Counted from the stretch's first letter, positions 1-64,000 are shown. The stretch: DNA of 64,000 bases from Epithemia pelagica (GCA_946965045.2 OX337230.1:3162001-3226000); one strand, 5' to 3'. The notes: a model not told the origin generated them from the sequence alone. Program-made: numbers and translations.

Positions 1-807
1 GTGTGGGATGAACTGGACAGTTCATTGCCCAAAGGTGCATCGCCTCGTCATTTGTTGTGGACACTGGCTTTTCTGAAAGTCTATGCTACAGAGGATGTTA
101 TGGTCTCAATAGCCAAAACAACGAGGAAGACCTACAGGAAGTGGGTCAAAGTGTTTGTAAATTTGTTGTATAGTGGTCTTAATTATGTAAGTACATGGCC
201 CTACATGAATTTGCCATGAAGTCGTCCTCCTCATATCTGACCATTGCTGTTGTTCTTATAACAGATTGTATGGGACAATAGGTTTGATTGTAGTGTACCT
301 GGACAGGTCTGTTTCATTAGTTTGGATGGTACTGACTTCAGGATTTTGGAGCCGTCACCTTTTGATCCAAAATGGTACTCGCACAAGTTTAAGGGAGCAG
401 GTGTGAGGTATGAGGTGGGAATCTGCCTGAAAACTGGCTGGATAGTGTGGTGGAATGGTGCATTCCCTTGTGGCGCTTGGCCAGACCTACGGATTGCCAG
501 AGACTGGCTTGTTCAAGAGCTACTACCGAATGAGAAAGTGATTGCTGATGGTGGTTACAACGATTCTGGATGCTACTTTGTCACACCTACTGGAAGAAAT
601 GACTATCAAGACAAGATGATGGCTGATGCCAGGGCGAGACATGAAACTGTCAACAATTTACTGAAACATTACAATATCTTAAAGGAGAAATACAGAGGAG
701 ATCTGGATGGGCATCACAAGGTGTTTGGAGCAGTGGTGAATCTGGTTCAGATGAAGATTGAAAATGGTGAGGCGAAAGTGTTTCAGATCGAAGTGGAAGA
801 TGACTAG
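1..807 (+). mobile_element. PIF/Harbinger-superfamily (DDE_Tnp_4, ISL2EU-like) transposase, 5' part outside window; one intron at 187-264
   Basis: ORFs 1-219 and 322-807 join in frame through a GTAAGT(187)...ACAG(264) 78-bp intron, giving GLNY|IVWDNRF...SLDGTDF. Motifs DGTDF, YSHKFKGAGVRYEV, GAWPD, ADGGY and RARHETVN are typical of this DDE family. No TIR could be assigned. Confidence 0.85.
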
Positions 808-1250
808 CAGTACAAATATGTAGCGGTTATGAACCGGGTGGTGGTGGGTTTTAATAGTACTAGCAGTCAGTATATCATCTTTTGTCGCTAGAGTGTTCTT
901 TATTCAGAAAAAGCGTTCGGTAACTCCTATAGGTCACAGTCAGTATCTGACTGGTAAGGTAGCGACCTGCTCAGGATTACCCCATCTCCTTGTGGTGTCC
1001 TCTTTTAGTCTGTCAAACTTTCGCTTTCTGTTGTCGTTGTAGTTTTGCTGGATTGGACTGCTGTGGTTGGCAAGGACTTTGGTTGTGAGACAATCCATTG
1101 GTTGGCCCAGATTGGTTGGCCTACATATTCTTGACGTGACAACCGTTTTGCTGCTTCGACGAATTGCAAAGTCTTGCAATGGGAATGGCAAGAGGTAGTT
1201 CCAACCATCCAATCATCAGGAACGGACACAATTGTGGTACAGGGTAGACC

Positions 1251-4200
1251 ATGAGGAGCCACCACCAACATCACACAAACAAGAATGAGGAGGGTGACTT
1301 TTCGTTGGAGTATTCCCAAGTGGAATTTGGTACCTTGGCGGAACAATTGGATGAAACACATTACGACAATCGTGTGGATGCCGACGATGATTTGGAAAAG
1401 GGACGCATCAAATTTCCATCTCATAAACTCTATGGACGAGACGAACCATTGAAGCAATTGCACAGCATTTTTCAACAACGGATACTATCGTCGTCGACCA
1501 GCAAAAACAAGCAGCTGCAAGACGCTACTGCACCTTCCGCCAACCACCACCATGAAAAGGAAGAAGAAGAAAAGCAAGAGACGGTAAACGACCTGACGCA
1601 CAATCATTACAATGATTCCTCGAGTGCCACAACTACTGCTTTCGACAACAGTTACAATCCCGTTGTCTTTTTAGCTGGTTATTCTGGAACGGGAAAATCG
1701 TCCTTGGTCGATTGCTTTGTCCAACAAATTCGAAGCATGAAACAAGGCAGCAAAGAGAACCATTCCTCTTCGTTGGCCCCATGTTGGTACTTGACGGGTA
1801 AATTCACCAGTCCGCTCCAAGCCAGCAATATTCCCTTTTCTGCCTTGGCTCGTGCCCTCAATACCTTTGTTTTACAACTTGTATCGCTGCGTAACAGCCA
1901 AGGACACGATGACTACAAGGCTTGGATCGACTCTTTTTGTCATGGATTGCGCAAACTGGATATTTACCGTGGAAGTGACCATGCTGCAGTATTGGAAGCC
2001 ACCTTGATACCAGCGCTCTCCCGATTGTGGCAACCACCGTCCTCTGCTACTGGTACGGCGGCTGCCACTTCGTCTCCCTCAACGACACCACGATCCACCA
2101 CTGTCAATTTGTCCTTGGTCCAATTCACGGCTCGAAACTTTTTGCGGGCCCTGACATCCACGACCAGCAAGATGTGCTCTGCCTCGACGGTTCGGCGACC
2201 ACCCGTCATTCTCTTTTTGGACGATGTTCAATGGGCCGATGCTGCCTCCTTGCAATTGTTGTCGGCTCTCTTGGTGGACGTGTCCTTGCACAATATTCTC
2301 TTTGTTCTGGCCTATCGACCCAATGAAGTGGACGACAAGCATGACTTTTGTACCATTGTCCAAAACAAGGTATGGGAAGCAAGAGGACTAGCCCCCGGCA
2401 AGGACAAGGACAAGGACGAACCAACGACCAACACGACGGCAACGTTGAGTGACTTGTCCACGTCCAAAAATATTCATTCCATGGAAATTTTCAATCTTTC
2501 CCCCGACAGTATTGCCGAATTCATTGCCGATTCCATTGAAAAAACACCGGAGGATGTAGCCTTGGTGGCCGATGCCATTTACCAAAAGACCTTGGGAAAC
2601 ATTTTCTTTGTCAAGCAAGCCATGGAAGAATTGGTTCGCAAAAATGCCTTGTACTATGATATGGTGATGTTTGAATGGCAATTTGGCAATGTTTCGCGAG
2701 TCGAATTGGAACAATTTCTATCGGAAGATGTCTTGGAAATGGTCCAATCCAAAATTCAAACCATGCCACAAACCTTGCAAAAGGCCATGGTCCTGGCAGC
2801 CTATACCAGTCAAAGTACCATTGATATTTCCTTGTTGCATGCCTTGCTACAAACAGATCCCTCCATGGATCCGCAAGACGTGACATTGGATGCCTTGCAT
2901 GAAGTGCTGGATCGAGCCTTTGTCGAAGGTCTCATGTTGCGGGTCGGGAACCAGCACCTTTCCTCTCAAACAACAAAGTTCCCGTCCTCTGCCAATGGAC
3001 GCAATGGCAAGGCTTGTCACCCCACTTCCTGTCCACGATACCAATTTGCGCATGACCGCATTCGTGAAGCGGCTGGTGCCTTGGTACCACCTGGACCGGA
3101 ACGAGATCAACTCTTGTTGCGTATTTCCAAAGTGCTTCTGAAACAGTCGGCTACCAGTTTGCCCCCTTCGGAACTGACCAATCGAACGGCTCGTGTCGAG
3201 GAAGGGCCCATTTTCGAAGACAGTCAAAACGAACAAGACGAGGAGGATTCGGATTGGATGTTGTTTACGGCAGCTCGTCATTTGAATTCCCTTCCAGTCG
3301 AATTGACTCGGGACATGGAATTGGCCGATCTCAACTTGAAAGTGGGAAAGATTGCCGTTCAAAGGCGCCTTTACAGAAGCTGCCATCTTTTTGCAACAAG
3401 GTGTGGATTGTCTTGACGCTGTGTCGTGTTGGAACGAACCTACCTACACTTTGACACTCGAGCTGAAAATAACCTTGGCCGAAACGGAAAAGATGCTGGG
3501 ACACAACGAGCAGGCTTTGGAGATGGCAGAAGAAATCTTTCGCCATGCCCGGTCGCTGGGGGATAAGAGTCGCGTCCATCATTGCTATGTCGAAGCCACG
3601 AATAGCAAAAATCACAGCAATTATTCCTCGTCGGTGGATACTGCATTGGAAATTTTGAAATTATACAACATTGACGTGCCGAGTGAACCGTCCAAGGGAC
3701 AAGTGAAGAGTGAAAAGCTCATGTTTCGAATGGCACTAAGGGGTCGGTCATTGTTGTGTATCACCAAGTTCCCTATTGCCACCGATCCCATTGAAGATCG
3801 ACAAATACTGCTGGCCGCCCGAACCTATCTTTACGCCTTGTTTGGCCGAAGGGGCAATGTGGCCCTCGTTCTGGGATATCGAATGCTCCGCATCATTCTC
3901 CGGAACAAAACTATTACCAAAGAAGTTCCATCCCTACTTGTTTCCATGGGAGCTCAACTACGAGAATCAAGAAAATATGAATCTGCCTTCCTGTTTGCAA
4001 GTGTCGCCATGGGATTAATGGAAAGATTCCGACTGGAACGAGGACATGGCGTGTTTCGTGCCAAAATGGGTCTCTATGTCACCCTCTTCTGCCCACGCGA
4101 AACATTCCGTGACTGTATTGAAACGTACTTGGACTTGAATAAGTGGGGTTACTCGACCGGTGATACCGAAAATGGCGTCGGGGCTGGCATGTGTGCCATG

Positions 4201-5156
4201 TACGCCTTTATGATTGCCTCCCTTCCACTCAATGCTTTGTTTGAACCCAAACTCATGCTGTTTGAAGAGATGGCCGTAAGTCGAGGACGGGAGAACTTTG
4301 CCGTCATTTTTCGTCTCATTCGACAATACCTGTACAATTTGGAAGGTGGAGTAAAGGCATCTCCCGTTCCCAGTCAAATCAATGGAAAGGCCATTTCGGA
4401 AGAGGAAGCAATGGGAATGTTTGAGGAAGGCTCAATACGCAAGCAAACCAACAGAGATATAGGCATGATTCGACTCGAACTGTCCGTTATTTTTGACGAC
4501 CAACAAGGAATGGAAGAAATGTTAAATCGCTTGGACGAATATCCGCCGCAAGATGTTCTTACCGTCAGACAACATCTTCGTTTGACGTACATGGGTTTGG
4601 CGTCCTTGATTCTCTTGCTACCGAATCAAAAATCCAAACGAAGCGACCCCAGGTTAGGAAATGCAGAAAAATGGTCGAAACTCTCTTTCCAGTTCTTTGA
4701 AGAGTTGGCACGCTTTGGATCGCCCAACGCTCAGCCGGTTTACGCTTGCATGAAAGCGCTTCGGAAACCAAATATTGCCTTGTTTGATGAAGCCATTCAA
4801 ATGTGTGGAAATGCGGGTCTTTTGAATTTAGCGGCGATTATGAATGAACGTTGTGGTCTCCTCCTCCAGCAAGGCCACATGAGTCTGGGAAACCACGCCA
4901 ACAAGAGTCCGCGCAAAAACACCAAAACGAGCGATGGTACGGGTTTGAGTTATGAAACGTACTTGAAATGTGCCATTTGGTGTTATCATGACTGGGGAGC
5001 CATGGGGAAGGTAGCTCAACTCAAATCTCGCTTTGACTGCTTGACGAATGCATGCAGGAAAAGGCTCGTTCGCAACTCAGCTTGGTTCGGCGACAAGCGG
5101 CCAAACTAGGTGTACCCCGAACGTCGGGCACCTTGTCAATATCCAGCGAGGGATGA
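1251..5156 (+). pseudogene. STAND-class P-loop NTPase (AAA_16/SWACOS-like) + helical repeat protein, copy 1, with two frameshifts (~3360 and ~5051)
   Basis: Walker A GYSGTGKS, Walker B ILFLDDVQWAD, TLGNIFF, YQFAHDRIREA and C-terminal YHDWGAMGKV. Colinear with 6594-10706. The frame switches at GTT-C-AAA (paralog GTC TCC AAG) and at AAT GC-ATG (paralog AAC GCC ATG). The restored frame ends at TGA 5154-5156. True pseudogene or consensus error cannot be told apart. Confidence 0.85.
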
Positions 5157-6593
5157 TTCCTTGATTTCTCGCGCGAGAAGTTATGCGTGTTTCGTGCATC
5201 ACGGAAAATTGGTGACCACCTTTGATGGAAAGCCACCACAAAAAGGAATGCAAGGGCGAGCTCAGCACTTTGTCTCTCCCATCGGAACACTATGTGTGTT
5301 TTTCTTTTTGTTGGGGGCCGGTTGTACTTGGCAGCAGTTGGTGTCAGAAAGCTCAACACGCAGCACCCAGAACGGAGGCACCATGCACTCTCCTCGAAGG
5401 ACCTACACAAGGGAGTATTGACTCCTGCAGTCTTTGTGCTGGGGCATCGAAGTGGAATTCTATCGACGAGTGGTAACCCATGGAGCTCGCCTTGTCGACT
5501 TTTTCGCTTGTTGTGTTTTATATCCCGTAAAACTCATGCCCTAATGCGAGCGTCACTTGACCACCGGACGATATCAAACAGCAAGCAGCAAGGAACCACA
5601 AGATCGTATTGGCTCGTTGCCCGACTATTCTCTTACCACATCGCATACAACACTAGAGAAGTAGTTTATAGAGTTATGCTTCGGCTCAGCTCCAGGACGC
5701 TCGAGGCAAGCACTGCCTGTCGTACTGTGACCAACATTCCTCTGAGTAGTAATGGATTTGGTATGTGGAATGAAATCCGCTCTTGGAGCATGGGGTTGGA
5801 AGTTGGAGGATTTAGATAATGTCTCTCATGGTTAACCTTACCCTAGACTACTAGGTTTTCCTGGCACATTTTGTGGATCTTTTGTGTCAGGAGATTTTTG
5901 TGCGATTCAATGCCTCCGGGACGAAAGACACCGAGTACCGAGTACCGAGTCACAGTCACAGCTGTGCACGGCTAGGACGAATAGTGGATAATAGAGGACA
6001 CACACCATGATAAGAGATACGGTAGACTCTGTATTGTACTGAGTACAGAAGGCCTATTGGCTAAGCAGAATCAGCCACGATTTACTATTGACTCATGAGA
6101 GAAAGCGAAGAAGAAAGGACAGTTCGAAGAAAGAAGCGCTAACGAGAAAGTGTTAATCATCATCTGGTCGAATTCGGCCTTACACCAACAAATGCAGGCT
6201 TTCGCAAGGCTGTAAGCTGTAACCTGTTGTAAACTGTAACGCTGTAACACTCATCATATCTTACGAAACGAGAACGCTGCACCGCAGACCGCAGGTTGTC
6301 GAGAGGAGCGTATGAACTATTGGGAATTGCCACCAAACCAGGTACCTCTCTATAGTTCACCGAGTTTCGGGGTTTTTGTTCGCCGCAAGCAGGAATCACA
6401 GTCACAGAGACCGCTGCGAAGATTTTTAACTTTTAACCTTTCCAACTCCAATAAGTTCGCTCTGCGTGGACCTGAGATATTGTAGATTTCCCCGCTCTCC
6501 GCCTGTGCGATTATCGGACATCTGTGGCTTTCTCGGTTTGGCAAGAACCAAGCCAAGCCATTGTCCAAAACAAAAGGCGATCAATCACCTTGA

Positions 6594-9500
6594 TTGGCAC
6601 TACCATCCTCAATTCATAAGAACGACGACGAGAACATGTTGGAGTATTCCAGTGTCGAGTGTGGAACCTTGGCGGAGCAATTGGACGAGACACACTATGA
6701 TAGTCGCATTGATGCCGACGACGATTTGGAAAAGGGACGCATCAAGTTTGCATCCACAAGAGAAAGACTTTATGGAAGAGAAGAGCAATTAAAGCAATTG
6801 GAAGGAATCTATAATCATCAGGTGACCTCACAAAACAAGCACCAAAACCTCTTGGTGACGGATGGTCTTCCTGCTTCTAATGAAGGTCATTCCATGGTGG
6901 AAGACGTAGATGGAGAAGAACCAGTCAGCAATGATGAACAACTGGAACAAGAAGAAACGGGAAGAGCACCTCTCGATGCTAATGTTGATGAAAGCATCGA
7001 CGACGACAAGGGTAACGACCAAAACCGAACCTCGTCATCGCCATTGAGTCAAATTGTCTTTTTGGCTGGCTATTCCGGTACGGGTAAATCCACGTTGGTC
7101 GATTCGTTTGTGCAACGCATTCGACAGCAACGGAATCACGCACATGGCACTACCACCAAGTCATCATCCTCGTCATCGTCACCGGCATTTCGCAGTCCAC
7201 TTCATTATTTATCAGGCAAGTTTGCGGGCCCCATGAACGCTGGTGCTCCATTCTCGGCCTTGGCACATGCCTTGAATCAATTTGTCGTTCAATTGGTGGC
7301 TACCAAACGATCCTCGCAGCCGCACCACCAACACCATGACCAGTGGATCCGATCCTTTCTCCGACGACTGCGCAAACTTGAAATTTATGCCGGTAGTGAC
7401 CATGCCGCCGTCTTGGAAAAAACGCTCTTGCCGGCCCTTCCTCGATTGCTACAAAAGGCTACGGCAGTGCCCAAAACAAGTAGTACCACCATGGGCTCCG
7501 ATTCGCTGGCCACTGGTACGAGCAGTAACAACGCCAGTCATGGTCGGACGTTACCCGATGACAGTTCGAATGCTTCGGCGACCACCGACAGCCCGAGTAG
7601 TATGAATATGAATTTGGTGCAATATGCCTTTCAGAACTTTTTGCGAGCCTTGTCCACGACCAGCAAGACAACGGCTCCTCTGTCGTCCCTTCAACCACCC
7701 CTCATTTTGTTTTTGGACGATGTCCAATGGGCCGATGCGGCCTCCTTGCAGTTGCTTTCTTCGGTACTTTTGGATAGCACCTTGTCTAATATCTTGTTTG
7801 TGCTGGCCTATCGATCCAACGAAGTGGACCAAAACCACGAATTTATGAAACTGCGACAAAAAGTGCAAGAAGCACGGGGGTACACCCAACCAGACGACGA
7901 GCCCGTCATTGCACCAACCACCCCAACGACCACAATGACTCCGCCCTTGCCTTCCTCGACCCTCTTCACGGGGGTCCATTATATGGAATTGTTCAATTTA
8001 TCTCCAGATAGCATTGCCGAATTCATTGCCGATTCCATTGAAAAAACACCGGAGGATGTTTCCGTGGTCGCAGATGCCATTTACCAAAAGACGTTGGGAA
8101 ATATTTTCTTTGTCAAACAAGCCCTGGAAGAATTGGTTCGCAAAAATGCCTTGTACTATGATATGGTCATGTTTGAATGGCAATTTGGTGATGTTTCGCG
8201 AGTCGAATTGGAGCAATTCTTATCAGAAGATGTGTTGGAAATGGTCCAATCCAAAATCAAAACCATGCCGCAAACCTTGCAAAAGGCCATGGTCCTGGCA
8301 GCCTATACAAGTCAAAGCACTATTGAACTAAGCCTGTTGCAAGCCCTGTTGGAGGCAGATGATTCGGTAGATCGTGAAGAATGCTCACACGGTGCACTCC
8401 AGAGTCTCATGAATCGAGCATTTATGGAAGGTCTCATGCTCCGAGATAAAAACAGATCCATCACTGACTCGACGTCTGTTTCGTCTTCGTCGTCCTCCTA
8501 TGTCAAGCACAAAATGGGCAACGGTGGTGCTCTACGCAATGGTAACTCGAGCATTCGAGCCAAACCGCCTCCTCCCTCGCCGTTTGGCCGGTGTACAAAA
8601 TATCAATTTGCTCACGATCGTATTCGAGAAGCGGCCTGTGCATCCGTACCAGCTGGCCGAGAGAGGGAAGAGCTCTTGCTTCGTATATCGCAAGTGCTAC
8701 TGAAACAGTCGTCCACATTAATGACCCTGACAGCTGAATCCTCCCGAGTCTTGGTTCACCGCACTCCGATAATTGAAGGATCCGAAACAGACAAGGAATA
8801 CGACGATGATTTGGACGAGGATCCGGATTGGATGTTGTTTACGGCCGCGCGTCATTTGAATTCCATTTCGCCCGAGTTGACACACGACATGAATTTACCG
8901 AATCTCAACCTGACTGCGGGTAAGATCGCCGTCTCCAAGGGTGCCTTCAATGAAGCCCTCATCTTTTTACAGGCGGGAGTGGATCGCCTCGACCCCTCTT
9001 CGTGTTGGAAAGAACCCACCTATACATTGAGCCTGGAGTTAAAAGTCACCTTGGCCGAAACCGAACAAATGCTGGGACACAATGAGAAGACATTAGATTT
9101 GGCAAAAGAGATTTTTCAGAGTGCCACGTCGCTGGCCGATAAGAGTAGAGTACACCACTGCTACTTGGAGGCAACCAATAGCCTAAACAACAACGACTAC
9201 GGGTTGGCGGTCGATACAGCAGTGGATCTCTTAAAGCTCTACAACATTGAACTGCCAGGGTCTCCTGAGAGGAGACAAATAAGACGAGAGAAAATGATGT
9301 TAAGATTTGGACTTCGTGGTCGGTCATTGCTGTGCGTAGCAAAGTTCCCTGTTGCCACCGACCAGTTGCTACTAACACAAGTCGTGGTGGCCTCACGAGC
9401 AATGCTCTACTCCTTGTTTTGCAAACGATCGAATCTGAGTCTCCTACTTGGCTACCGAATGCTTCGGATCATTCTTCGGAACAAATTTATCACCAAAGAG

Positions 9501-10706
9501 GTACCGTCTTGTCTAGTTGTCATGGGTGGTCAGTTGCGCGAAAACCGAAAGTATGAAAGTGCCTTTTTGTTTGCCAATGCGGCTATTGCGTTAATGGACC
9601 GTTTTCCAAACGAACGCGGACTTGGTTTCTTTCGAGCAAAGTTGGGTCTTTATGCCTCTCTATTTTGTCTTCGACAGTCATTTCGCGACTGTATTGAACA
9701 ATACTTGGACCTTTACAAATGGGGATACTCGCAAGGGGAAACAGAGAATGGTTTGGGTGCTGCAATGTGTGCCATGTACTCTTTTATGATTGCTTCTTTT
9801 CCTCTAAATGCCTTGTTCGAACCCAAACTGATTCTATTTGAAGAAATGGCGTTGAATCGAGGACGAAAGAATTTCTCTATCATCTTTCGGCTTATTCGCC
9901 AATACCTGTACAATCTTCAAGGTGGAGAAAAGGCATCTACGGTTCCCAGTCATGTCAATGGAGAAGCGATTACAGAAGAAGAGGCCCTTGGAATGTTGGA
10001 AGGTCCAGTCCGGAAACAAAATCTTCGAGATATTAGCATGATCCGGTTGGAACTCTCCGTCATTTTTGACGATGAGGAATCAATGAGAGAAATGGTGGAA
10101 CGTTTGGACGAATACCCGCTTCATGATGTTCTGACTGCGCGTCAGCATCTTCGTATGACATACACGGGGTTTGCCTGTCTCATTTTGTTGCAAAAGCGTC
10201 CACCTCGTAATGCCCAAACAAGAATGATGGAGCGCTGGGCAAAACAATCGCTCAAGTTTTTTGAAGAACTCGCTCGCTTTGGATCCCCCAATGCACAGAC
10301 AGTGTACGCTTGTATGAAAGCTCTTCAAAACCCAAGTGTTTCCTCGTTTGATGAAGCGATTCAAGTGTGTGGGAATGCTGGCCTATTCAACTTGACAGCC
10401 TTCATGAATGAGCGTTGTGGTCTCATGTTGATGGAACAGAGCCAAAACAGCAACGACCAAAACACGACAATGAAAGCGGATGACGGATCTACTCCAAGTT
10501 ACGAAACCTATTTGAAGTGCGCGTTTTGGTTTTATCACGATTGGGGAGCCATGGGCAAAGTATCGCAGCTGAAATCCCGCTTCGAGTGTTTGAAGAACGC
10601 CATGAAGGAAAAGGCACCATCGCAACTTAGTTCGCTGCGACGTCAAGCGGCCAAACTGGGCTTACCTCGATCAGGCACCACCACATCGACCATTAGTGAT
10701 TCCTGA
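6594..10706 (+). CDS. STAND-class P-loop NTPase + helical (TPR-like) repeat protein, copy 2, intact (1370 aa)
   Basis: LYGREEQLKQL, Walker A GYSGTGKST, Walker B LILFLDDVQWAD, TLGNIFFV, YQFAHDRIREAA and FYHDWGAMGKVSQL. These resemble the core of bacterial Ser/Thr-kinase-AAA-GAF-histidine kinase multi-sensors, without the kinase or GAF/HK modules. Confidence 0.9.
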   Translation: MALPSSIHKNDDENMLEYSSVECGTLAEQLDETHYDSRIDADDDLEKGRIKFASTRERLYGREEQLKQLEGIYNHQVTSQNKHQNLLVTDGLPASNEGHSMVEDVDGEEPVSNDEQLEQEETGRAPLDANVDESIDDDKGNDQNRTSSSPLSQIVFLAGYSGTGKSTLVDSFVQRIRQQRNHAHGTTTKSSSSSSSPAFRSPLHYLSGKFAGPMNAGAPFSALAHALNQFVVQLVATKRSSQPHHQHHDQWIRSFLRRLRKLEIYAGSDHAAVLEKTLLPALPRLLQKATAVPKTSSTTMGSDSLATGTSSNNASHGRTLPDDSSNASATTDSPSSMNMNLVQYAFQNFLRALSTTSKTTAPLSSLQPPLILFLDDVQWADAASLQLLSSVLLDSTLSNILFVLAYRSNEVDQNHEFMKLRQKVQEARGYTQPDDEPVIAPTTPTTTMTPPLPSSTLFTGVHYMELFNLSPDSIAEFIADSIEKTPEDVSVVADAIYQKTLGNIFFVKQALEELVRKNALYYDMVMFEWQFGDVSRVELEQFLSEDVLEMVQSKIKTMPQTLQKAMVLAAYTSQSTIELSLLQALLEADDSVDREECSHGALQSLMNRAFMEGLMLRDKNRSITDSTSVSSSSSSYVKHKMGNGGALRNGNSSIRAKPPPPSPFGRCTKYQFAHDRIREAACASVPAGREREELLLRISQVLLKQSSTLMTLTAESSRVLVHRTPIIEGSETDKEYDDDLDEDPDWMLFTAARHLNSISPELTHDMNLPNLNLTAGKIAVSKGAFNEALIFLQAGVDRLDPSSCWKEPTYTLSLELKVTLAETEQMLGHNEKTLDLAKEIFQSATSLADKSRVHHCYLEATNSLNNNDYGLAVDTAVDLLKLYNIELPGSPERRQIRREKMMLRFGLRGRSLLCVAKFPVATDQLLLTQVVVASRAMLYSLFCKRSNLSLLLGYRMLRIILRNKFITKEVPSCLVVMGGQLRENRKYESAFLFANAAIALMDRFPNERGLGFFRAKLGLYASLFCLRQSFRDCIEQYLDLYKWGYSQGETENGLGAAMCAMYSFMIASFPLNALFEPKLILFEEMALNRGRKNFSIIFRLIRQYLYNLQGGEKASTVPSHVNGEAITEEEALGMLEGPVRKQNLRDISMIRLELSVIFDDEESMREMVERLDEYPLHDVLTARQHLRMTYTGFACLILLQKRPPRNAQTRMMERWAKQSLKFFEELARFGSPNAQTVYACMKALQNPSVSSFDEAIQVCGNAGLFNLTAFMNERCGLMLMEQSQNSNDQNTTMKADDGSTPSYETYLKCAFWFYHDWGAMGKVSQLKSRFECLKNAMKEKAPSQLSSLRRQAAKLGLPRSGTTTSTISDS

Positions 10707-11594
10707 TAGAACGTGGAGGCATTTATCCGAAACGATTAGTTCTCGTTCTCAAACAGTCGGAACGACGACGAATCCAAACATGATACAAGAGTCAAACCCC
10801 CGTCCGTGGAGTAGAAATATCAGCCGCACAGTAACATTTCTGTCCGGTGATTGGTTTGGCCATAGCACTCGAATGCATGTGGCAACTCTGGCCGACGACC
10901 AAAACGTGCGAACGACAACCGCATGAGAACGACCTATGGATACTGAATCCCAAAGATCTTCTAGAATACAATAGATGCAAACCAAACATAACCTACATCA
11001 CGGTTAAGATATCCTCGTCGTACCACGGTATACTCCTTCAAATAATAGCAGAGGAGCTCACAGCAATACCTTATTCATAGGTCATGTATTACACCCCAGA
11101 TGTATGAATCAAGGTCGCTGAATAGTCGTAGTTCTTGGGATGACATAGACTTAAGTCCGGACCCATCTGCGACTCATATCAACCACGCTGGGATGTACCA
11201 TGGGAAAGATCGACGCCGACCGCCCAGGTCAACTGTTGCCAGATGAAATGTTGGAAGTTGGAACAGTCAACATGTTGTTGCGGCATGTTGACTGAAGAAG
11301 TTGATTCACTCTTCTGAATTGTCGTCGCGCAATGCTCTTGAACCCGGATTTGTCAAACAAATTAAAACATGGTACTTTGTTTCTATTTGTATGACCAATT
11401 TTCCGACAAATGGAAACATTGTGTTGACTTGTCGGGTTTTTGCGTCGATTTGTCGTGAAACAGCACAGCTACAGAATCGATGCCACGTTGCGAAAATCAA
11501 AACGAACGACAAGGTGTAAAGCCACAGCCGCTCCCAACCGCACCTGACCCGTTCCCCCCGAGTCCGATCGTCAGGGACAAGCAGATATCGTACG

Positions 11595-13427
11595 ATGGTG
11601 AAAAAAGATAGAAAGAAAAAGGCCGAGTCTCAAGACCTGAGTCCAGAAGAGCTAGCGTTGTTGCGTCCTTTCTTGGAAGAACTCAAGAAGCGTCGTCGTT
11701 CGCATACCAAGCGTTCTAGAAAAAACGACGACGACGCTTCGTATTGGACATCGTCTGATTCGTCCGTCAAGTCCTCACCTGCAACCAACCGTCGGCGGCG
11801 TGGTGGAAGTCTCCGTTCTCACAAATCAGCTCGCCGAAGTTCCAGGTCTCTTTTGATCAACGATTGCGACAACTCCTTCTCCTCCGTCGAAGACGGTCCT
11901 TCCAAGGCGGTCAAGAATATTGCAAAAATGGAAGAGAAACGCTCATCGAGCTCTAGTCAAAGAATGTTGACAGCTAAGACAGAGGATGCCTCATCCAGAG
12001 ACCACAGCGGCGGTGAATCATTGCCGTGTGCTGTTTGTGGTCAAGAGTCGTTTTTGGTGTGTCTTAAATGCAAGATGACTCCCTACTGCAGCAGCGACCA
12101 CCAAATGCAAGATTGGATTCAACACAAAAAAACATGCGGTCAAGATCCACCAGAATTCCAAAAGAAGGCTCAGTGTTACAGCACTAATAATGAATACCAA
12201 GACCGGAAACAACAGATGAAAACCTACGGCCAAGCACCACCAGAAAGCACCAAGAGGGCTCAGTCATCTACCGTTGATCACGAAGACCAAGACCGGAAGC
12301 AACAAATGAAAACCTACGGCAAAGAACAACCTGAAAACCTAAAGATGAACGTAGGTGACCAGTGCACTCGTTGCTTGGAAATTCTTCAAGGAGACTGCCA
12401 TGGCAATCCTATCTTGAATACTTGCAGAGTCCCCCATCCCGAAGATTTGCAAGACTACATAGAAACTTCTTATGGACCACATGGTATGAGAGTAAAACTG
12501 CGTTGTGGTGCCTGCAGACGCAATTATGAAAGATCCTCAAGTGACAGAAATGCCTCTAAGTCCTTATCGCCCATCACACGTGGGTGCAAATGGTGCTTTG
12601 AAGGAGATCATACGATCGAACCAATGAAACGCACCGATAAACGTCGGGTCAAAAACGGCTTGGTGGTGATTCGCAAAGACGCTGATATGCAAGCAAAGAT
12701 TAATAATCTTGATGGAAATGAAGAAGTCACCATCTTGCGAATTTGTTCGGATGGTTTATTTTCGAACGATTATTCTGCTAGTCTCAAAATTTCTCTTCCA
12801 AGCTTGATTGAAGTTCAACTGGAAGATGTCGAAATGGCCAAAATTCACTTGACCCCGGAGCTGACCCCCAATGTCGAGCGTATTTCCATGCAGAATCCTT
12901 CCCAATCAAAGGAACCGGACTTCATCATTATTTGTCCTAAACTCAAGTACTTTTCCTGTCATCATTTGGATGGCTGTGGTGATTGGGTCAGAAACATGTT
13001 ACAGCATGCGACGATACTTGAAACCTTTGATTCCTACAAATTGTGGATTGGTCATATCACGTTTGCCTCAAACAAATTGAAAACAATTCGATTACATCGC
13101 GCGGACAACTTGTCCCGGTTGACTGTGTATGCTCCTCGCTTGACCATGCTAAATCTCCAATCCGCCTATTCATTGAGTACTGTTTCCTTCCTGGAGAGCC
13201 ATCCCACCTTGTCCAAGAGCTTGCCCAAGAATTTTCATTTCAATCAAGAGTAGAAAGTCAATTCTCGTAATTCGATTTTGGGATCCGAGGCAAAAAAAGC
13301 CATTCTAGATCACCCGCTATTCATTGGGGAGTTACAGGAAGATGATGATGAGTTCTTAAAAGAATGCTTGGCGAATACTCTCCGAGTCCCTTCAGAGCAC
13401 CCTCGTCTCGCAATGGGTACGACCTGA
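11595..13427 (+). CDS. MYND zinc finger + LRR-like protein, copy 1; in-frame TAG at 13251-13253, homology continues to TGA at 13425-13427
   Basis: CAVCGQESFLVCLKCKMTPYCSSDHQMQDWIQHKKTC is a zf-MYND. LRR-like LxxLxL segments follow. After the TAG the same frame reads KVNSRNSILGSEAKKAILDHP, matching the paralog's QVNSFNALLGSGAKRAIRSHP. Confidence 0.8.
12108..12335 (+). repeat. Intragenic 90-bp (30-aa) degenerate tandem repeat, ~2.5 copies, derived from the MYND tail
   Basis: CAA-GA anchors at 12108, 12198 and 12288: QDWIQHKKTCGQDPPE / QDRKQQMKTYGQAPPE / QDRKQQMKTYGKEQPE. Confidence 0.8.
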
Positions 13428-13744
13428 CCCACGTTATTGACCAGTCATGTTGTAGACTTCTTTTTGATGATCTAGCCGTGTAATGGGCCGAGATACTTAG
13501 AGCAATGTGTGGAGGTAATTTGATTCTAAGCTAGAAGAGCAAGAAAAAGGGTAGTACTCATAATATATCAATGAAGCAACAATGACGCGCGTCGCCCGCA
13601 TCTCTTTTTGTGCGACTATCTACTCTCCTCATTTTTCTGACGGCGAAAGTGCTTCAATGTCCCTTGACTTATGTTCATCAATCTCTCTTCTGCTTTGTAT
13701 AAAGGTCTTCGTTCTTTGTAAGAGTATGCATCGTGATCACCGTC

Positions 13745-15230
13745 ATGGGTAAAGAAACTGAACCAATGCCGTGTGCCATTTGTGGCAAGGAATCTGTTTT
13801 TGTTTTGCGGCAAATGCAAGACGACATACTACTGCTGCCGAGAGCACCAAAAGCAAGATTGGAAAGAACACAAGAAATCTTGTGGTAAAGTGGCCCCCAT
13901 CACTCGAGCAATTGTCGTTGGTGACCAGTGTACTCGATGTCTGGAGATTATACAAGGAGACAGCAATGGTAACCCTATTAAGAATAATTGCAAGGTCCCC
14001 CATTCCGAAGATTTGCAGCTGTGCAAGGGAACCTCCTCTGGACCCAATGGGGTGGAAGTTAAATTTCTTTGTCAAGGTTGCAACTCTAATTATCAAAGAT
14101 CCTCGAGGAATCGACATGCTCCCACATCATTCTCACCGATCACCAGTGGTCCAAAGTGGTGCTATGAAGGAGAACATACAATCCAGCCTGTCGAACGATT
14201 GGACGAACGTCGAGTCAAAAAGGATTTGGTTGTGATTCGAGCTAGCAGCAGGATGCAACAAGAAATAAATAATCTCAATGGAAATGAAGAAGTGACCATC
14301 TTGCGAATTTGTTCGGGTGGTCCTTATATTACGGCCGGTCACCTTCCTTTGCTCGATGTTTCTCTCCCCAACCTGCGAGAACTTCAGTTGGAAAAAGTTG
14401 CCATGGGGAAAGTTTGCTTAACACCCGAATCAACTCCCAATGTGGAACGTATAACTATGGAACATCCCTCGGAATCTGACAGTCCTGACTTTCAAATATT
14501 GTGTCCCAAACTCAAACATTTTAGTTGTTATCACTGGGGCCCTGGGGAGGACGACTGGGTCAATGACATGTTGGCGTCTGCCACGAAACTAGAATCCTTT
14601 GATTCTTACAAGTTTCGTCCTGGATACCTCAGGTTTGCATCCAATCATCTCGACAAGATTCGATTGCATCGTGCGGAATGTCTGGAAGTGCTTGAAATAT
14701 ACGCTCCCCGCTTGACCAAGCTGGATTTGCAAGCTGCCTACGACTTGGATCAAATTTTATTTCACCACAACCATGCAACCCTTTCCAGGAAATTGCCACC
14801 TGATTTTCGATTCACTAAAGAGTTGCAGGTCAATTCGTTCAATGCTCTCCTAGGATCGGGCGCAAAACGAGCCATTCGGAGTCACCCACGATTCCATGGG
14901 GAGTTGGAGGAGGATGACGATGATGATGACTATGACATGTATCATGGTCCTCGTGATGGAACCATGGAAGGCTTTTTGGCGGACATGCACAGTCGTATGA
15001 ATGGTGTGGAAGAGGATGACTATGGTATGTATCATGGTCCTCGTGATGGAACCATGGAAGGCTTTTTGGCGGACATGCAAAGGCGTATGAATGGTGTGGA
15101 AGAGGATGACTATGGTATGGATCATGGCCCTGCTGAGGCAGCTATGATAGAGGCTATGAGGGAAGACATGAGAAGAACGAATGCGCCGCCGGAAATTATG
15201 GATTTGTTCAACCAATATTCCCCACGATAA
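13745..15230 (+). CDS. MYND zinc finger + LRR-like protein, copy 2; +1 frameshift in a T-run at ~13803-13806
   Basis: ATG 13745 frame reads MGKETEPMPCAICGKESVFV. Removing one T continues CGKCKTTYYCCREHQKQDWKEHKKSC, a complete MYND finger. The rest (ORF 13773-15230) is colinear with copy 1. Confidence 0.8.
14925..15131 (+). repeat. Intragenic 90-bp (30-aa) near-perfect tandem repeat, ~2.3 copies
   Basis: GATGACTATG anchors at 14925, 15015 and 15105; unit DDY(D/G)MYHGPRDGTMEGFLADM(HS/QR)RMNGVEE. Confidence 0.9.
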
Positions 15231-15592
15231 CACATGTTATAATGGTAGATTTACTTGTTTGTACTAAAAGTCGCTTTCGCGGACTACAGCTGCAGTTTGT
15301 GGGTTTGCCTGGGCTCAGCGTTGTACAACCATCATGGACACAAACTGGACCGTTTCGCTCTTCGACACTAACGGGCGTCAGGTAGGTTTGTTCCCTCGCT
15401 AGTTCGTTCGCTATCGCCGCATGATTTGCAACATGGATAGTGCTTCGATTTTTACGTTACGAGGCGCAAGAGGCTGCATCATTTGACAACGCGAAAGAGT
15501 ACCTATACAAGTGTCTACGTTCACGAACGGCCTAAATCTGTTCCTTTTCTGTGGATACCATGTCTACCTTCACACTGTCCTTGTAACATGAA

Positions 15593-17503
15593 TTAGCCAC
15601 TGGTCGTCCCAATCCCCCCAGCGCCTCCGCCGCCTTGTTGTTGTTCTTCGTAGGTGGTGATTTTTTCAAACCAAAATCCCACCGCAATGAGTAAATAGGT
15701 GGTCATGAGGAGAGAGCCTTCCAACCAATTGCATTTGGGGGAACTGAGGACGACCGACACGGTAAAGACGGACAGAACGAATAGAATAATTTCAAAATGA
15801 GGAAAATTCAAGGTCATGTCACGATCCGTCACCCATCCGACCAAGACGGTGAGAGGTACGACAAAGAGCGAAATCTGCGTACAGGATCCCACCGCCACAC
15901 CCATGGCCAAATCCATCTTATCCTTGCGGGCCACGGTAATGGCTGTGACATGTTCAACGGCATTTCCCACGATAGGTAACAAAATCAAACCCACAAAGGT
16001 TCGACTAATGCCACTGTCTTGCACAAAGCCATCAATGGAATCGACCAGCATTTCGGAAAAGTACGTGACACCCAAGGTCGTTCCCAACAATCCGGCACAG
16101 GCCATCCAAAAGGGAATCGAGGCCAATTCCACTTCTTCTTCCTCCTCCTCTTCTTGTGCAACTCGATCGGCATTGTCCTTGATATCGTCCGCATTCATCT
16201 CACCTCCGTCATTTTGATCGTTGTTGGTATCTTCAAACAAGTCGGCATGCGTCTTGAGTTGAAAAACGAGGAGTTGCAAGTACATGAACAAGAGAAAAAT
16301 GGCTGCCAATCGACTGATAAACAACACATGTTCATCGTGCAAATCATAGTAACTGGCAAAGGGAGTGGGCAGAACAAGGGCAATGCCCGACAAGGCCAAG
16401 AGAGCCATGTTGGCCGTCGCGGCGGTCGTATTAAAGGATTGTTCCTTGTACTTCAAACCACCAAAAAAGAAACAACCACCCAAGACCAAGAGTAAGTTGG
16501 AAAAAATACTCCCCAACATGCTGGATTGAACGACTCGAATTTCATTGGCCATGAGAGCTTGAATGGCCAAGACGACTTCGACGGCATTGCCAAAGGTGGC
16601 ATTGATCAAACCACCAATGGTCTGATTGGTATGCAAGGCAACTTCTTCGGTAAAATCCCCCAAAATGGATGCTAACGGAATCATGACCAAAAAGTTTAAC
16701 CAAAACACGTAGGTGGCCGACCATTCTTGATAGACGGACCAGAGAGCAACCGGTCCCACCAACAAGAGGGCACTGACAATGCCTTTGCCAAAAAACAAAT
16801 CGAAAAAGTACTCGCGAATCGAGGACGAAGAGTGACTGGAAAAGGCTACATCAGAACTCATGGTACGATTGGAAACTCCTCCTGAAGGGGGTGGCGGTGG
16901 TGGAGTGGAAAAGGTATTGTTCGAAGACGACAAGAGCGACTTTGTGGAACGAGCACTGTTGGGAACCGGTGTTTGAGGATCACTTCCTACCAGCGGCGTC
17001 GTTTCTCCAACAGCCGCTACACCGCCGCCGGGAGTACTGGCACCACCACCACCAACCAAGGCCGGTGCCGACGATTGACGCAACATTTTTTCAATGCGTT
17101 TGATTTTTTGAATCTTGTCGACAACGCGCAAAAACTTCATGGCCGAAGTACTGTAATCCGTCTGACTGCGCTCTCGAATCAAGGCTGTCGGAGACGAGCC
17201 ACGAGCTCGTTCCGAATGGGGAGTCGTTGTTGTTGGCATGCTGGCAATTCGATGATGCGTCGCGACGGGAGAAAACGTGATGCTTTTTGTGGAGGCAGCA
17301 GTCGAAGCGATGTTGTTGTCGTTCTTCTGGTCGTCGTCTTGAGATTCGGAAGCTAGGTTGGCGGTCAAATTGGGTGTTGTATGACGACGCAAGGGAGGTT
17401 CCGCCAATGCTTCGTCGTCGTTGTTGGTATCGTCTCGTTTCGAACCAAGATTCCAACTGGAAAACACTCCCTCTAGTCTGCCTTGTTCAGAACAATGAAT
17501 CAA
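15593..17503 (-). CDS. CAX: CAX-family Ca2+(cation)/H+ exchanger with long hydrophilic N-tail; start codon uncertain (ORF start is TTG, first ATG at 17239)
   Basis: Alpha-repeat motifs NATFGNAVE and PIVGNAVEH, GSIFSNLLLVLG, central acidic EEEEEEE loop, AVGSCTQISLFVVP, NWLEG; about 11 hydrophobic segments. Confidence 0.92.
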   Translation of the reverse strand: MIHCSEQGRLEGVFSSWNLGSKRDDTNNDDEALAEPPLRRHTTPNLTANLASESQDDDQKNDNNIASTAASTKSITFSPVATHHRIASMPTTTTPHSERARGSSPTALIRERSQTDYSTSAMKFLRVVDKIQKIKRIEKMLRQSSAPALVGGGGASTPGGGVAAVGETTPLVGSDPQTPVPNSARSTKSLLSSSNNTFSTPPPPPPSGGVSNRTMSSDVAFSSHSSSSIREYFFDLFFGKGIVSALLLVGPVALWSVYQEWSATYVFWLNFLVMIPLASILGDFTEEVALHTNQTIGGLINATFGNAVEVVLAIQALMANEIRVVQSSMLGSIFSNLLLVLGGCFFFGGLKYKEQSFNTTAATANMALLALSGIALVLPTPFASYYDLHDEHVLFISRLAAIFLLFMYLQLLVFQLKTHADLFEDTNNDQNDGGEMNADDIKDNADRVAQEEEEEEEVELASIPFWMACAGLLGTTLGVTYFSEMLVDSIDGFVQDSGISRTFVGLILLPIVGNAVEHVTAITVARKDKMDLAMGVAVGSCTQISLFVVPLTVLVGWVTDRDMTLNFPHFEIILFVLSVFTVSVVLSSPKCNWLEGSLLMTTYLLIAVGFWFEKITTYEEQQQGGGGAGGIGTTSG

Positions 17504-19170
17504 GAACTATGATTGTCGTATCCTCGCTTATGGCAAGCAACAACCAATGCAAGGATATCCAAGGTGCTTCAAAAACTGGAAGACCAAACAAGATTCGGTC
17601 TTGCTTTAGAGAAGGTTGTATCACTTCTCAAAATCGGAAGGCCTTTCCTTTGGGACTGTATATTGATATAGTACTCTGAGAAAATCACCCAATATTGATC
17701 AGAATACGACCTTGCCTCAATTTGTTCCGGATGGTGTGACCCACGATCCAGGATCCAGGGCCAATCCCGAATCTATCATACAGGTAGAGGAGGTAGAGCA
17801 GATAGCAAGGAGTTAGACCACAGTTCTCATTGGTCGGGGCAATAAAGATCCATTGTGGAATAGGCGTCGAAAACGATTCCACAGTGTAGTGGGAGAACGC
17901 TACTCCTTGACGAGAAATCTTCATGTTTGGTCGAGCGGAGACCGATCTCAATCTAGAGAGAGTAGAGGGTGGTCCAAAGCGAAACGGAAACGGTGTAACA
18001 GACCATGAAGAAGAGGCCATCTCCAAATAGGAAAAAATGCGTGTACACAGTAGGTCTTGAAAACGGTCTTTGTATCTGAGGATTTCACATACAGCGAATG
18101 AGAGCGCTCTTCTACTATGAATGGAGCGCCATGGGTATATTTGGTCCACTACCTTTCTTCCTACTCCCACTCCTACCTCGAGTCGAGAAAAGAGAAACAA
18201 TACGCCATCAGATGGGTACTGCACACACTCCTCCTCCTCGGACTCTTTTCTGCGCAGATTACACACGGTACTGCATATTCATCTCGAAAACGAGCATCCT
18301 CAAGAGTAGCAGGTACTCCGTGCAATATACGCGGCAGACTCTACTAGATTCATCTCGGAGGTTCTTTCATACATGTACACAGAACACTTTGCCTTTGCAT
18401 CGTGTAGGAATGGTATCATCCATCGAGAGATCGCCCAGACCATATCTCGTGGCTCTAACTAAAGTTTGTACTCCTATAAAGTTTGGGCTATGCATGCTAT
18501 GTGTACGGGGGGAATGGGTCGTTTCTGAGTCGCATGGATATTCCAATTGACACCAAAATTCTCTGTTTGGTGGTTTCACAATGACCGTCATGGAAAGGCG
18601 GAAAAGAAATGATGAGTGCGGTCCGAAACCGAGACTGACGACGATCGCTTCGCCGGAGTAGGGAATAAGGAATACGAATATAATGGTTGTGGCATCTCGG
18701 GCTCGTTGATGATTCTGGGTGCGAACAAGAGACAACCCGAACCCAAACACTTCCAGAAAGAGAAGAATGAGAACTCACACGACGGGGACCCAATAACCAT
18801 AACGAATCCATGACAAATCAATGCGAACCAAGGCTCACCTACCAACGTACGTGAAGAATAAGGATCGAATCCAAAGAGAAGACCCTCGCCAGAACGACAA
18901 GGGGCCTTATGGATCGTGCCATACAAGATTGGGTTGGCACCCCAAAAAGTGTCAGGGCGAAAGATCCATGTTTCTTGTGATTGGTTGATGGTTGACTGTC
19001 ACGACAGAGAGCATTGCCTCCTAACCAAGCGCGTTGGTGTGTTTGGTTTTGGGCTCCCTGTTCTCACAACCAAGAACGAAAAAAATACAAAATACCATTC
19101 AAATCACAAACACAGAGACTTTGCAAACCACAAACCCTTTTGAAGACCTTACCTAAACCAACCGTACATC

Positions 19171-21501
19171 ATGATCTATCATAACAAGGACGGGGACCAG
19201 AATTCTGCCGTGGTCGACCATGACAAGAAAACGAATCACACTGGAAACCAACGTGTCGTCCAAAACACAACCAGCACCAATCAGGAGGTTATGGAGGAGG
19301 ACCCTTCGGACGGCTGGTTTTGGAAACCTCTCCAACAAGAGTTGGAACTACAACAAGAAGAACAAGAACAACAAGCAGTCAAGGAACAGACGATACTCTG
19401 GAGTACGGCTGCCGCTGCCAAGACAACGACGGCAACGGCGTGTACGACCACCACCGTGGCAGACTTGGACACTCCTCGACCAACCTTTTTCTCCTTGTGG
19501 TCCTGGTCTTCGTCGTCATCGTTAGTGTCGTATTGGCAACAAGCATCATCCCAACCACAGGAATCTACCACCAAGTCAACATCCCAACAAACAACATCAG
19601 CACTTCCGACGCCTCATCATCTCAATGACGAAACACTCCTGAAATCAACTGCAGCAACGACAACGACAACGAAAAAGCAGGAGGCTCCCTTGTTGGATCC
19701 CAAGCCTTTTCTACCACCACAAATGGCACCCATCTTGGCAAGTCTGATCCTTACCTGGAAGCTCTTGCACCAGCAACAACAAGGACCGGAAGATTCAACA
19801 ACCATGCGCACGTCCATTTTGGAACACGCGTGGCAAGCACAATTGCGCTTGGCCAAGGAGATTGTGGCTACGTATCATCCAGCGGCACAATTCGTACACA
19901 GTGATAATTCTGTGGAGGGGGAGGACGACCAAGTCCTCCCTGTCGACAATACAACGGACAGTGATAGTACCATGGATGTGTGGGATGGACCCTTTTTTCC
20001 CTTTCGACATGTTTCCCCCGTACCACCCAGTTGGCACTTGCAGAATCATCATTATCATCATCAGAAAAAAGCGTCGCCACCGTTTCCCACCAAACCACCA
20101 ACAGGCCACCTTGGCAATCAGGAGGACACGATCGACAAGATGATTATGGACCTGGTTCAATCCTACCAGGATGAGGAACAGGGCGGATCCTCCCATGCGT
20201 CGTGGGTGACAGTTTCCTTACGCCATGAGACAATTGCCATGACACGCATTGCACAAGGAGTACTGGCCATGGCGTCGGCCTTGTACGACAATCTCGATTC
20301 CAACGAGGACACTACCACAACAACAACAACTGTACGCACCTGCGAGATATTGAAACTCATTGCACAGTGTTACCAAACCTACACCAGTGTGATTCTTCCG
20401 CTCTTGCTTTGTCATCACCTATGTCCTACGGCGGGTCATCAAGGAACAATGAAGAAGGAGCTGTCACTGGCGACCAGTGCTACGAATCTAAACAAACAAG
20501 TCGTCCTGGCGCGAACTCTCTTGAAGCTGACACAGAGGCGGACCATTGAACAAGCGCAGCAGTGGTTCAACCGGTACATTCAAAATCTCCAGGACAAGGG
20601 ATACACTCTATTTGGGAGCTTGGTGCCTACCCTGGATGAGGAAGAGAACCATGAACGAGTGAATCAAGCGTGGCAAACCCATGGGACTACGACACTGGCA
20701 TTTTGCTTGTTGGCACAAGCCATTCTTCCATTAACAAGAGATACCTTGCACCCGATACCGTCTCTGGCACCACTCGAACTGTTGCTTGGAAGTGACGGCA
20801 TGACGAATACCCAAACTCCATCGGTGTCAACCTTGTTTCCTCAACTGGCTCAAGCCCTTGACAACTACACCACGTACCGGACGCTGCAAGCTGGTGGGCC
20901 CGTCTTGAATTGTGTTGGTAACGAAACACCAAAACAACCAGTGGCTTCCAGAGGCACCTATTCCTTGACACAAATGCACAACCTCGTCGACCGGTATTAC
21001 GAAGCAATGCAAACACATGACTTAGAGGCCTGGTTACAGTGTTTTGGGAGTGACCGTAACACGGTCTCACATACTACTGATGTGATGCGACAAGAACATC
21101 GCACCTCGTACTTTGATGCGTTCATGGCCATGGCTCCCGTAGTTCGGGAAGCAACCTACACAGTCATTAAAGATGATCCAGAGGCGGGAATGGTTCAGGT
21201 TCAATGGACGTTTCAGGTGGATACCAAAATACCAACATCGTCCTTTGAATCATATACACTATCGCAAGCAGACTCATCGGATGACAGAAAAACCAAAAGT
21301 GGTATTGAGATCACCATGGAAGGTGTTGAGACCTTTTACTTTACCCACATGTCAGGAGACACCGGTCGTTTGGTGGTGACGCAAACAAGCAACTCATGGA
21401 TCACACCACCACAGGAATTGGCAGCCAACATTCGAACAGAGTACTTGCAGAACAAAGTTGAGTCATCCTTTGCACCAAGTGTCGAGTATTTTGATGAATA
21501 A
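19171..21501 (+). CDS. Hypothetical protein (776 aa) with low-complexity N-half and putative C-terminal SnoaL/NTF2-like domain
   Basis: Long uninterrupted ORF. C-terminal LVDRYYEAMQTHDLEAWLQCF...VQVQWTF...ITMEGVETFYF fits the SnoaL-like pattern by eye. Confidence 0.6.
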   Translation: MIYHNKDGDQNSAVVDHDKKTNHTGNQRVVQNTTSTNQEVMEEDPSDGWFWKPLQQELELQQEEQEQQAVKEQTILWSTAAAAKTTTATACTTTTVADLDTPRPTFFSLWSWSSSSSLVSYWQQASSQPQESTTKSTSQQTTSALPTPHHLNDETLLKSTAATTTTTKKQEAPLLDPKPFLPPQMAPILASLILTWKLLHQQQQGPEDSTTMRTSILEHAWQAQLRLAKEIVATYHPAAQFVHSDNSVEGEDDQVLPVDNTTDSDSTMDVWDGPFFPFRHVSPVPPSWHLQNHHYHHQKKASPPFPTKPPTGHLGNQEDTIDKMIMDLVQSYQDEEQGGSSHASWVTVSLRHETIAMTRIAQGVLAMASALYDNLDSNEDTTTTTTTVRTCEILKLIAQCYQTYTSVILPLLLCHHLCPTAGHQGTMKKELSLATSATNLNKQVVLARTLLKLTQRRTIEQAQQWFNRYIQNLQDKGYTLFGSLVPTLDEEENHERVNQAWQTHGTTTLAFCLLAQAILPLTRDTLHPIPSLAPLELLLGSDGMTNTQTPSVSTLFPQLAQALDNYTTYRTLQAGGPVLNCVGNETPKQPVASRGTYSLTQMHNLVDRYYEAMQTHDLEAWLQCFGSDRNTVSHTTDVMRQEHRTSYFDAFMAMAPVVREATYTVIKDDPEAGMVQVQWTFQVDTKIPTSSFESYTLSQADSSDDRKTKSGIEITMEGVETFYFTHMSGDTGRLVVTQTSNSWITPPQELAANIRTEYLQNKVESSFAPSVEYFDE

Positions 21502-21781
21502 CCGAATAGAATGATGTACTAACAAACCGACGCTACATTGATATGATGGATCAATGTGCACATGAAAGGGAGCATGTCATAAGAAAAGGCACCGCCCAAA
21601 GTATGGAAAACTCTGTTGTATTCTTCCCGAGTAAAGAGTAAGAAATCTACGGGACTTAAGCCAATAGGCGATATATCTAAGGAATCACGGAATCATTTAA
21701 AACATTTTGCACTTTTCACAAAACTTAAGTCTACAGAACGGTATTTGAAATTCCCCAATTTATTCTGAAACTTCCCATGAT

Positions 21782-24520
21782 TTACACCCTCATGCGACGA
21801 AAGAATCGAGGGGGTGATCGCGTTGACTTGGACGTGGTGGTCGAAGTGGAAGTGGCCGTGGCTTCGGTCTCTTGTGATTTGTTCACATCGCGACATGCCA
21901 CATCGTTCTTGGAATCATTATAGCACTGGTCATCGTAGTAATCGTCGTCGTAGGGATGCAATTTTCCATGCATTCCCACGTCCTCGTAGTATTCCTCCTC
22001 CTCCTCATATTCGTAATAGGAGTTGTGCTCACTATCTTCCCACGAGTAGAGTTCGCTATCCTCTCCAGACGAAGAACAGGAAGAGGACGAACGAGGACCC
22101 TGAGGCATCAAATCTCTGCGACACGGAAACAAGCTGTCTTCCACGGGGACATCCTTTTGACGTTCCCATTCGGTTAAGTGGCCACCTTCGTTGTTGGTAG
22201 ACAAAACTTTTCCTTGTAGAGCGACTACCACATCTTTCGCAATGCGAGGACATGTATCCGCTGCAGCAGTAGCTGCAGCCCCCAATACAGTGCTCCATGA
22301 ATGTGGGCTAGCGCCAGCATGGTTGATATCGGCAGCGTTCGTGGAAGGATCACAACGTCCACCGTTTCGTTCCAACGACGTGGACAAGGGAGGTTCATCA
22401 TCCGGACAGCTGTCATTGTCATCTTGACACCTCAAGTCTTTTAACAAGGTCGTTATACCAGGAGGCGGTATGCGGTTCACGGCCGATGTCGTTCCTGGAC
22501 CTGGAGGACTAGTGCATTTGGAAGGAAAACACATGTCTGCGTCGTCATGAAACTCAATGTCGTGTTCTCTTCGTCTTGTCAAGACCTCTCGTTGCTGCTG
22601 TCTCTCGTGATGCTCGAGTTGGGACATGAAAGACGACATGAAAATGGTATAGTACGATCCAGAACCAATGGAATATTGCTTTTCTCGTGTCACTGTTTCC
22701 TGCAGTGACTGCATCCGCTGCCGGGCCAAGTATTCTTCCATGGTCCAATCATCGTTTGAAGCGTTGCTGTTTTCGTCGTCCGACGAGACCAATCGCAACA
22801 ACACACCACCATAGTCCACGTCATCTTCTTCTTGTTCCTTGTCATTGCCATTGTCTTTTTCGTTTGGATGGGGAGCACGGCCATCTTGATGACTTTCAGA
22901 CTGCGATTCGTGGTGGTGACGACGCGCATTAGATTGCCGACTCCTTTGCTTCAGCAACAACAGATCATGGTCGTCGTCCCCTTCCTTGTCACAACCCTTT
23001 GATTCCGTGCTGCCGTAGATGGATGCAAAACTTCGATGACGATGTGAAGAAGACGTCGCGACACAAAGTTTTTGCAAGTTGCTTCGACTCTTGTGTAACG
23101 AGGGTGGTTCGTTTTCATCTTCTTCGTCATCATCATAATACGATCCACCGTATCGTAGTTTGGGCACTTCTTCTGATTGTGCCAGAGCCATTTGGTGACG
23201 CAATTGATGTTGTCTGTGCGATTCAAGCCAATGCAAGGTATCTTCGGAATGAATTATCTCGGTCGTTGTTGTTGCTGTAGTTGTTTCCTGAACGCTGACA
23301 GTTCGTTCTACACTAGGTGGCTCTGCGATGGCTTTTGATTGCGGTGTGGACCATGGAGTTGCCGCGATGAGTCCATATTCGTCTTCATCATGTGGGTGTG
23401 ATGGTTCTCGTTCTTGCTGTGGTTGTTCTTGCAACTGTTCGTCGGCTTTGGTTTTGCGGTGTTGTCGGCGTCTCAAGAGTTTGGGAATCCGTCGTGGCAA
23501 ACGCGCCGAGTGTGGAGCCTGTTCTTGAGTTTGCGGCCTCGAGGATGTCTGTCTTGTCAGTGAAATGGATTTTTCTCCACCTTTAGCATTCCTATAGCAC
23601 ACCACGCTCGAAGCACGAATCGAGGTATTTCTTGTGGTTTGCTCCTGCTCCTGCAAGGATTCGACTCGTTGTTGAGAACGTGACTTGTTTTTGGACAGAG
23701 ATAATGTTCTCTTGTGACGCTTGATCGTAACATGCTTGCAGCTTGTCTCGGGTTCTTCCTTGTGTTCTTCTTCTTCTTTTGGTGAACTGACTCGACCTTT
23801 AGGTGATGAAGGTGATTGTGGTTGTTGGTCCAGTCGTATCACACCCATGAGTTGCATCGACTCCACGGGCGCCGCAACAGGAGCTTGTCGTCGTTTGGAT
23901 GAGGACAAAGGACGTTTTCCAGGAGGCTCTCGCTTGCTGTTGGTGGACTGCAGCAAGTCATCGTACGACAAGGAGCGACGTGGGATTGGAGTTGGAGAAT
24001 CGTGACTAGCTTCCGCATATTGTTGGCTACTAGACACGCAAGTCGTTGCTGGAGAAGTAGACCGGGAGGGCGTCACTGCCATGGTTTCATGGGAGGATGG
24101 CAAGTTGTTCTGCTGTTGTTTTTGTTGCTGGTGTCCTTCCAGCGATGACGAGGATCGTTTGCCAAAGGATAAAAGCAAGGACGGTTTTTTCCAGGGTTTG
24201 TTGCTCGAGGAGGCCTTGCTTCGAGACGTGGAAAGAGGCACTGGTGGAGGCCGTTGTTCAGGGAGTTCTTCGCGTTCTCGTTCTCGTTCTTGCTGTTGTT
24301 GTTGTTGTTTCGGAGCGCTGCTGCCTCTGGTTTTGGCAGCTGTGCCTGGGTCTGTTGTTGCTGTTGAGGCTTTGGATCTTTGGATCAAGGCCAATTCTTT
24401 GCTGCTCGGAGGATCAACGGCTACCACTCGACGTCTTATACTGGTGGTTACATGATGATGATCCATCCTGGACAAGGATGTTGACGACGAATGAAGTGCA
24501 GGAGAAGGAACTGCTGTCAT
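21782..24520 (-). CDS. Hypothetical intrinsically disordered protein (912 aa)
   Basis: Long ATG-initiated ORF, S/Q/E/R-rich, no recognisable globular domain. Confidence 0.7.
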   Translation of the reverse strand: MTAVPSPALHSSSTSLSRMDHHHVTTSIRRRVVAVDPPSSKELALIQRSKASTATTDPGTAAKTRGSSAPKQQQQQQEREREREELPEQRPPPVPLSTSRSKASSSNKPWKKPSLLLSFGKRSSSSLEGHQQQKQQQNNLPSSHETMAVTPSRSTSPATTCVSSSQQYAEASHDSPTPIPRRSLSYDDLLQSTNSKREPPGKRPLSSSKRRQAPVAAPVESMQLMGVIRLDQQPQSPSSPKGRVSSPKEEEEHKEEPETSCKHVTIKRHKRTLSLSKNKSRSQQRVESLQEQEQTTRNTSIRASSVVCYRNAKGGEKSISLTRQTSSRPQTQEQAPHSARLPRRIPKLLRRRQHRKTKADEQLQEQPQQEREPSHPHDEDEYGLIAATPWSTPQSKAIAEPPSVERTVSVQETTTATTTTEIIHSEDTLHWLESHRQHQLRHQMALAQSEEVPKLRYGGSYYDDDEEDENEPPSLHKSRSNLQKLCVATSSSHRHRSFASIYGSTESKGCDKEGDDDHDLLLLKQRSRQSNARRHHHESQSESHQDGRAPHPNEKDNGNDKEQEEDDVDYGGVLLRLVSSDDENSNASNDDWTMEEYLARQRMQSLQETVTREKQYSIGSGSYYTIFMSSFMSQLEHHERQQQREVLTRRREHDIEFHDDADMCFPSKCTSPPGPGTTSAVNRIPPPGITTLLKDLRCQDDNDSCPDDEPPLSTSLERNGGRCDPSTNAADINHAGASPHSWSTVLGAAATAAADTCPRIAKDVVVALQGKVLSTNNEGGHLTEWERQKDVPVEDSLFPCRRDLMPQGPRSSSSCSSSGEDSELYSWEDSEHNSYYEYEEEEEYYEDVGMHGKLHPYDDDYYDDQCYNDSKNDVACRDVNKSQETEATATSTSTTTSKSTRSPPRFFRRMRV

Positions 24521-26443
24521 GAGTATATATGTCTACTTTTCTTTTCCAGATGTTCCTGCTTGTTTCTCGTGAGCAGGGAAAATGCAGCCTCCAGACAGAA
24601 CCCCCAGCAAGATGGCTTCGTTTTCTTCTCTAACGCACTATTTCCGACACGGTTTGATTTTTACGGAACAAGGGTGGACTCAAACTGGATCGAACGAGAT
24701 GACTGGTTGAAACAAAAAGGGAAAATTCGAATGATTCGGCACCAAAAGTGGATCAAACGTTGTTGTTGTTTCGCTTTTGGACACCTTGGGCACAAAAGGC
24801 TTCGTATCGCCCCTTGTTGACTTTCTTGTTGTTCTGCCTTTTTCAGTGTGGCCTTTCCCTGTATCGTTTGTTGTCCTCCAAAACCAAGTGTTGCAGGGAG
24901 TATCGGTAGTTGATAGGATATGAGTGATTGGTCTTTCTCCTCAACTGTTGAGTAACAACGCTTCGTGACTGGACTGCTGGACTGCTCCCAGATTTTCGAG
25001 TTCCACTCTCCACTCAAACAAGAACTGGAGCAAGCCAGTTCCAAACGAAACACTGCACCACAATGGCCGTCACGGCTACCACTCTCCTTCGACTTTCCCT
25101 TGTTGCCTGTCCCCTTTAGCCCTCCCCAATCCGACTCTCCTAGCAAAACACCCCAAGTTTATGAAGAACGGCCACTGTCCTTCCCTGGATGTTGTTGTTT
25201 CGTGTCCTGACAGAATTGACAACTCCGCCTGATTCGTTGGAGCAGAGAGAGTGTGTGTTTTCTATGTGAATCGTTCTTGTGGTATGATTGTCGTCCTCCT
25301 CGGATTCCCACCATCTGATTGTTAGCCGTGGCGAACTCGAAGACAACCCAAATCACCTTGTCCCCTCCCTTTTTCGTCTTGGCGCACACACCCGAGCAGA
25401 GCCGTGGTGCCGACAAGCTCTGAAATTGGTGGATACCGATCCTGGCTTATGTGTGAGCGCATGGCGATGGCACCGCCTCCCGGTAAGGCTTAAGTTATCG
25501 TCACGCAAGTCAGTTTCAAAGGGTCATCGATCCTCCCCCAAGCGCAGGCCAGGTTCAGTTTGGGGAATCCCCCAAGGCTTCGAATCCCGTCCGACGGACG
25601 AACCCTTCTGGAGTTCCCACTCCCTGGATCGGATCGAACTCCATTCAATTTACGTAGATAATGAAGATGGATTATCTTACGACCGAGGAGATGTAGTACG
25701 TTCCATGCAGTCACGCAAGACTCGTCTCCCCTCGAGTTGCTACTGGTGGATGCTATCTATATCTATTGCCTTGGGTGCTACGTCTTCTCCTTTCATGTGT
25801 GTTGGTTTGCACTAGCACAAGACTCTTCGATCGACTCGGTGCATGGATTATGCCTCGAAATTTGAAATCCGTCCAGCAAAACACATACCCTTCTGTCATG
25901 GCATAAGTACATGGTCGATTGATGGAATCGAGGAATGACTCCCCCTCTCCCTGAAAGATCCGCATCATTGTCATTCGTCATCGGCTTGCAACTTGTCATG
26001 CCCTCACGCTCACGATTCTGCCAACCTAGAGGCCATACACGAGCGAAGAGTATGTGTGATGTATATCTGGTACGCACAACGGTTGAGGCCATTCTCTTGT
26101 TGCTCGACTTAGCAGCTGCCTAGGCGACTACCTAGGAACCAGTTGACCTATGGCCGTCGTTCGAGTTCTACATACTCCTACTTGTGCTTCCAATACTTCT
26201 GCTCCTCTATCCCGTATTTTCTTCATTTGTAGTCCTACGAAATCTACATTAGGACGTTGTAGGCAAACAGTTGATAAGCAATAGGACGACGGACGACTCG
26301 AGCAACAGTCTCAGTGTGTGCAGAGACCTAGTAGTAGATGTACTTCCTCCAAGGAGTATTTTTCTAAATGGTGTTGTTTGTGTGTGGTCAATTCATTTGG
26401 GGGGCACAACATATAGGCTGGAGAAAACAAGACGGATAGGTTC

Positions 26444-29038
26444 TTACCATGTGGGTGTAACCTCCGTAAGAAACTGCAATGATTCCGACCTGGACGAGGA
26501 CCTGGAGGAACTTGCCGACCACCCGCTTTCATGCTTGACGCGTTCATTCTCCTCCTCTCGGTCGTGATGACTGGTCATGCTGGAATGGTCAAAGGTGTCA
26601 GTCACGACAATTTCTCCCGGAGGAATGTCGTGATAACAATACCCAAACAGAGGATGACCCTCAGCCTCAATGTCGTGCTCGTCGTCGGCCTCGAGAAACA
26701 AACACTGGGATTGGTCGTCATCGTCATATGCATTGTCGTCATTACCCGACCGTTCGTCGTGTGATGGTTGCTCTTGCGTTGATGGATCACCTTGTTGGAT
26801 CAAGAGTGTTTGTGGAGGAATGGAAAAGGCTGCCTCAGGTTCCTCGACCAGAGTTGATGCACAAGGCAAACAGCCCATCCATAATTTGGACGTTACAGCG
26901 CGTCTGCGAGGGCTGGACGTGCTGCTCTCGTTCTTGTGGTTCTTCTCATCTTGGTCTGCTCCCAAAAACGAGCAGGAGGCCAACCGGGTCGATCCTTGAC
27001 CGGGTTCCCCCTGTTCTGGATCCGATTGGAGATGATCCCCCCTGGCGTCGTCATGGTCATGGGGAGACACGGGTGTACCATTCTCCGAGGCATTTTCATG
27101 GAAGGAAGCAGCCGCACCATTCTGTTTGGATGACAGCCATTGGTTCCACGCATGGGCGGCAGTTTCCTTTGTGGATGCCGACGTGGTCCAGGTCGACGAC
27201 AGCTTTGGTGTAGTCCGTTTGGTGCGGACAAGCCTCGGACCAAGGGGCGAGGAGGTCCTTCTGGTGGCGACAACGGGAGTGGTGGTGGTTGCGGTGCTGG
27301 TGCGGGTGGCGGGAGATGTGTGTCGAGTGGGACTTTGGTTTGGCTCTTGTTGTCGTTGTTGTTGTTCTTGATCCTCCAACAACCGATAGCGGCTCTCCTC
27401 CTGATCCATCTTTTCGAGGTTGGCGTAAGCCAAGAGCGCGGACAAACTGCGCGTTCGAACACTACTGCCGCCCCCCGAGGACGAAGGACTCTCCTCGACT
27501 TCCAGCGAGGAGGAGGCAAAGGAATCACGGGACTGGATCAAGTGCGCCAAAAAGGCCTTGTCGTCGTCGGGGACGAGAATGGAAGATTCCGTGTCTTGGT
27601 TCGAACGCCAGGATAGGGATGGCGATGCCGCCGACCAGGACGTGGTCGTGGTGGATGAGGATGTGGATGATGTATGGAGGGAATCCGTTGCCAACTTTCC
27701 CAAACCATGGTGGGACGAAGCCGAATTGGTTTCCATCGAATGATTCGATGGAGACCTCGTCGAGCAACTGCAAGTAGTCTCATCGTCATCGTCGTCTTGT
27801 TCCCACGAAACTTGACTGGAACGGTTGGTCTTGAGGGAACTGTCGTGAACCGACGAGGATTCTTCGGCAAGCCGGTTCTTTTCTCGAGTGACCTTGTACA
27901 AGAGGCTTTTCCAAATGTTGCCATTCTTTCGAGACGACGAAGTGGACGACGACGAGAAGGAGCTGGAACGAGGGGCATGCGTGCTTCGGAGCCTCCGTCT
28001 CGAGTGAGGTTTTTTCTTCTCGGTCGTAGAAGTAGGAGTCACGGCTGCAGCGGCGTCCGTGTCGGAAAATTCTCTGGAATTGGATGCCTTGATGGTCACT
28101 TCACTCTTGTTGATGCGGGTCAAGGGAACGGGTGCATACCAGGACGCGGAAGCTGAGGATGTGGAGGAGACGGGCGACCGTAGAACCTGGTGCTGAGAAG
28201 AAGAAGATGGCCGTCGTTTCCGAGGCGAGGTGGAACAGGACCTCCTGGGTACCGATGAGGATAATGACGGAGATGGTGCCATGGGTGGCCGTCGTTTCTG
28301 AGGAGAGGTGGAGAAGGACCTCCGAGATGGCGCACCCGACGAGGACGACGGAGATGGTGCCATGGGTGGACGACGTGTCCTGTTTGCTCTGGTGGTGGAC
28401 CCTGCGGGAGCAACAGCAGTAGCGTGGCGTTGTCGTTGTCGTTGTCGAGCGGTCCGAGGTAACATGAAAGCACTGGGATCGGCCAATGTAGGCGCTGGTT
28501 GTGGTTGTCGTTGTGGTCGATTCAAACTATCACGGGCTTTGTTCGACCGTGGTCCATGGACGCTCGTCGAAGCGGGTTGGTGTGTGGAAGAACTACTCCA
28601 GTAGTGTCGCTCTGCTGGTTTGGGGGGAGAGGGCTCGGACGCGACCAGGGTCCTTCTTGTTCTGAAAGAAGAAGGACCCTTGTCGTTCTTCTTCTTGTTG
28701 ATGTTGGTTGGTGGACTGTGCTTGGACGACTTGTCCTTTTGGTGTTTTCGTAGAGACTTGGATTCCAGGTCCGTCACCACCACAACCGAGGCCACGGATC
28801 GTGTCAACTTTTGATTCTGGGGTGCACCGTCCATCGTTGTGGTCTTGTTCGGGAGGCGGCGCCTTGTGGGAGACGTGGTGACAAACGACGAGGGCATGGG
28901 GTGGTGAGTGACTTGTGCCGTAGTACTCATGAATGACACTTGCCAGAAAAAACGTCTCCTCCTTGTTAGCTTGGACAAAACAAAAGCCCAATGGAACCAA
29001 ACTATGGACTGTTCGTGCTCTGGTTCCGAACTGGACAA
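26444..29038 (-). CDS. Hypothetical disordered S/T/R-rich protein (likely ATG 28930); paralog of 35467-38277
   Basis: Long ORF; shares ordered motifs with 35467-38277 (VTIKASNS, IWKSLLYKV, RSLSALLA, WNQWLSS, LPC). Confidence 0.75.
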   Translation of the reverse strand: MSSSEPEHEQSIVWFHWAFVLSKLTRRRRFFWQVSFMSTTAQVTHHPMPSSFVTTSPTRRRLPNKTTTMDGAPQNQKLTRSVASVVVVTDLESKSLRKHQKDKSSKHSPPTNINKKKNDKGPSSFRTRRTLVASEPSPPKPAERHYWSSSSTHQPASTSVHGPRSNKARDSLNRPQRQPQPAPTLADPSAFMLPRTARQRQRQRHATAVAPAGSTTRANRTRRPPMAPSPSSSSGAPSRRSFSTSPQKRRPPMAPSPSLSSSVPRRSCSTSPRKRRPSSSSQHQVLRSPVSSTSSASASWYAPVPLTRINKSEVTIKASNSREFSDTDAAAAVTPTSTTEKKKPHSRRRLRSTHAPRSSSFSSSSTSSSRKNGNIWKSLLYKVTREKNRLAEESSSVHDSSLKTNRSSQVSWEQDDDDDETTCSCSTRSPSNHSMETNSASSHHGLGKLATDSLHTSSTSSSTTTTSWSAASPSLSWRSNQDTESSILVPDDDKAFLAHLIQSRDSFASSSLEVEESPSSSGGGSSVRTRSLSALLAYANLEKMDQEESRYRLLEDQEQQQRQQEPNQSPTRHTSPATRTSTATTTTPVVATRRTSSPLGPRLVRTKRTTPKLSSTWTTSASTKETAAHAWNQWLSSKQNGAAASFHENASENGTPVSPHDHDDARGDHLQSDPEQGEPGQGSTRLASCSFLGADQDEKNHKNESSTSSPRRRAVTSKLWMGCLPCASTLVEEPEAAFSIPPQTLLIQQGDPSTQEQPSHDERSGNDDNAYDDDDQSQCLFLEADDEHDIEAEGHPLFGYCYHDIPPGEIVVTDTFDHSSMTSHHDREEENERVKHESGWSASSSRSSSRSESLQFLTEVTPTW

Positions 29039-30046
29039 GATTTGGTGTTGTCAAGAACGCGCAAACGACAACGGACTTGCTTCTTTGAAAAGTGTAGGAT
29101 TGCCGATGCAGTAATGTGTGGTTGATAATGTTGGAATGAAACACGAGACCATAGGAAACTGCCTGCTCTCTTGTGTATGCCGGGCGCTTTGGGGTAGAGC
29201 GTGACTTTTGGTGAGGCAAGCGGCAAACCGAGATTTGAGATGTGTGCTTCTTCCAAGGAAAGGAAAGAGGTAAAGCGTGGACCCTCCTTCTCCTTTGCCC
29301 TTTCTTATGAGAGTGTACGACTTAGCTGGACGATTATCTTGGATATTTTTTTTGTATTTCTTGGACTCTCTCAGTTCTCAGTCGCAAATGGCAACTCAAA
29401 ATCAATCTGAGAGATCGGAGGCCCAGACAAACACAATGCCGACCAAAGCGAAGAAAAGCTACAAAGCATTCCTGGGAAATGACAGACCAAAAGTGTCCTA
29501 CAAAATTATTGTGGCAGCCCCAAAGTTTCCCCACGACATGAGACAGTTTCTGAAGTCATAATGTCTGCGTCGCAGTGTTTCGATAGGGTGTATCTGTCTT
29601 CTCACACATAACTTCCTTCCAGGAAGGATGCAGCGCGCAGAGTCGACGTCGATTCAAGAGAAATAGCCTCTCCGATCTCCGATTGTTATATGGCGTTGTG
29701 TGCTCTCGGCGCCAAAACTCTTGTGAAATGAGGGAATGGCCGAGTTGGGCGCCATCGTTGGTTTGGTCTGAGCATTTTATGGCGGCGGAATCGGCATTTG
29801 ACTCGAATCAGAGACTCGGCTGGCTTTTGGATTCGTTGAACGGAAATTTTGATTTTACCTAACAGTCCATTTTCCAAATATCATCCAAGGCAATAATCTC
29901 TAGCCTCCAAGGCAATAATAATAAGTTAGTCGTGTCGGATGCAGCATCGTCTCTAACTATTCGTAATTTTGTGTGGCGATGAAACTACTCTTGCTACGAA
30001 GGGTAATGGGTGGCGGGTGGGAGACTAGAGGTATTCCTTTTCCTAG

Positions 30047-31637
30047 TGCCTCCTCTAGCCGTGTGCCCATTACAGGTCAAAACGACCCTTTGGGCACATG
30101 TTTTCAACTAGATATAACATGACCAATATTAGGCCTACGGCAACATGTGGATGCTCAAACTTTTTCTTCAAGACATCCTCTGTCACCATTTGATATGCCA
30201 TGACACCCATATATGACATATCTAGGTCAAATGAGCGCCTCCATTGGGGGCTTGTGCACCGTGATGGTGCATGTGGGCACACTTGGGCACATGTGGGCCC
30301 ACCATTTTGGGAGGTCGCATGACAGTCCTATGACCATGATAAGACGTCGAGACGTTTTTGGCAGATGCATTGTAACACTTTTGCGCCATTTTTTGTCCCA
30401 TGGTCGACTTTCCCAGCCACGTCCCGGCCATGTCCGGCCTGGCGTGTTCAGGTCGGCGCTGATTCGGAAGTGCGAACCCCACGGGGGACACCCAGAAGAT
30501 TCTTTGACAAAAATGTGTACCCCAAAATTTTGAACGCACACACCAATCCAACAATCATACAATGGCAACACATGTTCTTGTGCTATTTGAACAGTCCCCA
30601 TCGGGATTGTTCATCAGGATGAGAAATGCTCTATGGAAGCTTTTTGCGTTCAAGTATTTGAACCTTTTTGTAATGGGAATCATTACAAAAAGTGTCAATT
30701 TCTTGAGCACGACAACAAGACAACGAGAGAACGACAGTGTCGAGGGTAGCGATAAAAGCAAGACAAAACAGACGACAACAAAGAAGAAGGAATGGCTGGA
30801 GGAAGTCGGCTTGGTCCTGGGTCCAGGGCTTTCATCAGGGCCAGCAATGAAACTGTGATCATTGTGCAAGCCCGGGGCAGCAAGGCTTGGGAAGTTGAGC
30901 TACTCGACATGAGGGATGGAAGCAGGACACGTGAGCTCTTACACAAGACATCTTACCAGCTTCGAAAGATAAATCAAGATGACAGATTCCCTGGAGATGT
31001 CTATCGTGCGCTGCACCGTCCAGCAGCAGGAGCACGACAAGTGCAACAGCAGCAGGGACAGCAGCTCCCTCAGACACTGCAATTACTCACGTGGCCACCC
31101 AAAAACAACAACCACAACAATGAGAGCAAGATCAACATGAACAAGAAATGGCGGCCTCATCAAATGCACAACAGGTCCTCCTCGTCACCACGCGGTCTGG
31201 AGCCAACGAGAATGAAAACTTGACAGGAATCGACGTTGTTGTTGGTGCTCGTCGTCAACGCCAGCGACCACAACAACCAAATAGCAACCTGTCCTTTGAG
31301 TTCTCTGAGACTCAGGAGCCAAGTGTTGCCTACAACTTCAAATACTAGGACGTAGTAAGTCTAAATGCCGAGCTTTACATGAGTTTCTATAATGTGCCCA
31401 TAATGTGCCCACACACGTTGCACGCACCACAAGCTTCTATTAGAGGCACTCCTATGACCCCCATATGTCCTATGTAGGCCAAATGGAGCATCAAATGGTG
31501 ACAGAGAATGCCTTAAAGATTGGTAAGATGCATCAGATCACTGTCGTAGGGCTAATATTGATCGAGTTATTCCTTGTTGAAAACATGTGCCCAACGGTAC
31601 GTTTTCGCCTGTCATGGGCACACCCGGAGAGAAGGCA
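30047..31637. mobile_element. Non-autonomous element (1591 bp) with ~245-bp imperfect terminal inverted repeats, flanked by CTAG
   Basis: 30047-30292 aligns to the reverse complement of 31391-31637 (TGCCT(C/T)CTCT, GTGTGCCCAT(T/G)ACAGG, TTGGGCACATGTTTTCAAC, CTCTGTCACCATTTGAT). CTAG at 30043-30046 and 31638-31641. Repeated GGGCACA(T) motifs in both arms. Confidence 0.8.
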
Positions 31638-31669
31638 CTAGAGGAGTACTCCTAGGAGTAGAACCTTAG

Positions 31670-32431
31670 GCTATCTCCACCCGGGGCCGCTAAAGGTCCA
31701 AAAACCGCCATCGAACTCCACCATCTCCTCTAACCGCTAAACAGCTCCGCTATCCGCTATTTTTGCCGCTATTTGGGGAGCGGATAATAGCGGAGCATAA
31801 TATAAGCGTCGGCATAAATAAATTAACGTCTGCTGCCAACAGTATCTCTCGTGTCGAAAACATGGCAATGGCACGTATTGATTGTGACAATCGCTTACCA
31901 TCTCTTTTTCCATTGTTGTGTTCCCTACTTCCTACAATGGGACAAAAACTTTGCACAGCAAGATGATTCGAGGAACACTGATCGGAAGGAATGCAACAAT
32001 CAAACAAATGCATCATTCAAACTATTGATGAGTTCCATTATCAGACAATCAATCGGAAATTGGACAGGGAATAGGACGATTGGACAGCAACCTACAACCT
32101 ACATCTACATTGGCCATGAACAACAACATGATTCATCATGACAGTCAACAATGCAGAGGGAAAACAACGAGTCCTCCATCTTTGGTTTATGCTTTGTGCT
32201 CTCGTTGATTGTCTTGTTTGAATTCCGCAACTTCCGCGGCCGCACCCCTTTTTAACCGAAACAAGAGAGGGCATATGCGCAATGCGTACGCGCAGCGCGA
32301 GATAGCGGCGTTCTTTTAACGGAGATCGTGGAGTTTATTTCCCTTTGGCTCCGCTAATCCGCTATCCGGATAGCGAGGCCAATCAGAAAGCCCCAATACG
32401 TCAGCATAGCGGCGCTCGGGTGGAGATAGCC
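31670..32431. mobile_element. MITE (762 bp), 15-bp perfect TIR GGCTATCTCCACCCG, TTAG direct flanks, CCGCTA subterminal repeats
   Basis: Left GGCTATCTCCACCCG at 31670; right CGGGTGGAGATAGCC ending 32431; TTAG at 31666-31669 and 32432-32435. Multiple CCGCTA/TAGCGG motifs near both ends. No transposase ORF. Confidence 0.8.
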
Positions 32432-32446
32432 TTAGGAACTCAACAG

Positions 32447-35394
32447 TAGGGTCTTCAAGTTTCTTAGCCGAAGTTTCTCCGCCTAAATTTAGGGGCCTAA
32501 GTTTTCGTAACTTACAAGACTCAACGCCATGTCCACCGAAGTTTAGGTAGGCCCTTTTGTTAACTAGGCATAGGTACCGTAGGTATCCAACCGTTGATGT
32601 TGGCAGTTGGCATGAGATCTTGACAGGCTGATATCTTTGGGATCTTTGCAAGAACAACAACAATGATGACACATAAACGATGAACAACAACAAACGATTC
32701 AGCAATCAAACAAACTCCGATCACATTTGTTGGAGACAGGAGCAGCAGAAGTTGCAATGGAGAACGAAAGTACTGCTGACGAGCAGCCGAATACTACTGT
32801 TGTGACGTTCCAAGATCTGTCACCGTTGACAGCTGAAACACAACGACGACAAGGACAAGACGAGGAACAGCAACAACAAGAAGGCACGACGACGGCCATG
32901 GTTTCGACGACGACAACGGAAGGCGACGAGGAGCAGGATGAACCATTCGAAGTGGCTACGGGACGAAGTGACACCAACGATGAAGACGATACTACGACCA
33001 ACGACTCAACGACGTTGTCGCAAAATAAGCGAAAGCCACCCAAAAAAGAAAGCCAACCAATACATCCGAGAGCAGTTTGAGATTTCCCCTGACCCGGATC
33101 GAGAAGGATACTTGAAGATTGTGTGCATCCATTGCCAGATGTACAAAAATTGGAAGACTTTCAATGCAAGTGTTGCATCTGATCACATCGTTCAGAAATG
33201 CAAGAACGCTCCTACTGAAATTCGCCAACTCTGTGATGGCCAAACTCAAGCTAGTAAGCGTGCCAAGACACAATTGGGTTTGATTGTTGGTGGTCCACTC
33301 AGCCAAGAGAGGGTGATAGCATCAGAGTCTTCAGGTGCATCAAGTTCTGTATCCTCGCTGTCGACAAGTTTACGAGACAAGGCCAGGTCCAAACCAGGAG
33401 ACAAAGCAGGTCGCAAGAAACACCAGCAGTCGTCCATACAGAGTTTGTTGAAACTACCCTCGCACGCTTCGAGCCCATGCAACGTCTGTTGGACCCGTTC
33501 GTCCAAGACGAACTCGTCACACGGTTTGGTAAGGGTATTATGAAGTTTGTGCCCCACCACCCAGACACAATCTACAAGCGCTACGTCATGGTGATTGACA
33601 AACAGTGTCAACTAGAGCTGAACACCATGATGCAAAAGATTCCAGGAGGCATGACCATTGCAGCTGATGGTGTCACCTGCAATGGTGCCAGCACCATTCT
33701 CTACACCATTGCGAAAGGAAGTGTTAGTTTATTTGCAAAGGCCTCTCGTCTTCGCAACCTTGCCCATGCAACAGAGGCTGAGACGCAAGACATGGTTGAT
33801 TTCATGGTGAAGACGCGACGTGACTACAATTCTCCCTTGTGCTGTGTTGCAACAGACAACGCTGCCACGAAAGTTGTGAAAGAGGCATGTGAAATCTACA
33901 AGTCCAACAACCCCAAAGAGCCCAACATACTGAGCAATCGTGACTGTGCTCATTGTATTGACCTGTTGGCAAAGGATGTGGCCAAGGTCCCATGTATTGA
34001 TTCACTCCTGTCAGACATTGCCATGCTGATGGAGTTTTCAACCACAGACAATGTAGATGGGATTCGACATGAGCTAGTCCGAACTGGCGATCTACCAGCA
34101 ACCTGTGGCAATGTCTCCAACTACTCTGAGACAAGGTTCAACAAGGTTGGTATGACCTTGGAGTCGGTTCTGAACCAAAAGCCTTTTTATGAATGGTGCA
34201 ACGGGCACCATCCCATGTTTGAGCGATACTACAACTCGCGAACACAGAGGCGTAAGGAAAAGATTGATGCAACCCTTCGACTAGTTACACGTGATCTATG
34301 GGCTAAGGTGGAAGTTGTTGCCAAGATTTATGCTGTGATTGAACATGCAACAAAGCTTGTGTCGGACGATGACTTTCCAATCTCCGCGTACTACCCCGTG
34401 ATTGTTGCCATGCGCAACGAGTTGAATGGTGTATTGGGTTCAGGAACAGCAAGTGGCAGCAGATCCATTGATGCAATCTTCAATCTCCGTGGGGCACGGA
34501 ACTCCATTGTTGAGTTCTGCGACAATCGGTTCAACTATGATGGATCGGAACCACCTGGACGGAAAGTTGGTCTCTTAGACAAGTACCAAATCTGGGCTTT
34601 TCTCGTGGATCCCTTCAGGTCCAGAATCCCCAAGCGACCTATCATTCACCCATCAATTGCTCGTTGCATGCAGGATGCAATTGAGTTCTTTGTGATTCCT
34701 TCACAGGAACCACCTCCACCCCCACCACCGAATGCTGGACCTGTCGAGCCACCCAATAAGCGTCCCACTGTGTGGGGTAGGGTCGAAGCTCCGGACACAA
34801 GGGACATCAGGTTGATTGTGGATCAGGAGTTCAGGTCCTATCTTGGTCACACAGGGAAGTGGATTGATCTCTTCCCCACAGAGAGCCCACGTCCACCTTC
34901 TGATTGATTCCAGGAAGAGCGCGAACTCACGATCCAAATGGTGAGTCAGTGGGTGAGTACCACAGGTGGCCACCAAGGGAGGCTGGAGTTTTTTAGCATT
35001 GCTCCTCCAAGTAAGTTGTACGATCTTGTGATTGAACCACTTCTTTTGGTTCGTTCGACTGGCTCTATCTCTGTCGAGCGAGTTGCCAAGCCACTCAAAA
35101 ACAACGTTTGGAGTAAGTTGCGCAGTAATCTTGGGCAAGACAAGGCGGAAGTCTGTCTGCGAGCTGGGCTGAACTTACGGTATTTAATGAAGGTAAGGTC
35201 CACTGTCCGTAAAGCAACGAATGAACAAGTTGTGGATCATTGTGATGATGACTTGTTTGGTTCGATTTCTATGTATTGAAAAATGAGACTCCATAGCCGT
35301 ATTCCATAGCCACCTAAACTACAAAACCTAAACTTAGCCTAAATTTCATAGCAAGTTAAGCAAAAATTTCATTTACCTAAGTTTGAAGACCCTA
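32447..35394 (+). mobile_element. hAT DNA transposon (2948 bp), 12-bp TIR TAGGGTCTTCAA, 8-bp TSD CTCAACAG
   Basis: CTCAACAG(32439-32446)|TAGGGTCTTCAA ... TTGAAGACCCTA|CTCAACAG(35395-35402). An 8-bp TSD and a TAGGG terminus are diagnostic of hAT. Confidence 0.95.
32727..35279 (+). pseudogene. hAT transposase (BED finger, DUF659/DDE core, dimerization domain) with two frameshifts and one nonsense codon
   Basis: BED-like CIHC...HIVQKC, ADGVT, VATDNAA, RDCAHCIDLLAKD, ETRF, C-terminal SISVERVAKPLKN. Frame shifts in the A-run at ~33050 and at ATA-CA-GAG ~33437; in-frame TGA at 34905-34907. Confidence 0.9.
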
Positions 35395-35466
35395 CTCAAC
35401 AGACCACACATTATTGGTTTAAGGTTACGTATCTCTACCCAGAGAGATTGGATATGCAACGTCTTC

Positions 35467-38277
35467 TCAGCTCAATTCAGAGCACAGTTCTGACTCTGAC
35501 GAATAGCCCGAGGACGCGGATGAATAGCTTGTTTGACTTCTCAAGTCAAATACGACGGGCTCTCTGTCTTCTCCTGGGCAATGGATATCAATCATTTCAT
35601 TGGATTCACTATTTTCTACTTCCTGTTTCGCCAGCTTCAGCGGTTTGCCCGAACGTCGCATGCGCCGGCATGAACTCTTCTTTTCAAACTCAATGTGAGT
35701 GAAGGGAGCCCCAATTTGACCACCCGCAGTATTCCCATTGTTCTCGGTACTATCTTGATCGTTGGGTGGTGATGCTCCTTCTTGCGGTTCGAGAACAATC
35801 GGAGTGGCGTCATGACGTTTCTTTCGAAGCATCATGTCTCTTTCGTCGGAAAGCAAAGGAAAAGGCGCCTGTAAGGAAGCCGCATCAAAACTGACAACAT
35901 CATCTTCGTCAACTTCAAAACCATCGTCTTGATTTTCATTCACAGGGATTCCCGCTCCACGCTGGCCCTTCTTTTGATTCGCAATGGGTCCGCATGGCAC
36001 CCAGGTTGCCCATGAATTGCCATGTTCTGGTTTCTTCTTGTCATCAGCTTGCCCTGAACCATTGGATTTTGGCGTTCGAAAGACTTCAATATTGGGATGA
36101 TGGTCGTCTTCTTCCGGTGGATTCTGCGTCGTGGCTGATGGGCTATCATCTGGATACGATACTTGAGGTTCCAGCTTGATCCTTACGCTTTTTGGCTTTT
36201 TGAATTTCCACATGAACGACAAGGGTGCTTCACCCTCATTGCCCTCTCCAGTGTTATTGTGCGAGGCAAACGGTGAGCACCGTACCGTACTCAGCCACTT
36301 GTTCAGCGCTTCGGTGGAAGATTTATTTTTTGCATAACTGGACGCTGAACTCTTGAGGATGGATGCAAGAGGCTTGCCGCTGTAATGGGTGCTACTGTTC
36401 GATGTCTCAATGGACATAGCATTGCTCGCGGCTCTTGTCACCGGTGTAGGGCTTTTCGTGTGTTGCCGAAGAAGTTGCTGCTCCAATAGCAATGGAGTAT
36501 GGTCTTGACCACCGCCTTGTTGGTGGACATCGGCCAGCAGAGCGGCCAGGCTTCGTGTGGAACTCGAGGCAGCAGAGGAACCGGCATCACCAATATTCCA
36601 TGCAGCTTCAGGGGAAAAGTCATTCGGCAAATCATGGGGAAAGCAAGGATCTTCTGGGTTGGTGACGAATGCCGAACCTTCATCTGAAACAGAAGATCCA
36701 GCGGATGGCACTGTGTGCGGCCCTGAAGATGTATCGGCAGAAGTTCCCGAAGAGGAGTGGGTGGTGGAGCTGCAGCTGTCTTCTTCGCGTCCAAACAATA
36801 TATAAGGCTTTGATGAAGCAACCGACGGTGCCTTTTCGATTGATGAATCGCTGTTTTTCTTGAGGGTGTCATGGTCCCGATCATCCTCAGGATCATTTTC
36901 CACTCCATGCTTTTCCTTCATGACCTTGTACAAGAGTGTTGACCAGATATCCGATGATTTCGAAGACGATTTATTGTGCCGATTGCGACGTCCTCTGTGG
37001 TGTTGATGAACAGAGCTCGAACGTGTCTGATTAATATATTGCGTCAATGGTTCTTCCTCCGAAGGTGCGAGTAGATCTTCCTTTGAGTTTGAAGCCTTTA
37101 AAGTGACCTGGGTTGAGACGGTTGAGACGCTAGCTTTGCGTGTGAGCTCCAAGTCGGGACGTGGTGATGACAAGATTGCGTCTCCACCAACAGGTGCCGT
37201 GTTGGTCCGCATGGCTAGTTCGAATTTGGGAGGAGTCCTGGCCGGGCTTGAAGCGACTCGGCGTTGCCGTTGAGGTGAAGAAGAGAACGATCGTTGCCTT
37301 GGAGATTCAGCAATAATCTTTATTGAATAAACATTTTCAGGTGTCTCAGCGTGGGATACGCTGTTTCTCCTCATCGCGACTCTACCCTTGCTGTGTTTTT
37401 CCCTACTACGACTTCTCCATCGCCTTTGTGGAGCTTCCTCCACGCTATCATCGCTTTCCTGGATGGTCACTTCTGCCTCGACAGCATCATCAAAGGCAGT
37501 AGTAGTGGCGACAGCTGGGGTTTCAGTGGCACTTGCCGATGTGTCCAGGGTGGACGTGGTTCTTCGACGCATGCTGCCGTTCCGCCACTTTCTCGGTGAG
37601 AGTGATCGACGCAATCCTGGTTTCGTGCGCGTCTTGTAAGGCGAAACACCATCGTCCCCCTCTTCCTGCAAATTGGCTGATGCCGACAAAGTCGATTCGG
37701 TTGTGGTACTGCTCACGCCGTCGGTTTTGCCCGAGCGTTGCTGTCGCTTAAAACCTTTTCCCCCGAAACTGCGTGATCTGTTCTCATCCTTGTTATGTTT
37801 TGGAACCCCATCTTCAGCTTCTGAATGATCTTCTTGGCCTTCCTTCAAGAACTGCAATGCCGGCATCAAGCTGAAGGCATTCATACTCTTCCCAGCGCTG
37901 CTTCTCGACGATACTGCAGAAGAAACTGTGTTGTAAAACTCCTCTTCATCAGGGTCATGCTCTTTGGATATTATCACTTCTGTGCGGAAGGATTCCTCAA
38001 TTATGTTGTTGCTGTAAAAGTTCACCTCGGACTCCTCCTGGTCCTGATCTACCGGTAGCTCGTTCCATGCCGTATTTCTTCGCTTTTTTCGAAAGAGCCT
38101 CTTCCTCCAACTCGATCGACCCGAAGTGTTTCCATTCATCGTAGGATCTGTGTGTGCGATCATGGCATTTGTCATGATCTCATGGACATGCACTCCCTCT
38201 TGAGTTTGTGTGCGTCCACGAATTACAAGTCGGTGGCACTGCCCAAAAAATCTCTTAAAAAATGAGGACTTGCTCAT
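35467..38277 (-). CDS. Hypothetical disordered protein (936 aa); paralog of 26444-29038
   Basis: ATG-initiated long ORF with motifs VTLKASNS, IWSTLLYKV, RSLAALLA, LNKWLST, WVPCG in the same order as the paralog. Confidence 0.78.
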   Translation of the reverse strand: MSKSSFFKRFFGQCHRLVIRGRTQTQEGVHVHEIMTNAMIAHTDPTMNGNTSGRSSWRKRLFRKKRRNTAWNELPVDQDQEESEVNFYSNNIIEESFRTEVIISKEHDPDEEEFYNTVSSAVSSRSSAGKSMNAFSLMPALQFLKEGQEDHSEAEDGVPKHNKDENRSRSFGGKGFKRQQRSGKTDGVSSTTTESTLSASANLQEEGDDGVSPYKTRTKPGLRRSLSPRKWRNGSMRRRTTSTLDTSASATETPAVATTTAFDDAVEAEVTIQESDDSVEEAPQRRWRSRSREKHSKGRVAMRRNSVSHAETPENVYSIKIIAESPRQRSFSSSPQRQRRVASSPARTPPKFELAMRTNTAPVGGDAILSSPRPDLELTRKASVSTVSTQVTLKASNSKEDLLAPSEEEPLTQYINQTRSSSVHQHHRGRRNRHNKSSSKSSDIWSTLLYKVMKEKHGVENDPEDDRDHDTLKKNSDSSIEKAPSVASSKPYILFGREEDSCSSTTHSSSGTSADTSSGPHTVPSAGSSVSDEGSAFVTNPEDPCFPHDLPNDFSPEAAWNIGDAGSSAASSSTRSLAALLADVHQQGGGQDHTPLLLEQQLLRQHTKSPTPVTRAASNAMSIETSNSSTHYSGKPLASILKSSASSYAKNKSSTEALNKWLSTVRCSPFASHNNTGEGNEGEAPLSFMWKFKKPKSVRIKLEPQVSYPDDSPSATTQNPPEEDDHHPNIEVFRTPKSNGSGQADDKKKPEHGNSWATWVPCGPIANQKKGQRGAGIPVNENQDDGFEVDEDDVVSFDAASLQAPFPLLSDERDMMLRKKRHDATPIVLEPQEGASPPNDQDSTENNGNTAGGQIGAPFTHIEFEKKSSCRRMRRSGKPLKLAKQEVENSESNEMIDIHCPGEDREPVVFDLRSQTSYSSASSGYSSESELCSELS

Positions 38278-39419
38278 GTGCTATAGCAATACACAGTGGC
38301 GGTTGCTTCAAACGACTGCGATAAAATTTGCTACTATCAGGAAGCACGCTCCCCAATCCCGAAGTCTTTGCCTTGATTTTTTGGTTTGTACTGTACGAAA
38401 GAGGCCGCGAGCACGAGTCCCTTGCCATTTCGGAAATCCGGGGCATATGTAAAATGTCACGGTAAGCAGAACTTATAAGCGACTTTTCTCTACACACAAT
38501 GTCGAATCGGCGGGAAAGGGTCGTTTCATATGCATCCCTTCACAAGGCTTAAATATTACAATAGCCTTCTTGCACAGCCAGGAAGTATTCGCGAGCAGAT
38601 CAGCTTTGAAATCTTATCTTTCCTTCCATTTAATTTACATCTCTCGTCAAACACAATTTTAGGTCAAAGGCGACCGATTTTGTTGGAAAGACGCTTGAGT
38701 TGTAGTTTAGCCTTCGCATGGAAAATTCTCTATCGCTAGGGAGCGAAGTCGACTCGACGTGCTGTAGTCAAGTTGTACAACAGAATTCATGTCCATAAGG
38801 AATTTTCCGATCATTGCCCTTCTGAAATTTTCTCTTTCCGGCGTAGCGCCGGGCGAGGAGACTTGTTTTTCTGGACATGGCCTTCGGTTCAGACGTCTAC
38901 TCCTACCGACACCAAAATGTCATCCATATGATCTGGATAGGTCTCTCGGAGGTCTACAAGACACCTCTTCAGAAATATTAGAGATTCGGAAACGTTTTCA
39001 TTGTTGTTCCTCATGCACAACGGTTTTCGTTGTCTATTTTGTGAGACAAGCCGATAACGGATCTATAGACAATAGTTCGTGGATGATAGATTCATGACCA
39101 CGGCCTTTCCTCACTCCTCACACAAAGTAGGTTCGAGAAACGAGTCAAGTCGAGACTATGTTCATGGGAGTACTACGAATCGGTCCGTTCAATGCAAGTA
39201 AAATCATACAGTTTTAAGCAGTATTCGTTAGCGGTTCACAGATAGGTGATAAATTACAATACGTAGACGTTTCGGAAAGGGATGAAAGACACGTCGTGAG
39301 TCTATCCGTCCATGGTGATAATGGCCAAAACTCTTGGCTGCATCTTGAGATCAATCACACACAAGACGACAACTGTTTGGTTGCCCTGGTATCGCTAGCC
39401 TCCTGTCCAATGTGCATCG

Positions 39420-41675
39420 TTAGGTACGATCGGGATAGTCCAAAAATGCCGGATCGGTGCCACCAGCACCTCCATTGGTACAGGCACTGCCCGATAGGAC
39501 ACTGGCCCAGCACAATTGCGATTTCCTCGATTTTGTTTGCGGCACTTGAACCAAGGAATTTTCGTCCGTGGATTTGGACAGTTCCGATTGACGCTTTTCC
39601 AGAGTGACATTGTGATCCAAGAGTTGGATGTATTCCAAACTGGGTCGTCGGGTTTGATACGGGGATCTTGTCTTTTTGCTACCCGCCTTGTCCTTGTCGA
39701 CTGTCAAGTCCAGGCCCTTGTCTTCTTCTTGTTTAACGCACATGGCACTGACGCAATTGAGTGACTTGGTGTTGGAGGATGATGGTTCTTGAATGACTGG
39801 TTTGGAGGGCGAAGCAGGTACTTGTGTGTTTGACACGTTTCGAGTCGGCGGTACGGCCGGTGGTTCGTTTTCGAGATCTTGACTTTCCACCTTGTCAAGA
39901 TATGATTCTTTCGTTTCTTGGTCCGTGTCTGCCAAGAGCCCAATGTTATGATTGCGAACGGCCAGGGGTTTCATGGACACTGGCTTGGTCGTCGGAGCTT
40001 CCTGTTTGGCGGCTCTTGCTGTTTCTTTCTGGTTGGGACAATTTCCTTCTGCTTGTTCTTCTTGTTGCCGATTCCAAAAGCCCACTGATTCCAAAACTCG
40101 TTCGTCGTGTTCCTCATCGTCATCATCATCATCCTCTGGTTCACTTTCGGCCTTGTCAAATAAGGAGACCATTTTGGAGGCCTTGAGGGCGGCACGCCGT
40201 ACCCGTACTCGTTTGGCTTGTTCCAGTGCGGACGAAAAGGCTGCTCCCAGGTCCATGGCATGGACTGTTTTGTGTTGGTTGTTGTTGCTGTGGCCGGGAA
40301 GAGATTGGTAGGGGGACCGAGGACTCTTGGCAGCCGCAGCAGTACGGACTGGCTTGTTCTTGAGGTGGTTCTTGCTGTTGTTCTTGTTGTTGCTGTTTTT
40401 GAAAAAGGAAAAGGTTCTCAACAGTGGTTTGACATTGCGTGGAGTTGCGACGGGTTCTTCTTCATGTTCTTGTTCTTCTTCGTACGACGGTCTTGTGTGT
40501 CGGAGCGAGTCGGCATCGGCCAACTCTCGTGATTCGGTATGTGTAATCACCAAGTCTTCTTCTTCGTCGTCGTCATGGTGGTGACTGCCGCGAGATGGAT
40601 GGCTGGAATACAAGTCTTCTTCTGGTCGACTGGGCGGATGAAACAAGTCATCTTCTTTTTCTTCTTCGTCATCGTCGTCGTCGTCCGTCTCGGTGGTTGG
40701 ATCCAACAAGAACGTGTCGGGAACGGCCCAGAATTGTTCCGGACTGGCCGTCACTACACGACAACCACCTTGAGAGGAGGATGATTTTGTCAAGGAACTG
40801 CTACTCCGTGTGGCCAATTGCAAAATGGTCAAGATTTGCACCGGCTGATTGTCCGGCCGGAGAAGGTCCGCATCGGGTCCTCCCACGGACGTAGCAAGAG
40901 GAGGAGTAGAGGCAGTTTGTTGTGGTTGTGGTTGGGACGACGGTGTTTGTGGTGGAGACTGTCTGGATTCATCCTGAGTCGAGTCGGCCGTAGTATCGAG
41001 TGAGGATGATACTTGTTCTGGCAGCAACAAGAGACCAGAACTGGAATAGCGTCGACACAAGAATGGACTGGGCGATGCCAGGTCACTACTGGTTCTGGTT
41101 TTGTTGTGTGTCTCGTCACTGCTCGTAGTGCGACTAGTCTTGGACCGTACTGGTTCGGTGCTACTACGAATGGGTTGAACCAAAGGGGATGTACTGTCTG
41201 TGGTGGTGGTGGTCTCGGTGGATCGATTCATTCGTCGAAAGCGTTGCTTCCAGCTACGACGTCGTGTGGTGACTGTGGTAGTGACTGTGGTGGCAGGCGC
41301 TTCCTCCAACACATGGACATTTTTGTTGTTGTTGTTGTTGTTGAGGGCTTTGTCCGATTCCAGTTTTTCGGTATAGGGACTTGTTCTTCGGGGCAAAATC
41401 ATGTTGTGTATGTGTGTGTGTGTGATTGCCGCAAGGAGGTGGCCCTTCTTCTTCTGGATCTGGAAGGAAGGAGATGTGTTCCAACCACGGATTGGTGCAG
41501 TTGTGGTTCGACACACAAACGATGTCTCCTGTTTTGAAATGGATGACTTGTTGTGTGTGTGTGTCCACAAAATCTGGTGAGCACTACCTATTACATACAA
41601 TAGTGCTGCGAGCCGAGTGGTTGTTGCGCGGGTTGATACAACATGTTGTAGAGTTGGCTTCTCTGCGTTGCGCAC
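39420..41675 (-). CDS. Hypothetical disordered protein (likely ATG 41402, MILPRR...)
   Basis: Long ORF, S/T/D/E/N-rich, no recognisable domain. Confidence 0.7.
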   Translation of the reverse strand: MRNAEKPTLQHVVSTRATTTRLAALLYVIGSAHQILWTHTHNKSSISKQETSFVCRTTTAPIRGWNTSPSFQIQKKKGHLLAAITHTHIHNMILPRRTSPYTEKLESDKALNNNNNNKNVHVLEEAPATTVTTTVTTRRRSWKQRFRRMNRSTETTTTTDSTSPLVQPIRSSTEPVRSKTSRTTSSDETHNKTRTSSDLASPSPFLCRRYSSSGLLLLPEQVSSSLDTTADSTQDESRQSPPQTPSSQPQPQQTASTPPLATSVGGPDADLLRPDNQPVQILTILQLATRSSSSLTKSSSSQGGCRVVTASPEQFWAVPDTFLLDPTTETDDDDDDEEEKEDDLFHPPSRPEEDLYSSHPSRGSHHHDDDEEEDLVITHTESRELADADSLRHTRPSYEEEQEHEEEPVATPRNVKPLLRTFSFFKNSNNKNNSKNHLKNKPVRTAAAAKSPRSPYQSLPGHSNNNQHKTVHAMDLGAAFSSALEQAKRVRVRRAALKASKMVSLFDKAESEPEDDDDDDEEHDERVLESVGFWNRQQEEQAEGNCPNQKETARAAKQEAPTTKPVSMKPLAVRNHNIGLLADTDQETKESYLDKVESQDLENEPPAVPPTRNVSNTQVPASPSKPVIQEPSSSNTKSLNCVSAMCVKQEEDKGLDLTVDKDKAGSKKTRSPYQTRRPSLEYIQLLDHNVTLEKRQSELSKSTDENSLVQVPQTKSRKSQLCWASVLSGSACTNGGAGGTDPAFLDYPDRT

Positions 41676-42906
41676 ATAAAAATGTGGCGACGGATTGGAA
41701 GGCCTTCTGAAATGGCGCGTGCAATGGGTCGGCAGGCAACGGAATCCATTGGTTGGATGTGCTCTCTCAACGGAGGGTACTTAACAAGATTTTCGGTTGT
41801 CATTCCGACAGGCGTTTTGGGGACAAAGTCCTCTACACGAATGAATCCCCCCAAATGACACCGACCTCGGATGCTGATTGCTGATGGAAAAGCGGAAACA
41901 CAGCAGGCCGCACCCCGACACAAGCAGTCAAAGGAGAAGAACAGCTAGCCCCATACCCAGGATGACAACAAGGTCTCTACCTAGGTAGAGAGTTTACTAC
42001 AGCTTCCGCTCCTATTGGATTCCAACGGCAGCCTAGGTTTTGTAGAACGAGAGATTGTCTTGCAATCCAACCCGCCTTTGGGACATTTACAATTTACTCC
42101 TACATCCGTAATCCACGCTAGAGGTTACACCAAGTAGTACACTTTTGACAGAAAGAGCCTGGTCGAGTTTTTGTTTTGTGAGCAACCACAAAAACAAACA
42201 CCAAACAGAGTCTTCTTCTTGATTTTTCTCTCGTGTCCGTTCCTTTTCACCAAAGTATCTATCTTTTCTGTGTACCCCAGAATCGTGTCAGCCGACTGAT
42301 TCTCAAGGTAGGGTTCTGGCACTCTCCTCTACAAAGTTTCGTACCCATCGACATGAGGCGGGGGAGCCAATTTTTTGGCGATGGCTTTAGGCACGTGCAA
42401 CACAAAACGTTGTACTGCGGTAGTTTGGAGCTAGAGGGGAAGGCATGGAGGAATAGGCAAAGTCTAAGTACTATCATGTGGACGACGCCACACGCCACTC
42501 CTTAGGCTAATAAGGGAATATATCGCTTTGACAGATGGACCGTAGAGCCTTTTGTATATGAGGCATTGGTCATAAACTAATGGGCAAATGAAACCATGAC
42601 CTTGAATGGAATAGCTTGCGAATAAACAGCACCAACAATTGGAGCGTTCTACTCTACTAGTCACGCCTCGATCCTCAGTAGTATCATGATTGTCATCAAA
42701 CGATCAAGCCACACGTGTTCATCGAACAAAATCGATGGATCGTCTAGCCTGTGCATGTTCTTAAGTGTCACCTTCGATTCCTATGGAGAATCGCAACCAA
42801 AATGAGACGGCCAGTTCTGTGAACAGTCAGTCACAAGAGGAATAAGAACCGCCCTTCTCCCGACTTGGCGCAGGATGGACCGTCTTTCTCTCTGTGTTTG
42901 TTCCTT

Positions 42907-44418
42907 TCAATCAAACACTTGGTCCTGCACTGGATCTGAGTAGAGCGAATAGGGAGACGATAGGGAGTCTTGGTGACGGTAGTCTTCTTCTTCCTCCTCC
43001 TCTTCCTCCATTTCAGTGTCTTCGTCGTCATTGCCAGACTCACCGTACTCGTTGTCCTTGTAGTAGGAGTCGTTCTCGCTGGATGAAGGGATTCTTGTCC
43101 CAGTGTCTGTTCTCGTGTCTGGACCAGTACCTAGATCCATGCGAGTGTCGTCCATTTCCTGTGGAACCGAGTCATTTTCACTACAATAGCTCCAATCCTT
43201 ACTCGAGTTCATGGTGTCCTCTGTTCCCATTTCCCACTCTTGTTCGTGTGGTGGTTCCTGTTTTTGGTCGTCTTGTTGATCCCGAGAAACGGAAAAGAGT
43301 CCCATGGGATGTTGTACCAAATCCCACAAAAAGGACGACATGGTTTGAACCGAAGGCGACTGGGACGGAAAGGAACAAGAGGAGGGAGTCGCTGCTGCAC
43401 CGGGACAATCGCAAGGGTTGCTCTGAGAGGGATGGGTCCTTCTCCACATGTGATGGTGCCGCTGGTTTGAACTAGGGGTTTCCTCGTTCAAGTCTGTGGG
43501 TTCCAGGAGGATTGCGTCAGTTGCCACTGGTTCTACCGACGACCTCCAACAGGGAAGGGCCCTTGGATGGAGAGAGGACGGTGGTCTCTGGAATTGTTGC
43601 TTGCGTTTTTGTTTCGTTTCTTGTCGTTTCAAAAATAAACGGGTGCGCAACTTTTCAACCGCCACCACATCGTCCAGTTGCCGAATCCGATCCATGGTAC
43701 TACTTGCTCGATCGTCGTCGTCGTCGTCGTCCGGACTGTCTTGAAGAACAAAATCCCTTCCCGACAAGACCGGTGATTCCCCGTGACCACTTATTCCTAC
43801 AGATTCCGAGTCTTTCGGAGAGGACGATGGCGGCGCAACCACGACAGTACTAGTTGCTGGAGGCAATGATACTTCCACGGAATGGTGGTCCTCATTGTGT
43901 AGGGCATGGCATGGATTGGAATCCCTTGAATCGTTGTCGTCAGGATCCATCTCCAAGGCATCTTCTACTTCGTCGTCGTCGTCGTCCTCTTTCTGTGGAG
44001 TATCGTCGTAGGAAACACAAGGAATCAGTGGTTGATGCAGCGGAGGTGTCGGCACCCGTTTGAGTTGAATCGGAGAAAGCGGAGCAGTCTCAGCCCAATA
44101 ATAGCCTGGTTGTTGTGTTGCTGCTGCTGCTGCAAGTCCACGGTAGTCATCCTCGTCTTGAAAATAATACAAGGGAAACGATTGGACAATCTTGCGTTTG
44201 CGATGTCGATTCCGTAGCGAAATGGTAGGAGTGGAGGGCAAGGATGGCTCCTGTGGTTGACAATTGCGACAGCCGGCCCATTCAAAGCTGAATCGAGATT
44301 CTTCCCGAAACATCAAGCCGCCGCCATGGTCTGTCGGCTCGCATTCCTCTTGTTCCTCCAAAAAAGGGAAAGACGTGGAATGCTGCGCGATACTCATGAG
44401 AAATGGTTTACCACACAA
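42907..44418 (-). CDS. Hypothetical disordered acidic protein (503 aa)
   Basis: Long ORF with D/E tracts; start uncertain. Confidence 0.62.
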   Translation of the reverse strand: MCGKPFLMSIAQHSTSFPFLEEQEECEPTDHGGGLMFREESRFSFEWAGCRNCQPQEPSLPSTPTISLRNRHRKRKIVQSFPLYYFQDEDDYRGLAAAAATQQPGYYWAETAPLSPIQLKRVPTPPLHQPLIPCVSYDDTPQKEDDDDDEVEDALEMDPDDNDSRDSNPCHALHNEDHHSVEVSLPPATSTVVVAPPSSSPKDSESVGISGHGESPVLSGRDFVLQDSPDDDDDDDRASSTMDRIRQLDDVVAVEKLRTRLFLKRQETKQKRKQQFQRPPSSLHPRALPCWRSSVEPVATDAILLEPTDLNEETPSSNQRHHHMWRRTHPSQSNPCDCPGAAATPSSCSFPSQSPSVQTMSSFLWDLVQHPMGLFSVSRDQQDDQKQEPPHEQEWEMGTEDTMNSSKDWSYCSENDSVPQEMDDTRMDLGTGPDTRTDTGTRIPSSSENDSYYKDNEYGESGNDDEDTEMEEEEEEEEDYRHQDSLSSPYSLYSDPVQDQVFD

Positions 44419-44889
44419 CCAAACAAGTTGCTGTCATCACAATGGCACCACGATAATGGATCTAGTGTCGAACAGTTGAGTGTGTTCCTGGAACAGAATG
44501 GTTTTCAAGACAGCTCTCTCTTCCTCTCTCTTGTCTTTTTTCCTACTCGTTCTTCCCTCCAGCATGCAGCCATCTCGACGAAAAGGTCATACCAAGAAAC
44601 AACGTGTTTGGGTCATTCCCTCTTTTTGTCTTAGTATTCAAACCGCAGCAGTCTATTATTCCTCGGAATGGGTGTGTCCGATGAGTGGATCATCGGTGGA
44701 TGCCTTCCATTTTGTGAGAACTGATCTGCCGATCCGGCGCACCATGAATTTATAATTCTTTAAACAACCCCCCCAACCACCATGAGTCCCCCAACTCTCG
44801 TGACACGATTGCTCACGATTGACGGGCGCGCACCGGCTCCTATTACAAAGGGATGAGTTTCGGTTGGAGAGTAATACATAGGCCGAAGG

Positions 44890-45792
44890 ATGCCCTTGAA
44901 ATTTCTTTTGATCCGGTTCCCTTCCCGAAACGTCGGCATGTTCATGGCTCTCCCCCAAAAGCAGCGCCCGCCGAGCTTATCGGATCGGATCCATGTGGAA
45001 GGTTGTCACGCTGTTTTTTGGAGAAAAGCTTCATTTTATTTTGTGCAGTCTCCGGGCTTTCCTTGGCAGAACAAACCACAAATCATGCGGGTGATTCCTC
45101 TTTTCCTCATTCGATGGCCCAGCCATCTCTTGTCCAGGAGCAGTAGCAGGAGTCTCGCCAACCGAGACTTTATGGTGGTGGATCCTTTCACGTGTTGGAT
45201 GGGTGGCTCTCACATTCGTCGTGGTGTGGGATTGTCATCGTCGTCCGTTCTCAGGTCGTCGTCGTCCTCCACTCGACCGACGCCGACGGGAGGCGGAATT
45301 CCACGATCCGCCGTGTCTGTGGTGGTGCGATGTCAAACAACCCAAAATCCAAGCAACTCCTCCTCGACTCCCTTGTTTTTGTTGGTCCAACGAGGCAAAC
45401 CTCCCAATCAGGGCATGTGGAGTTTGCCAGGAGGCAAGGTGGAATGGGGGGAAACCGTCTTTCAAGCCGCACAACGAGAATTGGATGAAGAAACCAAGGG
45501 ATGGCCCAACAATAACATGGAGGACGCCAGCTTGCAGTGGCATCCATATTCCTTTACCACTTCGGATTCCATGGGAGAAGGATACCAATATCACATTTCT
45601 CAATTCTTTTGTCAGTATAGTGAACCGGACCCGCCAATCTTGCATCCAGCAGACGATTCCGACGCGGTCGACTGGTTTTCCTTGTCGCACATTCGAACCA
45701 AACCACACAAAAACATGACGGAGGGAGTCCTTCGAGTCATTGAACGTGCCGAAGTTCTCTTTCATCAAGGTCTTTTGGGAACAGAGGCTTGA
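44890..45792 (+). CDS. Nudix hydrolase (ADP-ribose pyrophosphatase-like); probable ATG at 45172 with S/R-rich presequence-like N-terminus
   Basis: [41 protein letters not shown] contains the Nudix box GX5EX7REUXEE. Confidence 0.9.
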
Positions 45793-45911
45793 GTGTTTTT
45801 TGTTGTTGTCTGTCGTTTGCCATCAGTTGTATTGGCACCGCTGGAGGAACCAACAACGCTGAAATGCAACCACTTGCAATGACCCATTTGTCCTATTGCG
45901 TTCGTTCTGAC

Positions 45912-47866
45912 CTATAATTGTTTGGAAATTGAAACAGGGGCTGCTCGGTCCAAAATCGGACAAGATTTATACGATGCTTCTACGAGTAGATGAAGTGAGT
46001 GAGCGCAATGGATCTGATTGATAATGCAGCAACTTGCTATTTCGTCTACCACACGCTCCAGTTCCTCAGAGTAGAGCGATGAATGAAGCACAGATACCGA
46101 TCTACCACATAATTGTAACAGTCTATTCGTTGCCAACAAAAGAAGAAACATTTTTATGAACGATATTACAAGCGTTCAAGAAAACTTATGGAGTAAAAAC
46201 TGAGTATGTCCTCTGCTTCAAGGAATTGGAAAGCGCTACTCTTGACCGTGTTCTTATATGACCATTATTTACCAGTAGAGACATTCTCTAGTCCTCGTCC
46301 ACTACGGGACTCTCGTCATCCGATGAATGGAATGGATGGGTCATACTTGCTGTTGTATTAGTCTCGTTTGACACTGACTCGTTTGTGTTGTGTTGAATAA
46401 ACGCTCTTCTACAAGGACCATATGCTTCCACCCTTCTATCCGAGGTATCTTGGTGGTCCAGAGAACTCTTGAGCTCGTCCGCCAGTAGTGTGTGTCTCGT
46501 CGGTGCGGGATGGTGGTTATCGAGCTCCGCCACCATTGGTCGTTGGCAGCATTTTCTCGACGGCTGACCTTTGCAATGCCACGATCTCGTGAAAGAGAAG
46601 GAAGTGGACAACGGCCACTGTGGATTGCCACCGTGGCATTTACCTGTCATAGTTGATGGCTCGCACGGAATCGTAGGTGGCCGTCCCACAAAAGCAACTC
46701 TTTTGTGGAGATTATAAGCTGGATTCAGCAATGCTACAGAAGCTTTACATTTCGTCCGCCACACGCTTATTAACATTCTTCATAGTATAGCGATGGGTGA
46801 AGTAGGACGATACATGTGCCACATGATTGCAACAGTCTATTCATGGACAACTCTAGAAGACACCATCATATTGTAGATACAACAAACGTTCTATACAACT
46901 TTTGAATATCAAGCAATTGAACATGGCATGGATAAAGCCCCGATGGAATAGTTCTTGCTATGCAGCAAATAGAATAGAGAGAGAATCTCTTTCGGCCATC
47001 GGATCGAGAGCATCCGATCCTGTGTTTCTTGGCATTGTTTTTGTCTTCCAATCGGCTCGAGACAATACGACGCCCTCTACCTAGTCCATGTGCACGTCTT
47101 GACCAGCTTCTGTGGTCGAAGATTTTGAGCCATCATCTGAGGTCAAAATGCTCTGGGTCATGCTACATGTTGAGTTGGTCACGGAGTCATCGATTTCTTC
47201 AATAAAGGTCCCATGAAGACCCTCCACTTGGACATTGTTGTTCGAAGTATCATCCCTTTGCTGTCGTGCAACTTCAGTCAAAACATTGATCAACAACGCC
47301 ACAACCCTATTTTGCACGAGCTCGTCGAAGTTCGAAGAAAGGGCACGGACAAGCTCTTCCTTCTTTTCCTCCAAGGTCATTTCTGTACTAGTTGGAAGCA
47401 TGTTGTCAAAATCACGTTGGATCGTGTCATAGCAGACTTGTAGATGGTTAGCAGAGAGGTCGTTTTGGTTGGGATTAAACCACTCTCGAATTAGACGAAT
47501 TGTCTCGTCCGTGCTTGACATATTTTCGTTTTTTTCTCGCAACTCTTTCCGACGTGGCCTAAAGCGCCGTTCTTTTCGTGCAGCGAATCTCTTCTTGCTC
47601 TTTTCCTCTTCCTTCGTCCAATCCAGCTCCTCGAATCGGACGGATTGTTTCGTATGTTTTGGAACAACCTTGATGAGTGAGGTTTGAAGCATTCCTTCGC
47701 TCCCTTCGATGTGTGAAAAACTTCCTGTTTCTCCGTGCTTTGAGGAAGGACAAGAAACGGCCTGGGGTCCCGTTTGTGCTTCCAACATTTTGTCACGCTC
47801 TTGCTGGGTGCACAAAAATCTGGAAAGCTGCTCCATTTTGCCTGAGAAAGAAATTTCGATCATCAC
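45912..47866 (-). pseudogene. Decayed gene, copy A (largest remnant ORF 47081-47866; PHD-like remnant at ~46740-46892)
   Basis: 46530-47790 is homologous to parts of 53255-54680 in the same orientation; fragmented ORFs. Confidence 0.55.
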
Positions 47867-48068
47867 TCGATCGCATGGACGTTCTTAGTCGTCTTTTTCA
47901 ATGCATCAATAGATCTGTGCGATGAATCAATGAACAGATCTCAATCATGTGCTGTTATGCGCACAACTCCCTATGAATCGCAGCATAAATTTGTCTCTCT
48001 CATTGTGGGTCCCTGCGGTGTCCATCGAGCGAGCGACAGACCGTTGCAAAAATCAGCGGGACTAGCTA

Positions 48069-48491
48069 CCGTAATTTGCGGATTCCTGTCCCCCCGGAAT
48101 GTACAAAAATTAAGAGGAGGGGGACAGGACTACGCAATTTTTGATAATTTTTCTTAAGATTCCATTCACACAATACAATTAATTTCTTAGTAAATTAATT
48201 TTCAACCTCGGGGTTGTAGATAAGGTTTGGTCGCACAATTCCAGTCAGGGGAAAGACCGTGCTTCAATGCGTAGCCTTAACCCTAATCATAATCCCATCA
48301 TGCTTTATCTCTTGTTTCTCCTCTTTGATTCACTCCCATGTAATGTCAGGCAGTGCGATAGAAAGCTCGGAACGTGAGGAATGTGGGGGTAACCCATAAG
48401 CCCAGAAAGAACCTACAGATAAAAAGTTAGGGGGCCATGGGGGAGTGGGGGGGACAGGACTATAGGGGGGACAGGAATGCGCAAATTACGG
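48069..48491. mobile_element. Tc1/mariner (pogo-like) MITE, 423 bp, 26-bp TIR with 1 mismatch, TA TSD
   Basis: TA|CCGTAATTTGCGGATTCCTGTCCCCC ... GGGGGACAGGAATGCGCAAATTACGG|TA; internal GGGGACAGGA repeats. Confidence 0.9.
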
Positions 48492-48929
48492 TAGTACTCC
48501 TAGCTACCTAGCACTACCTACCTCTCGGAGTACCTACTCTACATCTCTAGGTAGCTACTCCTCTTCTCTCTATGGAAAGGCAGAGGTTGTGGAGTTCTTG
48601 TCTCTTGACTCTCAAGGCAATCTGTTGAATTTGAACGGGTGGAAAGTGGAAACCGTCGTTCAAGCAGCACAACTAGGAATGGACAAAGAGAGAGCAATGG
48701 ATGATGGCCCCACAAGAACCATGTTGGCGATTGCTTTCCTGTTGATAGTCGTAGTCTCGTTACCTATTTGTGCAACAGTTAGAGTATACATGGTTGAAAC
48801 ACCTGCAAACAAACCACGTCATATTCCTATTGGTGAGAGCTTTGATCTCCTTGTTTCCTAGGAGAACCAAGAAGTATACAGACAGGATATGCCACCAAGT
48901 AAACTGTTCCAATAATAGTTGCTTCGTTT

Positions 48930-51728
48930 TCAAGAGCGACGAAGTGTGGACGATCGAGCCTTGGTTTGTTTTGCCACAAGGGCACCACAATCCACCAAGG
49001 TTTCGACCAACACTTGTTGAAAACAAGCATAGGGGGAAGACGACGCTGACGCGGTCGTCGAAGAATTGGGACTTTTCTGTTTCCACTCGGACTCACCACC
49101 ACGCATTGCTGTAATGGTGGTTGGATAGTTTACCTCGTCCTCTTCCATAGGGGATTTAGGTTTGGAAATAATGCCAGTTTCGGACAAAAAGTTGACGCAG
49201 TGTTTGTGACTGTCGTGACAGGGTAAATCCTTCATGGCATCGGCCATGGAATCCATGGAAAGCGAATCGACATCTTCCCCACCGTAACGATCATAGAGAC
49301 GACCAAATTCGTCTTCGCTGTTGAAGGAATCATTTTCATTGCGCTTTTTACGGTCGGCCTCCCAGCGACGGCGGCGGTAGGTCCGTGATGACACCGATGA
49401 TGTGGAGGAAGAACGAGAGGAAAAGGACGATTCGTCGTCATCATCGTCATCATCATTATAATCACTCACTTCTTCTTCTTCAGACCAAATATCGTAGTCC
49501 AGACAACCATCCGCGGGTGCCTTGGCGTCACGGTCTCGATGTCGTTTCCTCGTGTCTTTGCTGCTGCTGCGACGCCGACGAGAATCTTCGTGTGGACGTC
49601 GTCGTCTCTGGCTGGTCGAACCATGTTCTACTGGAGTGCGATCTTGTGGTGAGCCTTCTTCTTCTTGTTGTTCCTTGTCATAGTTCTTCTTTTTCAATCC
49701 TCGCTTGTTCTTGGTATGCCGTTTCTGGTGGTGCTTTCGTTGTTTCGGTCCCTTGTTTTTGGAATTCCGAAAGGTGGCCCATTTGTGGCGACTCCCGGTA
49801 CTGGGCGTGGGACTGCTGCTCCGCACGACGGTTAGTAGTGTCGTTCGATTTCGACGAGATTCGGTCGTGGTCGAAAAGTCTCCACTTTTGCGCCGTTGTG
49901 GTGGCTGTTTCTGGTGATGGGGATCAAACGTCAAGAAGGGTTCTCCGTGCTCCTCGGCGTCATGGTCCTTTTCATGAGTGGATTGATCCATGTCCTGTTC
50001 GGAACGTTTCTGCTTTCGAGTCGCAGATTGGTTGCGTTGTTGATACGGTGGTCGGGTAATCAATCTCGATGTGGAGGATTCATCATCGAGCAAATTCTCG
50101 TCATCCTCTTCCTCCTCTTGTGTTGCCCCCTTTGACGAGTGAATCGATGATGAACTCGATGGTCGACGACGAAACCGTTGTTGTTGAGACGGCTGTTGTT
50201 GAGACTGCTGCGATTGTGGTTTGACTCGTCTTCGGAAAGACGCCGATCGAGTGGATCGACCGAACCGTGACACCAAGGAAGTCGATGATTCTCCACCCTT
50301 GAAGGATCCTCGACGGCCCAATTTCTTGGTATTGGTTGGATTCGACTCTTCCAATCGTTGCAGAATCACGGGGGACATGGATCGTTCCGAACGATGCATT
50401 CCGCCATGCAACGAGTTGAAGGAGGATCGTTTCGAAGTGGATCGGTGCTGCATGGATCGGTTGCCGACCGATCGCGTTCCGACGGACCTATGACTGACGG
50501 AAATGGCATCGTTCGAGGGAGTACGGGAGATACTGGGTCGACTGCTAGTGCTGGTACTCCGACGACGACGTCCCGTTGTCGATGCTGACGTCGAGGTAGT
50601 TCGTCGTTTGGACGATGATATGGAATAGTGCGTGAACGAAGCTCCCCCCAAGGATTCGAGACCTCCATAACTTCCCTCCGAACCATCGTCCAAACCACTG
50701 GAACGTTTTTGTTGTCGAAAGGAGGAATGGAACAAGGAAGAATGACTCCTGTCACGACTATTGGATCGTGCGCTCTTGTTGGTATCTCGACTTAGCGATC
50801 GACGCCGATTGTTCTTGTTGGGAAGCGGCTGCTTGTCACTGGACCGCGATCGATTCTTGTTGTGATACTGAGTCGCAATCAAGGGTTCGTCATCAGTATT
50901 GTCACTTTCTTCGTCCTCCTCTTCATGGGACTGCTGTGTGGTGGTGGTCAAGGTGGAAGCCGTGGAAAGCATGCTATGATTGGGGTTCTTGGGTTTGTGG
51001 GGACTTTGTCGTTGCGAAGAGGACGATGAGGACTGCAATCGATTAGGATCAAATGCCGTCTTCATCATTTCCAGTAACTTTACAATGTGCTGGTCTTCGT
51101 CTGGAGCTGGTTCGGTTTCCTCTTTTTTCTCCTCCAGTATCATGGCCGAATCGTTCGTCTCGGTGGATTCCAGCACAGGGTCCACAGCACCACTTGAGCT
51201 ATTAGTGGTATTGTTAATGGGGCTAATACTTTCGGATGCATCGTGCGTGGACATGGCTTCGGTAGGTATCTCCTCGTCGTATTCCTCTTGTTGTTGATCC
51301 GCGGTGGTTGTTATGGTTGTGGTCATGGCGGAAAGCATTGTCCCCTCTTCCTCGGCGAGCGGTGGAGAGGAGGAGGACGACGACGAAACGGAGGAAGGAG
51401 AGAGAGAAGGCGTCGTCATGGATGGAGCGGTAGTTGGAGCTGCAGTTGAGGCCTTGATGGGAAAGAGTTTGCGCACCCATTGATGACGGCGTTTCATGGA
51501 ATCTTCCGATAGGGCGACTTGACTTTGTTTTCCTTTTCGGGATGATTTGCCATTTCGATTGTTGTTGGTATTATTCAAGGCTTGTACCTGTCGTCCTAAC
51601 GTGAGTTCAATGGCCAAGTCCTCCGAGTCGGCGGCGGCTTGTCGTCGTGAGGTCTTCCACGTCATGCTGTTCGAAACAAAAGACTTGGTCCTTCCTGTGA
51701 GAATCAAAAGACTCCTACTAGGAGTCAC
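48930..51728 (-). CDS. Hypothetical disordered S/R-rich protein (likely ATG 51665, MTWKTSRR...)
   Basis: 932-codon ORF, low complexity, no globular domain recognised. Confidence 0.72.
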   Translation of the reverse strand: MTPSRSLLILTGRTKSFVSNSMTWKTSRRQAAADSEDLAIELTLGRQVQALNNTNNNRNGKSSRKGKQSQVALSEDSMKRRHQWVRKLFPIKASTAAPTTAPSMTTPSLSPSSVSSSSSSSPPLAEEEGTMLSAMTTTITTTADQQQEEYDEEIPTEAMSTHDASESISPINNTTNSSSGAVDPVLESTETNDSAMILEEKKEETEPAPDEDQHIVKLLEMMKTAFDPNRLQSSSSSSQRQSPHKPKNPNHSMLSTASTLTTTTQQSHEEEDEESDNTDDEPLIATQYHNKNRSRSSDKQPLPNKNNRRRSLSRDTNKSARSNSRDRSHSSLFHSSFRQQKRSSGLDDGSEGSYGGLESLGGASFTHYSISSSKRRTTSTSASTTGRRRRSTSTSSRPSISRTPSNDAISVSHRSVGTRSVGNRSMQHRSTSKRSSFNSLHGGMHRSERSMSPVILQRLEESNPTNTKKLGRRGSFKGGESSTSLVSRFGRSTRSASFRRRVKPQSQQSQQQPSQQQRFRRRPSSSSSIHSSKGATQEEEEDDENLLDDESSTSRLITRPPYQQRNQSATRKQKRSEQDMDQSTHEKDHDAEEHGEPFLTFDPHHQKQPPQRRKSGDFSTTTESRRNRTTLLTVVRSSSPTPSTGSRHKWATFRNSKNKGPKQRKHHQKRHTKNKRGLKKKNYDKEQQEEEGSPQDRTPVEHGSTSQRRRRPHEDSRRRRSSSKDTRKRHRDRDAKAPADGCLDYDIWSEEEEVSDYNDDDDDDDESSFSSRSSSTSSVSSRTYRRRRWEADRKKRNENDSFNSEDEFGRLYDRYGGEDVDSLSMDSMADAMKDLPCHDSHKHCVNFLSETGIISKPKSPMEEDEVNYPTTITAMRGGESEWKQKSPNSSTTASASSSPYACFQQVLVETLVDCGALVAKQTKARSSTLRRS

Positions 51729-53199
51729 AATCTGATAAATTGGTTGGTGTTGTTGTTATTTCGTTCGCACGAGACTTTGCCGCAAAAGCTTTGGTGGTGG
51801 GATTCTGGATACCCACAAAACTCGCTGTAGAGAGAGAGTCCAAGAGGAATCAAAATCACAACAAGGGATCCACTCAACAAACAAGAGAAGCTGTAAAACA
51901 CCACAAAATAGTCCAGTCGGTTCTCGCACACACAACACAACTTGTTGCTGCGCCTTGAAAAAATGAGGGAAGGCGAGTTCGAAATTTTTCAGCCACGAGA
52001 GTCTATCGAAAATTTAAAATGTCTGGAGTGCGCTCTCGTTGCAGATCAAGCTCGGACACCCGGCGAACTTAACTTCATGCGTCCCGGGAATGACTTGCTT
52101 GTTAATGGTTATAATTTCCACCTTTTGATTCCCGTAAAAGTATGTGTAACAACCCGAAATAATATTACCCGTAATGTAAGGTTTTTCGGGCCTACTTCAA
52201 CGACTCCGTTGGGCTGTGCGTACGGAATTTTGAATTTTCCCACGTGTACCGCGCCATCAGGAATCCTTGGTTTCTTTTGTTCGTGGCCGTTGGAATCCCT
52301 ATATAAGTCTTTCGACGTCGTAATCTCAAACCGCAACCACTCCTACCAAAAATCTACATAGGCCTCGGCCTCATCATCGTCAGATGCATGATGATGGCGC
52401 GCTTTTTGGACCAGGCCGAACTCTTTCTCACTTTTTGAGTTTTGTGACATGTCGCGTTTCCGCATGGTGGTGATTGAGAGGACAGAGTAGGAACGGTCGA
52501 CACCGGTCCACAACGTTTTGACTTGGTGTTTTTGCTCGAGTCAAGTTCCACAATCTCATTTTTCTCATTTTGGATTTGGGACTCGAGTTCATGGAACATT
52601 GACAACCACAGAATCGACTTCGTATGTCCTCATGTCGCACACTTTCTTCGAAATTCACTTACAAGGCCCACAATGACTTGTCTCGTTCACTTTCGCCCCT
52701 TTGTGCGCCTTTTGGAACGAACTTTTGGCATTTGTGCGGAATTTCGAATATGCCCATCGAAACGCTACGATATATAGTATTGTGGGAAAAGAAATGAAGT
52801 GGATACAACTACCCAAAAGGCTGGAGGACAGTTGCGAGTTGAAAAAAGCTCAAGGATGAGAGCGCAATATTTCAAGAGCAGTTGGACACTCTGGACCATG
52901 AAAAATGTGTGGGGGAGACTAGGTACGGACGTTTCCTTCTTGAACACCCTCCTTCTTTATTCACCACAAAGACAAGCTGAGGGCAAAGCCAATTTCGTTC
53001 TCGCTTCGTACGCATCGCTCACCAGTCCCGGACAATTCATGGAACCACGTGCTTGGTGGAGTTGCCCGTTCGTCTCCAGCACACCACCACAACATTGAGT
53101 TTTGCCACAAAACAGGCACATCCTACTTTGGTGGAAGATAAAGTCAAAGGGATACATTCATTGTGGTCTTTGGCTCTGCGCACCGATCTACCTGTTTCT

Positions 53200-55290
53200 G
53201 GTTACTAGGTAGTCGTGGCGCAGAATGGCATGTGCGTGCGAGATGGTGGCTAGCGAGCTGCGCCGCGATTGGGCCGTTGCCAACATTTTCTCGACGGCTG
53301 ACCGAAAATCATTGCTCCTAGTAGACCGAAAGGACATGATCGGGTGAAAGGGGTTGCCGCGAGATTAATGCTGGAGGGTCATCGTCAGTCATTTCATTCC
53401 TTGCTCAAGAAGAAAAGGATATAGATGCTGGTTTGTTTGTTGCGTCCGTAACAATGACCAAAAAGGCTTCTTGTCTGCATCATTTCTTGGCGCCTGCTCC
53501 GTGACCACCTTGGCCCTGCCCCCAGCATTCGGTCTGTTTTCTATCATCCTTTTTTCTGGTGCTAGGTATCGTATGTTGGACACTCCTACAATTCCTCACG
53601 TGCCCACTTTGTCTAAGCTCCTCGAGCAGTCATGATTGATGGCTCGCACGGGATCGTAGTTGGCCGTTCCAAGAAAGCAACCCTCTTGTGGAGATGATAA
53701 GCTGGATTCAGCAATGCTGTAGAAGCTTTACATTTCGTCCGCCACACGCTTATTAACATTCTTCATAGTATAGCGATGGATGAAGTATGACGATACATGT
53801 GCCACATGACTGCAGCAGTCTATTCATGCACAACTTTAGAAGATACCATCATATTGTAGATACAACAAACGTTCTATACAACTTTTGAATACCAAGCAAT
53901 TGAACATGGTATGCGTACAATAAGGATCTTGTCTACCAATCAGCTCGACAGATATGACTCTAACTAGTCCATGTTCATTTCTTGACCAGGACATATTTTC
54001 CGAGTACGGAAATGACCTCGACGGAAATGAAGACAGAGTTTATCCGTGTCCTTGATTCGAACTTCGACGAGTTAGTGCGAAAAAGGGTTGCGGCGTCCTC
54101 CATCAATTTGTTGACTGAAGTTGCACGACAGCAACGGGATGAACAATGGATCCAATCCTGGATTGGATCCATTGTTCATCCCGTTGCAGTCGTGCAACTT
54201 TGGTCATAAGATTGATGGAGGACACCGCAACCGTTTTTCGCATAATCTCGTCTAAGTTGGAACAAAGGGCATTCAGAAGCTCTGTTTTCATTTCCGCCGA
54301 GGTCAGATCCGTACTATTTGGAAGCATGTTGCTAAAATCACGTTAAATGGTGACATAGCAGGCTTGTAGATGGTTAGGATTGGCCTCAGGATCAAACCAA
54401 TCTCGAATGAGATTTATTGTGTCGTCTTTGCTGGGCATCATTTCTTTTCTATCTCGGAACTCTAAAGCGCCGTTCTTCTCGTGCAGCTCGTATTGCTCTT
54501 TTTTCCTCTTCCTTCGTCCAATCCAGGTGTTCGAATCGGACGGATGGTTTCGTATGTTAACGAACAACCTTGGTGAGTGAGATTTGGAGCATTCCTTCGA
54601 TGGATGAAAAACTTCCTGTTTCTCCGTGCTTTGAGGAAGGACAAGAAACGGCTTGGGGTCCCGTTTCCTCGAATCGGACGGATGGTGACCTCTAATTATG
54701 CCGCTTCCATCGGACCGTGTGTCTTCGATTGATGAAAGCTTTCCGCCTGTTTTGAGGCCGAACCAATTTGTTGACAAATGCAAGTACCTTTGAGAACAAG
54801 AATTCTGCTTCCTCCCGAACGCCATATGCACATCCTATCATTACAGATACGTATGGAAGAAGTGCAGATTTCCCCGTTCTAGGAAAGCCACGAACCAAAG
54901 CAACGCGCCATGCTCCCTTGTTGGCGAATTTGTGTTGGATCAAGTCAACAATCTCCATATTCCTTGCGATTGGCTACATCGTCGGCAACCAGTGGTGATC
55001 CAACGTGACTCAAATCTCTCCGTGCTCCATTTGCTTCAAAGCCTCTCAAAGTTGCATAGGCTGTTTGTCCCAAGACCAGACGAGGACGCTTGACAGGGCG
55101 GCTTCGCGGTGTCGTGTGTCCTTCAAGGCGCGTTTGCAAAGAGGAATCTGCTCCTTGTCATCTTTCTCTCATCTTTCTCCCCCAAAATGGACGAGCTTGC
55201 TGTCTTGTACTTTTACGTCTTAGGAGGTGTCTTATCAGGCGTAGGTTATTATTTTTTGGAGCACGGGGAGGAGGAATTGGGTGTTTACTG
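53200..55290 (-). pseudogene. Decayed gene, copy B (Walker A-like fragment at ~54870-54915, PHD-like remnant ~53723-53875)
   Basis: Homologous to 46530-47790. ORF fragments 54343-54831 and 54103-54327 match ORF 47081-47866. ORF 54692-54958 contains RVALVRGFPRTGKS. Confidence 0.55.
53995..54329. repeat. Fold-back inverted duplication (~165-bp arms, 1-nt centre at 54159)
   Basis: Inner 41-bp arms (54118-54158 and 54160-54200) are reverse complements with one mismatch. Outer arms are more diverged but alignable. The same peptide is encoded on both strands (ORFs 53982-54209 + and 54103-54327 -). Confidence 0.92.
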
Positions 55291-55332
55291 AAAGTGCAAT
55301 GGACACAAACATAAACACAAACTCAACCATTA

Positions 55333-56371
55333 GGTTTAAGTTTAAGTTTATCGTATGTCCTGAATACAAAATAGGTCAAATCCAATAAAAACACAACCTA
55401 TCTTTGGATACACGTGTACACGCATGCCTAATCTCCCCCAATGCTCATTCGTCTCCCTCCACCATACAAGAACTAAGACAATGGAGGAAGCTTCCATTCT
55501 GATGATGTTGCTTCTCCAGCAACAGAACAACAACGAAGTAGACGAATACAACCAACTGCGTAGGTCCGTAATCCGCAGAAATGCGTTACATGACCCCCTT
55601 AACTCTGCATTTATGCACCTCTATAGGTCAATGCAGGATGACGCGTTAATCACCCTTTGTGGTTTTGATCATGCAGCGTTCAATCGGCTTCTAACCCTGT
55701 TCAGACCAATGTTCAAAGCCTACACTCCTTACCCACAGTCACATAACAATCGGGGACACATGCGACGACTTACAAGGAGGAATCGTGGTAGGCGCAGGAA
55801 AATAACAGCGGTCATGTGTCTAGGACTTGTGCTGGCATGGACCCGTACTCGAGGATCCAGGAAAGTACTACAATTGATATTCGGCTTCACAGCCAACCCG
55901 TTATCAGTGTGGCTTAGATTCGGAAGGAGGATCCTGGTCAAGGTCCTTGCCAAGCATCCAGACGCCAAGGTAGAGCTTCCAACACCTGAAGAAATTGCTG
56001 TATTCAAACAGTCAATCCAAGCCAAGTACCCCTGTCTTGCCAACATTTGGGCAGCCATGGATGGTTTGAAGCTCTGTGTTGCCGCAAATCCGTTGACACA
56101 AAACATGTTTTACAATGGATGGACTCACGACCACTATGTGTCCAATCTCTTTGTCTACTCACCGGATGGCAAAATCCGTGCTTGTTTTATAAACGCTCCA
56201 GGTTCATGGCATGACTCTACACTTGCCTCTATTTCAAACATCTACAACAAGTTAGATGAACTACATGAGCGGGAGAGAGATAATGGTGGAGCCCGTGTGG
56301 TAGTTGATTCTGCCTTTGGAAGGGAAAACCGTCCCTCCTTGCTTAAGTCGCATCAGTCAAATTTTGACAAC
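55333..56371 (+). mobile_element. 3'-truncated PIF/Harbinger transposon (DDE_Tnp_4 transposase, ATG probably 55481); left boundary approximate
   Basis: WAAMDGLKL, FYNGWTHDHYVSNLFVYSPDG, PGSWHDS and VVDSAF motifs. The C-terminal region carrying the last catalytic acidic residue is missing. A candidate end TTA|GGTTTAAGTTTAAG is unconfirmed because the other end is lost. Confidence 0.85.
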
Positions 56372-56388
56372 TTGTCAAAATTTGACTG
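56354..56388. other. Perfect 17-bp-arm palindrome (1-nt centre at 56371) at the Harbinger/TET-JBP junction
   Basis: CAGTCAAATTTTGACAA-C-TTGTCAAAATTTGACTG. Confidence 0.95.
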
Positions 56389-58237
56389 TATGTTGTCTTT
56401 GTGTGTGTATTGACGTTCCATGCCGGATCACACGTCCATCCCATAGAACCGAAACCCCATGAAATAGTTGTATACAAAGACCATGGTATGTAGTACCATC
56501 ATACTCCACAAGAATATTCGGCAAAACAAAGAACCAATTTTGGGAGTCACCTGGGATTGTCTCTGTCCAGATTGCGAATGAAACAGAACCATCGTGAACA
56601 TCATAGTGTGTCGTGTTCATTAGGTTCAAACTCAGGGTAATGGCTGAGGTCATACCTCCGACTCTTCCTCCGAATTCACTAGGCATTTCTTCGCCAGCTG
56701 AATCTTCTAGATACCGGAATGTTGGAATCACCCCAGGATATTCGCGTTCACAGAACCTTTTTGCCGCTGTACTTATTTTCGGCAGTATCATCGATAATGT
56801 CTTGTCCTTTGTAAATAATTTCTCGGAAACGAAAGTAGAACCGTTTCCTCTTGCCGCAGTATTACCAACAGTTGTCATAGATCCTAAGTCTCCCTTATTA
56901 CATCTGGCATTGGCCGCCTTTCTCAGAGACCCAGTACGTGTAAATTCCCTTGCTCTGTGGTGTAATAGGTCCAACAACGTCTGGTCCTTCCGTAACAGGG
57001 ATGTCACTCGAATGTAACTAAGTGACTCTGGTCTCCCATCATTTCGGCGTGTCCGAACAATGAAAGTAATGTTTCCCCGAATACGATGGTCGTATACCAG
57101 TGGCCTTGGGTGTGTACCGGACGACATTTGCAACCATAGGTTTCGATGCAAAGCACCACTAACATATCTCCGACTCCCTTTCTTATCTGAGTCATTCCTG
57201 TTTATAATCAGCCTTGTTCGATATTGTTCCCGTGACATGTGATGTGTCATCGACTGTTTATTCCCTGGCTTTTCGATCTTTCCCTTGTCATCGAGGTACA
57301 CGTCAGGAGGTAAAAGTGGGCTCCCATCCTCCACATCGGACCATTGGTAACATTCCTTCACAGTTTTGTCATTATTAGTAAGATGTTCACCCCAATCTAG
57401 ACTCCAACAACGATGAATCTTTTTCAAGAATGCATTACTTGCAGGTTGGCCATCTTTGTGTCGCAGACGTAACCAAGACAACGGTAGTGGGACTGATGAC
57501 GATGTGATGTTGGACGACCTTGATAGTTCTTGAAATTGACGCACACATGTATAAAAAACCCCAGCCAAAGGGAAGAGGATAATGATATCTCTGAAGAGGT
57601 GATCATTTTCGTCAAGACATAAATTTTTGTTAGTCCGAATCATCATGACAGGATCTTCGAATATAGAGGACGACACATGTGTTGTCTTTTTCCTGATTTC
57701 TCTATATCTTGTCCTCGACAAGGTACATTCCAATATGAATGCATTGTGGATCGTTTTAGTTACAAGACCCACCGGGATTTGAGTAACAATCATAGGACAA
57801 CATTCTGGTATAATGTTCGAATGACTGACAACGTCATCTCTTGTCTCCACAACATCATCCATAGCCTTGTTGTATATTTCTGGGATACGTGCAAAGACAC
57901 TCGGGATATCTTTCATATCGACCTTCCGTTGTATCATCTCCTTTTCGAACGACAAACCAAAACAATCTTGATCGTCGTAACTTCCAAAGCAACGCTGCAG
58001 TAGATGCGATAGCATCCTTATTCGATCGATGTCCTTGTCCAAGACAAAGTAGCACATTCTTTCGTGTGCACTTTCGTTCCGATGCGACATGGCGACCACT
58101 GTTTCACTTATACGTTGCGTTTTCTTCTTTTCGTACTTGGCATAGGTCTCCTGTGTACATGTGAGTGTCGAAATCGTCTGATCCGATGCCATATCTTCGA
58201 AAGTGGGACGAATATGTTTCTTCTTTATGGATGTCAC
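56375..58237 (-). CDS. TET/JBP-like 2OG-Fe(II) dioxygenase, probably C-terminally truncated (likely ATG 58192, MASDQ...)
   Basis: ARCNKGDLGSMTTVG, then NTTHYDVHD (HxD), NWFFVLPN, LFHGVSVLWDGRVIRHGTS (distal His): the double-stranded beta-helix pattern of algal/stramenopile TET/JBP-like proteins. The stop codon is supplied by the junction palindrome. Confidence 0.75.
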   Translation of the reverse strand: MTSIKKKHIRPTFEDMASDQTISTLTCTQETYAKYEKKKTQRISETVVAMSHRNESAHERMCYFVLDKDIDRIRMLSHLLQRCFGSYDDQDCFGLSFEKEMIQRKVDMKDIPSVFARIPEIYNKAMDDVVETRDDVVSHSNIIPECCPMIVTQIPVGLVTKTIHNAFILECTLSRTRYREIRKKTTHVSSSIFEDPVMMIRTNKNLCLDENDHLFRDIIILFPLAGVFYTCVRQFQELSRSSNITSSSVPLPLSWLRLRHKDGQPASNAFLKKIHRCWSLDWGEHLTNNDKTVKECYQWSDVEDGSPLLPPDVYLDDKGKIEKPGNKQSMTHHMSREQYRTRLIINRNDSDKKGSRRYVSGALHRNLWLQMSSGTHPRPLVYDHRIRGNITFIVRTRRNDGRPESLSYIRVTSLLRKDQTLLDLLHHRAREFTRTGSLRKAANARCNKGDLGSMTTVGNTAARGNGSTFVSEKLFTKDKTLSMILPKISTAAKRFCEREYPGVIPTFRYLEDSAGEEMPSEFGGRVGGMTSAITLSLNLMNTTHYDVHDGSVSFAIWTETIPGDSQNWFFVLPNILVEYDGTTYHGLCIQLFHGVSVLWDGRVIRHGTSIHTQRQHTVKF

Positions 58238-58358
58238 CTCCGCTCTAGGATGTGTGCTTGTCGTTTCCGAACTTCTTGTAGTACAAAGACATAGTTAGTA
58301 CGCGGATAGAAATGCCAAATACCTGAAACTAGAATGTCTCTTCTTTTGATCGAGAGTA

Positions 58359-61300
58359 CTAATAATATAGATCAGACTTGCCTTTTCGCTTCTGTGTTAC
58401 TGGTCGTGACAGTAGAAGATTCAGTTTGGTCTCTCCTATTCTTCTCCTTTTGTTTTTTTTACTCATGAAACGGAGAGTTTCCAACGGTACACGACCCCAT
58501 GCTGTCTCTGGAAATACAGGGACCGGTCTGTAGAGACCACGATGTTCCTCTTTTGACACGCCAACTTCTTCAACTGAACCATCATGTGCATTGGTGTACG
58601 TAATTGAAGCAATATCTCCGTTGCACAAAGGGCAACTCTCGTTCATTTCAGGAGGTGTCGATTTCTGTTTCCCCATAGGAACTTGTTTTTCGGTGGTAAG
58701 GACATGACCAAGACACACCCGACAAAACTTGTGCCCGCATCTCTCGATCCGACAGTCGTTAGGACGCTGTCCATGGCATATGGCACAATATTGTTCGGAG
58801 TCTTCATCATATTCGTCTAGGACGATTGTCTTGTCTTTCTTCGCGATTAATTCCGTCTCATGTAGATCGTGTGGTATTAGCTCAGCATGACTATGACCGC
58901 ATATGGAACAAAATCGATTCTTCACCGAATTCCGGATGAAAGTACATGTTGGACAATGATAATGAGGACAGTTGGAGGTTTCTTGCCTTGTCCAACTCAC
59001 GATAGAAAAGGTCCGACTTCTATCCAGATCCTTTTTAAGCAATGAGGTCCCACAAGTGGAACAGAGTGCCTCTTTCTGATCTTCATCGTTCAATGTTCGT
59101 ACTAGATCCAAAAATCGCCGATCTTCGTGAAGTCGTTCGAGCGCCTTGTCCGCTTCTGTAATCTCTTGTATCACTTTAATGTCCTCGAATCGTTCATCGT
59201 CGGAATCCAGCATATCTTCCATTACCTCCCCTCGATCTTTCCCTTCCATTATAAACCGGCGACTGCGTTTGATCCTTGGACGTGTATCGTCATTAACGTC
59301 CTTGAAACATACACGCAGAGTCGAATCACGTTTCGCTTTATTGATAGCCGTACTCACGATATGATTGCAGGCCTTGTGACATTCTCGCCTACACGATGGC
59401 AATTCTTGAGCCCATTTCCCCATCATCTGATCACAGGACATATTAGGGGACGCCTTTGACAGGATCTCGTCGATCACACATATGATTGATACTTGGGGAA
59501 GCGTACACGCACTTGGTGCCACCGGATTCGGATACTTCTTATAAATGAATCTCCAGTCACATCCAACGAGCTCTTCCTTTATATCAACGCTCAAGAATGA
59601 TTGGATTTTCTTTTCGTCGTCCAATAGCCTTAGTTTCCGTAGACATCGAATCACTGTAGGCCTCCACGAGCGAATATCCCTTGTCGATAATGGATCGAAT
59701 ATCAACACTTCTCTTTGATGTGCTTGTAAGAGGATTAAGACAGGATCAAAAGCTTCATATTTGGTAGTGACGACGACCAACGTAGTATCGGAAGACGACG
59801 AACTCAAATCCATTGCAGTCGTTGTGTCCATTCTCAGACTATCTTCGTCGATTTGCTCAAAGCAAACGGACTTGTTGTGCCATTTATGAACCACCAGCAC
59901 AAGCATCGACCTGAATATGAGGGGAGGGATCCCCTTAAACTTAGTCGTCTCTTGAGTATTCGTCCGTAGCAAAAGGTTTTGTCTGTACTGGCGATGTGGG
60001 ACAAAAAGGACGTCCATTTTCCCATTGTCATGTTGTAGAGAACCATTCTTGTTGGTACAGCAAGCACAGGTAAAGACAAATCGCAAAACAACTTCATGGA
60101 TGCTTCCCTTACGTCTAACGGCACTTTCTTTACAGAGATCCCAAGCTTCATTGATCGCTGACATCGACTGTTTGAGGGACCAGTTAGCCATATGAATCAA
60201 ACGGTCGTTAGTGAAAGATGCAAGGTCGTCTGATGGACCAGGTTTATTCTTGAGAGGAGGTGGTTTCTTTGGTATTCCTTTAGGTTTGTCGCTACCGTGG
60301 TCAACATGTGATTTACTTTCCAACAGACCCACCTTTGATTGAGAGGAAGATTTTTTTGTCGTCGCTTGTTTTCCTTTTTGTGGTTTCTTTTTCAATGCAA
60401 GAGTATCAAAAATGGAACTCCGATCCTCCTCGGTCGCTGACAGAGACTGAGATGGTGATTTGCTCTCGTTATTTGAAACAGTGAAAATGGTAGAACTTGT
60501 TGCACCATCACATTTACTGTCTGACGCTCGTTTACGGCGTTTCCTGTCTTGAGATCGTTGTTCATGTCGCCCCTTCTGATACTCCTTCGTCTTTGTAGCG
60601 TATTCCCGTTCCGTCGTCTGGTAATATGAAATTAGAACCGCCAAATTGGAATAGTCGTTCGCGGGATACTTAGCAGCTCTTGGTATGTCAAAATAAGGAC
60701 GAAACCAGCAATCAGGAAGTGTAAGGGCTAATGCTTTTTCAACATCGACTCCTTCCATTTCATAGGAGTCAGATTCCAATACCCGATAGACAGCTGCCAT
60801 ATGTTGAACGCTCCAAACCATTTCTCGGACTGGTATTGTTCTGTCTTTCCGAAACTTCGATCTATCAGACGTCATGTAGTCCAATATTTTTGCAGCCACG
60901 ACATTAAGTCGTCTCTCCATCGAATACGAGTTGAGGACAATATCAGCGAGCATAGGATGGGCTCCAAGAAACACCTTGAGGGATCGAGTAAAGCTTGCGC
61001 TCGACTTTGATCTTGTCGTTGACGGGAATTCCTTGTCCCACAGACGAAGTGCGTCTCCATATAGAGTTTGTTCGAATAGGTCGATTCCTGGTGAAATAAA
61101 ACTACCAGCTCCGTCACTCTTGTTTCCCTCTTGTTGTTCTTCGATCGTCTCTACAAGTCTCAGTATCTTCGGGAAACAAACAGCAGCATGCGAGGCGATA
61201 TCACTGAAAATACTTGATCCACAGCGCAAGAGGGATACGAATATGGTTTCACCTCCATATGTAGTGGAGAAATCTGTCCAATTATCAGTGTTGGAATAAA

Positions 61301-61382
61301 CAGAACGATACCACTCGATTGTATATTCATAACATATCAAGTCTGGGAAATATCGATTGGAATCTTCTACCGAATCAGCCAT
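58359..61382 (-). CDS. 1007-aa protein with two C-terminal RING-like zinc fingers and a possible degenerate Ulp1/C48-like domain
   Basis: CAICHGQRPNDCRIERCGHKFCRVC...CPLC is a C3HC4 RING. CSTC...CPHYHCPTC...CSIC is a second RING-like finger. LILLQAHQREVLIFDPL...W...C resembles the Ulp1 core without clear catalytic His/Cys (low confidence). Confidence 0.75.
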   Translation of the reverse strand: MADSVEDSNRYFPDLICYEYTIEWYRSVYSNTDNWTDFSTTYGGETIFVSLLRCGSSIFSDIASHAAVCFPKILRLVETIEEQQEGNKSDGAGSFISPGIDLFEQTLYGDALRLWDKEFPSTTRSKSSASFTRSLKVFLGAHPMLADIVLNSYSMERRLNVVAAKILDYMTSDRSKFRKDRTIPVREMVWSVQHMAAVYRVLESDSYEMEGVDVEKALALTLPDCWFRPYFDIPRAAKYPANDYSNLAVLISYYQTTEREYATKTKEYQKGRHEQRSQDRKRRKRASDSKCDGATSSTIFTVSNNESKSPSQSLSATEEDRSSIFDTLALKKKPQKGKQATTKKSSSQSKVGLLESKSHVDHGSDKPKGIPKKPPPLKNKPGPSDDLASFTNDRLIHMANWSLKQSMSAINEAWDLCKESAVRRKGSIHEVVLRFVFTCACCTNKNGSLQHDNGKMDVLFVPHRQYRQNLLLRTNTQETTKFKGIPPLIFRSMLVLVVHKWHNKSVCFEQIDEDSLRMDTTTAMDLSSSSSDTTLVVVTTKYEAFDPVLILLQAHQREVLIFDPLSTRDIRSWRPTVIRCLRKLRLLDDEKKIQSFLSVDIKEELVGCDWRFIYKKYPNPVAPSACTLPQVSIICVIDEILSKASPNMSCDQMMGKWAQELPSCRRECHKACNHIVSTAINKAKRDSTLRVCFKDVNDDTRPRIKRSRRFIMEGKDRGEVMEDMLDSDDERFEDIKVIQEITEADKALERLHEDRRFLDLVRTLNDEDQKEALCSTCGTSLLKKDLDRSRTFSIVSWTRQETSNCPHYHCPTCTFIRNSVKNRFCSICGHSHAELIPHDLHETELIAKKDKTIVLDEYDEDSEQYCAICHGQRPNDCRIERCGHKFCRVCLGHVLTTEKQVPMGKQKSTPPEMNESCPLCNGDIASITYTNAHDGSVEEVGVSKEEHRGLYRPVPVFPETAWGRVPLETLRFMSKKNKRRRIGETKLNLLLSRPVTQKRKGKSDLYY

Positions 61383-61494
61383 ATTAACGTGCGATTCAAT
61401 CAGCTTGGGGAAGAAACAAGGAGAAATTTTCTTTCGATGCAGGGTTCCGATGCAACTTGATACTACCGTTTCTCAAGCTTGCGTGATGGAAACC

Positions 61495-63190
61495 CTGGAG
61501 GGTCTTGGTCGATAGGGATGGAGGAGTGAGGGATATGGGTGTACCAACTTGAAATCCAATAGGGTCTTGGTCGATAGAGATAGAAGAGGGAAGTATGGGG
61601 GCGCACCAACTTGGTGTCTCGGCCCTTCAACAGAACCACCAATCAAGATATAGCAATCCAATGGGGTCTCCTTGGTCGATGTAGATGAAGGAGGGATGGA
61701 GATGGGTGCACCAACTTGGTGTCTCGGCCCTTGTTCCAATCGGGAAGGAGTAGCAACACAGCAATCCAACAAGGTCTTGGTCGGTGGAGATGGAGGAGTG
61801 AAAATTATGTGCACCAACTTGGTGTCTTGATCCTTGTTCCAATCGAGAAGGAGTGGCAACACAGCAATCCAACAGGGTCTTGGTCGATGGAAATGGAGGG
61901 GTGAAGGAAATGGGTGCACCAACTTGGTGTCTCGGCCCTTGTTCCAATCGGAAAGGAGTAGCAACACGGCAATCCAACACGGTCTTGGTCGATGGAGATG
62001 GAGGGGTGAAGGAAATGGGTGCACCAACTTGGTGTCTCGGCCCTTGTTCCAATTGAGAAGGAGTAGCAACACGGCAATCCAACAGGGTCTTGGTTGATGG
62101 AAATGGAGGGGTGAAGGAAATGGGTGCACCAACTTGGTGTCTCAGCCCTTGTTCCAATCGGGAAGGAGTAGCAACACAGCAATCCAACAGGGTCTTGGTC
62201 GATGGAAATGGAGGGGTGAAGGAAATGGGTGCACCAACTTGGTGTCTCAGCCCTTGTTCCAATCGGGAAGGAGTAGCAACACAGCAATCCAACAGGGTCT
62301 TGGTCGATGGAAATGGAGGGGTGAAGGAAATGGGTGCACCAACTTGGTGTCTAGGCCCTTGTTCCAATCAAGAAGGAGTAGCAACACAGCAATCCAACGG
62401 GGTCTTGGTCGATGGAAATGGAGGGGTGAAGGAAATGGGTGCACCAACTTGGTGTCTCAGCCCTTGTTCCAATCGGGAAGGAGTAGCAACACAGCAATCC
62501 AACAGGGTCTTGGTTGATGGAAATGGAGGGGTGAAGGAAATGGGTGCACCAACTTGGTGTCTCGGCCCTTGTTCCAATCGGGAAGGAGTAGCAACACAGC
62601 AATCCAACAGGGTCTTGGTCAATGGAGATGGAGGGGTGAAGGAAGAGGGTGCACCAACTTGGTGTCTCAGCCCTTGTTCCAATCGGGAAGGAGTAGCAAC
62701 ACAGCAATCCAACAGGGTCTTGGTTGATGGAAATGGAGGGGTGAAGGAAATGGGTGCACCAACTTGGTGTCTCGGCCCTTGTTCCAATCGGGAGGGAGTA
62801 GCAACACAGCAATCCAACAGGGTCTTGGTCGATGGAAATGGAGGGGTGAAGGAAATGGGTGCACCAACTTGGTGTCTCAGCCCTTGTTCCAATCGGGAAG
62901 GAGTAGCAACACAGCAATCCAACAGGGTCTTGGTCGATGGAAATGGAGGGGTGAAGGAAATGGGTGCACCAACTTGGTGTCTCAGCCCTTGTTCCAATCG
63001 GGAAGGAGTAGCAACACAGCAATCCAACAGGGTCTTGGTCGATGGAAATGGAGGGGTGAAGGAAATGGGTGCACCAACTTGGTGTCTCGGCCCTTGTTCC
63101 AATTGAGAAGGGGTAGCAACACAGCAATCCAACAGGGTCTTGGTCGATGGAGATGGAGGGGTGAAGGAAGAGGGTGCACCAACTTGGTGT
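61495..63190. repeat. Tandem satellite, 105-bp unit, ~16 copies
   Basis: The AACTTGGTGT anchor recurs at 61608, 61713, 61816, then exactly every 105 bp from 61816 to 63181. Left-edge units are more diverged. Confidence 0.97.
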
Positions 63191-63191
63191 C

Positions 63192-63928
63192 TTTTGCCCT
63201 TTGTTCAATAGAATCCGCACCAATCCGACCGTTCAGATTGTTGAAAATGGTCTTCTGGGATAATAGGAGGGAAGAAGCAGCGGCAATCCAGCAATCCAAC
63301 CAGTTTTGGTCGATGGAAATTGATGGGAGAATGAAATGGGTGCACCAACTTGGTGTCTTCGCCCTTTTTCAAACAGAACCACCAATCCAGTCGTTCAGAG
63401 CGTTGAAAATTGTCTTGTGGGATGATTGGAGGGAAGAAATAGTTGCCAAACAGCGATCACATGGTTGGGTTTTCATGGAAACAGAAGAAAATGATTAGTG
63501 GGCATGTAGGAAAACGACAAAACGAACTCTCACTGTTGTCTTGTCGACTTGGCTTACCTTTTTGCCCTTTGTTCAATAGAATCCTCACCAATCCGACCGT
63601 TCAGATCGTTGAAAATGGTCTTCTGGGATAATAGGAGGGAAGAAGCAGCGGCAATCCAGCAATCCAACCAGTTTTGGTCGATGGAAATTGATGGGAGAAT
63701 GAAATGGGTGCACCAACTTGGTGTCTTCGCCCTTTTTCAAACAGAACCACCAATCCAGTCGTTCAGAGCGTTGAAAATTGTCTTGTGGGATGATAGGAGG
63801 GAAGAAATAGTTGCCAAACAGCGATCACATGGTTGGGTTTTCATGGAAACAGAAGAAAATGATTAGTGGGCATATAGGAAAACGACAAAACGAACTCTCA
63901 CTGTTGTCTTGCCGACTTGGCTTACCTA
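63192..63928. repeat. Two near-identical ~368-bp units built from longer (~166-bp) relatives of the 105-bp monomer
   Basis: TTTGCCCTTTGTTCAATAGAATCC recurs 368 bp apart (~63193 and ~63561). AACTTGGTGT spacing 63181 to 63347 is 166 bp. Confidence 0.92.
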
Positions 63929-64000
63929 GCACCTTTCCAATTTGAAAAAGGAAATGATTCTCTTTGTGTTCGCCTGTTTGTTGTAGCTGTTGTTGTTGTT

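Follow-up and report, generated by a model that had tools for sequence, protein, structure and literature searches.

A predicted TET/JBP-fold dioxygenase gene and a RING-finger gene in what is very probably a fragment of a large, multicopy DNA transposon

The window (the whole stretch of 64,000 nucleotides that was analysed) includes, towards its right-hand end, two genes, TET-A (ORF-A) and ORF-R, an array of tandem repeats and a break junction. These features are listed here.

56354..56388, strand not assigned: break junction, a perfect 17+1+17-nt palindrome, CAGTCAAATTTTGACAA c TTGTCAAAATTTGACTG
56375..58237, minus strand: TET-A (ORF-A), gene for a predicted TET/JBP-fold dioxygenase, 620 aa from GTG
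58238..58358, minus strand: spacer between the RING gene and TET-A, 121 nt
58359..61382, minus strand: ORF-R, gene for a C3HC4 RING-finger protein, 1007 aa, ATG start
61496..63263, strand not assigned: left subterminal tandem array, 105-bp unit, ~14–15 good copies from 61671
63192..64000, strand not assigned: outer part of the array (368-bp unit, two copies, to 63927), then the start of a unique left subterminal region

The arrangement is that of the original prediction, namely two co-oriented, intronless ORFs about 120 bp apart, with an array starting about 110 bp upstream of the first ATG. Both ORFs are on the minus strand, separated by 121 nt, and degenerate 105-bp copies are found from 61496 on, 114 nt upstream of the ORF-R ATG (61382). 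TRF places the 105-bp array at 61671–63192 (14.5 copies, 94 % matches), and the CpG observed/expected ratio in it is 0.42. The outer array, with a 162-bp period related to the 368-bp unit, extends up to 63927. The first ATG of TET-A, at 58189, gives a protein of 604 aa and is the probable start. Both ORFs are real genes, as both have homologues and are under purifying selection.

The GC depression over the ORF pair is real, with a GC content of 43.7 % compared to 48.2 % for the remaining window. In 60-bp lines, the mean was 43.7 (sd 4.8, range 31.7–55.0) for the pair and 48.2 (sd 6.5, range 28–68) for the rest, and GC was at least 45.4 % in every 5-kb window of positions 1–56000. The lower GC of the pair had been correctly noted, but the size of the contrast had not, as the values given (35–38 % and 57 %) are from the tails of these distributions.

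ORF-R contains a true C3HC4 RING, as had been predicted for the second gene, with the spacing C866-x2-C-x12-C-x-H-x2-C-x2-C-x26-C-x2-C920. When the C-terminal piece was scanned alone, zf-C3HC4 scored 23.6 bits (cutoff 21), and the RING of PCGF1 also matches (E 4e-4). The N-terminal domain (aa 16–232) is common to a related element family that lacks TET (homologue in L011), and a zinc-ribbon/FYVE-like region lies at ~734–831. The pN/pS ratio is 0.42, indels are found among copies, and a 1-nt deletion at CDS nt 2928 distinguishes the window ORF-R from the other copies and alters its last ~30 residues. The further suggestion that ORF-R is Ulp1-like was not supported. Peptidase_C48 did not match the whole protein (E≤1) or residues 430–720 alone (E≤10), a BLASTP comparison with the genome's own C48-bearing protein was not significant (E ~1), and the weak C48 match belongs to a Ginger-like element elsewhere. 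In the best local match between the two proteins (548–586 of ORF-R and 671–707), an Ala faces the putative catalytic His of 'DHYAV', in a register extended upstream by eye.

The segment from 56386 to 64000 very probably makes up the larger part of an 8.2-kb fragment that derives from a multicopy, cut-and-paste-type DNA transposon of 21.5–25.3 kb, here called element A. Four complete copies, of 21.5–25.3 kb, were found. They are bounded by 9-bp TIRs (CGTCTAAGG...CCTTAGACG), so that both ends start CGTCTAAGG, and the left end is identical in six loci and the right end in four, with unrelated flanks in each case. The dinucleotides flanking the complete copies are TA/TA, CA/CA, TA/TA and TG/CA; hence, three of four match (chance probability 9e-4) and one (TG/CA) lacks a matching TSD. 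One copy has inserted into another transposon, element B, and the uninterrupted element B supplies the empty site (...GCCACAGACTTCG...), to be compared with ...GCCA-CA[element]CA-GACTTCG... when occupied. A 2-bp target-site duplication is therefore proven.

Copy numbers were obtained as protein-cluster counts within one assembly (ENA ERZ21939226). At 90 % identity, the TET-A cluster has 23 members and the ORF-R cluster 17, on contigs whose lengths match, while the housekeeping genes RIO1 and BRF1 have one member each. The pair is thus not single-copy, and the original prediction that a large, multicopy mobile element carries it as cargo, with the array as a subterminal repeat, has held up: the copies are numerous, the ends are sharp, with TIRs and a TSD, and the 105-bp array starts ~640 bp inside the left terminus. 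The number of 105-bp units varies among element copies, and there are two further arrays, one internal (170 bp) and one right subterminal (44 bp). In one copy (L001), the spacer between the RING gene and TET-A has ~335 extra bases. The subterminal regions are CpG-rich, and the CpG observed/expected ratio of the element genes (0.8–1.07) is near that of the host (~0.9), which fits with or without methylation.

The window copy is truncated. Its homology to all other copies stops at 56386, inside the TET-A gene, where VKF-stop takes the place of ~45 conserved residues of the C-terminus. The parts lost are the last jelly-roll strand (610–615) and the helix at 619–632 of the 647-aa form, and this C-terminus is conserved in P0001 and in the paralogue P0002. 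At the palindrome of the junction, for which chance predicts 0 matches, the truncated TET-A meets an unrelated and likewise truncated ORF for a PIF/Harbinger-type transposase (DDE_Tnp_4). When the sequence beyond 64000 was examined, as had been advised, the fragment was found to run a further 569 nt to the left terminus of element A (CGTCTAAGG...), at window-equivalent position 64569 (L004 6814). This fragment is dead: without the right half, including the transposase and the right TIR, it cannot move. The absence of a transposase of this element from the window had been correctly noted; the fragment lacks the half carrying a 1376-aa ORF described below. The window copy probably makes no active enzyme, as the final beta-strand and the helix at the C-terminus of its TET protein are missing.

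The AlphaFold (AF2) model of TET-A has a pLDDT of 82 and a pTM of 0.85. In a Foldseek comparison with the PDB, all matches listed at ranks 1–24 were TET2, CMD1, CcTet or NgTET1 (7.6e-11 to 2.7e-6), with values of 7.6e-11, 5.7e-10, 3.7e-8 and 5.6e-7, respectively. FTO and AlkB appear in the same ranking from 3e-5 or worse, well behind the TET/JBP structures. The first named BFVD matches are annotated as 2OGFeDO JBP1/TET oxygenase, and phage or giant-virus JBP1/TET proteins are among the best Foldseek matches. The TM-scores of the structural matches are modest (0.4–0.56 on target). The residues of the HxD...H iron triad (H529, D531 and H591) are invariant across 50 aligned relatives, as is D534, and the window copy retains all three triad residues. 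TET-A is thus, on the predicted structure, a TET/JBP-fold dioxygenase with an iron triad, which bears out the original call. The proposed profile check was negative. A Pfam scan of the window TET-A gave no match at E≤1, none of the 50 relatives matched Tet_JBP (PF12851) at E≤0.01, and PDB sequence and profile searches with TET-A found nothing. The family assignment is based on the predicted fold because neither the Tet_JBP profile nor a PDB profile matched. Comparison of six copies revealed 41 synonymous and 20 non-synonymous changes (pN/pS 0.14, p=7e-14), making TET-A the most constrained gene of element A.

TET-A shares the double-stranded beta-helix and the HxD...H triad with human TET2, Chlamydomonas CMD1, Coprinopsis CcTet and Naegleria NgTET1. 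However, it is only 9–15 % identical to the solved enzymes and differs from them in a large extra beta-rich region at the N-terminus; a TET2-type Cys-rich domain was not detected. In canonical TET/JBP enzymes, the Arg that binds 2-oxoglutarate is located on the strand that follows the distal His. In contrast, a conserved Arg 10–16 residues downstream of H591 is absent from the alignment of 50 TET-A relatives, and the sole near-invariant Arg is R590, adjacent to H591. With no conservation of the Arg that normally binds 2OG, the chemistry of the transposon-borne TET-A clade may be non-canonical, CMD1-like or other.

The role proposed for the TET proteins of fungal transposons is escape from 5mC-based silencing (PMC12730594). 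By analogy, TET-A may oxidise or otherwise modify 5-methylcytosine on the DNA of element A itself, perhaps at the CpG-rich ends, and this would allow the element to evade methylation-based silencing. The RING protein could be a ubiquitin ligase whose target is a chromatin factor or a silencing factor. It is somewhat unlikely, but a distinct possibility, that the TET/JBP fold serves a chemistry other than demethylation through 5mC-to-5hmC oxidation, such as thymine hydroxylation (JBP-like), formation of glyceryl-5mC with ascorbate (CMD1-like), 6mA demethylation (CcTet) or a reaction on RNA. CMD1 scores nearly as well as TET2 against TET-A and has the highest identity (13–15 %), the structural matches include CcTet in complex with 6mA DNA (6mA activity being as reported for CcTet), and the missing Arg and Tet_JBP match point the same way. 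However, the nearest structures are all of enzymes that work on bases in DNA, 5mC in most cases, and the transposon precedent is 5mC-directed (PMC12730594).

The complete element A has nine ORFs, and their order is the RING-finger protein, TET-A, a 291-aa protein, a 412-aa Cys-rich protein, a 1376-aa candidate transposase and small proteins of 305/203/204 aa. Pfam and PDB searches with the 1376-aa protein were blank, and a Pfam scan of the element A ORFs revealed no transposase family and no CxC family. We infer from sequence conservation that the 1376-aa protein is the transposase of element A, a candidate DDE type that fits no known family. It appears unlikely that this protein is not the transposase, with element A being non-autonomous or mobilised by another of its own proteins (such as the Cys-rich 412-aa or the 291-aa protein) or by a transposase in trans. 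The DDE fold is without database or structural support, the AF2 model being unusable (pLDDT 36), and the ORF is intact in just one of the four complete copies. Nevertheless, the signature D..D..[D/E]xxH..H(3)H..E is kept in P0189 (57 % identity) and in the only 22 % identical P0236, the pN/pS ratio is 0.25, and the order of strands in the low-confidence model puts D1 where beta-1 ends and D2 behind beta-4, which is the arrangement of RNase H-like transposases. The Cys motif reads C-x-C, or CC in P0189. The 1376-aa ORF is also the only large ORF common to element A and its sister family in L011 (57 % identity). This family retains homologues of the transposase, p412, p291, the RING N-terminal domain, p188 and p213, with no TET gene between those of p291 and RING-N. 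The absence of TET-A from this syntenic position suggests that it is cargo.

The original prediction had drawn an analogy with KDZ (Kyakuja-Dileera-Zisupton) or Plavaka-type elements, with the second gene encoding a Zisupton-like Ulp1/zinc-finger protein. This is very improbable. Fungal KDZ and Plavaka elements do carry TET/JBP genes (PMC12730594), and the H(3)H motif of the candidate transposase resembles the CMCT clade (EnSpm/CACTA, Mirage, Chapaev, Transib, Plavaka and ESTA), which has TSDs of 2–5 bp and 5'-CA..TG-3' termini (PMC12730594). The 2-bp TSD of element A, TA in two of four copies, is also like that of Mirage and of ESTA (EnSpm-like, TA TSD). However, element A has C-x-C in place of C(2)C and CG..CG termini, and no sequence-profile similarity to the CMCT clade was detected. 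Its identification as KDZ, Zisupton or Plavaka is largely refuted by a TSD of 2 bp, not the 8 bp of Zisupton (PMC12730594), termini that are CG..CG rather than CAC..GTG, and element A ORFs with no Pfam transposase or CxC match, and the lack of a C48 signal in ORF-R likewise argues against it. The idea that the pair is a normal chromatin-modifier locus of the host, multiplied by segmental duplication or by haplotig redundancy, is scarcely credible, for, although the copy counts derive from one assembly, it is refuted by the empty-site comparison, and the unrelated flanks at six left and four right ends, base-exact boundaries, TIRs, nested copy and single-member housekeeping clusters also speak against it.

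Element B, found in the same genome and unrelated to element A, is a Ginger-like transposon that carries a TET paralogue 32 % identical to TET-A. With its integrase ORF searched as two separate pieces that were not joined, element B matched Integrase_H2C2 (3e-4), rve (0.012) and Peptidase_C48 (2e-3), all below the Pfam cutoffs, and the MMTV integrase core (E 1e-3). The TIRs are TGTTAC..GTAACA, and the 4-bp TSDs are GAGT and GATT. The combination of integrase and C48 domains, TG..CA termini and a 4-bp TSD is consistent with a Ginger-type element, in which a Gypsy-type integrase is accompanied by an Ulp1 or OTU protease at the C-terminus. Ginger1 DNA transposons, reportedly described by Bao, Kapitonov and Jurka in 2010, are said to have the TSD CCGG or CCGT. 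Element B resembles Ginger1 in a Gypsy-like integrase (H2C2 and core) that has a C-terminal Ulp1 protease fused to it or beside it, TGT..ACA termini, short TIRs and a 4-bp TSD, but differs in the sequence of the TSDs and in carrying a TET/JBP gene and a gene for a 227-aa CXC-like protein.

We regard it as an even call that a single eukaryote outside the fungi, probably a microalga, harbours two unrelated lineages of transposons, one a 21–25 kb element of no described transposase superfamily and the other of the Ginger integrase/Ulp1 type, and that each of them carries a paralogous TET/JBP-fold gene under purifying selection. If so, this would be the first evidence of TET/JBP capture by DNA transposons outside fungi. 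To our knowledge, TET-type cargo has so far been described in fungal transposons only. The fungal TET-carrying DNA transposons belong to 11 lineages (Kojima 2025, PMC12730594; Iyer et al. 2014), namely Dileera, Kyakuja, Zisupton, hAT7, IS3EU, PHISTA, EnSpm, ESTA, Plavaka and Helitron1/2 (PMC12730594). As in that case, the cargo is a TET/JBP gene, and related TET genes are found on unrelated transposon lineages of one genome. However, the host here appears to be non-fungal by gene content and context, the TET-A family has no Pfam Tet_JBP match, the element A transposase matches none of the 11 lineages and the second carrier is Ginger-like, a superfamily absent from that list. Element A is also large (21–25 kb), with three tandem arrays and a RING protein as well.

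Anti-silencing factors encoded by transposons include VANC of VANDAL and the SET-domain genes in Phytophthora HarbingerS/MuDR (PMC12730594). Like the transposons that carry them, element A would encode a modifier of chromatin or of epigenetic marks that presumably shields the element's own copies, but the enzyme class differs. A profile search with TET-A recovered 741 relatives in metagenomes, and these may point to a large clade, so far without annotation, of DNA-base modifiers carried by transposons in aquatic protists.

The two genes of the pair, ORF-A (encoding the dioxygenase TET-A) and ORF-R (encoding a RING-finger protein), are both on the minus strand of the window, with repeats upstream of ORF-R:

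56375..58237, minus strand: ORF-A, 620 aa from a GTG; the first ATG, at 58189, gives 604 aa
58359..61382, minus strand: ORF-R, 1007 aa
61671-63192: 105-bp array, 14.5 copies with 94 % matches (TRF)
after the 105-bp array, up to 63927: 162/368-bp periods (TRF)

The original prediction described two co-oriented, intronless ORFs ~120 bp apart with an array starting ~110 bp upstream of the first ATG. The gap was measured as 121 nt, and the first degenerate copies of the 105-bp unit are found from 61496 on, at a distance of 114 nt upstream of the ORF-R start codon. A marked GC contrast had also been claimed, and this is real (43.7 % for the ORF pair and 48.2 % for the remaining window, where the lowest 5-kb GC is at least 45.4 %), but its size was overstated, as the values of 35-38 % and 57 % are the tails of single 60-bp lines.

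The window corresponds to contig ctg1314l of assembly ERZ21939226. Copy numbers of the large DNA transposon to which the pair belongs, here called element A, were counted from protein clusters. The 90 % clusters contained 23 members for ORF-A and 17 for ORF-R, on contigs of matching sizes, whereas the housekeeping genes RIO1 and BRF1 from the same assembly formed single-member clusters, and the suggestion that the pair is multicopy and co-occurring was therefore correct. All of the ORFs of element A are intronless. Six loci (L001 and L004-L008) were compared, and the left end, CGTCTAAGGAGG..., is base-exact in all six, with unrelated flanks. When sequence beyond position 64000 was examined, this end was found at window-equivalent position 64569, 569 nt past the end of the window. 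To the right of ORF-A, other copies run on through a 291-aa gene (p291), a 170-bp array of at least 16 units and a 412-aa Cys-rich gene (p412), followed by an ORF of ~1376 aa, three small ORFs and then the right end, which is also base-exact (CGTCTAAGGGCAGCG..., read inward). Both ends thus start with the same 9 bases, which constitute the TIR. A search for longer TIRs or common subterminal motifs found nothing beyond the 9-bp TIR itself and CGCG-rich motifs at each end. The four complete copies are 21.5, 22.1, 23.7 and 25.3 kb long, and their size differences are mostly due to array length. The 170-bp internal array, which varies from 16 to ~40 units (L013 11252-13998; L005 13134-20115), accounts for most of this variation. 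A further array (44 bp, 4.8 copies; L013 2381-2593) lies ~340 bp inside the right end. Just outside the left end, L006 (1-3363) and L007 (2972-3868) contain fragments of PIF1-helicase genes, which may be related to Helitrons, as well as an ORF for an RVT_2 (Copia-type) reverse transcriptase; these two copies are in TE-rich neighbourhoods.

The dinucleotides flanking the four complete copies are TA/TA, CA/CA, TA/TA and TG/CA, and match in three of the four (chance probability 9e-4). In ctg1293l, a copy of element A is inserted within a copy of element B, an unrelated Ginger-like transposon found in the same genome. The empty site, in the uninterrupted element B at L003, reads ...CATTGCCACAGACTTCG..., and the occupied site in ctg1293l reads ...CATTGCCA-CA[CGTCTAAGG...CCTTAGACG]CA-GACTTCG.... 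This comparison proves that the target-site duplication (TSD) of element A is 2 bp. Element A is a TIR/TSD DNA transposon.

ORF-A had no Pfam match and no PDB sequence match. The expected match to the Pfam Tet_JBP profile was absent for ORF-A and for all of 50 relatives, and PDB sequence and profile searches with TET-A were blank. A word search recovered two proteins only, P0001 (647 aa, 99 % identical) and P0002 (593 aa, a 32 % identical paralogue), both from ENA assembly ERZ21939226. As the family scans left the identity of ORF-A open, a large profile search was used, and this found 741 relatives at E<=1e-3, all unnamed. Residues H529, D531, D534 and H591 are invariant in a 50-sequence alignment of TET-A relatives. 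With this alignment as input, AlphaFold2 (AF2) gave a model with pLDDT 82 and pTM 0.85, which was compared with PDB using Foldseek:

Human TET2: E 7.6e-11
Chlamydomonas CMD1: E 5.7e-10
Coprinopsis CcTet: E 3.7e-8
Naegleria NgTET1: E 5.6e-7
FTO, AlkB: E 3e-5 or worse

In a viral structure library, the first named matches were proteins annotated '2OGFeDO JBP1/TET oxygenase'. Given these matches and a ranking in which the four TET-type structures precede FTO and AlkB, ORF-A is, on its predicted structure, a TET/JBP-fold nucleic-acid dioxygenase, as originally proposed, and belongs to a clade missed by current profiles. We flag this clade, which has hundreds of metagenomic members, as one absent from current profile libraries. 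In the alignment of TET-A relatives there is no conserved Arg at the canonical position, after the distal His. The relatives (alignment A2) reach lengths of up to 1739 aa, and single ones carry Helicase_C or HA (helicase-associated) domains, so that some members of the clade are fused to helicase modules.

The adjoining gene had been described as RING/Ulp1-like, and only the first half of this description stands. ORF-R includes a textbook C3HC4 RING (C866...C920), which scored 23.6 bits against the Pfam cutoff of 21 when the C-terminal piece was scanned alone, and a zinc-ribbon/FYVE-like region precedes it. A Ulp1 domain was rejected, as Peptidase_C48 was not detected either in the full-length protein or in a separate scan of residues 430-720, and BLASTP between ORF-R and a protein from this genome that does carry C48 was not significant. 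In the window, ORF-R has a 1-nt deletion close to its 3' end.

Of the four complete copies, only the one in ctg1347l (L013 5441-9571) has an intact 1376-aa ORF; in the other three it is split. The broken copies were neither mended nor joined, and the intact copy served as the reference. Pfam searches at E<=10 with three members of this family returned low-complexity noise only, and a PDB profile search was blank. The only relatives found in two word searches were P0189 (57 % identical), the family of which has 53 cluster members in the same assembly, and P0236 (22 %). All three proteins have a D ending a hydrophobic strand (YMD or YID) and a second D (IKGD or IKCD) followed by AG.Y.S and C-x-C, and [D/E]xxH, H(3)H and ES.HK are also kept in all three. 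An AF2 model from a 4-sequence alignment had a pLDDT of 36, too low for a fold search. On these sequence features, we consider the 1376-aa protein to be a candidate DDE transposase of an unclassified lineage, CMCT-like at most. The CMCT clade includes lineages with 2-bp TSDs (PMC12730594); however, its C(2)C motif is missing in element A, and its termini are CA..TG whereas those of element A are CG..CG. The KDZ, Zisupton or Plavaka identity raised in the original prediction was rejected because the candidate transposase matches no Pfam family and the TSD is 2 bp. Element A is flagged as a candidate new DNA-transposon lineage.

Differences between copies are strongly skewed to synonymous changes, and TET-A is the most constrained gene of element A:

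TET-A: pN/pS 0.14 (41 synonymous, 20 non-synonymous; p=7e-14; no stops in six copies)
p291: pN/pS 0.24
Candidate transposase: pN/pS 0.25
p412: pN/pS 0.37
RING gene: pN/pS 0.42

TET-A has the TET/JBP fold, keeps its iron triad intact and is under purifying selection. In a sister family of element A, represented by L011 (ctg1263l 350852-372189, reaching the contig end), counterparts of the candidate transposase, p291, p412 and the small proteins p188 and p213 are retained, as is the N-terminal domain of ORF-R (aa 16-232), and a tandem array lies upstream of this last homologue. The transposase of this family shares 57 % identity with that of element A and has 53 cluster members, making the family the more abundant of the two. 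No TET gene separates its p291 and ORF-R homologues. As the other homologues are kept and TET is missing at the syntenic position, this comparison identifies TET-A as true cargo, in line with the original prediction, and places the N-terminal part of ORF-R instead in the core set of the lineage.

Homology of the window copy to all other copies ends at 56386, within the last codons of ORF-A. In the 647-aa form, which is intact for example at L013 15468-17411 (minus strand), the C-terminus is conserved with P0002 and is modelled by AF2 as a strand (610-615) and a helix (619-632), whereas the window TET-A ends in VKF-stop. The following were found at this position:

56354-56388: perfect 17+1+17-nt palindrome (35 nt), at the break
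55424-56413, plus strand: truncated PIF/Harbinger-type transposase ORF (DDE_Tnp_4, profile positions 13-86 of 158)

The DDE_Tnp_4 ORF adjoins the truncated TET-A, and as no copy but this one has such a neighbour, the ORF is part of a different element. We also considered whether something had simply inserted at 56386, leaving the remainder of element A further along the window; this was rejected because sequence homologous to the right half of the element is absent from the whole window, in agreement with the earlier remark that no transposase of the element is visible there. The palindromic junction points to a break that was repaired through a fold-back or hairpin. With no transposase, right TIR or complete TET, the window copy is an immobile 8.2-kb fragment, and its truncated TET-A is expected to be inactive.

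The paralogue P0002, or TET-B, is inside element B:

L003 8990-17200: element B, 8.2 kb
L002 9757-15686: internally deleted copy of element B, without the integrase segment

Element B, also present at L001 1-4339, has imperfect TIRs of ~25 bp (TGTTAC...GTAACA) and 4-bp TSDs (GAGT, GATT). Its genes gave weak Integrase_H2C2, rve and Peptidase_C48 matches, and in PDB they matched the core of the retroviral integrase; the integrase ORF is in two pieces, each of which was searched on its own. Element B also encodes a 227-aa CXC-like protein. We take this arrangement to be the Ginger1 architecture. Carriage of TET by the two transposon lineages is independent. At L003, element B contains a 764-bp MITE-like insertion (9039-9802) that is absent from the L002 copy and has TIRs of ~17 bp (GGAATTGCCTTAAAAGC / GCTTTTAAGGCAATTTC) and what looks like a 3-bp duplication, GAT.

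In the first 240 bp of the ends of element A (left, L005 3943-4182, equivalent to window 64330-64569; right, L013 2038-2277), CpG observed/expected is 1.49 and 1.44, compared with ~0.9 in host genes, and the left end includes approximately ten GCGCGTG-like motifs. CpG is scarce in the 105-bp array (0.42) and GpC is depleted across the element (0.53-0.68 versus 0.84-1.0 in host ORFs); CpG depletion was uninformative as a proxy for methylation. TET-A may modify 5mC on element DNA and so counter methylation-based silencing, and the CpG-enriched ends would be plausible transposase-binding and methylation-sensitive sites. Counter-silencing by 5mC modification has been proposed for the fungal TET+ elements (PMC12730594). 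As the canonical Arg is not conserved, the chemistry of TET-A could differ, and be CMD1-like, JBP-like or directed at 6mA. For the RING protein, a possible role is the ubiquitination of a factor involved in chromatin or silencing.

The TET+ DNA transposons described previously make up 11 lineages, all fungal, and Ginger is not among them (PMC12730594); they have been documented so far in three fungal groups only. Among the papers searched, none joins TET/JBP, diatoms and transposons. Element A differs from the fungal TET+ transposons in its apparent host group, its divergent TET clade and its unclassified transposase, and here there is also a Ginger-type carrier. A 5mC-modifying enzyme on a transposon is a direct sign of mobile DNA countering epigenetic silencing. 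If this is true here, such elements in a second eukaryotic lineage, with two independent carriers in a single genome and TET as the gene of the element under the tightest constraint, would make counter-defence a general strategy. The TET+ element A and its TET-less sister family, in the same genome, offer a natural experiment on the lowering of methylation in cis.

Elsewhere in the window, 32455-35386, which includes a 476-aa ORF (33477-34907), shares 66-75 % nucleotide similarity with L003 18216-21238, which encodes an 835-aa protein with a weak DUF659 match. The two are probably another repeated, perhaps transposon-derived, gene family. Two paralogous AAA_16 ATPase ORFs are near each other on the plus strand (1251-3416, 721 aa; 6594-10706, 1370 aa), and the other host genes include those for a MYND-finger protein (11595-13253) and a Na/Ca exchanger (15593-17503).
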